From: Sphagnum compactum
Taxonomy: Eukaryota
Direction of reading: 5' to 3'
NCBI GenBank assembly: GCA_965153455.1
Contig: OZ234494.1
Span: 8,432,001 to 8,496,000 of the forward strand
Length of the DNA: 64,000 nucleotides
In this document: in pieces, positions 1 to 64,000 of the stretch
How positions within the stretch are numbered: position 1 is the first letter of the stretch
How the letters are laid out: every line of letters begins with the position of its first letter
Program-made: the position numbers and the translations under genes
Notes under the pieces: generated by a model
Told to the model about the DNA's origin: nothing
What the model saw: the letters and a program-made list of their open reading frames with translations, nothing else
Databases searched by the model: none

Positions 1-80
1 TTTGCATTAAAAATTATGAGAAAAAACTTTGAATTACAAAATTTACCAGTTTTGATTCACCTTAGTGTGCAATCACCCTA

Positions 81-223
81 AAATGTGAATTTCACTATGT
101 AAATTATATCCCTGTGTAGATTATATCAGGTAGAATTACTAGAAAACTCACCATGCAAATTATCATGAATAAAGTTATTTCACATGTTCAATGTAACTAT
201 CCTCAACCTTCAACATTCCAATA
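81..223 (-). repeat. Copia 3' LTR remnant
   Basis: Homologous to 3825-3938, with about 30 bp of extra sequence before the terminal ttccaata (216-223). Bases 1-80 do not match the 5' LTR. Confidence 0.8.
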
Positions 224-232
224 CTCCCACTC
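224..232 (-). other. Copia polypurine tract (GAGTGGGAG)
   Basis: Purine run directly abutting the 3' LTR. A second similar copy (AAGTGGGAG) lies at 269-277. Confidence 0.75.
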
Positions 233-275
233 ATTGAACATGTAAAGTACTCAAGACACAAAGAATTACTCCCAC

Positions 276-3141
276 TTATTGAGCACTTGGAACAAGACCA
301 AGAAGATTACGAAAGCGCTGAAACTTTTCTGTTGGAAAGGGCTTCGTCGTAATATCAGCATACTGATCTTGACTAGGTACATAAGTAGTAAGAATTAAAC
401 TTGTGATTGGACTCAAACTCTCGAAGGAAATGGAACTGCACATCGACATGCTTTGTCCGCTTATGGAACTCTGGATTTTTTACCATGCGAATGGCAGCTT
501 GATTGTCATAGAAACGAAATGTAAGAACGTGTTGAGGAATCTCCAAGTCTTTTAGTAAACGACGAAGCCAAACAACTTCCTTTGTTGTGAGACAGGCATT
601 AATGTACTCGGATTCTGTTGTGCTGCTAGATGTGCAAGTTTGCTTACGACTCAACCATGTAATGGGGCCATTGTTAATTTTCTTTCTTGCGGAGAAGAAA
701 ATCAGAGAGGCATCCTGATGTCACTCACTCTGGTGTCAAAGGTGAGATTTTCATAAGCTTCAGATTTTTGAGGACTGATATCACCACCTTACGGGAAATG
801 GAACAAGACACCCACTACAGGTGTATATCCATAGCATAGTTTGCATCTGAATATGCAAAAAGCTTGTTGACTCCATCAGAGCTTGGAATATAAGGCTGAT
901 ATGTTGCGGTCCCCTTAAGATATCGCATGATTCGACGAACAACAGTACAATGAATCCGTTTCGGGCTCTGTGAATATTTTGAAACAATCCCAATAGCATA
1001 AGAAATATCAGGACGAGTACCAACCATGGCAAACATCAAGCAACCCACCATCTCTTGGTATGGGAAATCAGCTTCAACTTCTTGATCTGCATTAAATGTT
1101 GAATGTAGCTGAACATTGGGATCTGCTGGAGTTGATACTGGATGACAATGACCATAGCCAAAACGATGGACAATATGAAAAATATATCTTGTTTGATCAA
1201 GATACAAAGTACGATTGACTCGATCTCTTGTAATCCGTAAACCAACATAGCATCCTGCTTCACCAAAAGTGATATCAAACTCCTCTTGAAGATCTGAAAT
1301 TATGTTCATGAATTTGGAAGGATTTGTGCAACCTCCAAGACCATCATCAACAAAAATAAGAATCATCAATTTGGGAGAAGAATGTTCACAATACAAGCAA
1401 GGATGGTCGTCAGAAACCTCAGATTACGATCTGTCAAAAACTTGTGAAAGCGAGGATTCCATGCTCGAGAAGCTTGCCACAAGCGACATAAACTCTTGAG
1501 TAGTTTACAGACTTTATTCGTAGATTCAGGAACTTGAAATCCGCGTGGCTGCTCCATATAAATCTCTTCAGATAGAGCACCATGTAAAAAGGCAGTTTTG
1601 ATGTCGAATTGGATCAAGTCCATATTCTCTGCAGCAGCTGTGGCCAAAATTGCACGAATAGATTCAAAACGTGCTGTAGGAGCAAATGTCTCTGCAAAAT
1701 CAATTCCAGGCTTCTGAAAAACGGTCCTTTCCCACCAAACGCGCCTTGTATTGTTGAAGAGTGCCGTCAACTGTGGTTTTCACTTTGTAAACCCATTTAC
1801 TCTTCACAGCTTTTCGCCAAGGTGGAAGATCAGCAAGAATCCAAGTATGATTTTTCATTAGCGAATCATACTACTCAGCCATTTCTTTCTGTCATTCTAT
1901 TTGTTCCAGTGAAGACATGGCTTGATCATAAGACTCAGGTTCAATTGGTAGATCTTCAAAACTTTCAGTCGCACCAAGAAACGAAGGATGAGTATCCTTG
2001 ATTTGTGCCCATTCTCCACAGTGGTTAGGAGGACGTCTGGTACGATTAGCTGCGTGAATCACATAAGGTTGAACCAAATCTCTGACTATATCATCATCAG
2101 AATTAACAGGGACAGAAACAGGAGCCTCTATTCCTACATCAAATTGTTAAGTATGCATAGAAGATGTAATCTCAGGAACTGGCCTTAAAATGTTTGTAGT
2201 TTGTAATTGACCATCTCCCACTGCTTCTTGTGGTGTAACTCGACTGCTTCTTGTTGTAGAGGTATTCCCGCGACTGCTGTGATTGGTTCTTCAAGTGCTT
2301 CATGTTGCAGAAGAACTGTTGCCACTTGTGGTTCTCTGACTGCGCTCTCCATCACTTCTTCTTGTTGACGAAACATTCCAACTGATGGAGGAATAGAAAA
2401 ATCCAAATAGGATGCATCTGGTAATTGATATGAAAGATTTTTTTGAAGAAAAACTTGAAATAGTTGAAAAATCATCTTCATTGAAAAGAACACCTCGGCT
2501 AATGACAACACGCCTGCCTTGAAAATCCCAGAGCCTATAGGCTTTAGATTCAGTGCAATAACCGATGAACATGCATAGCTTACCTTTGGCATCCAATTTG
2601 GTGCGCAAAGTTTTGGAATATGCATGTATGCTGGAGAACCAAATATGCGAAAATGCGAAACACCTGGTCTCCGTCCACGCCAAGCTTGTAACGGTGTGAT
2701 GTTATCAAGAGTGCGTGTACCAACTATGTTAAGAGTGTAAATAGCAGTGGAAATTACTTTAGCCCAAAATTCTTGCGGAATGGACTTTGCATGAAGCATT
2801 GATCGTACGCTCTCAATAATCGTTCGATTTTCGCGTTTTGTAATAGCATTTTGCTCAGGGGTATATGGAGCAGTCATCTCGTGATGAATACCTTCACGAT
2901 CCAGATAAGCTATGAAATTTTTAGATATAAATTCACAACCACGATCTGATCGAAACTTAAGAGTCTTATTCTTAGTTTCTCGTTCAGATCCTTGCTACAT
3001 GCATCGAAAATATGAATAGGCTTCACTCTTAGCCTTGATGCAATAAACAATTCGATAAGAACTGTAATCATCTTTTAAAAGCAAGAAATATCTGGATCCT
3101 CCTAATGAAGGAATAGAAATTGGACCGCAAATATCTGCATG
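276..3141 (-). pseudogene. Copia pol remnant (integrase core, reverse transcriptase, RNase H)
   Basis: ORF fragments 2185-2877, 2300-2683, 1366-1770, 815-1396 and 373-654 carry rve, RVT_2 and RNase H motifs. The C-terminal QYADITTKP...FQRFRNLLGL ends at a stop near 276. Confidence 0.9.
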
Positions 3142-3527
3142 ATAAAAGCTATTGCAGTTTCATTTTCTTGCATTCGGCAACTGTAAAACTTTTCTTGAAC
3201 ACGAACAACATTTTCTTTTGTTGTTTGTTCATGTAACATGATTAAATGAAACCACATGTCAGCAGCTAACGTACAACTTACAAGTTGTGCAACGTGTTCT
3301 TCATCAACTGACTGCAAAATGTTATAACAAGCGATGTCATTTCTTTTCTGCCAAGAAGCTTTGGGAACTTCTTCTTCTTCTGGTTTTCTTTCTGAACCAT
3401 TAATGATTGGCCAACATTCCTTCGCTTTGAAGTAGTAGACCATTTGAAATTTCCATATGGAAAAATTAGCACTCGTGAGCTTTCGGAACTGTAGTAAATC
3501 TTTCAAAGAATCAGAATGCAATTCCAT
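3142..3527 (-). pseudogene. Copia gag N-terminal fragment
   Basis: MELHSDSLKDLLQFRKLTSANFSIWKFQM...W...A...IL..V...A.DMW..L, typical of Copia gag. It runs directly into the integrase core. Confidence 0.85.
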
Positions 3528-3569
3528 TTTGCCTTGCAAAAAAAATCTACACTGCGACTATAGCGATCG

Positions 3570-3582
3570 TGGGCCCATAACC
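3570..3582 (-). other. Primer-binding site GGTTATGGGCCCA (internal/half tRNA-iMet type)
   Basis: Directly follows the 5' LTR end on the minus strand and is complementary to the anticodon-arm region of initiator tRNA-Met. Confidence 0.8.
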
Positions 3583-3938
3583 TATTGGATTTATGCAATC
3601 CCGAAACAAATAAGTAACAAACATTATGCTTTCAATAACTCGAACATGTCTTTAAAAGCTTTGCAACATGCAGGAATCATATGGTATCATAGCAGCATTA
3701 ACCAGCATATTCATTACAGAGAATACAAGCGTACAAAATCATCAGAACAACATTGTGAACCAGTGCTTAAAATATGTTCGTGTAAGAAACTAATAAGCTG
3801 GAAAATTAAAATTCAAAAACTATGAAACGTGAATATCACTATGTAGATTATATCACTGTGTAGATTATGTCCGATAGAATTACTAGAAAACTCACCATGC
3901 AAATTATCATGAATAAAGTTACTTCACATCTTCCAATA
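3583..3938 (-). repeat. Copia 5' LTR (356 bp), termini TATTGGA...TCCAATA
   Basis: Bounded by the PBS on one side and by the end of homology with the 3' LTR on the other. It has a 7-bp terminal inverted repeat. Confidence 0.82.
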
Positions 3939-4525
3939 TGGTGTTGTCCAATGCAACGTGGATGGCAATAGTGGTCATGCTTTGTGCAGTCTCACTCAAA
4001 TGCTACACAAAGGATTTCAATGGTACGGGGCGATTCACAGTGTTCTGTGTCATTGTGGCACAAATGGCAATGGTTGAATATGTACTACCTCTCAAAACTA
4101 CTACTCACAGATTGTGATCAGGGTAGTGGTAGCTGAAAATGCCTCTTTTGCTATTTTTCGCATCTTTCACCTATTCTGTCTCCTAATCTTGGTGCCTTGC
4201 ACCAACAACACACCCATTCCCATTGATGATACCCAGGAAAAACCTTTTTCAGATTATGAACCTCTGGCTGGAAAACAAGAGGTTTGCCCAGAGCGCAAGA
4301 GCAATATCATTTCCTTTTTGTTGTTTGACTGGATGACCCCATTGATGAGATTAGGCTATAAGAGGCTATTGAGGACAAGGATATTTGGCAGCTTGATACT
4401 TGGGATAAAACAGGAATTCTTTACTCAAATTTTCAACAATACTGGCATGAATAACAGACAAGACCTAACCCATGGCTCCTATGTGCTTTGACCATAAGCT
4501 TGGGTGCTCAGTTTTGGCTAGGTTT
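3939..4525 (+). pseudogene. ABC transporter C family (MRP1/2-like, ABCC) fragment covering the TMD0 end and L0 linker; frameshifted, no visible introns
   Basis: Across frameshifts it reads DYEPLAGKQEVCPERKSNIISFLLFDWMTPLMRLGYKR...KDIWQLDTWDKT..LYSNFQQYW...PWLLCAL...SLGAQFWLG. This matches the plant ABCC1/2 pattern CPER.ANIFS..FFSWM.PLM..GYKRPL..KDVW.LDTWD. Confidence 0.85.
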
Positions 4526-7500
4526 TGGATAAATCACCGATTTGTAATTAGATTGGGGCACACCTCTATACAAGCCTCATTACTCTAGAGCACCTTCTGT
4601 CAACCTTGTGACAACGTTTACAAGTGGCAGACCCAGTTATAAACATTTGCTGAAGTGTAGAAAGATTGTCATAAGGTAGATGGTGGTGGATGATTTAAAA
4701 CTTGTAAAGATTAATTCAGCTATCCAAACTTCTGACAATATTTTGAGATGAGAAATTATCTTCTTGAGCATTATGAACTTCTCCATTTTAAAATTGAACT
4801 CAACCTGAATAAAATTCAGAGATGGCTCAACAATAGAGATTTCATATGCAACAACATATCAGTGACCAAGGAGAAAAAACAGAAAAAGGACCCAACCATG
4901 AAAAAGGATAACAACTCACAAATGATCAAACATCAGTCCAACATTATGTTTGAAATGAGTCAAACCACCCCACACGAATGTGAACTGATCTTCAATTGCA
5001 ATGTTCACTTATAACCTAAACCAAACACAACTGGACAAAAGGATAACTCCTCCTCTAACTTTGCCCTCCTACGTCTTTCCTGGTCTGGTAGCAATTGGGA
5101 CTCCCAAGATAGATATTTCTCGAATTTCAAAGGTACTGTTGCTTATGTTTCTTGTCATTGCACATGTCTGCATAATGTGAACCACATATCACGCAGCTTG
5201 TGAAAACTTCTGAGTAGAAGATTAGGGTTGCTTTCCATCCAGCACTCCACATGTCAGATCCCACATAATGTTGTTTGGTTGCAGGCACATGAAGATACAT
5301 GCATGAAATGCCATCTCGCAGAAAACGGATCTGCAGTCTCCCACATCTCCATAAAGATTTGTTTTCTTCAAATTTAGCCTTTCCAACCACAAGTAGAAAC
5401 CTTATCTTTAGAAGTTTGTGACAAAAAAGTCCTCATATCTGATGTACTAGTGCGTCTTCAAACCTTCAGTCATGTGTTCAACCTGTAAATCATGGATCAG
5501 AGGAACTCCATTCATTACTTTGGAACCTCTGCAAAATCAAGTGGGCCCAATGACAACAAGAAAACCCAGCCACTAGCCTGACTAATGGCTAACTACCGTA
5601 ATGCTTTTAATGCATTGAAATTCTGGTTTAATGGGATTGCTACTGCAAAATGTATTGTCATACCATTAATGTTAAATGTTATTTTTCTAATATGTTAATT
5701 TCATAATTTTTTGGACCTAGTCCTTTCATAATTTCACATACTTGTTTACTTTTGTTAATTATTAAGTACAATAAGTTGTAACTACATATTGATATAAGAT
5801 GTAATGTGCATTGTATTGCAAATATACATGTATATTTATTAATTTGTAAATGTATGAGGAATTGATCAAAAGATTATTTGTTGCCTAAATTCACATCGAG
5901 TTTTTTAAATATTTGAGTTCTTAGTTCACAACAAGTTAACTTATGATCATGTTCATCTAAAAGTTATAATATTTTGTGCAATTCATTAGAAGCTTGGGAA
6001 ATTGAAATCAAAAAATTGTTTAATTTTTATGTGTTGATTTATGTTGATGTATTTGTACATTATGAAACTCGCTTTTTAAAATTGTTTGATATGTTGTCAA
6101 ATATTTATCAACAAAAATTTTAATGTCATCATTTGAAAAATATCAAATTGTGAGATTTTTTTTTATCGTGACAGTTCATGATTGTGGGCTAATCATTCCA
6201 GTTGAAATTCAGTAATGAACAATAATCCTCAATTTTATTGAATAAAATACGTGTTCTAAGGGAACTTGTGAAAATTGTTCATCCTATGTTTATAATAACA
6301 TACACAATCAATAAAATGGTTTAAAACAAATGTTTGATAAATTGTCATTCACATTATAATGTTTCATTAAAACATGTTGATTTTGTAATAAAATCTAACG
6401 TTTTTGTAAGTGTAAACTAATTGCTAACACATGTTGTGGATTTTTTTAAAAATCAATGGTCCTAATTGTTGAACTATTGCAAAAACATTTTGCAAAGATG
6501 ACCTAAATAATATGAAAATGTTCTTATACATCCAAGTTCCTTATAATCTAAATTAGATTCCAATATTTTGTCAAAATTAACATTTTTAAACATATATCAT
6601 TAGTTATTAAAACATGACCTAATAGTTTTACTTTTTAAATACAAATCTGTGTTGGAGATCATATAAAATGAATCAAGAATTTAATTGTTTTGAAAAATAT
6701 TTTAGTTTTGTAATAAAATAAAATAAATTGTTAACATTACTTAGTTCTACTTGTACAATTTTTTGTAGTAACATGTAAACGATAGTCTTGAATGTCTAGA
6801 AAACAATGTTGGAAGATTATAATTTTTTTAGAATATATATCACGAAATAATCCCAAAGGTCAAAATCCTTCCCTTGGTGAGAATGTTAATGATTTACTAT
6901 CATCATCAATAATATGTTGACCATCTTAAAACGTTATATACTAATGTGTATATAGATATATTCTTCTTTAAAACTTCTTCAAATGTGTTTGAATTTGTTG
7001 AATAAAAAATATAGTTGTGTGTGCTTGCATATCATTATTTTGACTTGAGTTCACAATCTGTCAAATCTTGTGTGTTTGGTTTTATGAAAACTTTCACATC
7101 TATGTACAAAGGGCTACAAGAGGTGTTCCATGATTCTGTGGGTGGTATAGATAGTGCCACTTTCATTTGTTTGCATGTGTAGGAAGGAAAGTTGGTTGGT
7201 TTTGCTTCTATTTTGCTTCAGTTTTCAACCATTGGTCTAGATTGCCAAAGCTTCAAACTATGCTCCTCCAATCTTTATCTTCTTCTAATTCACCACTTCT
7301 CTCTTGGGCTATCAAAAGCCAAATTACAATTTATTTTTTCCAATAGGCAACATGGCCAATGTTAATTTTGTTAGGAAAATGTTGTTCTAAAGCCAAATTT
7401 CAATTGCAAAATTTGTGAACGAGGCCAAATCATGCCCAACCTTTGGAAGTAGTTCTTGCAATTTTCCACCATGTGTAAGATGGGTTTACTAGAGAGCATG

Positions 7501-8139
7501 ATTAAGGATTAGGGATTTGCCAATGAGCACTTCTACACAGTTGATGTTGCCACAACTAGAGGAACCATTCAGATGGCTTGCAACCATCAATTGACAGCCA
7601 CAACACTTCTACAGTAGGGAGTTCATGGCTATGCCTACATGTACGCACTCCATTATAGTACTTCTACAATAGGGGTTGATGGCCATGTGCCATGTACCCA
7701 CACCATTGTAAGTCTCCTTGCTCACCACAGAGCTCCTCAAGTACACCATCAACTGCCCTCTTCACTCCAAGGGTTGATGCAAGGTAGTTGAAGGATTTTC
7801 TCTGCTTGAATTTGGTTCTTGAAGAGAGTGGGCAACATTTGAAGATGGAATTTCTTTTTATGGGAGTGGGAAGTGGAGCTAGTTGCCATCGCTTTGCCCC
7901 CAAATTTCCAAACGGCTCACCATATAGTCGCTAATTGAAGAGCACAGTAGCCATGTCATTCACCCAGAAAAAATCAAAATAAAACATCAAGATTCTGCAC
8001 TACTCCCAAAAATACTGGAGCCATCCCATGTTGATGGTTTTCCAAAAAGAGAAGCCTTGTTCTGAATTGCTAAAAGCTTCAAACAGTAGAATAAAGGTGT
8101 GCAAAGCAAATCAGAGCTGTGGGGTACAAGCAGGAAAGA

Positions 8140-11100
8140 TCAAAATTTGATGGACTTCATGCTAAGTAATATTGAATTGCAACAGTCCTTGATACCAACT
8201 AGACTCTCTCGCTGGCTCCTCACAATACCACTCACTAACACCTCACGATCCCACATCAGTGGTGATGTCATCACTGTCCTATCTATACCATTAGCCAAAG
8301 CACTGAGTACATGCCCAGGTCCATGGGCCTCATCAGTCTCCACACATGAAAGCAGTGCAGCAACTTGACCCTTCTCTGGTCTGTCAAGGTATGCAGTCAC
8401 TAGTGAGTGACACTTCTCCAATTGAGAGCAAAAAGAGATTATAGCACCATGAAGTGCCTCAATTACATGGATCAAATCAAAATCAATGTGCTGCTCGGGT
8501 TGCTTCTTCTTCTTGCTCACAGGCTGCAGCCGCTTGGCCCATACTTGTAAGCACAACCCAAACCAAGCAAACACCTCACTGCTCAGCTTCACCAGTTTAG
8601 ATAGTGCCATATTTGGTGCAAGTACAGCTGTGCTCACAGTCCAGGCAGTGCCTACTTCATCAAGGGCAGCCTCCAGAAGTTTGTTAACTACTGCTAGTGC
8701 ATCAGAAAATCCAGTCTCCAAAGAGTGAGATGCAGGTGGCAGCCTTAAAGGTAGCTGTGTTGCTGTCCAGAAGATAGCTAGTGTGAGAATATCCCCTGTT
8801 TCCACATGCCACTCATTCTCCTGCAATGTTGTTTACAATATTCAAAACTTACTGTTCAAAAGCACATCTTTACCCAGAGAGAAACAAAATGCACATCAGC
8901 TTTAACACTACATAGATCAAGAACATCATCATACAATCTGCACTAAAATGGGCTGTCAAGAGCATATGACCTTGAGATTCAGTGAGGCTGCCCTGTTGGA
9001 GAGCCAGTTGCCAATATTCTCTTCAAATATTCCAAGAGATTTCATGTAGTTTCCAAGGAGCTGCTTCAACTCCCTAAGCACGACATGGTCAGCTTCTCTA
9101 CCAGGGGTGACAACTGTGATTGCAAGCTGCAGGAGCCTGGGAAGAAGACACCTCACCTTGAGTGCCTTCTTCCATCGAACCTCTCGCCTCAGTTGATCTT
9201 CCTGCACATAAACACAGTGCATTCAAGCATGAACTAATCTGTAACTGAATCATGGATCATCATTGAGAATATGGAGTACATTGAGAAATTCACATGTCCA
9301 CCTGACACATTCCTCCATCCATGTCTATATTGATCCATCTGTTTCAAAAGTTGGAACTCAGGAGATGCCAAATACCTCACTTCCTTCATGCCTTTGGTCT
9401 CCATCTTCACTGAAAGTGTTTGATGAGCCTGGATTAGCACCAACCACCAGGAGAGTATTTTCAGAACCCATGATAATGTACTACCGAGTCTTTTCAGTTG
9501 AGGAAGTTGAGGAAGCAATGGGGCACCTGTCAAGAGACATTCATCTGGAGCAGGAGACCACCAAGGTCGTGTTTGCAAATCCTCATTGAATGACACAGCC
9601 CCAAGTTGGGTGTCAGTTACCCACTCCAGAGCAACCTGTCCCCCTTTCACACTTGATAGGGCACTCTGAAAGCCAAAGCCCCATTTTAAGTAAGAAAACA
9701 AAGCACTTGCTGCCAGTTGCCCTGAAAGAGATAACTAGAACAACAAGAGATTGAAAAAGTTCCACTGCTCCTAAACAAGAGGCAGCTAATCAAGTTTGGC
9801 ATGTCATATGTGCTGTGACTCCACAAAAGTAAACAAACTGAAATTACTGCTCACTGGATGTCACTTGTAGTGGGTACAAAGGTAGTGAACAAGATCATAC
9901 CTCAAACTCCTCAAGTTTGTTAGCCTTCCGTTTCAGAGACAACATTATGGACTCAATCCGCACCACCAGATGTTGAAAAGACCTCTCCAGCCGTCCCTTG
10001 AAAGCCACAAACTCCAAGACCTGCCATCACAGGAGTCCATGCACATCCTATCAGACACCATTTGCAAGCCCTGAAACTGACAACTGTCCCCGAGTGTGCA
10101 GCTAAGCCAGCTCTGATCAGAACCATATTCAGAACCCATCTTGTCAGTTCCTCAGACTGTCTCCCAGTAATGACTAACTTCATGAGGACTAATGTACACC
10201 CATGAAGAAGAGAGCCCTACTTTTGAATAGGTGTTGTGGCGATAAGCAAGGATGATAAGGTCAGCAGCTTCTCGCTGATAGTCCCCATGAAACTTGGAGA
10301 TTTCTTGCAACATATTGTCAAGATTGTCCCAATCCATTGATGCAACCAAGCCTGGAAACATGTGGTGTGACATTGACTCCAAAAGAATGTATTTTACATC
10401 CACGCTCCTATACCTGTGTCCTCATGCACAATAAACCTTCTCAGAAGAAAAGCCAGCACCCAACTGCTTTGAACAACAAAATACTGCAAGACTCTTGACA
10501 ACCAAGCCTTATTAAAGGAAACCTGAAAGAGTTTCAAACAGAGCATGAAATAAAGAGTTTTCTGAATGTTACCAAGATATTCATGACATCAATAAGGTAG
10601 ACAAGGTAAGAATCTGTCTGCTTGGAGATTCACCTGTCCCATGCAGGCTTGAATGCTGACAAAAACAGGTAAAGGTTGACAAGCAGGAGCTTGTATTGTG
10701 CATTATATCTGCAAAACATAAACAATGACCATTAGCTTCCATATAGCACCAAACCAAGACAGATCCGATGTCTAAGGGACCTACTACCAGCAGAAGCTTT
10801 CTTCCTGAATTCCAGAAGAAATACGTGACTAGGAGATCCATACTTGACTCTCAGTCATACTATCAATCTCAGATAACATGTGGACCTTCGCATTGCTAGC
10901 CCAAACTCAAGCACCAAAATTGCCTCCAAGATGTAGCCAAGTTGTTGTGTCCGCAAGTAAAGCTGCATGATGTCACCAATCATTTCAGAAGCTTAAAGTG
11001 GTACTCAAATGACTAAAATGCATGACAGAAATGAGACTCATACAAGATTTGTACAATCATACATGCAGGTCTTCTGATCATGCAATACCTGTATCAAAAG

Positions 11101-14100
11101 ATCAGTGATCAAGGTCAAAAGCTCTTCCCCTGGCATATTCTCTTGAGGGTCAAGATCCACAGAAAGCTGAATACTCCTTAAATAGAGGTGCATAATTTCT
11201 ACAGCTTGTGCCACAACATCTGCATGAAACCCCCAAAACCTTGTTAACCCCAAAACCCTGCAGACCCCTTATCAGCCTTGCCTGCCATGGCACCTGCTTC
11301 TGTGTCAACAGGCACATCAATTCCCTGCTTGAAAAGATAAGGCAGACCAAAGATGAGCCCAGAGAAGCAAGTGAAAGAGAGGAAGAGTACCAGAATCTGT
11401 GACATGTGCCTGAACACCCAGCTGATATTCCACCTGAAATGCACTGACTCGATACCTCAAAGCTTTCACAGGGGAGATAGCAGGTGTGAGTTCCAGGCAT
11501 GCTTGATGCAATGCCTTCGCCAACCAAAGTTTTTGTGCTCCATGAATGTGTTTTAAAAACTCCTTCACATCTGATGCAAAACTCACCATAAACCCAAACC
11601 TGCCCTGACACAGGTACTCTACATTAGTGTGTGTCTTCAAGAACTTGTCTGATGGACCTCAGTTGCCCCAACTGAAGGCTGCAGATCAGTGCTGTCACCA
11701 ACAAGTGTTGAGTATTCAAATTCATGTCTGGCTCTGGTTCACAAGCATAGACCTTTACTCTAGAACTAGTAACAATAACTTGCATCAAACCCAGTATTTT
11801 CTTCAGAGGCTGGTATCCAGTGCCAATTAGCAATAGACTTGCAGAGAGGTGTTACCTTTCAAAATATCTCAAAATGGATTGAGCCAAATTGACTGAAGCT
11901 GAATCAGGGCTTTCTTGCTGGTCTTTTGCATTGTGTGCTTTCCAAAGCAAGCGCCTCTTCTCAACCTCCAAAACAGCTAAGAAAGGTCCTCGGCGCAGAT
12001 CAGGTGTATCCATAGCTTGCAGTTCAAGTATAAATGCATTCACTTGTTCAAATTTTACACCCATCTGCCAGTGCCACCAATACAAGCAGCATTATGACTC
12101 AGATACTCCGCAGTTGCAGGAGCACGCCACCGCACAGCTGGATAAACTTCATTTGTATTTATTTCTTTTTCCATTTAGTATGCAGCCCACAGGGTCCATT
12201 ACAAACACCAATATAAGGACCATCATGCAATGTTGATAAGGAACATGTTTTGATTCCATATGACGTCATGCACCAGATAGAAGGGAAACCTACCTCTTCC
12301 TCTGAAAATTGTGAAAAGGGATGGTCCTGCGAATTCTCTGCTACTACTGGTAAAGTCAACACAGCATCAATGTACATCTGGAAAGCTGCCCAGTCATCTG
12401 AGCTGCACACATACCACATCCCCATCCTCTCTTTACAGAGCGAACACACCAGCTGATGGATGACAATATAAAAGCCCACTACCAGTTTGTACAAGGCAAG
12501 ATGTATTGTGAAGAGAAGTAGAAGGCAACAATATAATGCTCATTCCCTTAACAGTATTCTTGTACACACAGAAGAATGAATTCTCTGTCATATTATCTCC
12601 AGGGGAGTTGTACCCTTAAGGGTGGCCTTAAGACTTGTGACAGAAGCATTCATGGCAACAGTTTAAAACTCTCACAGAATTGCAACATGGCTTGATAACA
12701 GAGAACTTGGAGCACAGTATCAAGCACTGTCACATGGCCAAATTTCACAAGCATGATAGTAAGACACCCAAGGGAAGGAACACAGGCCTCAATCTCAGTA
12801 TTTCTTGGAAAACTTCAACTGCATGCTCATACTGATGTGAATGCATCAGCAGCTCTCCCTGTCAACATGCCATATCCCACACACACCCACACCCCGCCCC
12901 CACCAAACCAACAAACCCACCTCCAGACTTATCATCTCCATTCACAAATGCAACACAGATATGTTGTGTACCACAGATGCATCAAAACCTGCAGTCCACA
13001 ATTTCCATGACCAAACTATGTTTACATAAAACTTTGCCTATCCTTCTTTCAAGCAAATCCCATTAACTTCTTCAAAAAGACCAAGCCCTGTCCAGTTCTC
13101 ACTGCACATTAAATTAATCAAGTGGTGAAAGACTGGGATACCTGCAACCGCAGACGGTCTGTAGTAATAGTGAAGAGATTGCCCAGTGGGCCCTGCAGCA
13201 CTGCTAGTGCTGTATCATGCTTTTGTTGTTGCTGTAGCACCTTCAGGTACACAAGTAGCCCTGAAATCCACCACCCAATAGCAGTAAAAGCAAGAATTCA
13301 ATGAATATACTGCACTATTTGTAACCTTGCACCCGATTCATGCGCATTCCATCTCAAGGTCCCTAATTGAAAGGTCTCAGGTGTACATCAACAACAAACA
13401 AGTGGAACACACAATGCGTACCTTCAAGCTCCTGCAAACTATGAGACTCCACATGCTTCTTCAGTAAAGCTTCTGCAAGTGGCAATAATTTGGCATTGCC
13501 ATCACTAACCTGCACACAAAATGTTCTCAGAAATTGATACAATGACAATGTCCAATTCTCCAACTGGTTTAATTACCATGCTTAACTACTACCTGGTACA
13601 CCAAGGCACTACTTGCATAGGGTTTCCAGGGTCTAACAAATAGTGCAACCTTTCAAAGGATTTGGGCAGCTTGAGAAAGCCAGATGCTCTAATGCTGCAC
13701 TACATTATGGAGCCCTACACCATTCACTTCATATCTTCAAGCTCTTGTACACTGTGTGTGGACAATTTGAGATAAGAAAACAGTAGGGGTGGTCCTTTCC
13801 ACCTTGACTCCTACTTAAGTGCTCAATTGCATGAACTGATTATGACCAGAGAAGGAAAGGGAGAGAAATTAAACCTGCAGCATGATGCTGCAGATGGCCC
13901 ACAGAAGAAATCTCTCCTCACCCAGCAACTTGTACAACTTCATGGCAGTCTGTCAAGGGCAAAGACACAAAATTATGTGTTGATATCTAAAAACATTCAT
14001 GTTGCAAGGACAGTCACAGGCATCAGTTTGATCCTTCTCAGAAAGTATCCTCAACAAAGAAGTGCTAAGTATGACAAGCACAGTCCTGATAAAGGCACTC

Positions 14101-15691
14101 GGGAGTCAGACCTGCTGTTGCTTGATATAAACATATTGGCGCACATAGCAATTGAATAGAGCTGTCAAGAGCTCCACATTGTTGGGGTTCTTCAAACATG
14201 CATGTTCATAACAGCCTGTTGCTTCCTCCACTGCCCATGACCAACATCATACATACGACCAAGCATCTACTGTTTGTACTTAATCTAAAAAGATATCGAG
14301 ACATCTCTCTGTTACTTCTTTGTTTGAAGCCTGCCTTCACACTGTCCTTTGGTAAAATGCCACCCAAAACATTCAAAGCCCGCATTTGCAACACAAGAAA
14401 CATGCTTCAAACTTCTGTTTTGAAACATGTGAGTAGAGTGTAAATTTGAGGATATTGGGACATACACTTGTGTAGGCGTTGGAACACCAGCTGAAGAGTG
14501 GTCAGTGTAAATTCATCCACAGGACCTGATGCTTTGGCTTGCTCACAAAGATCAGCAGCTTCCTCATCTTTGCCCAGCCTCTCCAAAACCAGCGCCTTCA
14601 GTGCCTGCAATGTCATATCGGTTAGCTCATCAAAATTAGATCACTTAGATTGCACACATGCATCTCATGGTCCATCATGCACAGTAGTACAAGGGAAAAG
14701 GGAAACAACAAATTGTCTAGCTGACAGACAATCATCATCATGCCAGTAAAATACTTCACAAAGACATCCAGAGACCCCAAACCCTTCTTTCTCCTGTTGT
14801 GTTCAAGTTTCTCTATTGGGCAGCATCCTTTAACAGCAGTATTGAAAGTGCAAACAAAAAGCTATCTGTTCGCCACTGCCATCAAACCCTAAAGTCTGCC
14901 CAAAGTCATTACCACTTGTGTGCTCATCTCAAAGTAACTTAGTAGATCATGTATCTAAGTAGTGAAGACAAAGAGTTGCATAACCTAACCCAACCAAAAA
15001 GGTCACACTAGAGAGGGACTCTCCTTGAAGCCTCCCTGACGATGTAACTAGCTCTCCCTGAAGCTGGCTTTGGGTTGTCTCTTATATCTCAAAGATGGGC
15101 CATGTTTACCCAATCCCTTCTGAGGAAAGAAAAAACTCTAAAATGTTCATGGATTATTTCCTTCTTCCCAAGACAGACAGACAGACACCTACATTAAGGA
15201 CATGATGGTTGAACCAGTATTGATTTCAATGCCATTTGAACTCAATGCATCCCCAATGCAAATTGCATGGCTTCCAACAATGGCAGGTCTAGAGTATGAA
15301 AAGAAAGCTAGGGCTATGGTGGTTACTATTTGTTTCAAGTTTCGAGTTCACGTTGTGGGAGAGAGAGTTCAGAGCAAAACATGTGTTATCCATTGATGTG
15401 TTATGGACCCAGCTGATGTACAACTGACCTGGAGCTGGAATGTCTCATATGTCACAATGACATTCCAAAACTTCAATGTCTAGGGTTTGGCGGGGAGCTT
15501 CCATACTGACTGAAAATGAACCAGAGAACGGACCAAAACAGCAGCAAGACTCTTACAAGGAGATAAGCAGAATCCGGATGCTTAGCGATGAGGCCTGTAG
15601 CCAGCTTCAGCGCCGGCTTATATTGGCGATGATCGATGGCATCCCAAAGAGGCTTCAGTCTCCTTTCCGCTATTCCTGCCCTCCCCGCCAT
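8140..15691 (-). CDS. NAA25: N-terminal acetyltransferase B complex auxiliary subunit NAA25 (TCU2/MDM20 family), 19 coding exons, ~990 aa
   Basis: N-terminus MAGRAGIAERRLKPLWDAIDHRQYKPALKL, plus motifs DDW, RGPFLA.LE, YFERFG and DVKYILLESMSHH. Phase-consistent exons on the minus strand: 15691-15557, 14604-14466, 14230-14112, 13949-13875, 13509-13422, 13260-13142, 12858-12788, 12402-12294, 12064-11856, 11599-11391, 11219-11089, 10962-10886, 10708-10634, 10413-10221, 10020-9901, 9665-9527, 9428-9376, 9201-8971, 8820-8140. Total 2973 nt. All introns are GT-AG except a probable GC donor after exon 7. Confidence 0.93.
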
Positions 15692-15770
15692 CTCCCCCTT
15701 CCCTTTGCCCTGCCTCTCTTCCTCCCTCCTTTCTTCCTTCCTTCCTTCCCCCGAAACTCAGAAAAACTCC

Positions 15771-15779
15771 AAACCCTAA
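15771..15779 (+). promoter_or_regulatory. Telo-box (AAACCCTAA) near the NAA25 5' end
   Basis: Exact motif 80 bp upstream of the ATG. It is common in plant translation and RNA-processing gene promoters and 5' UTRs. Confidence 0.45.
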
Positions 15780-18036
15780 ACCAAAAATTTCTTTAAGAAA
15801 TCTGCGAAGACGCAACTGGTCTCAAGCTTTTCTCTGCACAGCCAACTCCAAAGCCTTCATTACTGTTGCCAACTGCACAAAATTACTGCAAAGCAATGAA
15901 GCCAGCCATCGCTCAAAGCTCTCACAGACTGCACTGATCTCCACACCAACACAAGAACACTCAGCAGATAAAGACCAGAGAAGGAAGAAAATCTTGATTT
16001 ATATATTTATTTATTTATTTACTTATTTTTAAATTATTTGTTTGTTCCCAGGGGTTTTATTTTTATTTCAAATTTGTGGTATCGAAAGTTTGGCAAATTT
16101 TTCCAACAAAATAGCAAAACTAATCGAATTTGCACAAGAAAAAAACCGTGTTTTACAAGAATTTCCCAATTCTTTTGTCCTAAAAAGACAATAAATATCC
16201 CCAAAAAACACTCTGATTTGCTCCTTTTTATTTTTATTTTAAAATTATGTCCATTTTAGGGTTTCCACTCCCTTGATAGCTGTTAGGTCTTACTCTCCCT
16301 TTTAAATTAACAATTATATTATTCTTTATTAGTTTCTCACCAACACCTAACAACAAATCTCTTTGTACAAATTCAGATTCATATGCTCCATTCATTCATG
16401 GAAAATGTTGGGCAAACTTTAACAATCATAAAGAGACATGAATACCAAATGTTTGATTTATTGTGTTCAAAAATGAGGTATAATAAAATATGCATACATA
16501 ATTTTAAATATTTTAAGCCAGATTTTCAATGGGTCATGAAACCCATGGAAACAAAAGGTGATAAAAAATTTGGTTGAAGGCCTAGGCTACTATAGAATGG
16601 GTTATAAGCCACAAACCAAATTGACAAAGACACAATGAAAATGAACATGGGGATCAACAACAATTTTGAACAAACAAATAATTTACAATGAAAAGAAGTG
16701 TTTAGGGTTTAGTGTAACTTAAAACCCTAGTTTGCTGATTAAGGTACCAAGTGGTTTTTCACCTTATATGCAGTAAGTGATCAATGTGCAGCATAGGTTT
16801 TTTTTTAACAAAAATTTGTCGCCTTTTTTGTATCAAAAAATCAGGAAAGCTTTAGAAGTTTGTGTTTTTGAAGTGCAAATTAAATTGATTTTTCTACTTT
16901 TGTAAAATAAAAGCCATATTTTTCAACTTCAAAAAAAAATTATTTAAAAATAAATAAAACTAACCCTAGTATGGAGGCTATCATCATTGTGTCTACCCAC
17001 TTTACTTGAACTAAATAATGCCATCACATGATCAAAAACAGTGAAAAGGGCAAGAAATGAACACATGAAAGGCATTTGAAAAAAAATATTAAATTTTTTT
17101 TTTGTGTTTTGGTGAAAGAAGGCACATATAGCCAAGAACATAGAGTATAAATGTGAACATGTTATATCGTAATCAAATCAATACCTTAGTGATGTGTTTT
17201 TCTTTCTTGCCATAAAGATATTTGAATGTTCATATTATTGAATTATTATATTTATTTTTCAATGTGTTAACATGGTGTGTTGACCAAGGATTTTGGAGGT
17301 TTTTTTGGGTTGATTTTGTGTTCATTTTATAAGCAAAAGTTGTTAATGGCTTTATAGATAGCTCAAGCTATCATCATTTTAAAGCAAGCAATTGTTACAA
17401 GGAAAATTCGTTTAGGCTAGGTGATTTTTCAAGTTTCTTCATCATCTCTTTTTCTAATTTGTTTCATGTGACAAGTGAAAAGGTTTAAGACATAAGTTGC
17501 TCTTTTGTCCACATTTGGCAAGTTCCCTTTGCGTTCCTTTATGACCACTATTTGTGGATTTGGTTGTTGTCTCTCGGTCGGAGGTTGGTCCTCTGTTGTT
17601 GTTCTTTCTTTTCCACTTCCAATTGGGTGTTTTTTTTTATGTAAAGTTTGGTAAGGGGGTTTCATCAAATGTGAAATTGAAACAAACAAACAAAAAAGTA
17701 AATTATTATAACAAATTCAATCATTGACAACACGATGTTAAATAGATTCAAATCATTTACCAAGTTTAGTGCATCCATGTTGCTCACAATTCTCTCATGT
17801 TATTTGGGTAGCCTCCTCATTAGCACAAACAATGGTAGTGTATATAAACCAACTTTTAAGAAAATCCTCGAGAATTATGACAAGGTTTTGCACAAAGTTG
17901 AATCAAAGACTATATGCTCAACATACGTAGGGATGATAATGTCATATCGGTATCAAGAATTGACATCAAGGCAATAACTTCAGTTGTTTGTAGTCATGCT
18001 TGCATTTTAAACCCTTGTGGGTTCAATTCATGACCT

Positions 18037-18575
18037 TGTCAGAATATGTGTTACAAACCTCAACCTTGACATAACTAGAGTGGAATAATTGCATCATCTC
18101 ATTAGAACTCCATAGAGCCCACCTTTGAAATTGTCTTTGGACAAAGATCTCACATGGTAATATCACAAAGATCTTTTGAAATGGTCTTCGGGTAAAAGAT
18201 CTCACAAAGTCATACCACAAACGCACAGACAGAGCCCACCATTGAAACGAGTTAGTACTTAGTACCCTCTAAAGCAAGCGGACTTTAATCAAGCCTACTT
18301 TTGAACTGTAGAGGGTGGTTTTTGTGGCACGAACGAAGAGAGCTTTCATGGAGCTGACCTTTCAAAGGAGGTAGTACCCTCTATGGCACCAAGCAAGAGG
18401 TCCTTTAATTCAGCCTAACTTTAAAGGAGATAGTTCCCTTCACAGCACCAAGAAAAGACATAACTAGTCACACTTTTTACCAAGTAGCTCACAGAACCTA
18501 CCTTTTCTAACCCACACTAGACATAATCCGAATCAGTAAATTTGGAAGAAAAAAAGTCTCCCAACATTCCTGACT
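18037..18575. repeat. Possible degenerate solo LTR or TE remnant with ~59-bp internal tandem repeats
   Basis: Starts tgtcagaat and ends attcctgac(t). Degenerate units (agtaccctct...ggcacc...ctttaa...gcc.acttt) occur at about 18261, 18314, 18373 and 18432. No TSD found. Confidence 0.35.
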
Positions 18576-19459
18576 GTGATGAAGTATTCACATCTTCTTG
18601 GTTTAATAATTAGCTTGAAAGCAATAAAGAATTTTGCCATTATGAGTTCTGCATAACTTCAAAACTTCAAAACTTCAAGTGCTTCGTGCATCTCCACCCT
18701 TTGTTTGACGTTGTTGGGTGGAGATGCCCTTTGAGCAACCCCACCTATCACATCAAGTGAGCAAGTTTTGGTTGAGGGCAGTAAATAACTTGTTGGTTTC
18801 GTTTTCAAAAATGGTTTGGTTAATAACATATTTGCACATGATGCAAAGGTTTGCAAAAGGCATTACATAGTTTAAATCTTGCTATGGAATGACCAGATTG
18901 GTCCCCGAGACAATCCACCCCGAGAGCAGTCTCCCACTGTTGTTGATTGGTCAGATTATCTAATTAGTCCACTTGCTTTGCTATTTAGAGTTCCAGTTTC
19001 AAGTTTATGGGTGAGACTCAGGAAATGTAAATAAATAATAATAGATGTGAGAAATCCTGATGCAGCCTCCATACCCAGTATGGTTGAGGATGCCTCTTTG
19101 AATCCTCATTAGGTAGACCAGATTATATTCGAATGGACCAACAATCACCAAACTTCAAGATTTCCGCCTGACCTCACCCTCAAACCTCCAGAGTCCGACT
19201 AGAGACACAATTGCATTTTTACATCTCTGCAGATAAACTCAGTGAGAATTGGAAGCACAAAATATCTCATTGCGGTTTTCATACTGCACTTACAAAGACA
19301 AGTAATCCCTCAATTTGGAAGGAAGCTGTATCCAACTGTCTGCAGGCCTTCCATGCTTCCCTAAACCCAATAGAGGTCACCTCAACAAACAAATCTAAGC
19401 TCACATTGCCTACACACCTACCATAGGCCCAATTTCAACCAAACCTCCTTTCACATCCT

Positions 19460-22400
19460 TCAATAGTAGCTGCCATAGTAGGCTGCTTGTGCCTGTGCTG
19501 CTTGTGCCTGTGGCTGTGGTGTTGCAGTAGAAGGTAGCGGTGGCCTGTAAGCTGCCTCTTGACCATACCCAGCAGCTGTCTGTGGATACGCCTGCATCAC
19601 ATCCTTCAATTACAGAAAAATCTTGGGTGAGATCTTAAGCATGATCAGGTGAACAAGTAGCAGACATCTTCTCGACATAATACCCCCAGTCTTTCAAGGT
19701 AGACATGCCATAAAATGGCCACTCTAAACCCAGAGTGTTCATACCGTGCAGAAAAATCCATGCATTCATGCTATGACCACCTCACCAGCCACCTGTGCTC
19801 CACCCGTTCACCTCCTGCTAGCGATCATGCCAGCCAGACACTATTAACAAAGTGACCTGTGCGATAACCAATGCTATACACTGAACATTTTCCTGACCCA
19901 GCTAACAGCATTACCAATAGCATGTGCAAAAGGAAATACCTGAGGTGGGTAGCCCTGCCCATAGCCACCATATGCTGCCTGCTGCTGAGGGGGTGGTGCC
20001 TGTTGTTGAGGAGGGCCATATGCTGCATAACCTCCATATCCACCATAGCCTCCCTGCAATCAAATATGCAACCCCCAATCAGAGTAAGTTGAACAGTTTT
20101 CAAGACCGCAAGGAAATAATTAACAAGACAAACAAAAGGTTACAAAGAGCACACAGAAAGAACTGAAACTTCCAAATACACTTTTCATCACATCACACCA
20201 GATGGATGACCACTGTGGAAATCCTGAAAACAAAAAAGAAAATTCCTGCACCTGATGAGGAGCATATCCCTGGTTCCATTGTTGTGGCTGAACTGGTGGA
20301 GCTGGCTGCTGTGGAGGGGGCTGCTGCCATGTCTGCGGTTGCTGCTGCTGGGCATAACCAGTTTGTTGACCATAAGAAGCAGCACCCCACTGTGCCTGGC
20401 CATTAGCATAAACAGGTGGGCCAGCCAAGGCAGGTCCAGCAGCCACTGCCACATATGGCTTGTGCACTTTTGCACGATCTGTGAGGGCGCTCTCAGGAGA
20501 TGGCCGCTTCTTGGACTCCACACTGGCCCTGCGCGAAGGGAAAAACTGCCTATGTCTTGCCTCTGCCTTCTTGATTGTTTGGACATCTCCAAAGAGATCA
20601 ACAAACTGCCAACTCCACTTTGCACATTAGCTATTCATTTGTGTTGTGTTCAAACAGCTGCACTAAGGAAACAACTCATACTCCAATCCAATTGAAGGAC
20701 ACTCCAAACAAATGCTCTTCTTGCCAGGATAGTTCCAAGAGCCAAGTGGAAAACCTTGACACTGGAATCAAGACACTTCAGATACACAGATGCTGACAAA
20801 GGCAGTCCTCATGACATCACTCTTGGCACAACATCATCTGAATCAACAATTTCAAACAAGCGACATCAGCAACATGTTTGCAAATTGGTCATACCTCAAG
20901 AAAGATTGTGGAAATCTCCTCTCGATCAGAAGCTGACAACCCAGGAGAGCCATCAGGCCTGGTAGCAGCAGTTGCCTGCTCAACCAGTGCATCCACAAAT
21001 TGAACCTGCTTCTCTCCAGGTTTGTGCAGAGTCTCGAAATAAATTGCTGCCTGCTCACATATCAGCACAACATTATGTCATGGAATGTTTTAAATTTGCA
21101 CCACCTTGCAATGGTCTCCACATCTGAGGATGGTCTAGAGGCAAATCAACACATATCAATTGGAAGCCGAGTGCTACCAATCCACACTTACAATAAAAGC
21201 ACAGAAGGTGCAAGGTCAATGTAGAGGAAGCCAGGAGAGCAGTAGAAATTACCTCCCAAAGGACCTTGGAAGTTGGAAGGTATTCCAATGCTGCAGTGTA
21301 AATCTCTCGGGCCCTCTCAGTGTTTCCCACAACCTGAACAAAAGAACAACACAACTTTAGAAAGCTCTCAACCATAATTTCAACCTGGAAAACTCCTAGG
21401 GGTTGATAAACTAACCCCTATAGCAACATGCAAACAGCAAATAAAAACCATCCAGGAGTAAACAAACTTAGTAAGGCTACTTGTGAATTGGTGATACCCA
21501 ACAACAGACTCAGTGCAGTTGTAAATTAGATCTAATCCTGCAAAAAAGGCTAACAAGAGAAACTGCTTGTGCACCTGATCAAGAAACCGAGCATACTGAA
21601 TGCTCAGTATGGGAAAGGCTCGTGACTCTTCCTTGGCCTTCTCCAGCTGAAGAGCTGCCTCATAAGCAGAGCATGCAGCTTCTATGTTTCCCTGCACCAA
21701 AACTTTCTTCATTCTGAGCTCCAGCAAGCTTCTTACCTCTACCATTAAGAACTCATTCCAGATCATTCTTCCATGCCTACAAATTTGGAAGGCTCGGCAC
21801 TGTAGTCTATACATTGACTCATATGTCACTGCTATCAAATTCCAATTTACTCAACACATGACTTGAATGAAGAAATTCAGTAGGCTAGTTAACTGGACAT
21901 GACCAACACCTGGCGATGTTCAAAGTTGGCATGCTTGACAGTAGCTCCAAGAAGACCCGGAGCCAACTCTGAACTCAGAACCTCATACGCAGATCTTGCA
22001 CCCTTCACATCACCTTCCTGCTCCCTGAACCGGGCTGCAAACAAGTGTACTTCAGGTCGACGCTGTTTTCATGCACAACACAAGCCAAAGACACTCAAGA
22101 TGTCAATGGAGCTCTGGAATGACAAGTGACCCTACTTGAAAATGAAAATAACATACATATAACTTGCAAATCTTTAGACTCCTAAGTCACAGTTTTTTTA
22201 TGCTGATAATTGGTGTGTAGAGTTGATACCTTCACAAAGACAGTTGTTGCACGAGTGAGGGCATTGTTTGCTAGATCCAGATTCCCTTCTACTTCCATCC
22301 GTTGTACATATCGGATCCAGTACTCCGGATAGTTGGCACATGCAATCAGGCACCTCTCATACAGTTTCACAGTCTGCAACATCCTCAAAGCACAAAACTC

Positions 22401-25400
22401 ACCCTTATCCTCAAGTTCTGTAGACATAATTTCCTAGTCCCAGCTAATGGTCTTTGATGGTATGTAAAGGCAAGAGAAACAAGTTAAAAACCACACATAT
22501 ATAGAGTAATTCAACTGAAGAATAACTCACCCTGTCAAGATCACCTTCCTTTTCAATAAAATCTAAATACCGGTGCCAATTTCCAAGCTGCATATCATCG
22601 AGTGGTTTCACATGGAAGTATGGCCTACGGATGGCTGTCTCAAAGTCACGAATTCTAGAGTCCCACTCCTTGGCCTTCCTGTAAAGAGCTTCTCGAATCC
22701 CCAAGTACTTCTCCAACTCCTCAGCCTCTGTCAGCCCTCCAACCTTCTCAGGCTTGGGTGGCTCATCAGTATCATCGACCAAGGTGGCATCCTCTGCAAC
22801 TGGGACTGCTTCTTCAGCTGCAGCTTTGGCCTCTTCTGGGCTCCTCAACTCTGATAGAGGCCGACTATTGGCAATCTGCTTGAAGCTGCAAAAACAATTT
22901 GCTAAATTACACAGTTTAGATAAAAGGACCTACAGTAGCAACACCAATTATGACTCCAACATCCTAGTTACATTCTTCACAACTTGGTCAGGGGTATCTC
23001 CCCTCATTTTGACAAGTTCATCAATAACCTGATGTGAAAAGCAAAAGTAGTATGGACCAGGCATTCAATTCTCTAGATCATAAATCTGCCACAAGCTGTG
23101 TCCCACAATATTAACATAACAAACAGCAAAATACCCTGTAAATATAGCTGCCTCTTCACATTAGGCATCTTTCATGGTTTCGCATGCAAACGAACCTGTG
23201 GTAATAGCGGTCAAGCTGATTGAGAGGGATCTGCAGGATGCGAGTGTAGATCTGTGAAAGCCGGCTCCACTCCTGCTGCGAGTATTCGAAATCAATGTAT
23301 TTGTCCCAAAGGAGATGAGAAAGATAATCAGTCCCCACGAATGTCAGTCCACGCTCAAATAACCTGCCAAGTAATTTTGCAACAAACCCTCAATGTGTCT
23401 GAACAGATGTATCCCTGCCCCCTAACTTGCTAAGACTCCAAATCTTTTAGATTAGACGCGATCAGAGCAGGGAAAGCGCAGCGTTGGATGCGAAGGAATT
23501 TCAGTGGAACTTGCTTTTCAGACTTCCAAACAGAAGCACAAATGCTGTGCATTTACCTTCCCGCCAGACCACACTATGTCCGCGACATGAAGAGGCGATC
23601 TCTCTGCCCTCAAACTGGACCCGTAATCTTCCACAGCAGCATTTGGACGCAAGTTTCAGTTGTGCACACGCATTGCATAGTATCCTCAACCAGTGTCAAG
23701 AAGCAAAGGCAGTAGAAATATGAAAGCACATAAAATGCACAGCTACTGCCTTATGTATGTGTTTGATGTTACAGCAAAAAGGGCAGAAGTGAACATGACT
23801 GAGAACCAAAAACAGACTGTTGCCTGCTAAAACCTAGGAAATGTGTGTATGGTTTTTTTTCACAAAAAGCGTACGGTTTCATTACGAGAAGTCATCCTAC
23901 TGATTGGAAACTGAGGGCTCCACCAATATCAGACCATCTCTTTGTAGAGACAGCACTAGAAAAGCTGCAGCAAGAGCAGACACAGGTCAGAAGACACACC
24001 ACATCAATCCATTTAGTGTTATATGTAATGCACATGACTACCGGAAGAAAGGATGACCCGTGGTTGCCTGTCGGAATGAAAAAAAAAGTGTCAAGCAGCC
24101 ATGGGAAAAAGAAAATTCAGGACATACCTCCGGGTTTTCTCAGGGTCGTCGAACTTCTCCATCGCATATGTGCAGAAATGCATCCAGATGTCCACCGAGT
24201 ATGTCACAGCCTTCACAGCACGCTCATACACCTCCACTATCTTCTCAGGGGTGCCCAGGCGCGCCTCATGATCAGCATACTTCTTCCAGTAGCCATAGCA
24301 TAGAGGAAACTCCGCGAGAAATGTATCATAAGCAGCTTGGATCTTCAATATGTTGTCCTGTACAAAACAAACATGAGTCAAAATTTGTTCCTTACAGTCA
24401 TTACCCTGGCCCATGAGAAACTTACAGGGAAACCTGCCTGTATCAGGCTATAAATGCAGATTGCAAGAGTGCAATCCCTATTTGCCTTGATCACAAACTT
24501 ACCCCAATTTTCAATATGGTGCACAGAGAGTCCAATAGAGATACAGGTAGTAAGAAAGGGCTTAACAGGGCAGGGAGAACTCACAAGCTTCTCAGTTTCC
24601 TGAATCAACGCAGTCCAAGCATTAAAATCAGCTGCATTTTCCTTCACTATAGCCCAGAGACGATCCTCCTCAGTAGTAGGAACTGCAAAAAGGATTCTGA
24701 CCATGTGAGAGACAATCATATCACCTCAGGGTCATACACAAAGTGGTGGCAGACGAATACAAGGACACTGCAGCCCGGCTGTCTCATTCCCAAAACAAGG
24801 CCAATATTCTGTCTCTCTTCTGAGCATTTGGAGTTCTAGACAATCCTAGGTTGGGCTTCCTCAGGAGATGCCAGACTAGGGACGCCATGTCCCCCACTAA
24901 AAAGAATACCGAGGCGACCGTGAGGAAAATCCCAAAGAGGAATGTTACACCCTATTTTTCGCTCTCAGATTATCTCAAAACTCCAACCACGAACCAGGTG
25001 TATAGTCTCAGACGCTAAAAGCCAACCGCAGCACACTACACAAGACACCTCATGAAACCACTTACACGTGCTTACACAGCTCGTGTAAGAAGGGTCTACA
25101 CAACTAGTCTTCGCAAAGGTCGCACACATGTCCACCGCATCGCTCAAAGCGAGCGAAGTAGAAAACCTTTGTCAATGTTATCCTACACGTCCCGCGTCAC
25201 ACTAAGTTCCTTCAAAAACAAACCGCAACAGTTTTGTATCCGCACGAACCAAACCCCATTTCCCTTCCCACAGAAAAAGAGGCACATAGTACATACCAGG
25301 AATTTCCTCCACGGCTACCTGCTCGTCAACAACCGCCACACTGCTATCACCGTTGCCGTTCTCATTCCCAACGTCCTCGTGTTCGGCGGCAGCAACAGCA

Positions 25401-25501
25401 ACTTTGTAGGTTTCCTCCACAGTAACAACAACGGGGTCCGTCATCGCCGAGTCCACTACGGCAGGCACACTGTGCACATCTACAAACTCCTGGTCTCCCA
25501 T
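19460..25501 (-). CDS. PRP39: Pre-mRNA-processing factor 39 (PRP39a-like, HAT-repeat U1 snRNP protein), 13 coding exons, ~768 aa
   Basis: Motifs [64 protein letters not shown] and [16 protein letters not shown], with a Q/P/G/Y-rich tail ending YYGSYY*. Phase-consistent GT-AG exons on the minus strand: 25501-25297, 24682-24585, 24357-24128, 23363-23196, 22885-22531, 22373-22230, 22062-21910, 21691-21575, 21333-21253, 21050-20895, 20605-20252, 20053-19940, 19591-19460. Total 2307 nt. Confidence 0.96.
23557..23684 (-). other. Candidate 128-nt frameshifting (poison) cassette exon in PRP39 intron 3
   Basis: A pyrimidine tract with CTTGAC precedes a GAG acceptor, and the donor AAG/GTAAAT is strong. 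The length is not divisible by 3. The segment is CpG-rich and self-complementary. Confidence 0.5.
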
Positions 25502-25832
25502 CTGTCAGACTTCAAACTCGACCCTCTTTCCCCGCGCGCGCACCGTCGGCAATCAAACCCCTAAACGAGTCCCTCAACTACAAGAGCCCAGAACACAAAA
25601 AGAAGATTTGGAAATGAGAAAAGCAACGGAAGAAAAATAATCGCTGTGTACTTGTGAAAAAAGCTTGGAAGGAAACAAACCAAACCAAACCAAAGCCAAC
25701 AAGCACCGGCGTTGATAAACAAGACCAGGAAGGCGCGAGAAACGGCAATAGAAAGCAGCAACAGGAGAGAAGCACAAAGCAAACGGGGAAAGAAGGTGCA
25801 GCGCAAGAAAGGAACGGCGTGGAGGCGGCAAC

Positions 25833-25840
25833 TAGGGTTT
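25833..25840 (-). promoter_or_regulatory. Telo-box (AAACCCTA) at the probable PRP39 5' end
   Basis: tagggttt on the plus strand, upstream of a pyrimidine-rich 5' UTR. A second copy on the plus strand lies near 26074-26082. Confidence 0.45.
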
Positions 25841-28800
25841 CTTAGACACTCCGCCAACCCTCAATCTCGGGAGGGATGTATGCATGGATGATTTCCATCC
25901 ATGCGGATTAGCGGCCCATCTCATCAATGGCTTCTTGCTTTACGGATATGTCCAGTTTATGGGTTGGGAACCAGTGACTTCGTAGATGAAGACTCTGCTC
26001 CCCGCCATTTATAGTTTGAGCGCCTGATGGATGATGATGAAGATCGCGCTCCGTATCTCACGCTTCTCAAATGAAACCCTAACTTCTTAACACTCCCGCC
26101 CGCCGGCCCCAAAAAAAATCTCAACTTCTCTATGACGTTCAGACTTTGAGTCGGTGGGTCTCCAATTTAATGACGTAGGGTGAGACTCCCGAGTGGAGGC
26201 ATTCCCAAGATAAGGGGCCTATGCATGATTTTTCTTTTTTCCAATTTTGTGATGTAGCCTAGCTGAAGCAGTGGTTTTCTTTTTTCCTTTTTTTGTTTCC
26301 ATGAATTTCGATGCCTCAATTTGTTGGATGCAATAGTTGAGCCACTCATGTTGTTCCAACTCTTAGAAGATATATACTTCCAAAAGGAGAATTTAGCCAT
26401 TTAATTTGTTAAGAGAAATATAATAATTGATGCTTCAAAGTGTCATTTATGAAGATTTTTCTACAATCTCATAGAGATGTCCCTTGGATTAGCCTTTGTT
26501 CATTCTTCAAGTTGCAAGAGTTGTGGCCTTTGGCACTTTTCAAATATTTACAAATGATCTCCATTAAAAGCTTCAAAAACTTTGGATATGTGTATTGTTG
26601 CCTTCCATCTCTGCAAAACCAATGTGTACTTAAGAGCTTGATCTTGGTTTCTTGGAAAAAACAACGTAATCATATTAGAGTTTTTTTTTACTTTAAATTC
26701 ATTCACAATGTCTACAACCAATGTGATTGCCATATTTGCTTCAATTTACTTAGGTACATATGATTTTTTTCATTGAGTAATTTTTATAGGTGCGGTAGCT
26801 ATTTAGTACAAATGATGTTGCTGGATGTGATGATATCTTGAAAACATATTTACTAACATGTGAATTGAAGAACACAAAGTTGAGTACATTAGGCCTTATG
26901 GGCATGGAAAAGCTAATAGCACATGATGTGACAACATGAATCCCCACTTGGTTTCAATCTTACCTAATGAGCACATGGAATCAGAAGACATAAAATAAAG
27001 AGATCAAAACAATAGTAGCAAAAAAAACGACAACAAGAGGGAAGTAGTTAGATGGTGAACAAGTAGAAAAATGGATACTCTTCAACAGAAAAAGACATTG
27101 CAACAAGAAACCACCATTGATCTAATGCAAATATGATGAAAGAATCTCACCAACTTCTTGTTATTCAACTTTTTCACCACCAAATCTCTAACATGTGGCA
27201 GCAGTAATGGGATCTGAATCTTCATACCCACAACAACATGTGTTGAGAATCTATAGCCTTTGATTAGAGCATTCAATGACAAACAATTGCCATTTTTTCA
27301 TTTGAATGTCATTAAAAAAACAAGTTCCGTACCCTCGCCCCTAGTGTGTGGTGGGCCACCCCAAGTGTGTGTCTATGTTTGTGATGGATGTGTACTAAAA
27401 AAAAAAAACACCACAAACAGACACACAAAGAGAGATAAATACCTAAACATCGATCTTGTTTACTAAGTCAAAAGAATGATGGCAGCAATAACAATAAGTT
27501 AATCATCATGCACAAATGGCCATGGCAATGTTGAAAAATCTAGCATGGAAACCCTCCTCTTGTTGTTATTGTTTATGGCAAACACTAGTTCATCAAAACT
27601 TACAAAACAAAGGAAAGAAAGCAAAAAACAACTCTAACAATATACAAACTACTACTCCAAAAAAAAAAAAAAAACAAAAAGAACAACAACTTGGTGATTA
27701 TCTATTGTTATTCCAAAAGAGGAGGTATTCTTGAGACTTTTGTGGAGAAGAAAAGACCACCACCCAAGGTCAAGAAGAAATTCTTTAAGGACATAGAACG
27801 TAAGAGAAGCTTTGGAGGGGTTTTTTTTAAAATCCTTCCTAGTGGTGGGATGCCAGGCCAGAAAAAGTAAATGAAGTCTTGTCACAATTTTGTTTTTGTA
27901 TGTGGAATTATTTAGGTTTGGTGGGAACAATCATTGAAGCTTTAGCTTTTTCACTTTTACTTTGGAAGAAAAGCATGTTGGGTTTGCTTGAGTCGTGAAA
28001 AAAGACTACATAGTTGATCATCTTGATTTGGATGAATGTTTGGTGCCATAGATGAGTGAAAGATATTAAGTTAGCATTTTTTTTCTTAATTTCTTTTAAG
28101 AAAAGAGTGGTGGGCTTGCTCAAGTTGTGAATAATAACTACATAATTGATTAGCTTGGTATGGATGCATTTCTAGGTGTTACAGATGATTTGTGCAAAGT
28201 ATCTTAATTTCATGCATAAGGAGTCACAAGAAGGGCCAATGTGGTGCATCATTGGCATGCAACTTAAAATAACAATCCTCCTAATGACATGGACCAAATG
28301 ACTTATGTTGATAATTTGACAAGTGATTAGAGTGCAATGTGCATCAAACAATTACATTTCACTTGCAGCTTAATGACCAATTATCCATGACTCTCATTTG
28401 ATTTTTTTGTGTGGCTACAATAGCACTTAGACATATATAATGAAATTGTTCAGTTGAAGACATTACAAACAACCCTAACAAATTTTCAATCCCAACTACA
28501 TTTAACATATGAGGTGAAAAAGCATAAGCTTGTGAACTCCACATCATGTTTCATGCATACATAATCTTTAGTGTCAAATTTGGGTTTGATTCTAGGTCAG
28601 TGTTTCTATGACTTTCAATATATGACTTTCAAGATATAACTTTCTCATGTGTTGATAGTTAAGTGAAGGCCAAATGTTGACTAATTTAAGGTTGTAGATG
28701 CAGCAAATTGACTACAATCCTCAATTTTACAAACTGGAGCTCCCTTTCTTCCACTCTCAATAGTGAATAAACATTAATGGAATAGATGTATTAAAGGACT

Positions 28801-30145
28801 ATGTGCATTTAGTGTTATGTATTTATGGTCCTTTATGACTACAAAGGTCTCTTGTTAGATGCACTGTTTTCAAATTATTCATTTCACTTGTGCAAGATCA
28901 AATGTCAATAATTCTTGGACTTTGCCTTTAGTTTTAGGAAATAACCATAATCCTAACAATGTTAAGAAGCATGTGAAATCATCTACCTTTTCTAAACTCC
29001 TTATGTAGATTGTAATTGTGAAATGGGTTTTTGTATGGCTTTGTGAGCTTTCTAGGGTACGTGGAATGCAGATGTACTACTCATTTTGTATCCATGCACC
29101 CACTCTTGATGCAAACATGATATATAGACTCAGGTTGGATTAGTGCAATTTGGCCCTAAAATGTGACATCACCTTTCTTGCTCTAAAATAATTACTCAAT
29201 GTATGACTTTATAATTAGTATTCATGTCCTAACTTTGGACCTAATATGACCACTTTAATGTGTAGAAAATCACCACATGTCTTTTTGTCGATTTGAATTA
29301 AAACCTCAATTCTACTCAAAATCATTAAATTTTATTATTCAAACCATGTAAAACAATGGTGTCCTTTCTAGTGTAGATAATTCTTCATTTCACAATGAGA
29401 AAAAAAATTTACCTTTAAGTTAGTCTCAATGCCAATAGTGAGAGACTAAAGGATGAGACAAAGACCTCTAAGGGTCCATTTATCGATACCCCACCCTTCA
29501 AGCCCCATAATGAAGTCTCCCAAAAACGTTTACATGGCAACACAGAATTTGGTGGAGTTTCTTTTGATACCAAACCTTTAAATATGATGGGCCCCTTGTA
29601 TATAGACATAAAAAGTGCCCTCAACACGCAAAATATTATGCCCAAAAATTTGGCTTGCCCATCCTATTGCTTATATTTAACCTCCTTTGTTCTGAAAAAT
29701 GTATAATGATCATGTAAATCCTATGCATTTTGTGCGTTTTCCTAGCAATTCATTGGGATAGCAAACTCCATGTCGAATATGAAATCTAACATTTGTAAAA
29801 AAGAAAAATTATACACAATTTTGCATAAGATAATTTAACAAGATCTTGGAACAAGATAAAGTTAATGAGGACTACAATATAACATTAACTGGCAAAATAA
29901 ATCCAATTGTAAAAGTTGAATTCATCATGAACACATCGTGAGAAAACCTAAATCGCTTGATGGTGGGAATGAGAAAAAAAAACATTGATAACATATGTTT
30001 CTTGTGATAATGGTTCTTTTGAATTTGAGGACCATCTTCCAACACATGCATTGTAAGCTCCCAATCTTTTATGTTATCATATATGTACTAAGCAAAAAGA
30101 GGCCCACAAATACCAATAAGCTAGTCTTACAAGAATTACCTCTAG

Positions 30146-30256
30146 CACTACTACAAAATGTGGGTGCAGTTCACTAGTCCCCATTCACTAGACTAGTGAA
30201 TTCATTCAAAATCTAGTAAAATCACTTGGCATACAAGGACACCTTTTGTTGTAGTG
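30146..30256. mobile_element. Miniature non-autonomous CACTA element (111 bp)
   Basis: TIRs CACTACTACAAAA / TTTTGTTGTAGTG. Flanks are tag/taa (3-bp TSD with one mismatch). Homologous to 60646-60799. Confidence 0.8.
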
Positions 30257-32424
30257 TAACATTACATTTCACATAGAAAACATTTTGAGCTTTTGAGTTA
30301 GAGTTAGAATAAACACCGACCTTATTCATTGCATCATCATTGGTAAGTATTATGTGAATATGAATTAATTATTCATCATAATTGTACTACTTGAATTTTA
30401 TAATTATTAAAAAATTTGAAGAAAAAATTTATTTAATACACATGTTTCCATCATGCATTATGCATTGCACCATATACAAATATGTAATTTATTAATAAAA
30501 AAAACAAAGGAAGATCAAATGCAAACGGAATCACTGTTTTTAATTGTGAGATTCTTGAATTGACATTAAATAACCTTTGCTTAATCCACATTTTTTTCCC
30601 AATCACGAGGTTCTAGTTTTTGGTTGTTTTATCATTATAAATTAATATTGGTTTTTCTATTGTAAGTTATTAAATTATTGTAGGTTATTCTTAGTTATTT
30701 TAAAATATTTTATTATAGGTTATTCTTGGTTGTTTCCAGTTATTTTAAATTATTATACCTCGTGTTATTATTGGTTATTTTAAGATATTTTTCTGAAACT
30801 ATTATTGGTTATTTTAATTTTTTGCATTACATTATTCCACCTTAAATTATTATATGAATTTTTTTATATGTTATTTTAAGTTATTATACATTAGGATAAA
30901 ATAACCTATAATAACATAGAGTATAATGACTTTGAATAATTTAAGATATAACTTGAAACAACATATAATAATTTAAAGTATAATAACCTAAGGTTTAGCG
31001 TAGGGTTAATTAAATTTTTTGTTTAAAATAACATAAAATATAAAACCTATAATAAATTAACCTAAGGTATACTAATTTATAATAATTTAAGGTATACTTA
31101 TAATAACCCAAGGTAGCCTAAAATAACATGGGATATAGTCTATAGTAACTTAAAATATTCAAAACAACATAAAAATAAACTTATTTATCATGATAAATTA
31201 TAATATTAAATTATGTTAGCTAGTAGTGAAACATGATGTTTATATAGTGAGCTTATAGTGAAATAACTTTAACTATGGTGAAATCACTAAAGTGTAGTGA
31301 ACTTATTTCACTTTTAAAATCCCATCATGATTTAGGTAAATAAACTACACCCCATTTTTGTCCTATCGTACGTGTATTCAAAATATTATGCAAGCATTTA
31401 TCATGCATTGAAAATCACATTCGCTCATTTTTTATGTGTTAAAATATTTTGGTTTTTTTAGTTTTGCATTTTTTTAGCATAGATTCCATTTTTTATGATT
31501 GGTTTGTTTATTTTTATTAAGTAATAAGTGTCATAAGTTATAGATGCATATGGATCTAAAATGTATTATGCATTTGTATTTAATTCTCATAAAGGTTTTA
31601 CATATATGTTGAATACAAACATGTGCATGTCAATTGGTTTTTGTAATATACATTAATGTAAGAATGTAAATGTATTCAATTATTTGTAAATAAATTTAAC
31701 AAAATTTGATCAAAAAATGTCCTCTTAATTTCATATCAATTAATTTTTTCAAATTTTGATTACCCATTTCACGAAGTTTTAGAATGTGATCTTGCTTTTC
31801 AATGGGTATTAATATTGTGTGCATTTCATTGGAAATTCACATAATAAAAAAATTATCATTTCACTAGAAGAAAATTGGGTTTTATAATCAACCAGTTTGC
31901 AACTACTGTGACTATTTGTCATTGTTACTATTATTGATTATTTATGCAACTATGTTCTGCATTTGGTTGTGCTTACAACCACATTACAACTAACTTGTGA
32001 TTCATGTTTTATCTATTCTACCATTTGGACGACTTTTCACCTGGTTTTCATCCATGAAAACCCATTTATGTCCCAAATGTGGTCAAATGAGTTGCAACCC
32101 TATGGCATTCAAAGTTTATTTTGCATGTTCCAAGGTGTATGGGTTTAAGTGTATTTTACATTCATTAATATCATTAATATAAAAATCTTGTCATTTGCAA
32201 TTAATCATTATGTAATTATGTGCAACTAGGTGTGGTTTGGACCTAAATTGGTGGTGTTTATAATTTCAAAATTGGAATTGTATAATTAATTTTGGCGATA
32301 TGGTTGTGTGTGCAACTAACATGCACATCACAAACTTTCAATCATGAAATTTTAATAGAATCTGTGTGAAAATCGTAAAACAACATGTCCATGCAAAATC
32401 CATGGGTTTCAAAGTGTAAATTGA

Positions 32425-32427
<3 letters not shown>

Positions 32428-32490
<63 letters not shown>
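32428..32490. repeat. (TA)n microsatellite, ~31 units
   Basis: Seen directly. Confidence 0.98.
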
Positions 32491-32493
<3 letters not shown>

Positions 32494-32740
32494 TGATGTG
32501 TCTTTTCTATTTATGACATTTTGATGTGAAGTATGCATGATTTACATTGTAACTAAATCCATGCAATTATCATGATGTAATTTTGCATAAAATTATGTGA
32601 TTCTTGTGTGTTAAACATGAACATTCACATATGTCATTCAAAAACAATGTTTCATCCATTTGAATATTTAATTATTGAATATGTACAAATATTGTTCATA
32701 TGAACCATAACATGGAATTCATGTGAGTTTTGTATGAACC

Positions 32741-33081
32741 TGTTATGGACCGACTACAAACAAGTGGAGACTTACAAGACAAGACAAGCTTTATTGACCC
32801 ATCAACCGGTGTTGATCTGTTGAAGGGTTGTTCCCCAGACTATCTCCTTTTATAACCCTGAGCCATACTAGTCCCAAAATATCCTAGGCCATGATATTGC
32901 CAAAAGTATCCCAAAATATCCTAGGCCATGATATTGCCAAAAGTATCCCAAAATATCCTAGGCCATGATATTGCCAAAAGTATCCCAAAATATCCTAGGA
33001 CATGACATTGCCAAAAGTATCCCAAAATATCCTAGGACATGACATTGCCAAAAGTATCCCAAAATATCCTAGGCCATGACA
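32741..33081 (-). repeat. Gypsy 3' LTR (341 bp; 5 full plus 1 partial 37-bp units)
   Basis: Near-identical to 38468-38734. Unit cccaaaatatcctaggccatgatattgccaaaagtat starts at 32873. Confidence 0.97.
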
Positions 33082-36000
33082 TTATCCTCTCCTCAAGCGA
33101 CATCTTCTAGATGGAGCCGGTTTGTTAGGATATCGTTGGTGAAACCGATTAACTAAGTCTTGGGCATGAACTAGGTTTCCAGCAGGCTCCCAAGTAGCTT
33201 CAGAAGGAGGATAACCTCGCCAAAAGACAAGGTTCAGGAGCTTTCCACGAATCTTCTTGGAGTCCAAGACCTCCTGAACTTCAAACTCTTCTTGGCCTTC
33301 AATTTCGAGTGGAGCTGGGGGTTCTTGATGACGTTCTGGGATCGGGTTTTCATGATAGGGCTCAAGCAGGGAGACATGGAAAACATTGTGGATTTTGAAC
33401 TGGGGTGGAAGCTCCAACTGGCAAGCCACTAGACCAACCAATTTGGCGATTTTGAAAGGTCCGAGGCACTTGTAATCCAACTTGGCACATGGGCGAGTGG
33501 TAGTAATGTTCTTTCTAAGAAGCCAAGCCTTGTCTCCAACCTTGAAGTTTGGATGGTCCTTGCGTCGGCGGTCTGCTTGCTTCTTTTGCCACTCCTGTGT
33601 TAGCTTGAGTTCTGCCATAAGGTTCTGTTGAACCTGTCCAAGCCTCGTGGCCCTTTCTTCAGCCGAGGGGTTTACGGAGTCTCCAGGAATTTCAAGGCTG
33701 AACCTGGGATGAAAACCGTAATTGGCAAAGAATGGACTGATCCCGGTCGATGCATGTGTTGTGTTATTATAAACAAACTCTGCTTCAGATAGTAGGTCCA
33801 ACCAGTCATCCTGTTGGTAGTTCACAGTGCAGTGAAGGTATTGCTCGAGTGTCTGGTTTGTCCGTTCGGTTTGTCCATCTGTCTCAGGGTGGAAAGCTGA
33901 AGATAGCCAAATGTCAACTCCAAGAAGCTCGAATAGACGATGCCAGAACTTGGATGCAAACTAAGGACCTCTGTCGGACACAATTTCCTCGGGGAGTCCA
34001 TGCAGTCGGACGATCCCGTCCAGAATTAACTAAGCTGTCTCTTCTGTCGTGATGACTTGGAACAAGGGGTGAAATGGGCCATTTTGGTGAGTCGATCGAC
34101 CACAACCAGTATTGAATTCTTGGTTCTGACAGTAGGGAGGTCCGTGATGAAGTCCATTGCAATAGATCCCCAAGGTCGGCTAGGAATCGACAGAGGCTGT
34201 AGGAGTCCAAACGGGCGATGCCTGGGAGCCTTGGATCAAGCACATGTATCACAAGACTTGACATACTCCCGTAGCATCTTGTTCATTTTGGGCGACCAAT
34301 AAGTCCTTGACACTAGTTCGTGAGTCCGTGCCATTCCAAAGTGACCCGCCAGGGTGTTGTCGTGGCATTCTCTCAGGATTTTTAGGCGTATAGGTCCTTC
34401 GGGTATATAAATCAGGTTATTTCGAAGGAGAAGTCCGTCTTGCTGCTCAAACTGATCCAAGTCATCACGATTTGGGTTCCTTGGTCGTTCCTGGAGTTCC
34501 TTCTTGATGTTGGTAGCCCAGGTGTCTTCCTCAGTTGCCATCTTGATGTCCCTGACAAGGTATGAGTCTGGGAGGGTGCTGATTGTTGCTGCAACTCGAA
34601 ATTGCTCGGGGTTGAGTAAAGTCTGGTTCTGCTGGCCGTAGGCCTCATCCCCCGCTCGAAGTTCATATTCTGAACGACGAGATAGCGCGTCAACTTTCCC
34701 TTGCTGGGTGCCGGGTTGATACTGAATCTCAAAGTCGAAATCAGCTAGGAAGATAGACCAGCGTGCCTGGCGACGATTTAAGGTCCGAGTAGTTGTGAAA
34801 TAAAGGAGATTCTTGTGATCTGTCAGAACTTGGACTCGATGTTGAGCTCCGGCAAGATACGGTCTCCATTGCTCGAATGCCGTGATGATTGCCAGGAGTT
34901 CCTTATCGTAGACCTGGTAGTTGATTTCGGCACTGGTTAACTTCCGTGAATAGAAAACAACTGGATGCAGCAACCCATCTATTCCAAATTGAGATAGAAT
35001 AGCTCCCAAGGCAAAATCTGAAGCGTCCGTTTCCACAATGAATGGCTTGGCAGGATCGGGATGTATCAGGATGGGTGCTGAGGTGAATGCCATCTTGAGA
35101 GTATCAAAAGCAACCTGGGCCGTTGGATTCCACGAGAAGGGCTTGTCTTTGCAAGTCAGGGTTATTAACGGTGTTGTGATCTTGGAGTAGCCTTTGATAA
35201 ACCAACGATAGAAGTTAGCAAACCCTAGGAAGCGTTGAACGTCCTTGACCGAGGATGGAGTAGCCCAACATTGGATGGTCTCGACCTTTGACTTGTCCAT
35301 GAAAATGCCATCTGGAGAGATCATGTAGCCGAGGAACGCCACTGAAGATTTGTCGAATTCACATTTTTCCAACTTGGCGTATAAGCCATGTTCCCGGAGC
35401 GTCGCAAGCACCAATCGTACATGTTTGTCGTGGGTTTCCTGGTCCTTGGAAAAGATTAAAATGTCATCCAAATAGACCACGACAAATTCGTCCATGTAAT
35501 CCCGGAAGATATCATTCATCAAATGCTAAAAGACTGCGGGTGCATTGGTGAGGCCGAAAGGCATGACCGTGTATTCGAAGTGGCCATAGCGTGTGCGGAA
35601 AGCTGTCTTCCATTCATCACCGGGGCGAATCCTGAGTAAGTTGTAGGCTCCACGGAGGTCAAGCTTGGTGAAAAGATCTTCCCGGTACGTAGTCGATCTA
35701 GGAGACCTGAAATCAAGGGCAAGAGATATCGATTCTTTTTGGTTATCTTGTTGAGTCCACGATAATCCACACAGAGTCAAAGGGAGCCATCCTTCTTCTT
35801 GACAAACAAAATTGGGGCGCCGGCTGGAGACTTGGAATGCTGAATGAACCCCTTGGCAAGATTTTCAGTAAGGTAATCACGCAGGGCTTGGAGTTCCGGT
35901 TCCGATAGGCCATAGATAGAACCAAAGGGTGGTGAGTGTCCTTCTTCTAGATCAATCGGGCAGTCATATGGACTATGGGCGGGAAGCTGATCAGCATTAA

Positions 36001-36841
36001 TCTTTTCAAAAACATCAACAAAGTCCTTGTACTTCTCGGGAAGTTTGACAGGTGTTGGTTCTGATTGGGGGTTTGTGGTGTTGGCTGGGTTGACATGGAT
36101 GGCGAAAACTTGAAGATTCTTAGCAGCCCGATAGAAAAGGACAGCTCTATCAATGAAGATCTGGACAGGGTTGGTTTTCTGGGCAGGATTCTTGACAAGA
36201 TTCTTGACAGGACAAGGTTTAGTTCTGACCAACCGGGGGTTCTTGACTGCAGGATTTGACATAACAGACTTGATAAAATTGGAATTGGTTTCGACCCTTT
36301 TTAGGTTCTCGACCACAGGGTTCTTGGCAGGACTGGACAAAGTGTTTTTCTGAGCGTGGGGTTCTTGAGAGGTGCACCGTTGTGCGCTGAAGGTGAGGGT
36401 TCTAGATCGCCAATCAATGATAGGGTTGTGTGCTTCTAGCCAAGGCAGACCAAGGATTCTGGGATGGTGAGGGGTGGAAATGATGTTGAGAACAATCTTC
36501 TCCGTGTGCTTGCCGATACAGACTTCTAGAGGGGTTGTCTCGTGTGTGATTGCACCAGAAGCAATGATTCTCCCATCAATAACCTCTACCGGAACAGGGG
36601 TTGACTTCTTGACCACATGGATGTTGTGTTGGACGACAAATGTTTGGTCGATGAAAGAAAAGGTGGCGCCGGAGTCCACCAAAGCTGACACTTGTGGTAT
36701 GTCTTCTGGAATACGAATGATGTCCACATACTGAGTGAAACTGGGACTGGGACCAACAGCGGAACAGGAGTCTTTGCAAAGGTGGTGTTGGGTGAGATCC
36801 AGTCGCACGGCTCCTACTGTGACTGGATGTTCTTGTTTTCC
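33082..36841 (-). pseudogene. Gypsy pol (protease, RT, RNase H, integrase, chromodomain), disrupted
   Basis: Motifs [76 protein letters not shown] and chromodomain FEVQEVLD...LVFWRGYPPSEATWEP. Nonsense codons near 35777, 35526 and 34236 and in the integrase, and a frameshift near 35670. Confidence 0.93.
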
Positions 36842-37803
36842 AACTCCTGGGGAGTTTCCACAGCTTGTACTTGAAGTTTGACAAGCTTTTGAGGGCACTG
36901 ACGAGCTATATGCCCAGGGTTGCCACAGTAAAGACATAGATTGTTTGTCCTTCGGCGAAGTTTCTCGGCTTCTGTCAAAGATTTAAACTTAGCTGTGTCG
37001 ATCTGCATCGGAGCAGGTCCAAAAGAGGCAGGTCGGGCAACTGCTGTTGTTTGGGGAACTAAGGGGAGCGTAGTAGGCCGACTGTTCCAAAGCTGGGCGT
37101 TGGAGGTGACTTTCTTTTCCTGGCGACGTTCGAACAGACGATTATCGCACCGAATTGCCTGGGTGATGGCTTCACTGAAGGAAGAAGGGTCTGCGAGTGT
37201 CAACAAAAGATCTTGAACATCATCACGAAGCCCACAGCGAAACTGATCAATCAAGGCAGCTTCTCCCCAATTGACGTCGGAGGTAAGCTGCCTGAATTCT
37301 GAGGCGTAGACGATGGCCGAACGTGTCCCTTGCTGGAGGCGACGCAGCTTGTTGGCTGAAGTCCTGGCCTTGTCACTGTCCCCAAATACTGCTTCAAATT
37401 CCGCCATAAAGGCGTTGAAATCTTGTAGGAGAGGGGATGATGTTTCTAGGATGGGAGCAAACCATGCTGCAGCTACCCCAGTGAGTAGGGTTCCAACGAA
37501 TCCTACACGGGTGGTGTCATCAAAATAACGACGGGGGTGTAGTTGCATGATCAGGCGTACCTGGCTGACAAAGCCTCGAAATTTGAGGCGCGTTCCATCA
37601 AACTTTTCTGGCAGACTGATCTTGGGCTCTTGGGCGGCCATTGCAAGAGCAGGAAATACTGGGGCAAGAGGTGGTGGCTGATTCTGTAGGCAGGTCACCG
37701 AGTCTCTAAGCACGACATTTTCTTGTTGAAGGTGCTGAAGGGCGGCGAGGATTTGAGTGAGATCGATGTTTGATTCTGAGTTGTCCATGGTGGTAGTTCT
37801 CAC
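36814..37803 (-). CDS. Gypsy Gag (capsid plus CCHC zinc knuckle), intact ORF
   Basis: Motifs PEKFDG, LRRLQQG...YASEFR, FRCGL and PMQID, with knuckle CLYCGNPGHIARQC. The ATG is probably at 37788. Confidence 0.9.
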   Translation of the reverse strand: MRTTTMDNSESNIDLTQILAALQHLQQENVVLRDSVTCLQNQPPPLAPVFPALAMAAQEPKISLPEKFDGTRLKFRGFVSQVRLIMQLHPRRYFDDTTRVGFVGTLLTGVAAAWFAPILETSSPLLQDFNAFMAEFEAVFGDSDKARTSANKLRRLQQGTRSAIVYASEFRQLTSDVNWGEAALIDQFRCGLRDDVQDLLLTLADPSSFSEAITQAIRCDNRLFERRQEKKVTSNAQLWNSRPTTLPLVPQTTAVARPASFGPAPMQIDTAKFKSLTEAEKLRRRTNNLCLYCGNPGHIARQCPQKLVKLQVQAVETPQELENKNIQSQ

Positions 37804-37828
37804 ACTTTTGCGCTTTCAATCTTCAAAC

Positions 37829-38290
37829 TTGAAACTTCAGATGCTTGGATCTCTCTCAATACAAGTCCAAATGACATGAAATTTTTCTCACACATATATT
37901 CCTATATGATCTATAAGATCACAAAGTTACAGACCCAAAAAAAACTTAAACAAAGGAGATATGACCAAAAAACCAGATCTGCACTTAAAACTTCAGATGC
38001 TTGGATCTCTCTCAATACAAGTCCAAATGACATGAAATTTCTCTCACACATATATTCCTATATGATCTATAAGATCACAAAGTTACAGACCCAAAAAAGC
38101 TTAAACAAAGGAGATATGACCAAAAAACCAGATCTGCAGTTGAAACTTCAGATGCTTGGATCTCTCTCAATACAAGTCCAAAAGACATGAAATTTCTCTC
38201 ACACACATATTCCTATATGATCTATAAGATCACAAAGTTACAGACCCAAAAAAGCTTAAACAAAGGAGATATGACCAAAAAACCAGATCT
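37829..38290. repeat. ~155-bp tandem repeat x3 in the Gypsy 5' leader
   Basis: aaacttcagatgcttggatctctctcaatacaag recurs at 37832, 37988 and 38143. Confidence 0.95.
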
Positions 38291-38467
38291 AGCACAGAGT
38301 TTTCAAAAAGCTCTTAACTCTCACAAAACATATTCTTTTCTTTTGAAACTTTGAGAGTAGAAGCGTCCTATAGTCTTCTATAACCTTTCCAAGTTTCACT
38401 CCAAGATACCTCTAGCTACTTACTGAAACAACAAAACAAACAAACAAGAAGAAGGAGCAGATCAAAC

Positions 38468-38734
38468 TGTTATGGACCGACTACAAACAAGTGGAGAATT
38501 ACAAGACAAGACAAGCTTTATTGACCCATCAACTGGTGTTGATCTGCTGAAGGGTTGTTCCCCAGACTATCTCCTTTTATAACCCTGAGCCATACTAGTC
38601 CCAAAATATCCTAAGCCATGATATTGCCAAAAGTATCCCAAAATATCCTAGGCCATGATATTGCCAAAAGTATCCCAAAATATCCTAGGACATGACATTG
38701 CCAAAAGTATCCCAAAATATCCTAGGCCATGACA
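38468..38734 (-). repeat. Gypsy 5' LTR (267 bp; 3 full plus 1 partial 37-bp units), with TATAAAA at 38581-38575
   Basis: About 4 substitutions relative to the 3' LTR, plus a 74-bp repeat-number difference. Confidence 0.97.
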
Positions 38735-38999
38735 GAACCGATGAAAACCATATTTCACATGAAATTTGTATGAACCTGTGAAGCTTAGTAAATTTGTGAT
38801 GCAATTCGTATTGTACAAAATGGACACGTGTCATTAAAATTGTGGCCTAAATTAATACATACAAATGTTAATACACTTAATATACATACCTAAGCTATGT
38901 ATAGGAGTATTATACTTTTAATACTAGGGCTAAACCCATGCTAATTAATCTTACCCAAGGTTAAACTATCATTACTTAAGGTTAAACGTAAATTAGACC

Positions 39000-39370
39000 T
39001 TGACTAAATTAACCATGGTTGAATTACCTTACACAAAACTAATCATGGTTATGAGGTTAAATTAACCATAAATAAACTAACTTTGACTAAACTAATTTTG
39101 GGTAAATGACCTTGGTTAAACTAACTTTGGCTAAATTAACTTTCGTTCAACTAATTTTGTTTAAATTAACCATTGTTAAACAAACTTTGGTTAAATTAAC
39201 TTTGGGTAAACCAACCGTGCGTAAACTAATTTTGGTTAAATTTACCATGGCTAAAGTAAATTTGGTTAGATTAACTTTGATTAAATTAATCATGGTTGAA
39301 TTAACTAGGAAATTCAATTAACCTTAACTAATCTAACATGGCTAAAATAAACGTGGTCAAACTAACTAAT
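39000..39370. repeat. Degenerate 15-bp minisatellite (ttggttaaactaact-like)
   Basis: Visible 15-nt periodicity, which produces the spurious pentapeptide ORF at 39106-39321. Confidence 0.85.
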
Positions 39371-42300
39371 TTAACCTTCTAGTTCATTTAATCATGATTA
39401 CTTTAACTATGGTTAATCAAATCAAAATTATTTGAGCCAATTTTAATTTAATTTCTTAATTAATTTACCCAAATTTAATTTAGCATTTTAATTAGTTTAG
39501 CCATGCTTAAATTAATCCCGTAATAGATTTAACCACGGCTAATATCATTATTTTATTTTTTATTATTAATTATGTTAACATACATATGGTTAGTAGGTTA
39601 TATCATCTAACCTAAGCTAACACTTCACTTAAAAATGATAATATTATAATCATACTTATTATCAATCATTATAAGTCATTATAACTATCAAAATAATATT
39701 TTGTCATAATTATAATTATTATGAATATTAATTAATAATGAATTTTATTCTCCAATAATTAACTATGCTAGTTATGGTTAATAGGCCACACTAATTAATT
39801 AAGTTGTACGTATCACAGTGTAAATTAGCTAATAATTTAAGCTAAATAATAATATTATAATTTATTATTAATACTAAAAAACTAACTAATGTGAATAATG
39901 AATTTCATTAAATAATATTTTATTTGTATCATCATTTGTTAATAATATTATTATTACTTATAACATAAATAATGTAAGTAGGTGGTAAACTAGGTTAATA
40001 TTCCATGAGTGCAATGTAATAATTGCATATACTATGCAATTGGGTTGGTTCCATTTGGGACTAAATATGTTTTGTCTTACATCCCAATCATGCGCACTAT
40101 ATAAATAGGTGTGTTAATCTTCATCACAAATTAAATACCAGTTGCCTTCTGGGATGATCCAATGAAAGAAGTTCGACCCAAACATAAAATAAAATAATTT
40201 TAGTCCTACCTAAGCCTACCCTAACCTTATTTACCTACCCTCCTACCTAATAAATAAATTTGGGTTCCACACTAATTCACACTACTAATGACAATGATTA
40301 AATTATTATTGTGAACATAATAATTTTGTTGCAATTAATTTTTTACTTTCAAAAGACAAAATTTTATAAATTTCACTATATGTCATTTTGTTCCATTTAT
40401 ATTTTTTCATTATTGATTTGGTAAGCAAAATGTCAACGAAAGTCCAATTCATTAAATAAGTTCACAAAAAGATGAAAATAGACATAAACATTGAAAGGGT
40501 GCAAAATAAAAATGATTCTAAAATGAAATTTGATCTATAAGAAATTATAATTTGGATTGACTCTGAAATTGTCACGGTGACAATCACTAAAATGCCCATC
40601 CTACATAAACTAGTTCCAATGAAACATTGTCATTAATCATTGGGCTTTTCAATTTGCCACATGTCACCATATAATTAGCTTCAACATATGGACATGTGTC
40701 AAAATTTGATTCATAATTTATTGGATGGTTTAGATATTATTAATTTATATATAATATTCAATATTGAAATATGGATCAAATGCCAAGTGTCACCATATAA
40801 TTGGTCATTAACCATTTAAATGGTCACCATGGCAATTGCACCCTAGTTGTATGTGATAGCTTCATAGAATATACGGATGGACGAAGTATGAATCCATACT
40901 ATGCATATTATCAGCATACATATTATCACATGCAATTACATGTCGTGTGGTACTTGTTTTACACAACTATGGCGTTTAATAAGATAACTACAAGCTATGA
41001 TGGCTCACTTTTTGTTCATTTCTGGACTTTTTACAAAGTGTGCATTATTCAAATGCCACAAATGCATTATAAAATCATCAATTTGACAAAAATATTTATG
41101 GTTTAAAATTGTCAACTTGAATAAGAATATTTATTGAGGGGGGGAATACAATAAACATGCACCAATCATATAGTAAAGAACTTTTAAATTGAGCATATGG
41201 ATTATGTTTTGGGTTCTACATTTATATTCATAAACATTTTTTGTTATAATTTCATCTTTTTTATAAGGACTCAATACACAATGATATTCATGACACCTAG
41301 TTTTATTTTAGATTATTATTAGAAACATTCATAGGAAATATTATTATAACTACATTATTATATTATAATTATATTATATTAATGTAATCACATTAGAAAT
41401 TATCTTTTATTACTTATAATCAATAATTTAAAATAAAAATATTATTACAACATAATATTTTATATTAATTATTATTACTTTCACTACTTTAAACTAATAA
41501 TTTTAAAGTCATTATAATTATTTTATTAATGCATTAATGATTGAAGTGGCATAATTTATAATTAAACTTCATTATTCATAATTTATAGCTTATAAGTTTT
41601 AGTTTATATTTTTTTAAAACTATAAAGATTTTAATGTAAGCTTAATAATTAATACAACGATTATAGTTCCATGATTAAATTAAATATATTAAATTCATCA
41701 TAAAAATTTGTATTTTATATATTTAAAATATTCAAAATATTTTACTTTAATTAATGTACTTGAATGAAAATATTTTACTTTACATATGACGAATAATTTT
41801 TTAAAATTTTACTATTATAACATTAAAACTTTACTCTAATATTTAACAATTCGAGTAATAAAAAATAATTATTGGAAGAAGACAAATCATACATTAATTA
41901 CAGTAGTTACACGTTAATTATATAATTTACCTACTATTCATAATTTAGAATTGATAATTTATACTTAAATTTTGTGCTTCAAAAAATAATAAACCTTAAT
42001 ATCAAATTAAATTATTGATGTAATTAATTTATATAAACAAGTTTGAGTATAATAATTTATTTTATTAATTATTACCTATTTATAATAAATAATTATTGTT
42101 ACTACAAAAACTTTACAATAATAGTTCTATCATAATAAAAATTTATTAATGTAATTAATGTGTAATTACCATTAAAATGTATTTTCTTTATTGCTAAATT
42201 AATTATAATAGTGTCATAACTAATAATTGAACTAAATAGCCATGATTGAAACTTACAAATTTCATTTTTTAATTGTATATGAACTTTATTGTATTTAGAA

Positions 42301-45209
42301 TAATTAATTTAATGAATTTATTTGCAAGGATTATAATTTAGTAAATTAATCATTTTTATAATTATTTATCTATAATCAATATTTTTTGTACATCATAAAG
42401 ATTTATACTATGTGTTTATATTTTTTAAGTAAGAAGAATTTTATTCTATTTGATTTGTGGAACCTATTAAGTATACATACTTCATATTTATTAATACTAA
42501 ATATTTATTATAATAAACTAAATAATAATTTGAATAGTAATTAAATAACTAAACTTGAACTACAATAATAATTCAATAGGATTATTAAAATGTCGAATAA
42601 ATTATTATATAATATTCATACCTTATATCAAATGAATTATTTTGTTAAATAATTATAATAATGTTACTAATCTAAGCACTATTAGATAGATTAATAATAA
42701 AAAATTCTATAAAATGAATCATTAATATGATAAATTAATAATTATTTTATTACTTATAATTAATATTCAATATTTAATAAATAGACATTAGATCCATATA
42801 ATTAATATTTTAAATAATCTGAATATTATTTATTATACGTTTAATAATATTTTAATTATAGAATTATTTAACTTGAATTAATAATGAATTATTATGATAT
42901 ATCATAAGATTTTTACTTTTTTTGTTAGTTATTTAACTAAGTTTTCTATTTTAATAATTAATAGCTAGTTTGTTCATTATGTTATTAATTAGCAAATTAA
43001 TTTTTTATTTACTAAAGGAATTATATAATTTAAGAATATAGGTTTTTTGTAGTTTATAACTAAATTCTCTAATGGCAACATAGTTTGCAATTAAGGTCCA
43101 ACTCCAAAATTTATCCCATTTGTTTTGTTTTGCATTTTCTTCTTTAGAAAAAGGTATAAGGGCGGTCTATTGTTTTACATTTCCATATGAAAAAACATGG
43201 GCCATAAAGGATGAGCCAATTAAAACTGTTTAACCCGATTTTTTTTATATAATTATGTACCTACTTTTAAAGACCCAACGTTTTTAAACAACATGTCAAC
43301 CTAACTACTTACCTATTTACCTACTTAGATAAATATTTAGCTTAAGGAGGTTGGAAGGTGTTTATTTTAAATAAATAGGTATGTAGATCCTTCCTACCTA
43401 TGTACCTAGTTTGTCCTATTTACCTAAATTGATTTTGAACAAATTTAATTAATATGCCATGTGGCACATTTTGATTATGCGACATGGCACAATTAAAAAT
43501 CATCAAAACATATAAATTAGACATGTTAGATTATTTCAAAATTATGGCACATTTTGATTGTGGCACTTGTCATAATCTAAAGCCATCCAAACATATAAAT
43601 TGGACATTTAAGATTATTTCAAAATTATGGCACATGTCATAATCCAAAATAATCCAACCATATAAATTAGATGTCTTAAATTATTTCAAAATTATATTTA
43701 AAATACTTAAAATAATACAAAAAAAGGACACGCAAAACATATCATTTGTTTTCATTGTCCACCAAAATAGTTGCATATTAATTACAAACGACAATATGTA
43801 TATGGCTAGTCAAAGGATGAAGGTGTATTTTGTTGACCTTTTTTCATACAAAATTTATTGTTGTTTGTGATTAATATCATATGATTTGTCCAACGCGACT
43901 AATGGGATTTTAATCATAAATGTTATTTGTGACAAAATTTTCATTGCAAGGACTAAACATAAATTGTCACTTTTCTTATAGCATTTGCAATTCATATTTG
44001 TAACTAGTTTTTAAATTATAATCAACACTATGATTAAAATTCGACCCAATAATAAATGACAAATTTCATTAACCATAGTTGCAAACAATAGATTACAAGT
44101 ACATTTTGATTTAATGATGTTCATCAAGTTGCCTCCAACGTCTAACATCCTCATGAAGCCTTTGCAAGCATCAATAACTTGTTCCCACAATCTAAAAGAC
44201 TTTTGCGTATTTTATAACATTATTGGAACTTTTATTACAAGGGATACCATATTGCAAGTGGACTTGCCTAATATGTCAAATTCCATATTCATGTACCAAC
44301 CTACATATTGTTCATACACTTTTTTAAACAATAGTAATATCCAAGAGCATGGACTCATGGGCACCACATTTCACATTTTAATTTATCAATCCTTTTGGCT
44401 CATTGTACATGATGTAGCCATATATCAAATTGTAGAGAAAATGTTCTTAAAATTTTGGGTTACCAATCACCCACATTGTAAAGAAATCTTTGTCATTAAG
44501 TTCGGGTCCAATCATGGGTGGTGCTAAAGTTACACACAAATAAGTCTATAGTCAAATGAAAATGTAATACCCTTTAGGGTTGAAAACAAGAGGAATCATG
44601 TATTCTTATTCCACAATGATAAGCAACATAGCACTTATGGACACCGCTTTGAACCCAACTTGTTTCGTTAAATTAGCTATTTCCAACCTTGGTGTATTAA
44701 GGCTGCCCATTGGCCTCCTCTACATGGTTTCCAAGCTTATTTGCGATGGTGAAAATGAATTGGGCCTCAGATTTGGAAGCTTAGCAGATCGCAAGGCTAA
44801 ACAAACATTTGCTTGTTGCTGACATGATCCGGAAGGCTAGTTGCAGCGCGCGCTAAGGTTACGAAACAAGTTATTAAGCCCTAACGGCGGCGGCACATCA
44901 ACTCTCCCGCCTCCGATCAGCTTAGGAGGATTCGTTCGAACCAACTGTCTGTTAGCTCGTTGGTGCAGAACGACCATGACTCTCGATTTGAGACGAAACT
45001 TCCTCCGATGGAAGGCCCGTCTCTTAGGATCCACTGCACGGGAGGAGAGTGCCGACAAGCTTGACGGTTTTTGGAGGATCTGCGCGGCAATCGCTTCTCG
45101 GAAGAGTCGAAGGAACAGCTCAACCCGGGGGTGATGGCGGTCACAATGAGGACAAGTCCCAACGGCCGCCATCGCCACGCGTCTTCTCCCTGTGTCATTT
45201 CAAGGCGCG

Positions 45210-47600
45210 ATGGAAACCGCCGAAACTTCAAATTCGGTTCACCTCATCCAGGTGCCCCCCTTTACCTTCCCTTTTCCACGCACTTCAGATCTTCCATCTG
45301 CAAATATTGGCTTGGGATTTGGTTCTAGGGACTTGGACGCAATTGCTACAAGGCAGGTGGCTCATGAAGACCATTCAGTCGCCAAAACAAAAGCGACAAG
45401 CATGAAACACACGCAAAGAAGGAAACTAGCCGCCCCAGCAACGGCCCCAGCCACCCTCCCTCTGATCATGCCTCCAGGTAACGGGATATATCCGCTCCTC
45501 CCTCAGGGGAAGAGCTCCAAGGACCATCGCTAGTAGACTACGAGTTAGAGCTAAAAGTGGAATTTCCGCCGGAAATGGTGTTGGAAATGCAGGAAGGTGC
45601 GGCATGTAAAGCACACAAAATGGTCATTGGAAGAACCCTTGGCGGCAAACCAACATTCAAGGCTCTTCAAGACTGCCTTAAGCTTCACTTACCAACCTCC
45701 TTTGAAGCAGCTACCCCGTTAACAAGGGGCTTTTTTTAAGTTCTTTTCGTTGACGAAGAAGGGGCAAAAGCTAGTAGAAAATTCATGGCGGTAGAATGGG
45801 ACGGCCTAAATCTCTCCTTCTCCAGGTACATTCCCAATTTTGATGCCAGCGCTCAAGGCGTCGAGACCTTGCTCTCCCACACGATAAAGGTATAATTTCC
45901 AGACTTCCATTAGCAATTCAGGAATGTTAAAGCTCTCACAATCATGGCTAACAAAATAGGAGATGTTCTAGAAATAAAAATAGCAGACTTGTACATGAAA
46001 AGACTCATAGGTCCCATGATCACGGTGGAAACCCGTGATATTAGCAAGCTCGCCGGCTACATCCACATCCCCTCCATGGCGAAAGGGGCAAACGTGAAAA
46101 ACACTACCCCTCAAAGAATCCTGTACTCGAGTCTCCCCAACCAGTGCCGGAAATGCTGCCGATTTGGGCACTTCGCTCGAATTTGCACAGTACTTAGAGC
46201 TCCAATTTGGGATGGGAGCGCTCCCGCAAGCACTCCCCCAACATGGAGCAAAAGAGTGACACGGGGCTTGGCTACCACACCCACCAATCAAACCTCCGGC
46301 TCCAACCACAGGAACGGGAGGAGACAAGGAAGTTGGAGTAAACAACCCACTCACGAAATCAGATCAACGCTTCCAATGGAAGGGGTCAAACCAGGACAGA
46401 CGCCATGCTCACCCCCAATGAATCTCATAACCAGGACCACAAAGATGAGCACAACTGGGGAAGACTGGGAGTAGAAAGCCTCGGCCAACACCAAAAAAGA
46501 CCAAACAACGAGAGGATCGGCGGCCGCCCTAACGCATCAAGTAACCGAGACTCTCAACGCCCCCCCCTCAGGCCCCACGGATCAAGGGGAAAGAGCAATC
46601 GGATGCGACATTTCCAAAGCAAAATTAAGTTTCGACCTCGCGGGAGGGCGGGGTGACGTAACACAAAAAAAGGGCTGACGCCAACCCCTTTGAAGCTCTG
46701 AATGGGAAAGTTGAGAGCTCTGACTTCCTCAGGAAATCCCCGGGGGATCTAGACAGAGGCTGGAGCTTTCAGGGGAAAAAGAAGCACCAAGTCAAGATTG
46801 ACACAACCCGCCCAGAAGCCGGCCAACCCTCTTCACCCCACCACTCGGTCAAGAACAGCCCTAGGGGTGAAAAGAGGTCAGATGCACTCTAAATTTCACC
46901 ATTCTTTCTTTTCTTCTCTTGGAATCCCCCTCCCAACTGACGTTGAACACTGTAGAGCCCACATATGGCCAGTTCTCACAAGAGAAAAAGGCCCCTAAAA
47001 GGAGATCTTGATCCGCTCCAAAAATCAAGCTTTGCCCATCCTCCCAATCAGGATCAGAATCATAGGAAACGGTGAAGAGGTTTGGTCCTCTTAACCAACC
47101 ATGGAAGAGCTGATTCAACACGTGGCGATCAGGCTGGAAGAAAACATTTTAAGATACAAATTATCGTTGAAGGAACACCTCAACTTCAAATGGAACTGGT
47201 GGGAGGAACCAAGCAGGGGGGGACTTGAATGCACCATTCTGGCCCACATCCCGGTCGGAACCAACCCTATCAGTATCCAAAACAAGAAGCACTTACACTG
47301 GAAAGCACTGGACATTATCTCGATCATGAATAATGACGCGGAATTTGCTGCCCCGGCCCACAACCTCTTACTGAAGTCAGGAACTATAGGAGAGGACCAA
47401 TAAACTTAGAAGGGCACGACTGCCAGCATCTAGGCCTCGCCTCAAACAGCCAAGAAGAAGTGCAACGCCATTGGACCTGGAGTGCTCCCAGACCCCAAAC
47501 GCGTCAACCCATAGCTCCGTCCCCAACTCGCAAGACTCAGATAGGGATCGGACCGAGGATAGCTCCCGGAGGAACCCTCCACCACAGGGATCGATCGACA
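45210..47600 (+). pseudogene. LINE ORF1 remnant (DUF4283-like region plus CCHC knuckle)
   Basis: KMVIGRTLGGKPTFKALQDCLKLHL...LTRGFF and LPNQCRKCCRFGHFARIC. Multiple stops and frameshifts. Confidence 0.78.
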
Positions 47601-50600
47601 CTCAAGTCGCCCTGATCCATCTTCCTCATGAATAGGAAAGTCCTCACTTTGGCCTCCCTAAATGTGAGGAGCTTAGGGAGGAGCTCTCCTAAAAAAAAGG
47701 AGATCAGATCTTGGGTCTCCTCCCTAACCACCCCCTTCAAATTATACTCCTTCAGGAACACCACTTGGGGGAAACAGACTGCATCAATTCAACGAAAGGA
47801 ATCGAGTTCTGGAATGGCGCATCATTCTGGAACCAAAGCATACTAATGGGACGCTCACAAAGATTGAACGCGGGCACCTCCATATTAGTAGATAGATCTT
47901 TCGCCCCTCTAATTATCGCCAACGGCATCTTTCTAGAAGGAAGAGCTCAATTCATAACTCTCCAGATCCCAGACAACGGGAACCTGACAATCATCAACGT
48001 GTACGCCGCTCGTTCCTCAAATGAAAGAGTGTCGATGTGGAAGCGGCTGAGTGAAGCCAACCTCGATGCCGCCCACATCATCTTGGGCAACGACTTCAAC
48101 CACTTTGAAAAGACAAATCGCAGAGGAATAGCTGGAAAACGTCGAATGCATAGGAGGGAAGCGACCGCATGGCACCACATGACGCTTTAATACGGATTAA
48201 CGGACGCCTGGAAACTGGATAATTTTCGAAAAATGTCCACAAAGGAGTTCACCTTCGACAACGGTAGATTCGGCGCCCGCTCGGCGATCTCGCGTATAAA
48301 CAAGTTCCTCGTCTCATAGGACCTGGACACGAAAGGAGGGAGAATTGAGGCGGCCACTTCGGTCCACAAACTCTCGAACCACTCTCCCTTGGTTCTAACC
48401 ATCTGGGGATAGTTGGGCCCCCCCTACAAACCAAATCACTACTTTGACTCCTCCCTTCTAATAGATGAAAAAGGCAGAGCTGTAATGCTTCAAGCTTGGG
48501 ACGGGGAGTTGCCCAAGCCCACAATCGACTCAGAATGGGCCCCCTGACTAGAGGCCGTCACCAAAAGAACAATGTTTTGTAACACGCAACTAGCAAAAGA
48601 GAGGAATTGATTAAAAGGAGCGCAAGTTAGAAAAGAAAAAGTCTGAGCACACGCAAAGAAAATTCAGCTAGCTGAGAAACAGCTACAACTGGACCCAACG
48701 AATGAACAAATTCGAGACATCATGTCCGAGTCGCGAGGGAAGCTCGCGGAGTTTTTCCAAGCCTTAGTCGAGCACCACAGCCACCATTCGGTCACAAAAT
48801 TGCTCAGGTATGGAGATACTTGCTCCCAAAAAAATTATTACTTTCCTCCGATCGGAAAATAAAGACGCTTCTGAAGGAGCTGGAGGTAAACGGGAGAACA
48901 ATTTCTAGCCAAAGGGATTTCTCCCACTACATCACTAAATTCTATGCAAACTTCTACGCCTCAAAACCGCATGCCTCAGGCACCTCAGAAGCTCAAAAGA
49001 GATGCTAGGAGAGTGTCCCCGTTCGGGTCACGGAGGCAATGAACGCCGCCATGACCCGGACCTTGACACTTGAGGAGGTCGCTGAGGCCATTGCATCTCT
49101 TCCCAAAGGCAAGGCCCTGGACACGATGGATTGCCAACCGAATTCTTCCAAGAATATGCGAAAGAGGTTGCCCCCACGTTTCTCCTAACTTTCAAGGCAA
49201 TGTTATCCTTGGGGCTAACCTCGGAATACATTAACAAGGGAATGATCACCTTGATTCTGAAGTCAGGAGATCATTCCAAACTAGGGACCTGCCGTCCAAT
49301 CACCCTCCTTGGGAACATTTATAAAATCCTAGCTAAAACTTTAGCGAAAAGGATCCAGCCTCACCTTCCTCTCGTGATCAGACCAAACCGAACCGGATTT
49401 GTGGAAGGAAAGAGCATTGTAGACAACAATTTTTTAGCCCAAGAAGCCCTGGATTGGGTAGTTGAGAGCGGCCAGGATCTCGTCGTCGTCCTCCTAAACT
49501 TTGAAAAAACATTCGACAGAATAAAATGGGGATTCCTTTTCCCAGCTCTATCCAGGCTGGGCTTCAGTCCCAAGTGGATCAAATGGGTCTCCTCCCTCTA
49601 TTGGCTAGCGTCCTCCTTTATCAAAGTCAATGGTGAACCTGGGGAGGATTTCAGGCCAGCCAAGTCGGTTAGGCAAGGCTGCCTACTGGCCCCGTACCTG
49701 TTCATTCTCGCAACTGACATCCTAAGCCACATGCTGGACGACCCCAAACATGAGGTAGAAGGGCTATCCCTCCCCAAAGGGGGTTGTGTTCGAGACCAGA
49801 CTTTCGCGGACAACACCGCCCTGTATCTTAGGGGCACTCCCAGCAACCTGAGCAAAGCCAGGTCAGTCTTGGATTTATTCTGCCGCGCTTCTAGTGCAAA
49901 AGTTAACTGGGGAAAGTCGCCGGCAATATGGGCTAGCAAAGAAAAGAGAAAATGGAAATGGGGGCAAGAGGTCGAGCTCAGATGGATACCCGAAGGCCAA
50001 GGTGTTCGATACTTAGGCATCCAAATAGGCTTCCGGCTTCTCACGAAGGCCAATTTTGACAAACTCATGCACTCCCTAAAAGGGAAAATGATTGTTTGGG
50101 GCAATTGCAACCTCTCCCTCGTCGGCAGAATTCTGGTTGCCAACCAGGTCCTACTCTCCTCCATGTGGTACTTGGTGGCTTGTTGGAATCCCAACCCTAG
50201 AGTGTGCAACCAGGTCAGGGGGGTGGTTCGCAACTTCATTTGGGGGGTCAAAGCTTCCAACACCCGAGCCAAGGTTAAGTGGGACTCCCTCACTTTCCCC
50301 TTGTCAAGCGGCGGGCTGGGTATCATAGATCCCAAAGCCCAATCCGAAGCCCTGCTCGCTAAATTCCTAATGAGAGGGTTATCCCCACGGGGAGAACCCT
50401 GGAAAGAAATATGGAGACACCAAGCGGACTAGATCCAACTCCCGATGCACGGCAAAGGGCCAAAGAACCCAGACATAAATTGGCTCTTCGCCGTCCCCAA
50501 ATTAAAAAAAACGACCTCCTCTTTTTGGAAAAGTATTTTCAGCTCCTGGTTAAACATCAAGGCCGACCTTGTGAAAATTGAACCGTCATCCTGCGCGGAG

Positions 50601-51708
50601 GTGCTCAGGTAGCCCATCTTCAGCAATCCTCTCATCACCAACACGGCTGGCCACCCCCTTGGGGTAAGCGGCCTCAATGAAGGGAACACCATCGCCAAAG
50701 CGGGCTGCACCAAGATAAAAGATCTCTGGGACCCGGTAGAAAGGGACTGGAAGAGCCTCCCAGCCCTCCGGATGAACTTCGACATCATCAACTGGATGAA
50801 CAAGGGAATCATTATAGATAGCATTCCCTGGAACCCTGCAATAGACCCTAGTGGCTCCGGATAGGGGATTGGATAAGCAGTAGGGCCCCAGGCAACAGTC
50901 CCCCTTTCCTTGGGTGTACTATGTAACTGGGTCCACTCCCAACACAGTACAAGCCATCGAATTTCAAAGGGTCTCCCCCAGCGGCCTTATCAGAGCGGTG
51001 AGCTCCCAAGAAGTGGTACTCTCCCCGAAGGGCTACCACCTAATCAAGGTCCTCACACAAGAAAGACACGGAGCTCCCCTCAGGGTTGCCAGAGATCTGC
51101 TTGCGCCCCCCAAACACCCCCCCCTTTTATGGATCTTCGAATTCGGCTTCATTGAAGGCCTCCCCTGGGACCTCGGGAAGTGGCACTGGCAGGTAGCCCC
51201 CCAAACGGATACTTGGCCAAGTGGGGCTACAGGAACACAAGGAATCCCACGCATATCCCCTACATCCGCTCCTTCATCCAGCAACTAAACCTCCAAAATT
51301 CCACTAACTCTCAAATCATTGCTAGAATCTGGCACAACTCCCGCCCCCGTAAAGTTGGTACCCTCATCTGGCTCACCCTGAACCATGGTCTCCCGGTCGA
51401 CACCTGGCTTCAATGCATGGGGATTCCCCCCACGTGCAAGGTCTGTGTGAGGATTTATTGCACACCTTCACCACTAAGATATGCACTCACAATAAAAGAC
51501 CCGGTTGGAAGTGGAACTACTATGTAGTGTAGTCTAACAAGTAAGGTGGTTCGAAGTAAGTAATGAAATTCACTAAAAAAAATCTAATGCGTTGTGTCCA
51601 AATCTCATGAGTTTTTATTTTATTTTATGTCTTTGACCAAAGTTAAGCCCCGAAACTAAAAACCATTTGCTTTCATTGAGGAAAACAAAACAAACATCTC
51701 AACCTCTT

Positions 51709-52273
51709 CTACTTCCAACACCTGCAACTCCCTCACAGCAAAACCGATGATGCTGAATTTTTGGGAGGAGCTTCAACACCTTCCAAACTAAAATTGATCT
51801 AATTTTGACACAAATCCAACGGTGGATTTAAGAGAAACAATTAACTAAACCAAACGTCCAGAGGCTTCACTACGATTCTTTCATGAACCCCTCTTCAACA
51901 CCCTCTACTTCCAACACCTGCAACTCCCTCACAGCAAAACCGATGATGTTGAATTTTTGGGAGGAGCTTCTACACCTTCCAAACTAAAACTGATTTAATT
52001 TTGACACAAATCCAATGGTGGATTTGAGAGAAACAATTAACTAAACCAAAAGTCCAGAGGCTTCACTACGATTCTTTCATGAACCCCTCTTCAACACCCT
52101 CTACTTCCAACACCTGCAACTCCCTCACTGCAAAACCGATGATGTTGAATTTTTGGGAGGAGCTTTTACACCTTTCAAACTAAAACTGATTTAATTTTGA
52201 CGCAAATCCAACGGTGGATTTCAGAGAAACAATTAATTAAATCAAAAGTCCAGAGGCTTCATTACGATTCTTT
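51709..52273. repeat. 196-bp tandem repeat x~3 inside the solo LTR
   Basis: ctacttccaacacctgcaactccctcac recurs at 51709, 51905 and 52101. Confidence 0.95.
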
Positions 52274-53166
52274 GCTACACACAACTCCATTCCATGCTTC
52301 ATTTTTTCATAACTTTTTCATGAACACTTCCACACACAAGAACTAACAACCTCTCTCACACTTCATTCTCCTCTTTTTTCTCTTTTTTTCCATACACACC
52401 ATGCCTTCTCCTTTGGCAAGCCTCCATGGCCTTCCTTGAGCTTCTTTTCCTTGTCCAATCAAGCTTTGAAATCCTTTTGCACCAATCAATGGCCTCCTCA
52501 TCATTCAAGGGCCAATGAAAATTTGAGAATGAATGGCCATCCAATTGAAATTAGGATGAGAATCCATGGGCCCAATGAAACTTAAGAGATATTCCATCCT
52601 CCAATCAAAGAAGATGACAATCCTCATGACGAATGGGATTGGAGGATCCAACCTCCCCCTTATCTTGGATATCTTGATGAAGTTTCTTGAGCTTGATCCT
52701 TATCTTTTCCGTCCGTTGACCCTCACATCCTACTTCTTCATCCTAATTACTTCAAGTAACTAACTACTAGGATAAATTATCGGTAGTAACAAGGAAGAGT
52801 CCTTGAGTTCTTACTTGACTAATTCAATGGTTAAAGTAACATTTCCGTGTAACATTTACTCCTTGATATTCCCTACCTATTTACTTTACTATGCACTAAT
52901 TAACTATGTAGTACATAGTAAATTGGAATTACAATTTGCATCACAAAAGAAAAACTCTCACATACTTCTAGATCCACCGTTGAATTTAGGGTTTGATGAA
53001 TCCCTTAGATCTAGGGTGTTCGAGTTTTGATGAAGTTTCGCCGTCATTCCCACGCCTTACGCCTACCCTAATTTGTTAAATAAAAAGGCCTCGACCCTTT
53101 TTGAACGCAAGTACCACCTTGTTCATACTACCTTTTTGGTTTTTGTTGATGCAGGCGCAACTAGCC

Positions 53167-53580
53167 ATGGCGGACGATGATGCTACGCCTTCAAATCCTT
53201 CGGTCGCACTTGTACAAGAAGAAGAGCTTGAAGAAGCACCGCTCGACTTGGATGTTTCTCAACGGCCGCGCAAAGAAGAACCGCCTAGGAAAGTGGTGCG
53301 CACTGGAGTTGCTCGTTCGGTATGGGATCGTCGACTGTCTCCTAACCCACATGCTTTAGCCATTTATCTAAAGTTTGTTCCTGCTCGTGGAGCCGCGCCA
53401 GAAAGGTTTGAAGAGTGCCAGTGCGAAGATGATGATGTCCGTCTCCATTGTCGAACGTGGGTTCCCGGTGACGGCCATTATCGTTGGCTACGAGGCCCGA
53501 TCAACCCACTTCCCCTGGAGCATCGAGCCGAGTACCTCGCTCGCACCATCCGTCGCATCCTAGAATTTTTACAACTGTGA
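53167..53580 (+). CDS. Hypothetical 137-aa protein encoded inside the solo LTR; no family recognised
   Basis: Uninterrupted GC/CpG-rich ORF with a GCCATGGCG start context. A U-rich tract and TGCAG acceptor (AG 53153-54) lie just upstream, and AATAAA is at 53695-53700. Confidence 0.5.
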   Translation: MADDDATPSNPSVALVQEEELEEAPLDLDVSQRPRKEEPPRKVVRTGVARSVWDRRLSPNPHALAIYLKFVPARGAAPERFEECQCEDDDVRLHCRTWVPGDGHYRWLRGPINPLPLEHRAEYLARTIRRILEFLQL

Positions 53581-55819
53581 TCTATCCTTTTAGTCAGTTA
53601 TTCAGTTGTAATTCACTTGAGGCTACTCAGGCGGAACTGTTGCTACTTACGTTTGATTTTGATTCTATTTCAAAGTCTGATAGAAGTGAAACTAAATAAA
53701 GATGTATTAGGATTACATCCTAAAAATCCTACAAGTACATCATTAGTGCTTGAAGATCATTCTACAGACTAACTCAACCTTGTCATGCGAAATATTGTTA
53801 ATTATGGGCTTGTATTCCCTATATATCAATAAATCACATCTAATTCTACATCCCCTTCCCCTTCTCTACAAACTAAAAAGGATAATGTACTTTTAAAGGT
53901 TTACTAGGTCCTAAACTAATTAAGTGTTACATCCATTGAAATAAAGAATTACTCTATGCCTAGAAATATCACAAAAACTAATTCAACTTTTAATAATCAC
54001 TACTTGAAGGTTTATAAGCATTCAAATCATTAGTACTAAGGAAATTTAAGGAACTAAAGCTTAATTAATTGTTGAGCTATAATCCATGGCTCACAGTCTG
54101 CGCCAACGGGGCCCCCGAATCTCCTCAGCACTGCCTCCTCGAATGCCCTCACACCAAGCAGGCCTAGGAGGCCTTCAAGTGCATCTGGCTAAAATGGGGG
54201 GCGCCGAATGACGTCACCCCCACCTGGCTGTTCATCCTACTCGGGGAATCCGTCTTCGAAAGAAAGGACGACCCCCCCAGCACTCAAAGGTACCACGCAT
54301 GGGGCTTCTCTTACATTGGACAATCGCTTGACATTCTCCGTAGCTTCATTCTCTATTTTTTCTGGTCTGAAAGGTGCCGGAAGCACTTCGGCGACTAGTA
54401 CTCCTCTAGGAAAGTTCTTCAGCAAGCTTGGGTGGCCACGGTCGAGGTTGGGATGGCCACTTGGAAGGCCATCAACTCGCTCTGATCCAGCCGGGAACCT
54501 AGCTAGGATTGATCAGGCCTTTAGGGCAGAGTGGTGTCATTTGAACATCTTTGGGGAGGATTGCGCTGCCATTGTGTGGCGCTTCCTGCCCCCTTTGTAC
54601 TTCCTGAATTTCTTTAATGATTGATGGGGCTACTGCCCCCTTCCCCCCTCTTTGGAGTTTCCTACATGGTCTCCAAATGGCCCCTATGTTCACCTCATTT
54701 TCTCCTTCAAGTCTTTGGGAAGCCATGTGGTGTTGGGGCCCTAAATGGTATGACCTCTTTTCCAACGAACACCCCTTGGAAAAGGATCATCTTTCCATCC
54801 TTTTTATTTCCGTAACTCTTTTTCACAAGTAGGCTTTTGTAGTCCCTTGAAATGGGATGTTCTTTTCCCAAATCAAGCACATCATCTCACATTAACATTT
54901 GTTCGCGTGAGGGATCCTCTTTAAGTGTTTGTTTATACTAGTTCTAAGGGTTGCTACCATTGTAACAATTGGAGGTATTTTTGCAGTAATTGTTATCACA
55001 TATGTGATAAGTGGTTCTTCTATTACTTGACATCATCTAGTTTGTTAGATTATGCGACCTCTTCCTAAATGTGTAATTGTTCCAAAAGTTCGTCAATATT
55101 ATCTTGGTAATGATTAGTTTACTCTATGTGCCATTTTTGCATGCCTTTTAATGCCTTTCAAAATACCCTTGATAATTCTATTGACTCCCACCTTGCTAAC
55201 AGGTCATATAATAAGGCCTTTTGTTGCATTTTGAATCACAATTGCCTCCCAATTGGTAGATCAATCTTCCTTGCTTTTGTTGATGTCGAAAGTTGCATGT
55301 GCAGCTTTAAAAGGTTTTATTTGAATGTCGCTTATGTTATAGCTTAATCAGTTGTATCATCATGATGTTGCTTTGTTGCGCTTGTTTTTCTTTTGCTTGA
55401 GCCTTCTTTCTTTTGTTTCAAGTTCATTGAATTCATTAGTTAAGAGGGATTTTTCTTTTTACACCAAAAGGATTTGTTCTTTTGGAAGTTTAATTACAAT
55501 CAATTTTTTTAGTTTTCCTCATGTGTAAACTATGGTTATTAAATAAATTTTCATGTCCATATTAGCTTTTTAATGGTCTATTGGTGATAAAAATTTAACT
55601 TTGTTAGTTCTTTATTCAACTTTTCACTTTTTTCCTTAGTTAAATTACTAGCCAATGTATCAATGTTTCTTGAGTATGCCAGAACATGACATATATTACT
55701 TCACATATTATTACATGTTTGTGATTATTTAAGTCACATATTACTACATGAGTATGTAGTAAAATTAGATTTGTAAATAGGTAGGTAGGTAGGTAAGTAG
55801 GATCCTATAACATTATTTA

Positions 55820-56639
55820 TGACGCGCTCCCAAGTCCCTTTTTGAACCCACTTGAGGGTCCAATTATGTAGAGTTGCGGAAAGTTGGGACTTAGGGTCCG
55901 CTCCCAACTTCCAGCACTAAAGAGGGGTAGAGGGGCGTGCTAGAAGTCCCGGGATTAAACTAGGAAGAGGACAAGCGTTTCACCTACTCAAATCTGCATA
56001 ACAACCAACCCCAAGTTGGTTAGAACCCATTCTGCACCCTTTTGGTGTTGGGACAAGCCACGGGCTAATTCGGACTCACTTGACTCACCACCGCCCGGAC
56101 TCGGGGGAAGCCACTACCTTCCCCCATATAGTATACTCTGCGTCTCACCGCGGAGGCTACATCCGAATGGCTCTTTTTCTCGGGACTCCCAAGTTGGAGT
56201 CCCGAAATTGTCCCAGGTTGGCGTCCCAGAACTTTGGGAGCTCGTATCTCCCGGCTCTGACCTCTGATTAGAGCGAGGTTTAAACCAAAGTTGTAGCCCT
56301 CTTTGAGAGCTTTCCAAGGCCATGTCGCACTCTTTCAGGCGACGTCGGGAAAGGGTCGATTCCCGACTTTTAGTGGTCGAGAGTCAAACTGCCAGTTTGA
56401 CTCCCGGCCCTTCTTTTGCCCATAACTTGGGCTGCAGATGTCCAAACTGCCAATGCGAGGGCATTTTAGACATCTACACTTCAAAACCTTTCCATTGATA
56501 TAAATAACACCTCAAGGAGAGGTGTTTTGACCCCCTGTAATTGCTTCTGAGTTTTTGGGAGTCTCGGAGGACTCCAACTTCCCACTTTTTGGGAATGTGG
56601 GCTTCACCCTCACACTTAGCCCAAAGTGGGGTTGTGACA
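55820..56639. mobile_element. Solo LTR (820 bp)
   Basis: TG...CA ends with a perfect 5-bp TSD ATTTA (55815-19, 56640-44). GC-rich, with repeated gggact/agtccc motifs. Confidence 0.92.
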
Positions 56640-56890
56640 ATTTAGTCACAAGACTTTTTTATTAGTTCATGGCAAGTGGTACTTGCACTTTGATTTTATT
56701 TAGTGTATGTATTGTGTGCAGACTAATATTCTTTCATATAGCTATGTAGTTTATTAGTTGAACTTATTGACAAAGGATATGGAATAAATTTAATGAAAGG
56801 GAAAGATTACAACATTATCCCACATCATCCTTTGTCCCATATAAAGATAGCCAACTTTAACCATTATTATGTATTTCATATTTTGTCCAA

Positions 56891-56892
<2 letters not shown>

Positions 56893-56920
<28 letters not shown>
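56893..56920. repeat. (AC)14 microsatellite
   Basis: Seen directly. Confidence 0.97.
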
Positions 56921-56922
<2 letters not shown>

Positions 56923-57520
56923 TATTTTATTTTATTAAGAAAAAAATCAAGTAATTTGATTGAAAATGGATTTTAATCTTCACTATTTCTTACATTTGAA
57001 CAACAATGGTGTATTGAATTTTTTTCATACAAATATTTGTAAGTAAAACTATTTAAAATCAATGAGGATTTTTTGGAATTTTATAAATAATATAAAATAT
57101 AAAATTAGACTTCCCCACCTTTAAAACATGTAGTGAATCAATAAATGTCGTGTTGTATATACAATTTAAAAGTAAAATGTGTAATTTAGCAAACATATGA
57201 TATTATGTGTGACATTTCAAAATTATATATAAATTATTCAAATAGAAATTTCATAATTATTAATTTATACACGTTAAAAAAAAGTGAAAATGTTTATTAA
57301 ATCTTATTATGAATATAAAATTCCATCTTTTTTTAATGGGTCTTTTCAGTTCATTAAAATTGATTTAATATAAATTATAACATTTTTCCAAGTTTATGAC
57401 AAAATATTTTGATAAATTAATAAATATGAAAGTTTAATAATCTAGTAAAATTGGATCAAATTCTATATTTCTAGTTACCATTTTATGGAGACTTGTAAAA
57501 CAATGTCATTTTGGAGCACA

Positions 57521-60240
57521 CACTAGTAGAAATTGGCTAAAATGTAACCAATCTCTTTGCGACTACATGCGACTATCAATTATTTGCAACTACATTTGGA
57601 CATTTTTGCAACTATTTCTTGTGTTGGTCATATTTGCAACTACAGTGCAACTAGTTTGCAACTAGTTTGGTGTTCATCCTTCCATGTGAACAACATTTAG
57701 TTAAGTTTTCATCCAAGAAGAACAATTTATGTCCCATTAGTTGCAAATGTGACCAATTTAGTTGTAACCCTATAAGTATATAAAAGTATATTTTGTGAAT
57801 TTTAAAAAATATAGTTCGGTGTATTAAGATTTATAAATGTATAATTTGAATGTATATGAACAACCATATTAGATGTGTATTCAAATATTATTATTATCAT
57901 AAATGGCCTCGATATTATGGTTACATTAAATGGTATATATTTTGAGTATATCAAAATTATACATAAGATATTTGTTAAATATATTGTGCCCATACTATAA
58001 GTTTATCCAAACCATTTTATTATACTTCTGAAAATTATTTAAAATGACATTATTATTATTTGTATTAATATTATATTATAATATTATATTAATTACATGT
58101 AATAAAACCTAAATTTAAATATTATCTTTAACTAAAATTTAAAAACAGTAATATCTTGTTACATAATGATCATAATGATGATGATATTAGAATGATAAGA
58201 AAAATAATTCTATAATTATTGAAGTAATTATAATTTTTTAATATATTATTAAATTATTATTAAATTATTTTCAAATGACTAAAGTACTTATTACAAATTA
58301 ATTTTTATTTCTTAAAAAAATGAAAACTTAATTATAGTCTATCATAATAGTCTAACAAGTGACATATAATAATAATAATAATAATAATAAAATAGCTAAC
58401 CTAGGCTAGTGAAAAATTACATTATTGCTATTATTATTATAAGTAATCAATTATGAAATATTATTAGATTAATATAATAATTATTAAGAAATATTAATAT
58501 ATAATTTTAAATTTCTGTATTTAAAATTTATAGTTGATATTTATTATTATTAATTATTAATAAGTAAATGACTATAATCATTTACTAATATATATTTCTA
58601 ATTTTCAGTTCTATTATTTTATATTTTATAATGTTTACTGTATTAGTTAGAATGGAAATCTAATAAATTATTATACAAATGCAGAAATTTTTTTCGAAGG
58701 AAAATATAATTATTAAAAAATATATAGTATTTATTGTAATATTTCATAAATCAATTAATGAGTGAATTAATAGTATGAATAATAATAATAAAATAATTAA
58801 CCTTGGCTACCAACTAGCTACAATAATAATTGAATTAATGATATTTTTACTATTAAATATTTCCTTATATATTTACTATTAACTATATAAATGAAAATAA
58901 TAATGGGAGTAATTATAATAAAATAATTAGCCTAGGCTAGGTTTTAATTATATTATTAGATATAAAAAACCTAATAGTCAATATTTATAATTAATAGTTA
59001 TTAATAATTAAATACTGAATATTTCAGTTATTATATTAATTTATTTGGTTACGAAATAATAATTTATTACTTAGTAATAATTAGCTAAATATTTCAATAT
59101 TAGCCAATTACTAGTTAATTAAATTTGTTGATAGATTATTATAGTTAATATAATATTATGGTTTATCTAATTAATAAATTAATTAATATTTAATAATAAT
59201 ATAATAAATTCAGTAATAATAAAATATTGATTATTATTACTATAAATAACTAGTTAGTTTCTAGTTTAGTTGTTAATTAATTAATTAGCAAGTTTATTAA
59301 TTTATTTTTCTATATTTCATTCGTTAAATCATTAATAATTATATTAGTTGATTAGTTAACTAGTTGGTGTCACTTATTAACTTAATTATATATTTTTTCA
59401 AGATGGGAATGATAACCAAAACATATAGGATAAACTTTTTAGTTACAAGTCATTTGCAACTGAACATTTTTAGTCGTAAATGACTTGCAACTAAAAAGTT
59501 TATCCCATATGTTTTGGCTTTCATTCCCATCTTGAAAAGTATATAAACAAGGTGTTTTGTCTTACATTTACATATGAAAATAGATGGGCATATGGGATGA
59601 GTCATTAAATATGACTTGACCCAAAGTAAAATATAAATATTCGTGCATTTACACGTAACTACCTACTTCCCTAACTTGCCTACCTATTTTTCTACCTACC
59701 TACCTACCTACCTAAATAGGTATTTGGCCTAGGTAGGTAAATAGGTCCTATCTAGATAGGTGTTTAGCCTAAATGGGTAGGTAGGTCTATATGTAGGTAC
59801 TTAATGCAACCTACATACATAAATATTGATTTAAATTTAATTTGGAAAATATCAATTAATATGCCACGTGGCAAATTTTTATTGCACCATGTGTCACAAT
59901 CTAAACCATCCAAACATAAAAATTAAACATCTTAGATTATTTCAAAATAATAATAAAATATTTTCAATTATTAAGAGTTGGGACACGTGGCAACACATAA
60001 CTTGTTCCCATTGTTCACCAAAAAAGTCGCATCTTAGTTGCAAACGACAATACGTATATGACTAGTCATAGGATGAAAGCGTATTTTGTTGACTTTTCTT
60101 TCATCAAAATTCGTTGTCGTTTGCAACTAGTGTCAATGCGACTTGTCCAACGCGACTATTAAAATTTTAGTTGCAAATGTCGCTTGCAACTAAAAATTAG
60201 TCACATGGACCAGTCGCAAAATGCCCATTTTCTACTAATG
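57521..60240. mobile_element. Non-autonomous CACTA element (2720 bp)
   Basis: TIRs CACTAGTAGAAA / TTTCTACTAATG with a perfect 3-bp TSD ACA. Many subterminal tgcaacta/tagttgca repeats and an AT-rich non-coding interior. Confidence 0.9.
59395..59538. repeat. 144-bp near-perfect inverted repeat (hairpin)
   Basis: Arms of ~67 bp, ttttcaagatgggaatga...caact and agtcg...tcattcccatcttgaaaa, with about 6 mismatches that are mostly transitions. Confidence 0.93.
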
Positions 60241-60645
60241 ACATGGAGTTTTTTTGAAATCCTTTGGATATAATTAATAGGATTATATATCATTATTTAT
60301 TGTCAATAAGGTTAAAGAAAATATTGATTAGAATAAACCTTTGAGCAATAGTCCCAATTCGAATGTTTTTTAGGTGAATATTCACAATGTGGTTCAAATA
60401 AAACTGAAAACAATTCAACATTTTCATTTTTAATGTGTAAATTATAAACAAAAATGACCAAAATATGGGAAATTTTGTCCAAGTTTCAAAAATCACAATA
60501 TTGAAAAAAAAAAACTTTAAGTAAGCAATAACATAATATTGAACTCACAAAAAATTTATGTTGCAAAAGTTTATGTAATATTTATTTCAAAATATATTAC
60601 TATTTACCATTAAATCCAAGCTAAGGTCAATTTTATGAATTTAAT

Positions 60646-60799
60646 CATTACTACAAAATGTGGATGCAGTTCAGATAGTCCCCGTTCATTAGACCAGTGA
60701 ATTCACTGCTTCTTCATTGGTCCCCGTTCATTACAACCAATGAATTCACTCAAAATTTAGTGAAATCATTTGGCGTACAGGGACATTTTTTGTGTAATG
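60646..60799. mobile_element. Miniature non-autonomous CACTA element (154 bp)
   Basis: Ends CATTACTACAAAA...TTTTGTGTAATG with a perfect TSD AAT. Same family as 30146-30256, with an internal duplication. Confidence 0.82.
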
Positions 60800-62329
60800 A
60801 ATCTTACACCAAAATTTACATAAGAATTTATAAAACATAATAAAATCCATTGCATTCAAATGACAATATATAATATCAATGCATTATTTTTTTGAAAGTG
60901 AGAAAAAAAATAAAATTATTTACCCCCCTTCCCCCCCCCCAATCAAGGTTCTTTAATTTTGAAACATTGGTCAAATAAGATCATTGGCACACATAGTAAT
61001 TTTGAAAATATCATAAAAATGGCGTAATTGCAATGCATACATTACTCCATGACTATATTGAGACAATAGTTGTATATGTTCAAGTTAGGATGCCAAATTT
61101 TGGTGCAGTGCCCAAAATGTTCAATGAAACATCTTCAAGTTCTTAAATTTTAAAAAACTCGTTCATATATCATGATGCACAATCTTCTCTTTATCCCACT
61201 TAGCTCTTCATCTTCAAGTTGGGCTAACATCCTTTTCTTCCAAAGCCCCTTCAAGTAACATTGTAACCGAAAAGGAGGTGACCGCATCAGTCTTCCCTGT
61301 GACTGTGCATTGTGTGAGAATTTCAGTGTAATTGATCAGGACTGATCCAGCCGCCTTCATTGATGAAGGGCGGCGGATCTTAACGCCTTTAGAGGAGAGT
61401 CTGATCGGATTGTGCATGGGGTGCATGGGAAGTAATTGTCTGGCTGGTTTTGGATGGAACTGCAGGAAAATGACGACGGTAGTGATAGGGTGGAGGCGGC
61501 ACCGCAGTAATGAGGAATGGAGGAGAATGTGGCGGGAAGGAGATCGGTAACAAGGGGAGCTTGGAGAGGAAGCAGAATGAAGGAGGTAGAAAGAAAGGGG
61601 ATGCGGAGAAGTAGGGCAGAATGTTTTTGTCGGGTTTTTGGCTAGAACATCTTGGTTGGACTGTGAAATTCCGCTGCGCCACTGACCAATCGAGATGGAC
61701 GTTGTGAGGACGTAGTCTGAGTGAGCACTTAGAGGATAGAGCTCGGCTGATTTTTGGGAGGTGAGAGTCGATGTGTGGAGTAGCACCAAAGAGCTATTCA
61801 GTTGTGGATGACGAGTGAATGCAGTAGTACAGAGAGGTTGTGTTGCTGTCATCAATTTTGGCTTGAGGTCTAAAACTCTATGGACTTTGAGGAATGCTCA
61901 ACCTTCTGATTAGGGGAGGTTCCATGGTGTGAGGTGTCTGGTTCCGGATGAGACACTGTAGGAGAAAGAAGTTTGTAATGTGTTTCCTGATTGCAAGCAA
62001 AACTCTTGAGGTTGGTTTGTGTGAACGGATCTGCCCAGTTCAGATGCATGACTACTGAAGTCGCGAATGATCAGTGAATGTAGGCAGGAGAGTGATCTGG
62101 GTGGAGGTTGCTAGAGCAGATGTTTTGGTATGACAGCAATTGAGTGTTCGATTCTGATCTGTTGTAACAACTCCCTAGGGTTGTCTGCAGAATTGTAGAT
62201 CCCTCCTTTTTGGTGACAACATAACTAGTTTGTTCTTAGTTTTTACACACACATCCATTAATGGTTGTTATGAATCAACCATGGCAACATTCACCCCCAC
62301 CCTAGGTTTAACACTCACATCTTCTTCAC

Positions 62330-63640
62330 ATACACACTTCCAAACCAAACAATCTTTCCTCAAATGTATTTCTTATTAACAACAAAAACAATCTGTGTTG
62401 TTGTTGGTTTGGAAATATTGATTATGATTGCACAGCCTCATAGTTATAACCACCACCATGTCCTCCATTGTTTTGCCAACCATTTCTTCCAAATTGCTAA
62501 TTATATTCTTGAATCCTTAACCTCCTTTCATTATTGGGTTTTGTATACCCTTGTTGTCTCATTGGCACATCTTCTTTTGATTCCGCCCATATTACATTCA
62601 CGGGTACATTTGTTCATTAACAACATTATTTCATGTCCTTTTTAGCACATTAATCAATATTAGGATCGTCACTTTTACAAATGTGATAAAAAATTTACAA
62701 AAATTTGCACTCTTTAATATAACATCACAAATTTAGCATGCAACAAATTAATAACAAAAATCATGTGAAGTTCATTCATTCATTGGTTCATACATTTTAC
62801 ACACAAATATCATGCATTGAAAACACATTTGACACATAGATAAATGTGTTGACAGATGAAGTATGAACCTATGAATGAACAAATGTCACATGGATTTCAC
62901 ATCTTTCAATAAATCCTTGTGTCAAATGTGTTTTCAATGCATGATATCAATGCATGAAACATACGAACTATGAATGAACTAATGTTAAACGATTTGTATT
63001 TTTAAATCATGAGATGCTAAGTTTGTGATGAATGCCCTTCATGGTATCAAATTTAATAATACATTTTGATTTGCAAGACATCAATACTTGACTTTGTTAT
63101 CTTCTTCTTTGTTTTCTCACACTTCTCATCATCTATATCATATTCAAATTCCTCGTGATTCTTGGTTAAATGCCCTTTTTAAATGGTAATTATTCTTCCA
63201 TTCTTTTTGTTAAATTGAAAACTTCAATAATGGTTGTCCTTGGCATACCCATAATCATTATTTTCAACTTCAAATGCAATCCTTCATGAAATGTTTCTCA
63301 TAGACATACATCATTTGGTTGTTGAAATATGATTATACACAATTGCAAAAAATTGTCATAGTAATCGTCAATTAATTCATGTTTTTTCCGTTAGTTGTTA
63401 TGGCATGCCCTTCACTTCACACCACGCTAAATTGTGCAATGAAAGCTTGTTGTACAGTAGCCCATCCAACTACAAGGTTCATTGTCTCATAACATGCAAA
63501 CCAATATGCACCCCATCTTTTCAAAAAGTACTTGGAAAAATATCATACTTTATGAACATTAGTGTTCTCACCATTGATAACACATATTTTGGTCAACTAT
63601 TTTAGATGTGTCATCAAGTCATCCCCATCATAGTATTTGG
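62330..63640 (-). pseudogene. Highly degenerate Gypsy-type gag remnant
   Basis: Across frameshifts it reads THL..LTKICVINGENT...FPST...WFACYE...W..VQQAFIAQF...IDDYYDNF...ETFHEGL. A decayed knuckle lies near 62650-62700. Confidence 0.55.
62723..63030. mobile_element. MITE-like foldback element
   Basis: TIRs CATCACAAATTTAGCAT / ATGCTAAGTTTGTGATG and an internal perfect 30-bp inverted repeat (62807-36 / 62918-47). The TSD is unclear (AA on both sides). Confidence 0.7.
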
Positions 63641-64000
63641 GCAATTGAATATTTAAAACATTAGTTCAACTTTTTTATTTTGGTTAAGTGGCCCCTTGAA
63701 CCTATCCACAAAACAATTCCACCCTTCCCTTTTCAGGGCATTCTTTGGAATGCAAAGATAGTTAATGAAAATCCAACCATAATGACCATTAGCTTTCAAT
63801 AGTTCTTTCATTTTCTCCCTTGCAATGACTTTTTTTAGCCATTTATCCTTTATGGGAATCACAATCACAATTTAGCTTTCTTCAAATTTACATTCATTTT
63901 GGTCATTATATTGAATATTCAATAGGATTGATTTGGTAGTTTCATGTTCTTGTAAAGTAAATAGATTTGGGTGCGTAACAACACACTATGTGCCCAATAC

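Follow-up and report, generated by a model that had tools for sequence, protein, structure and literature searches.

What kind of insertion lacks gag and pol and carries an intact, gene-like open reading frame (ORF), and to whom does that frame belong? The question is raised by a locus of Sphagnum compactum, lying in a window of 64,000 nucleotides, by which we mean the whole stretch of DNA that was analysed. An LTR-like unit of 2,650 bp, read as a solo LTR, occupies positions 51446..54095 on the plus strand. It opens with TGTGAG (51446-51451) and closes with CTCACA (54090-54095), a 6-bp inverted end, and it lies between two identical copies of a 5-bp target-site duplication (TSD), GTCTG at 51441..51445 and 54096..54100. 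The preliminary description had given the same coordinates and motifs, and three independent lines of evidence now confirm the boundaries. First, the element starts and stops at the same bases in 79 fetched metagenome loci as in the window. Second, among 24 distinct complete copies the TSD is perfect in 15, carries one mismatch in 5 and is absent in 4, so that 20 of the 24 show a duplication with at most one mismatch. Third, the insert splits a plus-strand host LINE, whose ORF2 (49086..51445; RVT_1, E=9e-25) is interrupted within its C-terminal Cys/His knuckle and continues in frame at 54096..54167 with the rest of its tail and stop; joined, the flanks form a single zinc-knuckle tail, ...TCKV followed by VCANGAPESPQHCLLECPHTKQA and the stop codon. 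A transcript contig from a LINE paralogue is free of the insert, with its joint at 51442>54246. Both terminal features of LTR retrotransposons, TG...CA ends with a short inverted repeat and a TSD of 4-6 bp, are seen at the insert, and most related copies, examined at 38 5' ends and 59 3' ends, likewise start with TG and end with CA. The insert is without gag or pol, as had been claimed, since the six insert ORFs scanned give no Pfam match.

The ORF, also confirmed as first described, runs without interruption for 137 codons on the plus strand (53167..53580), from an ATG at 53167 in the surroundings GCCATGGCG to a stop at 53578-53580, and begins 1,721 bases into the unit, with the TG..CA ends and the TSD outside it. 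An alternative in-frame ATG at 53149 would extend it to 143 codons. Its composition (GC 0.53, CpG observed/expected 1.15) stands out against the AT-rich LTR upstream (0.38 and 0.46) and downstream (0.31 and 0.25), in agreement with the first reading. The predicted protein has an acidic N-terminus (residues 1-27, pI 4.05), a basic patch (residues 28-57, pI 11.6) and a conserved C-terminal domain with the motif GHYRWLRGP and a terminal helix. An L-x-L-x-(L/V)-S-Q stretch resembles what we take to be the EAR-type repression motif. A Cys/His cluster, previously listed as a feature, does not hold up as a defining one, as Cys 84, 86 and 95 are missing in distant relatives. Database searches returned no match in Pfam for the window protein at E<=10, no significant Pfam match for 12 relatives (best DUF1289, E=0.17), no significant match in PHROGs (best E=0.04) or in profile searches of PDB sequences (best E=0.41), and no usable match among ESM Atlas clusters. 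AlphaFold modelling, which had been suggested as a route to a fold search, was run and gave two poor models (pLDDT 51.6 and 57.3), too poor for a Foldseek-type comparison, and these leave fold and function unsupported.

The protein nonetheless has a large family. Among 1,436 candidates, 1,414 match at E<=0.01, with a family depth of 140 representatives at E<=1e-3, and metagenome contigs hold at least 602 matching stretches, 523 of them confirmed. A relative in Sphagnum jensenii, CAN5964115.1, is 80% identical. At 30-47% identity, most relatives measure 125-180 aa and several are longer, and several share the same C-terminal end (...FLxx); they include A9U498, A9U643 and A9U5N5 of Physcomitrium patens, and in Ceratodon purpureus a single cluster (>=90% identity) has 138 members, with listed gene models on several chromosomes. 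At the DNA level, the ORF region gives 84 matches in the 79 loci; 83 of them span it in full and occupy one and the same position within the unit, and the last is truncated where its contig stops. The ORF is a genuine gene carried by the element and belongs to an unannotated family of 125-180-aa proteins that is present in high copy in Sphagnum, Physcomitrium and Ceratodon. The earlier suggestion that it might be gene-like rather than a chance frame is thus borne out by the number of matches, by relatives in distant mosses and by purifying selection specific to its frame.

That selection acts at one stage of the life of a copy and leaves no mark at another. The ORF is intact in 28 of 79 unique copies and broken in 51, although the sample, drawn from the 80 best tblastn hits and seeded on conserved peptides, favours intact, protein-like copies, a bias that could lower apparent dN; in bystander copies it is broken in four of four. 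Changes private to single copies comprise 37 synonymous, 118 non-synonymous and 10 stop changes, against 37.3, 120.5 and 7.2 expected under a null matched to mutation types. Near-fixed differences between subfamilies, only 15 in total, divide into 9 synonymous and 6 non-synonymous where 3.9 and 11.1 are expected (p=0.0055), and within codons 58-137 into 7 and 2 where 2.5 and 6.5 are expected (p=0.0023). A McDonald-Kreitman-type comparison of fixed with private changes gives a Fisher p of 0.003. Among variants found in at least five copies, a synonymous excess is confined to the true frame (p=0.007; the two shifted frames give 0.21 and 0.23), and nucleotide diversity over codons 58-137 is 0.118, 0.069 and 0.179 at codon positions 1, 2 and 3.

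With private changes neutral and fixed differences enriched in synonymous ones, these data show, within a biased sample and on small counts, that purifying selection maintains the ORF in the lineages giving rise to new copies and that inserted copies decay neutrally, mostly through C>T changes such as CGA>TGA. The window copy is itself a neutrally decaying relic that owes its intact frame solely to having so far escaped a disabling change, and its ORF is not a domesticated host gene. The preliminary description had supposed that the gene survives in solo LTRs; neutral private changes, the 51 broken copies and the four broken bystanders speak against this.

The sequence around the ORF is laid out like a small transcription unit. 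A tandem array of a 196-bp repeat (51708..52273, plus strand; 2.9 copies, 95% matches), whose copy number differs among family members, provides candidate U3 enhancer repeats; the action of the ORF protein on this array that the preliminary description had put forward is not supported. Downstream on the same strand lie six CCAAT boxes at 27-31-nt spacing (52455..52605, with starts at 52455, 52482, 52512, 52541, 52572 and 52601), a candidate promoter or enhancer; no other 180-nt stretch of the window matches this density. Five such boxes and a TGGGCC had been reported here; the TGGGCC stands, at 52567, and the count is corrected to six. A TATA-like TAAATAAAAAGG (53077..53088, plus strand), some 80 nt upstream of the ATG at 53167, would serve as core promoter, and the 50-nt bin that starts at 53046 is 91% identical across copies. 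An AATAAA at 53695..53700 on the plus strand, 115 nt downstream of the stop as previously noted, is a candidate signal for polyadenylation of the ORF transcript and might mark the R/U5 border. Set against the U3-R-U5 organisation of an LTR, the insert has repeats, six CCAAT boxes, a TATA-like box and an AATAAA, all of them candidates by sequence. A second, diverged family, at locus L004, has CCAAT-rich repeats (745-985 of that locus), then CTATAAAT, then a decayed homologous ORF.

Transcript evidence, though thin, is in keeping with part of this layout. In contigs of one metatranscriptome, which may contain DNA and were picked for containing words of the window stretch, depth peaks over 52980-53700 and drops after the AATAAA, with values of 172-450 over 53388-53591, 10 at 53694-53795 and 0 past 53898. 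DNA conservation across copies is even along the unit, with no drop at the AATAAA. These observations suggest a short unspliced transcript that ends near the AATAAA at 53695. An intron had been predicted from a donor at 52756 (CAA/GTAACT, 52753-52761) to an acceptor at 53155 (TGCAG, 53150-53154); no such joint occurs in four RNA runs, and contigs pass through unspliced. In the single polyA run of raw RNA-seq reads, those over the 196-bp array come from one strand only, and mean depth over the ORF is about 4 or less per 102-nt bin with both strands summed, in 12% of the run. None of the RNA runs contains half of the sampled words.

We propose that the insert belongs to a very abundant Sphagnum-type LTR family, of which it is most likely a solo LTR, and that the LTR of this family encodes a previously undescribed accessory protein, a reading that we consider probable. 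The 2.65-kb LTR would then be a complete small transcription unit, made up of the 196-bp array, the six CCAAT boxes, the TATA-like box, the 137-aa ORF and the AATAAA. The ORF would lie within the transcribed (R) part, and from that position every 5', 3' or solo LTR could express it, yielding a short unspliced polyadenylated mRNA. The protein may be a nuclear accessory factor that helps the element, a tentative suggestion prompted by its acidic tail, EAR-like motif, Arg-rich patch and beta-rich domain ending in an amphipathic helix; it might modulate the transcription or silencing of its own family.

A solo LTR would imply a full-length parent. Of the copies and paired full-length parents that the preliminary description had hoped to find, copies were recovered but no paired full-length parent was, in a search that covered this one 64-kb window and 79 short-read metagenome loci. 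Same-locus duplicates aside, no shared internal region starts at the element end in any of 59 3' flanks or 37 5' flanks, and 29 of the 59 3' ends continue into at least 8 kb of flank in which no paired copy occurs. At two loci with two direct copies, no gag or pol lies between them; the copies belong to different subfamilies, and those that are complete have their own TSDs.

It is conceivable, if unlikely, that the 2.65-kb unit is a whole one-gene, non-autonomous element, integrated in one piece through a retroelement-type integrase acting in trans and selected for its small protein. All ends examined are 'solo', 15 of 24 complete copies have their own perfect TSD, and the ORF is under purifying selection between subfamilies, yet gag and pol are never linked to it. 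Also on this side, the largest repeat class given in the Sphagnum genome paper (PMC9946827) is 'unclassified', at 7.8%. Against it, only a 6-bp inverted end is present, and no internal PBS/PPT pair is recognisable by eye. We know of no mechanism that copies and inserts a single LTR-like unit. TSDs do not discriminate between the two readings, because solo LTRs that arise by recombination within an element retain theirs too. Young paired LTRs that are nearly identical interrupt short-read metagenome assemblies, and many of the 79 loci are short contigs entirely within the unit. Long LTRs, moreover, recombine readily (PMC7251063). Should no paired parent exist, how an LTR-like unit multiplies would become a new question. 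One answer, which we hold to be rather unlikely, is an 'LTR-only' parasite of 2.65 kb and one gene that spreads through the integrase and reverse transcriptase of a gypsy partner, its small, moss-wide protein, conserved since before the divergence of Sphagnum and the Bryopsida, recruiting that machinery or shielding the family from silencing. If true, it would be a new kind of non-autonomous retroelement with a new transposon-encoded protein family.

Quite improbable is a host origin, in which the ORF is a host gene, or derives from one, captured by the LTR, or belongs to a moss host family that happens to lie in repeats, and is conserved for a host function. Its relatives in three moss genera are annotated as ordinary hypothetical genes, some relatives (P0288, P0255) stem from contigs of 1-3 kb that could be transcripts, two-domain versions exist (P0239 and P0247), and the GC- and CpG-rich ORF contrasts with the AT-rich LTR. 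However, family copies decay neutrally, and the Ceratodon relative is itself dispersed, its cluster of 138 having gene models on many chromosomes. All 83 full-length DNA matches show the ORF at one position in the unit, and the second repeat, in L004, dissimilar in DNA to the window family, carries it behind a similar CCAAT/TATA region. A longer or fused host protein is absent among 422 candidates, which is weak evidence. Finally, it is highly improbable that the frame is open by chance, in a GC-rich stretch of the LTR, and yields no protein. The ORF is short, broken in most copies, nearly silent in the polyA run, poorly modelled and without Pfam, PHROG, PDB or Atlas matches, but relatives at 30-47% identity in three moss genera agree with it in length, frame and C-terminal end, shared and fixed differences are enriched in synonymous changes in the true frame only, and diversity in the C-terminal domain falls from third to first to second codon position.

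In plant LTR retrotransposons, accessory genes of unknown function have been described from the internal region only, whereas the conserved moss gene has its place within the LTR-like unit. On our preferred reading of an LTR-encoded accessory gene, this makes each copy, even a solo one, a potential expression unit. The protein family, so far without annotation, has many scattered members in Sphagnum and Ceratodon, and several copies are predicted in Physcomitrium. As Physcomitrium is a tractable model moss, the family offers an experimental handle on accessory proteins and their possible parts in transcription, silencing and the hijacking of partners. It may also account for part of the large 'unclassified' repeat fraction of Sphagnum genomes.

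Among known systems are the integrase-related DNA transposons GingerRoot and Ginger. They are present in bryophytes, and Ginger elements share TG..CA ends with LTR elements; GingerRoot has a 6-bp TSD, mostly TA..TA ends, terminal inverted repeats of 100-150 bp and a DDE transposase (PMC6839031). The insert was rejected as a member: its TSD measures 5 bp, its ends are inverted over 6 bp, and it has no transposase, its scanned ORFs being free of Pfam domains. VANC proteins are anti-silencing factors of the VANDAL (Mutator) DNA transposons of Arabidopsis. Like them, the moss protein is small, transposon-encoded and accessory, and could act on its own repeats, which may amount to a functional analogy only; VANC belongs to another transposon class, and no sequence similarity to the moss ORF was detected. 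LARD or Sukkula-type elements of grasses have very long LTRs, often met as solo LTRs. The moss family resembles them in its multi-kb LTR, non-autonomy, abundant solo copies and need for a partner's enzymes, whereas LARDs are non-coding with a recognisable internal domain, and the moss LTR encodes a conserved protein, with an internal domain not found in 79 loci.

Closer in arrangement are MMTV sag, which sits in U3, and HIV/SIV nef, which overlaps it; in both, an accessory protein is encoded within LTR sequence and so duplicated at both element ends. These genes belong to animal retroviruses, have known functions and use spliced or internal-promoter mRNAs, whereas the moss ORF has a moss host, no sequence relation to them and no splice seen, and appears to lie downstream of the LTR's CCAAT/TATA region, probably in R rather than U3. 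The additional ORFs (aORFs) of plant LTR retrotransposons, such as those of Grande, RIRE2 and Retand and the env-like ORFs, are likewise extra genes found in most or all copies, as conserved as the element's own genes, without relatives outside transposons and with a role in retrotransposition only inferred (review PMC7264820). For the moss ORF, presence in most or all copies (83 of 84) is partly circular, the loci having been found through the ORF. Known aORFs are internal, either next to gag or in the stretch from pol to the 3' LTR, and neither 'in the LTR' nor 'within the LTR' appears in the text of that review (PMC7264820). As a typical internal-region aORF the moss gene therefore fails on location, 1,721 bases inside a 2,650-bp unit; being inside the LTR-like unit, it is present in solo copies as well.

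The 137-codon ORF at window positions 53167-53580 (143 codons if counted from the ATG at 53149) is a real gene that is element-borne, moss-wide, and unannotated. It lies intact within an insert of 2,650 bp (51446-54095, hereafter the unit) that starts with TGTGAG, ends with CTCACA, and is flanked on both sides by the target-site duplication GTCTG. The unit interrupts a LINE ORF2 within its C-terminal Cys/His knuckle, with the left flank reading ...WLQCMGIPPTCKV and the right flank resuming as VCANGAPESPQHCLLECPHTKQA and a stop. The RVT_1 domain of this host LINE lies upstream of the insert, and an RNA contig from a LINE paralogue lacks the insert (joint 51442>54246). Within the unit we located a 196-bp tandem array of 2.9 copies (51708-52273), six CCAAT boxes at 27-31-nt spacing that form the densest CCAAT cluster of the window (52455-52605), a TATA-like TAAATAAAAAGG at 53077, and an AATAAA at 53695. 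The ORF has a GC content of 0.53 and a CpG o/e of 1.15, and the rest of the unit is AT-rich; no scanned ORF of the insert matched Pfam. The preliminary description of the insert was accurate on checking except for the number of CCAAT motifs, which it gave as five, and its overall observation of a gene-carrying insert is confirmed: insert, duplication, and ORF were verified, and relatives of the ORF occur across mosses.

The whole window is a transposon patchwork, and blastn detected no further copies of the unit within its 64 kb. A seemingly intact Ty3/gypsy chromovirus on the minus strand at 32734-38734 encodes gag, protease, RT-RNaseH, integrase, and chromodomain; its short LTRs form a pair that aligns over 274 nt at 97% with a spacing of 5,653 bp, a tandem array of 155 nt occupies 37779-38244, and the element shows no DNA relation to the unit. 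Fragments of Ty1/copia pol lie on the minus strand at 815-2994, with RVT_2, rve, and SH3_retrovirus matches that are all weak.

Protein searches returned 1,414 relatives of the ORF product at E<=0.01, with lengths of 75-240 aa and a best identity of 92%, and an exhaustive HMMER search with the ORF protein returned 140 cluster representatives. Named examples include a Sphagnum jensenii protein at 80% identity, the Physcomitrium patens records A9U498, A9U643, and A9U5N5, and a Ceratodon purpureus cluster of 138 members whose gene models are spread over many chromosomes. Ceratodon relatives include KC19_8G082100 and KC19_5G095800. Distant relatives at 30-47% identity are mostly 125-180 aa long, with several longer, and have the core in common, often keeping the exact C-terminal end. 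This core comprises W53, L64, GHYRWLRGP, in which H104 and W107 are invariant, and a TIRRILxFLxx helix at the end; the three cysteines of the Cys/His cluster proposed in the preliminary description are not conserved in distant family members. Four relatives (P0239, P0247, P0301, and P0318) are two-domain forms that arose by tandem duplication of the whole protein unit in one frame; among them, one is annotated in Ceratodon purpureus (KAG0576639.1) and another in Physcomitrium patens (A9U5N5). No longer or fused form was found among 422 candidates. One relative of 418 aa (P0315) gave the impression by eye of a protease/RT-like region fused to the domain; Pfam returned no matches for it, and BLASTP against the window chromovirus aligned only 15 residues at E=0.26, so that no fusion is claimed.

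A second repeat, dissimilar to the unit in DNA, was found at 707-1600 of the metagenome locus L004. It carries CCAAT-rich repeats of 27/106 nt (745-985) and a decayed ORF (1233-1598) with 41% identity to the distant family members P0285 and P0205; a CTATAAAT box lies about 95 nt upstream of the ATG of this ORF, with the CCAAT repeats farther upstream. The layout of CCAAT repeats, TATA box, and ORF common to the unit and this repeat suggests that the ORF is the first frame of the repeat's own transcript.

Related copies of the unit were collected by a scan of metagenome contigs, in which at least 602 stretches matched and 523 were confirmed among the matches listed; the best 80 were kept and represent 79 loci. 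Pattern scans for relatives in viral contigs (27 matches) and genome contigs (20 matches) yielded none that were confirmed. Identity of the copies to the window unit is approximately 0.72-0.94 per 50 nt and fairly even from end to end, with no marked extra DNA conservation in the ORF relative to its flanks. Diversity at the three codon positions is 0.118, 0.069, and 0.179 across codons 58-137, which is a coding pattern; codons 1-57 show little such pattern. Selection was examined in 75 in-register copies, excluding five length-variant copies, against a null in which every observed change was re-placed randomly in the same copy with its type and CpG context kept. Changes private to a single copy are neutral, at 37 synonymous (37.3 expected), 118 non-synonymous (120.5 expected), and 10 stop (7.2 expected). 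Near-fixed differences between two subfamilies (60 vs 14 copies, one singleton cluster dropped) number 9 synonymous to 6 non-synonymous vs 3.9 to 11.1 expected (p=0.0055), and 7 to 2 vs 2.5 to 6.5 in the C-terminal domain (p=0.0023); the table of fixed vs private changes gives p=0.003. Among variants present in at least 5 copies, 65 are synonymous in the true frame vs 48.6 expected (p=0.007), with no such enrichment in either shifted frame (p=0.21 and 0.23). Depth of the family, codon-position diversity, and the mutation-bias-corrected test all agree that the ORF is a gene and not a chance reading frame. Selected in the replicating lineage and free to decay after insertion, the ORF follows the classic pattern of a transposon gene.

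Decay is evident across the 79 unique copies, in which the ORF is open in 28 and broken in 51. The commonest break is CGA>TGA, and indels are rare (length differs in 5 of 79). Because good protein matches are over-represented in the sample, the true intact share lies below 28/79; all four bystander copies, present in the loci by chance and not as search targets, are broken. The window copy has one base unseen in the other sampled copies (Q18E) and differs by 6.8% from its nearest sampled relative. It is a well-preserved neutral relic with no sign of being maintained as a gene of the host.

Words sampled from the stretch were sought in RNA runs: no run holds half of them, and the 14 runs with any hold 7-14%. 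Four runs were compared with the window at 85% likeness. The intron proposed earlier at 52756-53155 is unsupported, because no joint between these positions occurs in the four runs and contigs of two of them (X2 and X5) cross the interval unspliced. In X1, one metatranscriptome run analyzed as contigs and picked for holding words of this stretch, contig depth sums to 160-450 over 52980-53591 and then falls to 49, 10, 1.6, and 0 in successive bins, just past the AATAAA, despite DNA conservation there that equals the conservation before it. This profile, from X1 only, suggests a short unspliced transcript over the ORF. No other run points to a discrete ORF transcript, since X2 covers mostly the 5' part of the unit and the array, and the even coverage of X5 along the unit comes from two contigs, each about 960 nt long, and could reflect DNA or read-through. 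In the polyA raw reads of X24 there is almost no signal over the ORF. Over 51654-52367, the region of the 196-bp array, X24 reads reach a depth of 16-42 with the first mate on the plus strand only; the array may have a transcript of its own, which would possibly run antisense to the ORF should the library follow the usual stranded layout.

The ORF protein begins with an acidic stretch (aa 1-27, pI 4.05), followed by an Arg-rich segment (aa 28-57, pI 11.6) and, in its C-terminal part, a conserved domain. Neither it nor any of 12 relatives scanned has a significant Pfam match, and the ESM Atlas clusters gave no usable match. The best hits in a PDB profile search (retinol-binding proteins, E=0.41) and in PHROGs (E=0.04) are attributed to chance. 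AlphaFold2 models are poor for both the whole protein (pLDDT 51.6, 26 alignment rows) and the domain at aa 52-137 (pLDDT 57.3, 46 rows), with only the C-terminal helix (aa 117-134) reaching 70-81. Members of the family repeatedly carry the motif L-x-L-x-(L/V/S)-(S/T)-Q, which resembles the EAR LxLxL repression motif. Our working guess, of low confidence, is that the protein is a candidate nuclear accessory factor that affects how its own family is transcribed or silenced.

The best reading of the unit is a solo LTR, as initially proposed. Its ends and 5-bp duplication fit an LTR, and in the 79 best-match loci likeness begins at the first base of the unit and ends at its last. Among 24 distinct complete copies from these loci, the 5-bp duplication is perfect in 15 and has one mismatch in 5 more. 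An LTR of several kilobases is expected to recombine readily. In P. patens, published ratios of solo to full-length LTRs are high. A full-length parent with paired copies was not found in the flanks of the 79 loci: apart from same-locus duplicates, no shared internal sequence starts at the element end in any of 59 3' flanks or 37 5' flanks, and for 29 of the 59 3' ends the flank extends 8 kb or more with no partner copy in it. This absence is not proof, because young paired LTRs break short-read assemblies, and many of the loci are short contigs wholly inside the unit. That the unit multiplies as such and is no remnant of recombination would suit these partnerless flanks, and we consider it improbable.

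Direct copy pairs in two loci were rejected as full-length elements. The spacer in L025 holds no ORF of at least 90 aa, no gag/pol lies between the copies in L046, and in both loci the paired copies belong to different subfamilies; each complete copy in these pairs has its own duplication. L025 is a local pile-up of the unit family, with three copies in 10 kb (3727-13366), two of which adjoin tail to tail with their 3' ends together at 10933/10934. A search for extra element ends by terminal motifs added one 3'-end fragment, near position 8208 of this locus, the remainder being chance. At another locus (L073, 4317-10932) a copy with a perfect GAATG duplication measures 6,616 bp because approximately 4.2 kb of other DNA, probably a nested insertion, sits near unit position 160.

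A GingerRoot or Ginger identity is ruled out by duplication length and termini, as PMC6839031 describes these DNA transposons with a transposase, long TIRs, and duplications of 6 bp or 4 bp, a description that the unit does not fit. In the full-text literature outside subscription journals we found no account of a moss or plant retrotransposon with an ORF inside its LTR. The phrases 'in the LTR' and 'within the LTR' are absent from the text of the review PMC7264820, and passages of the P. patens TE transcription paper and of the Sphagnum genome paper make no mention of such an ORF. On the solo-LTR reading, the ORF is an LTR-element accessory gene carried within the LTR itself, and as such is a variant on known accessory genes.
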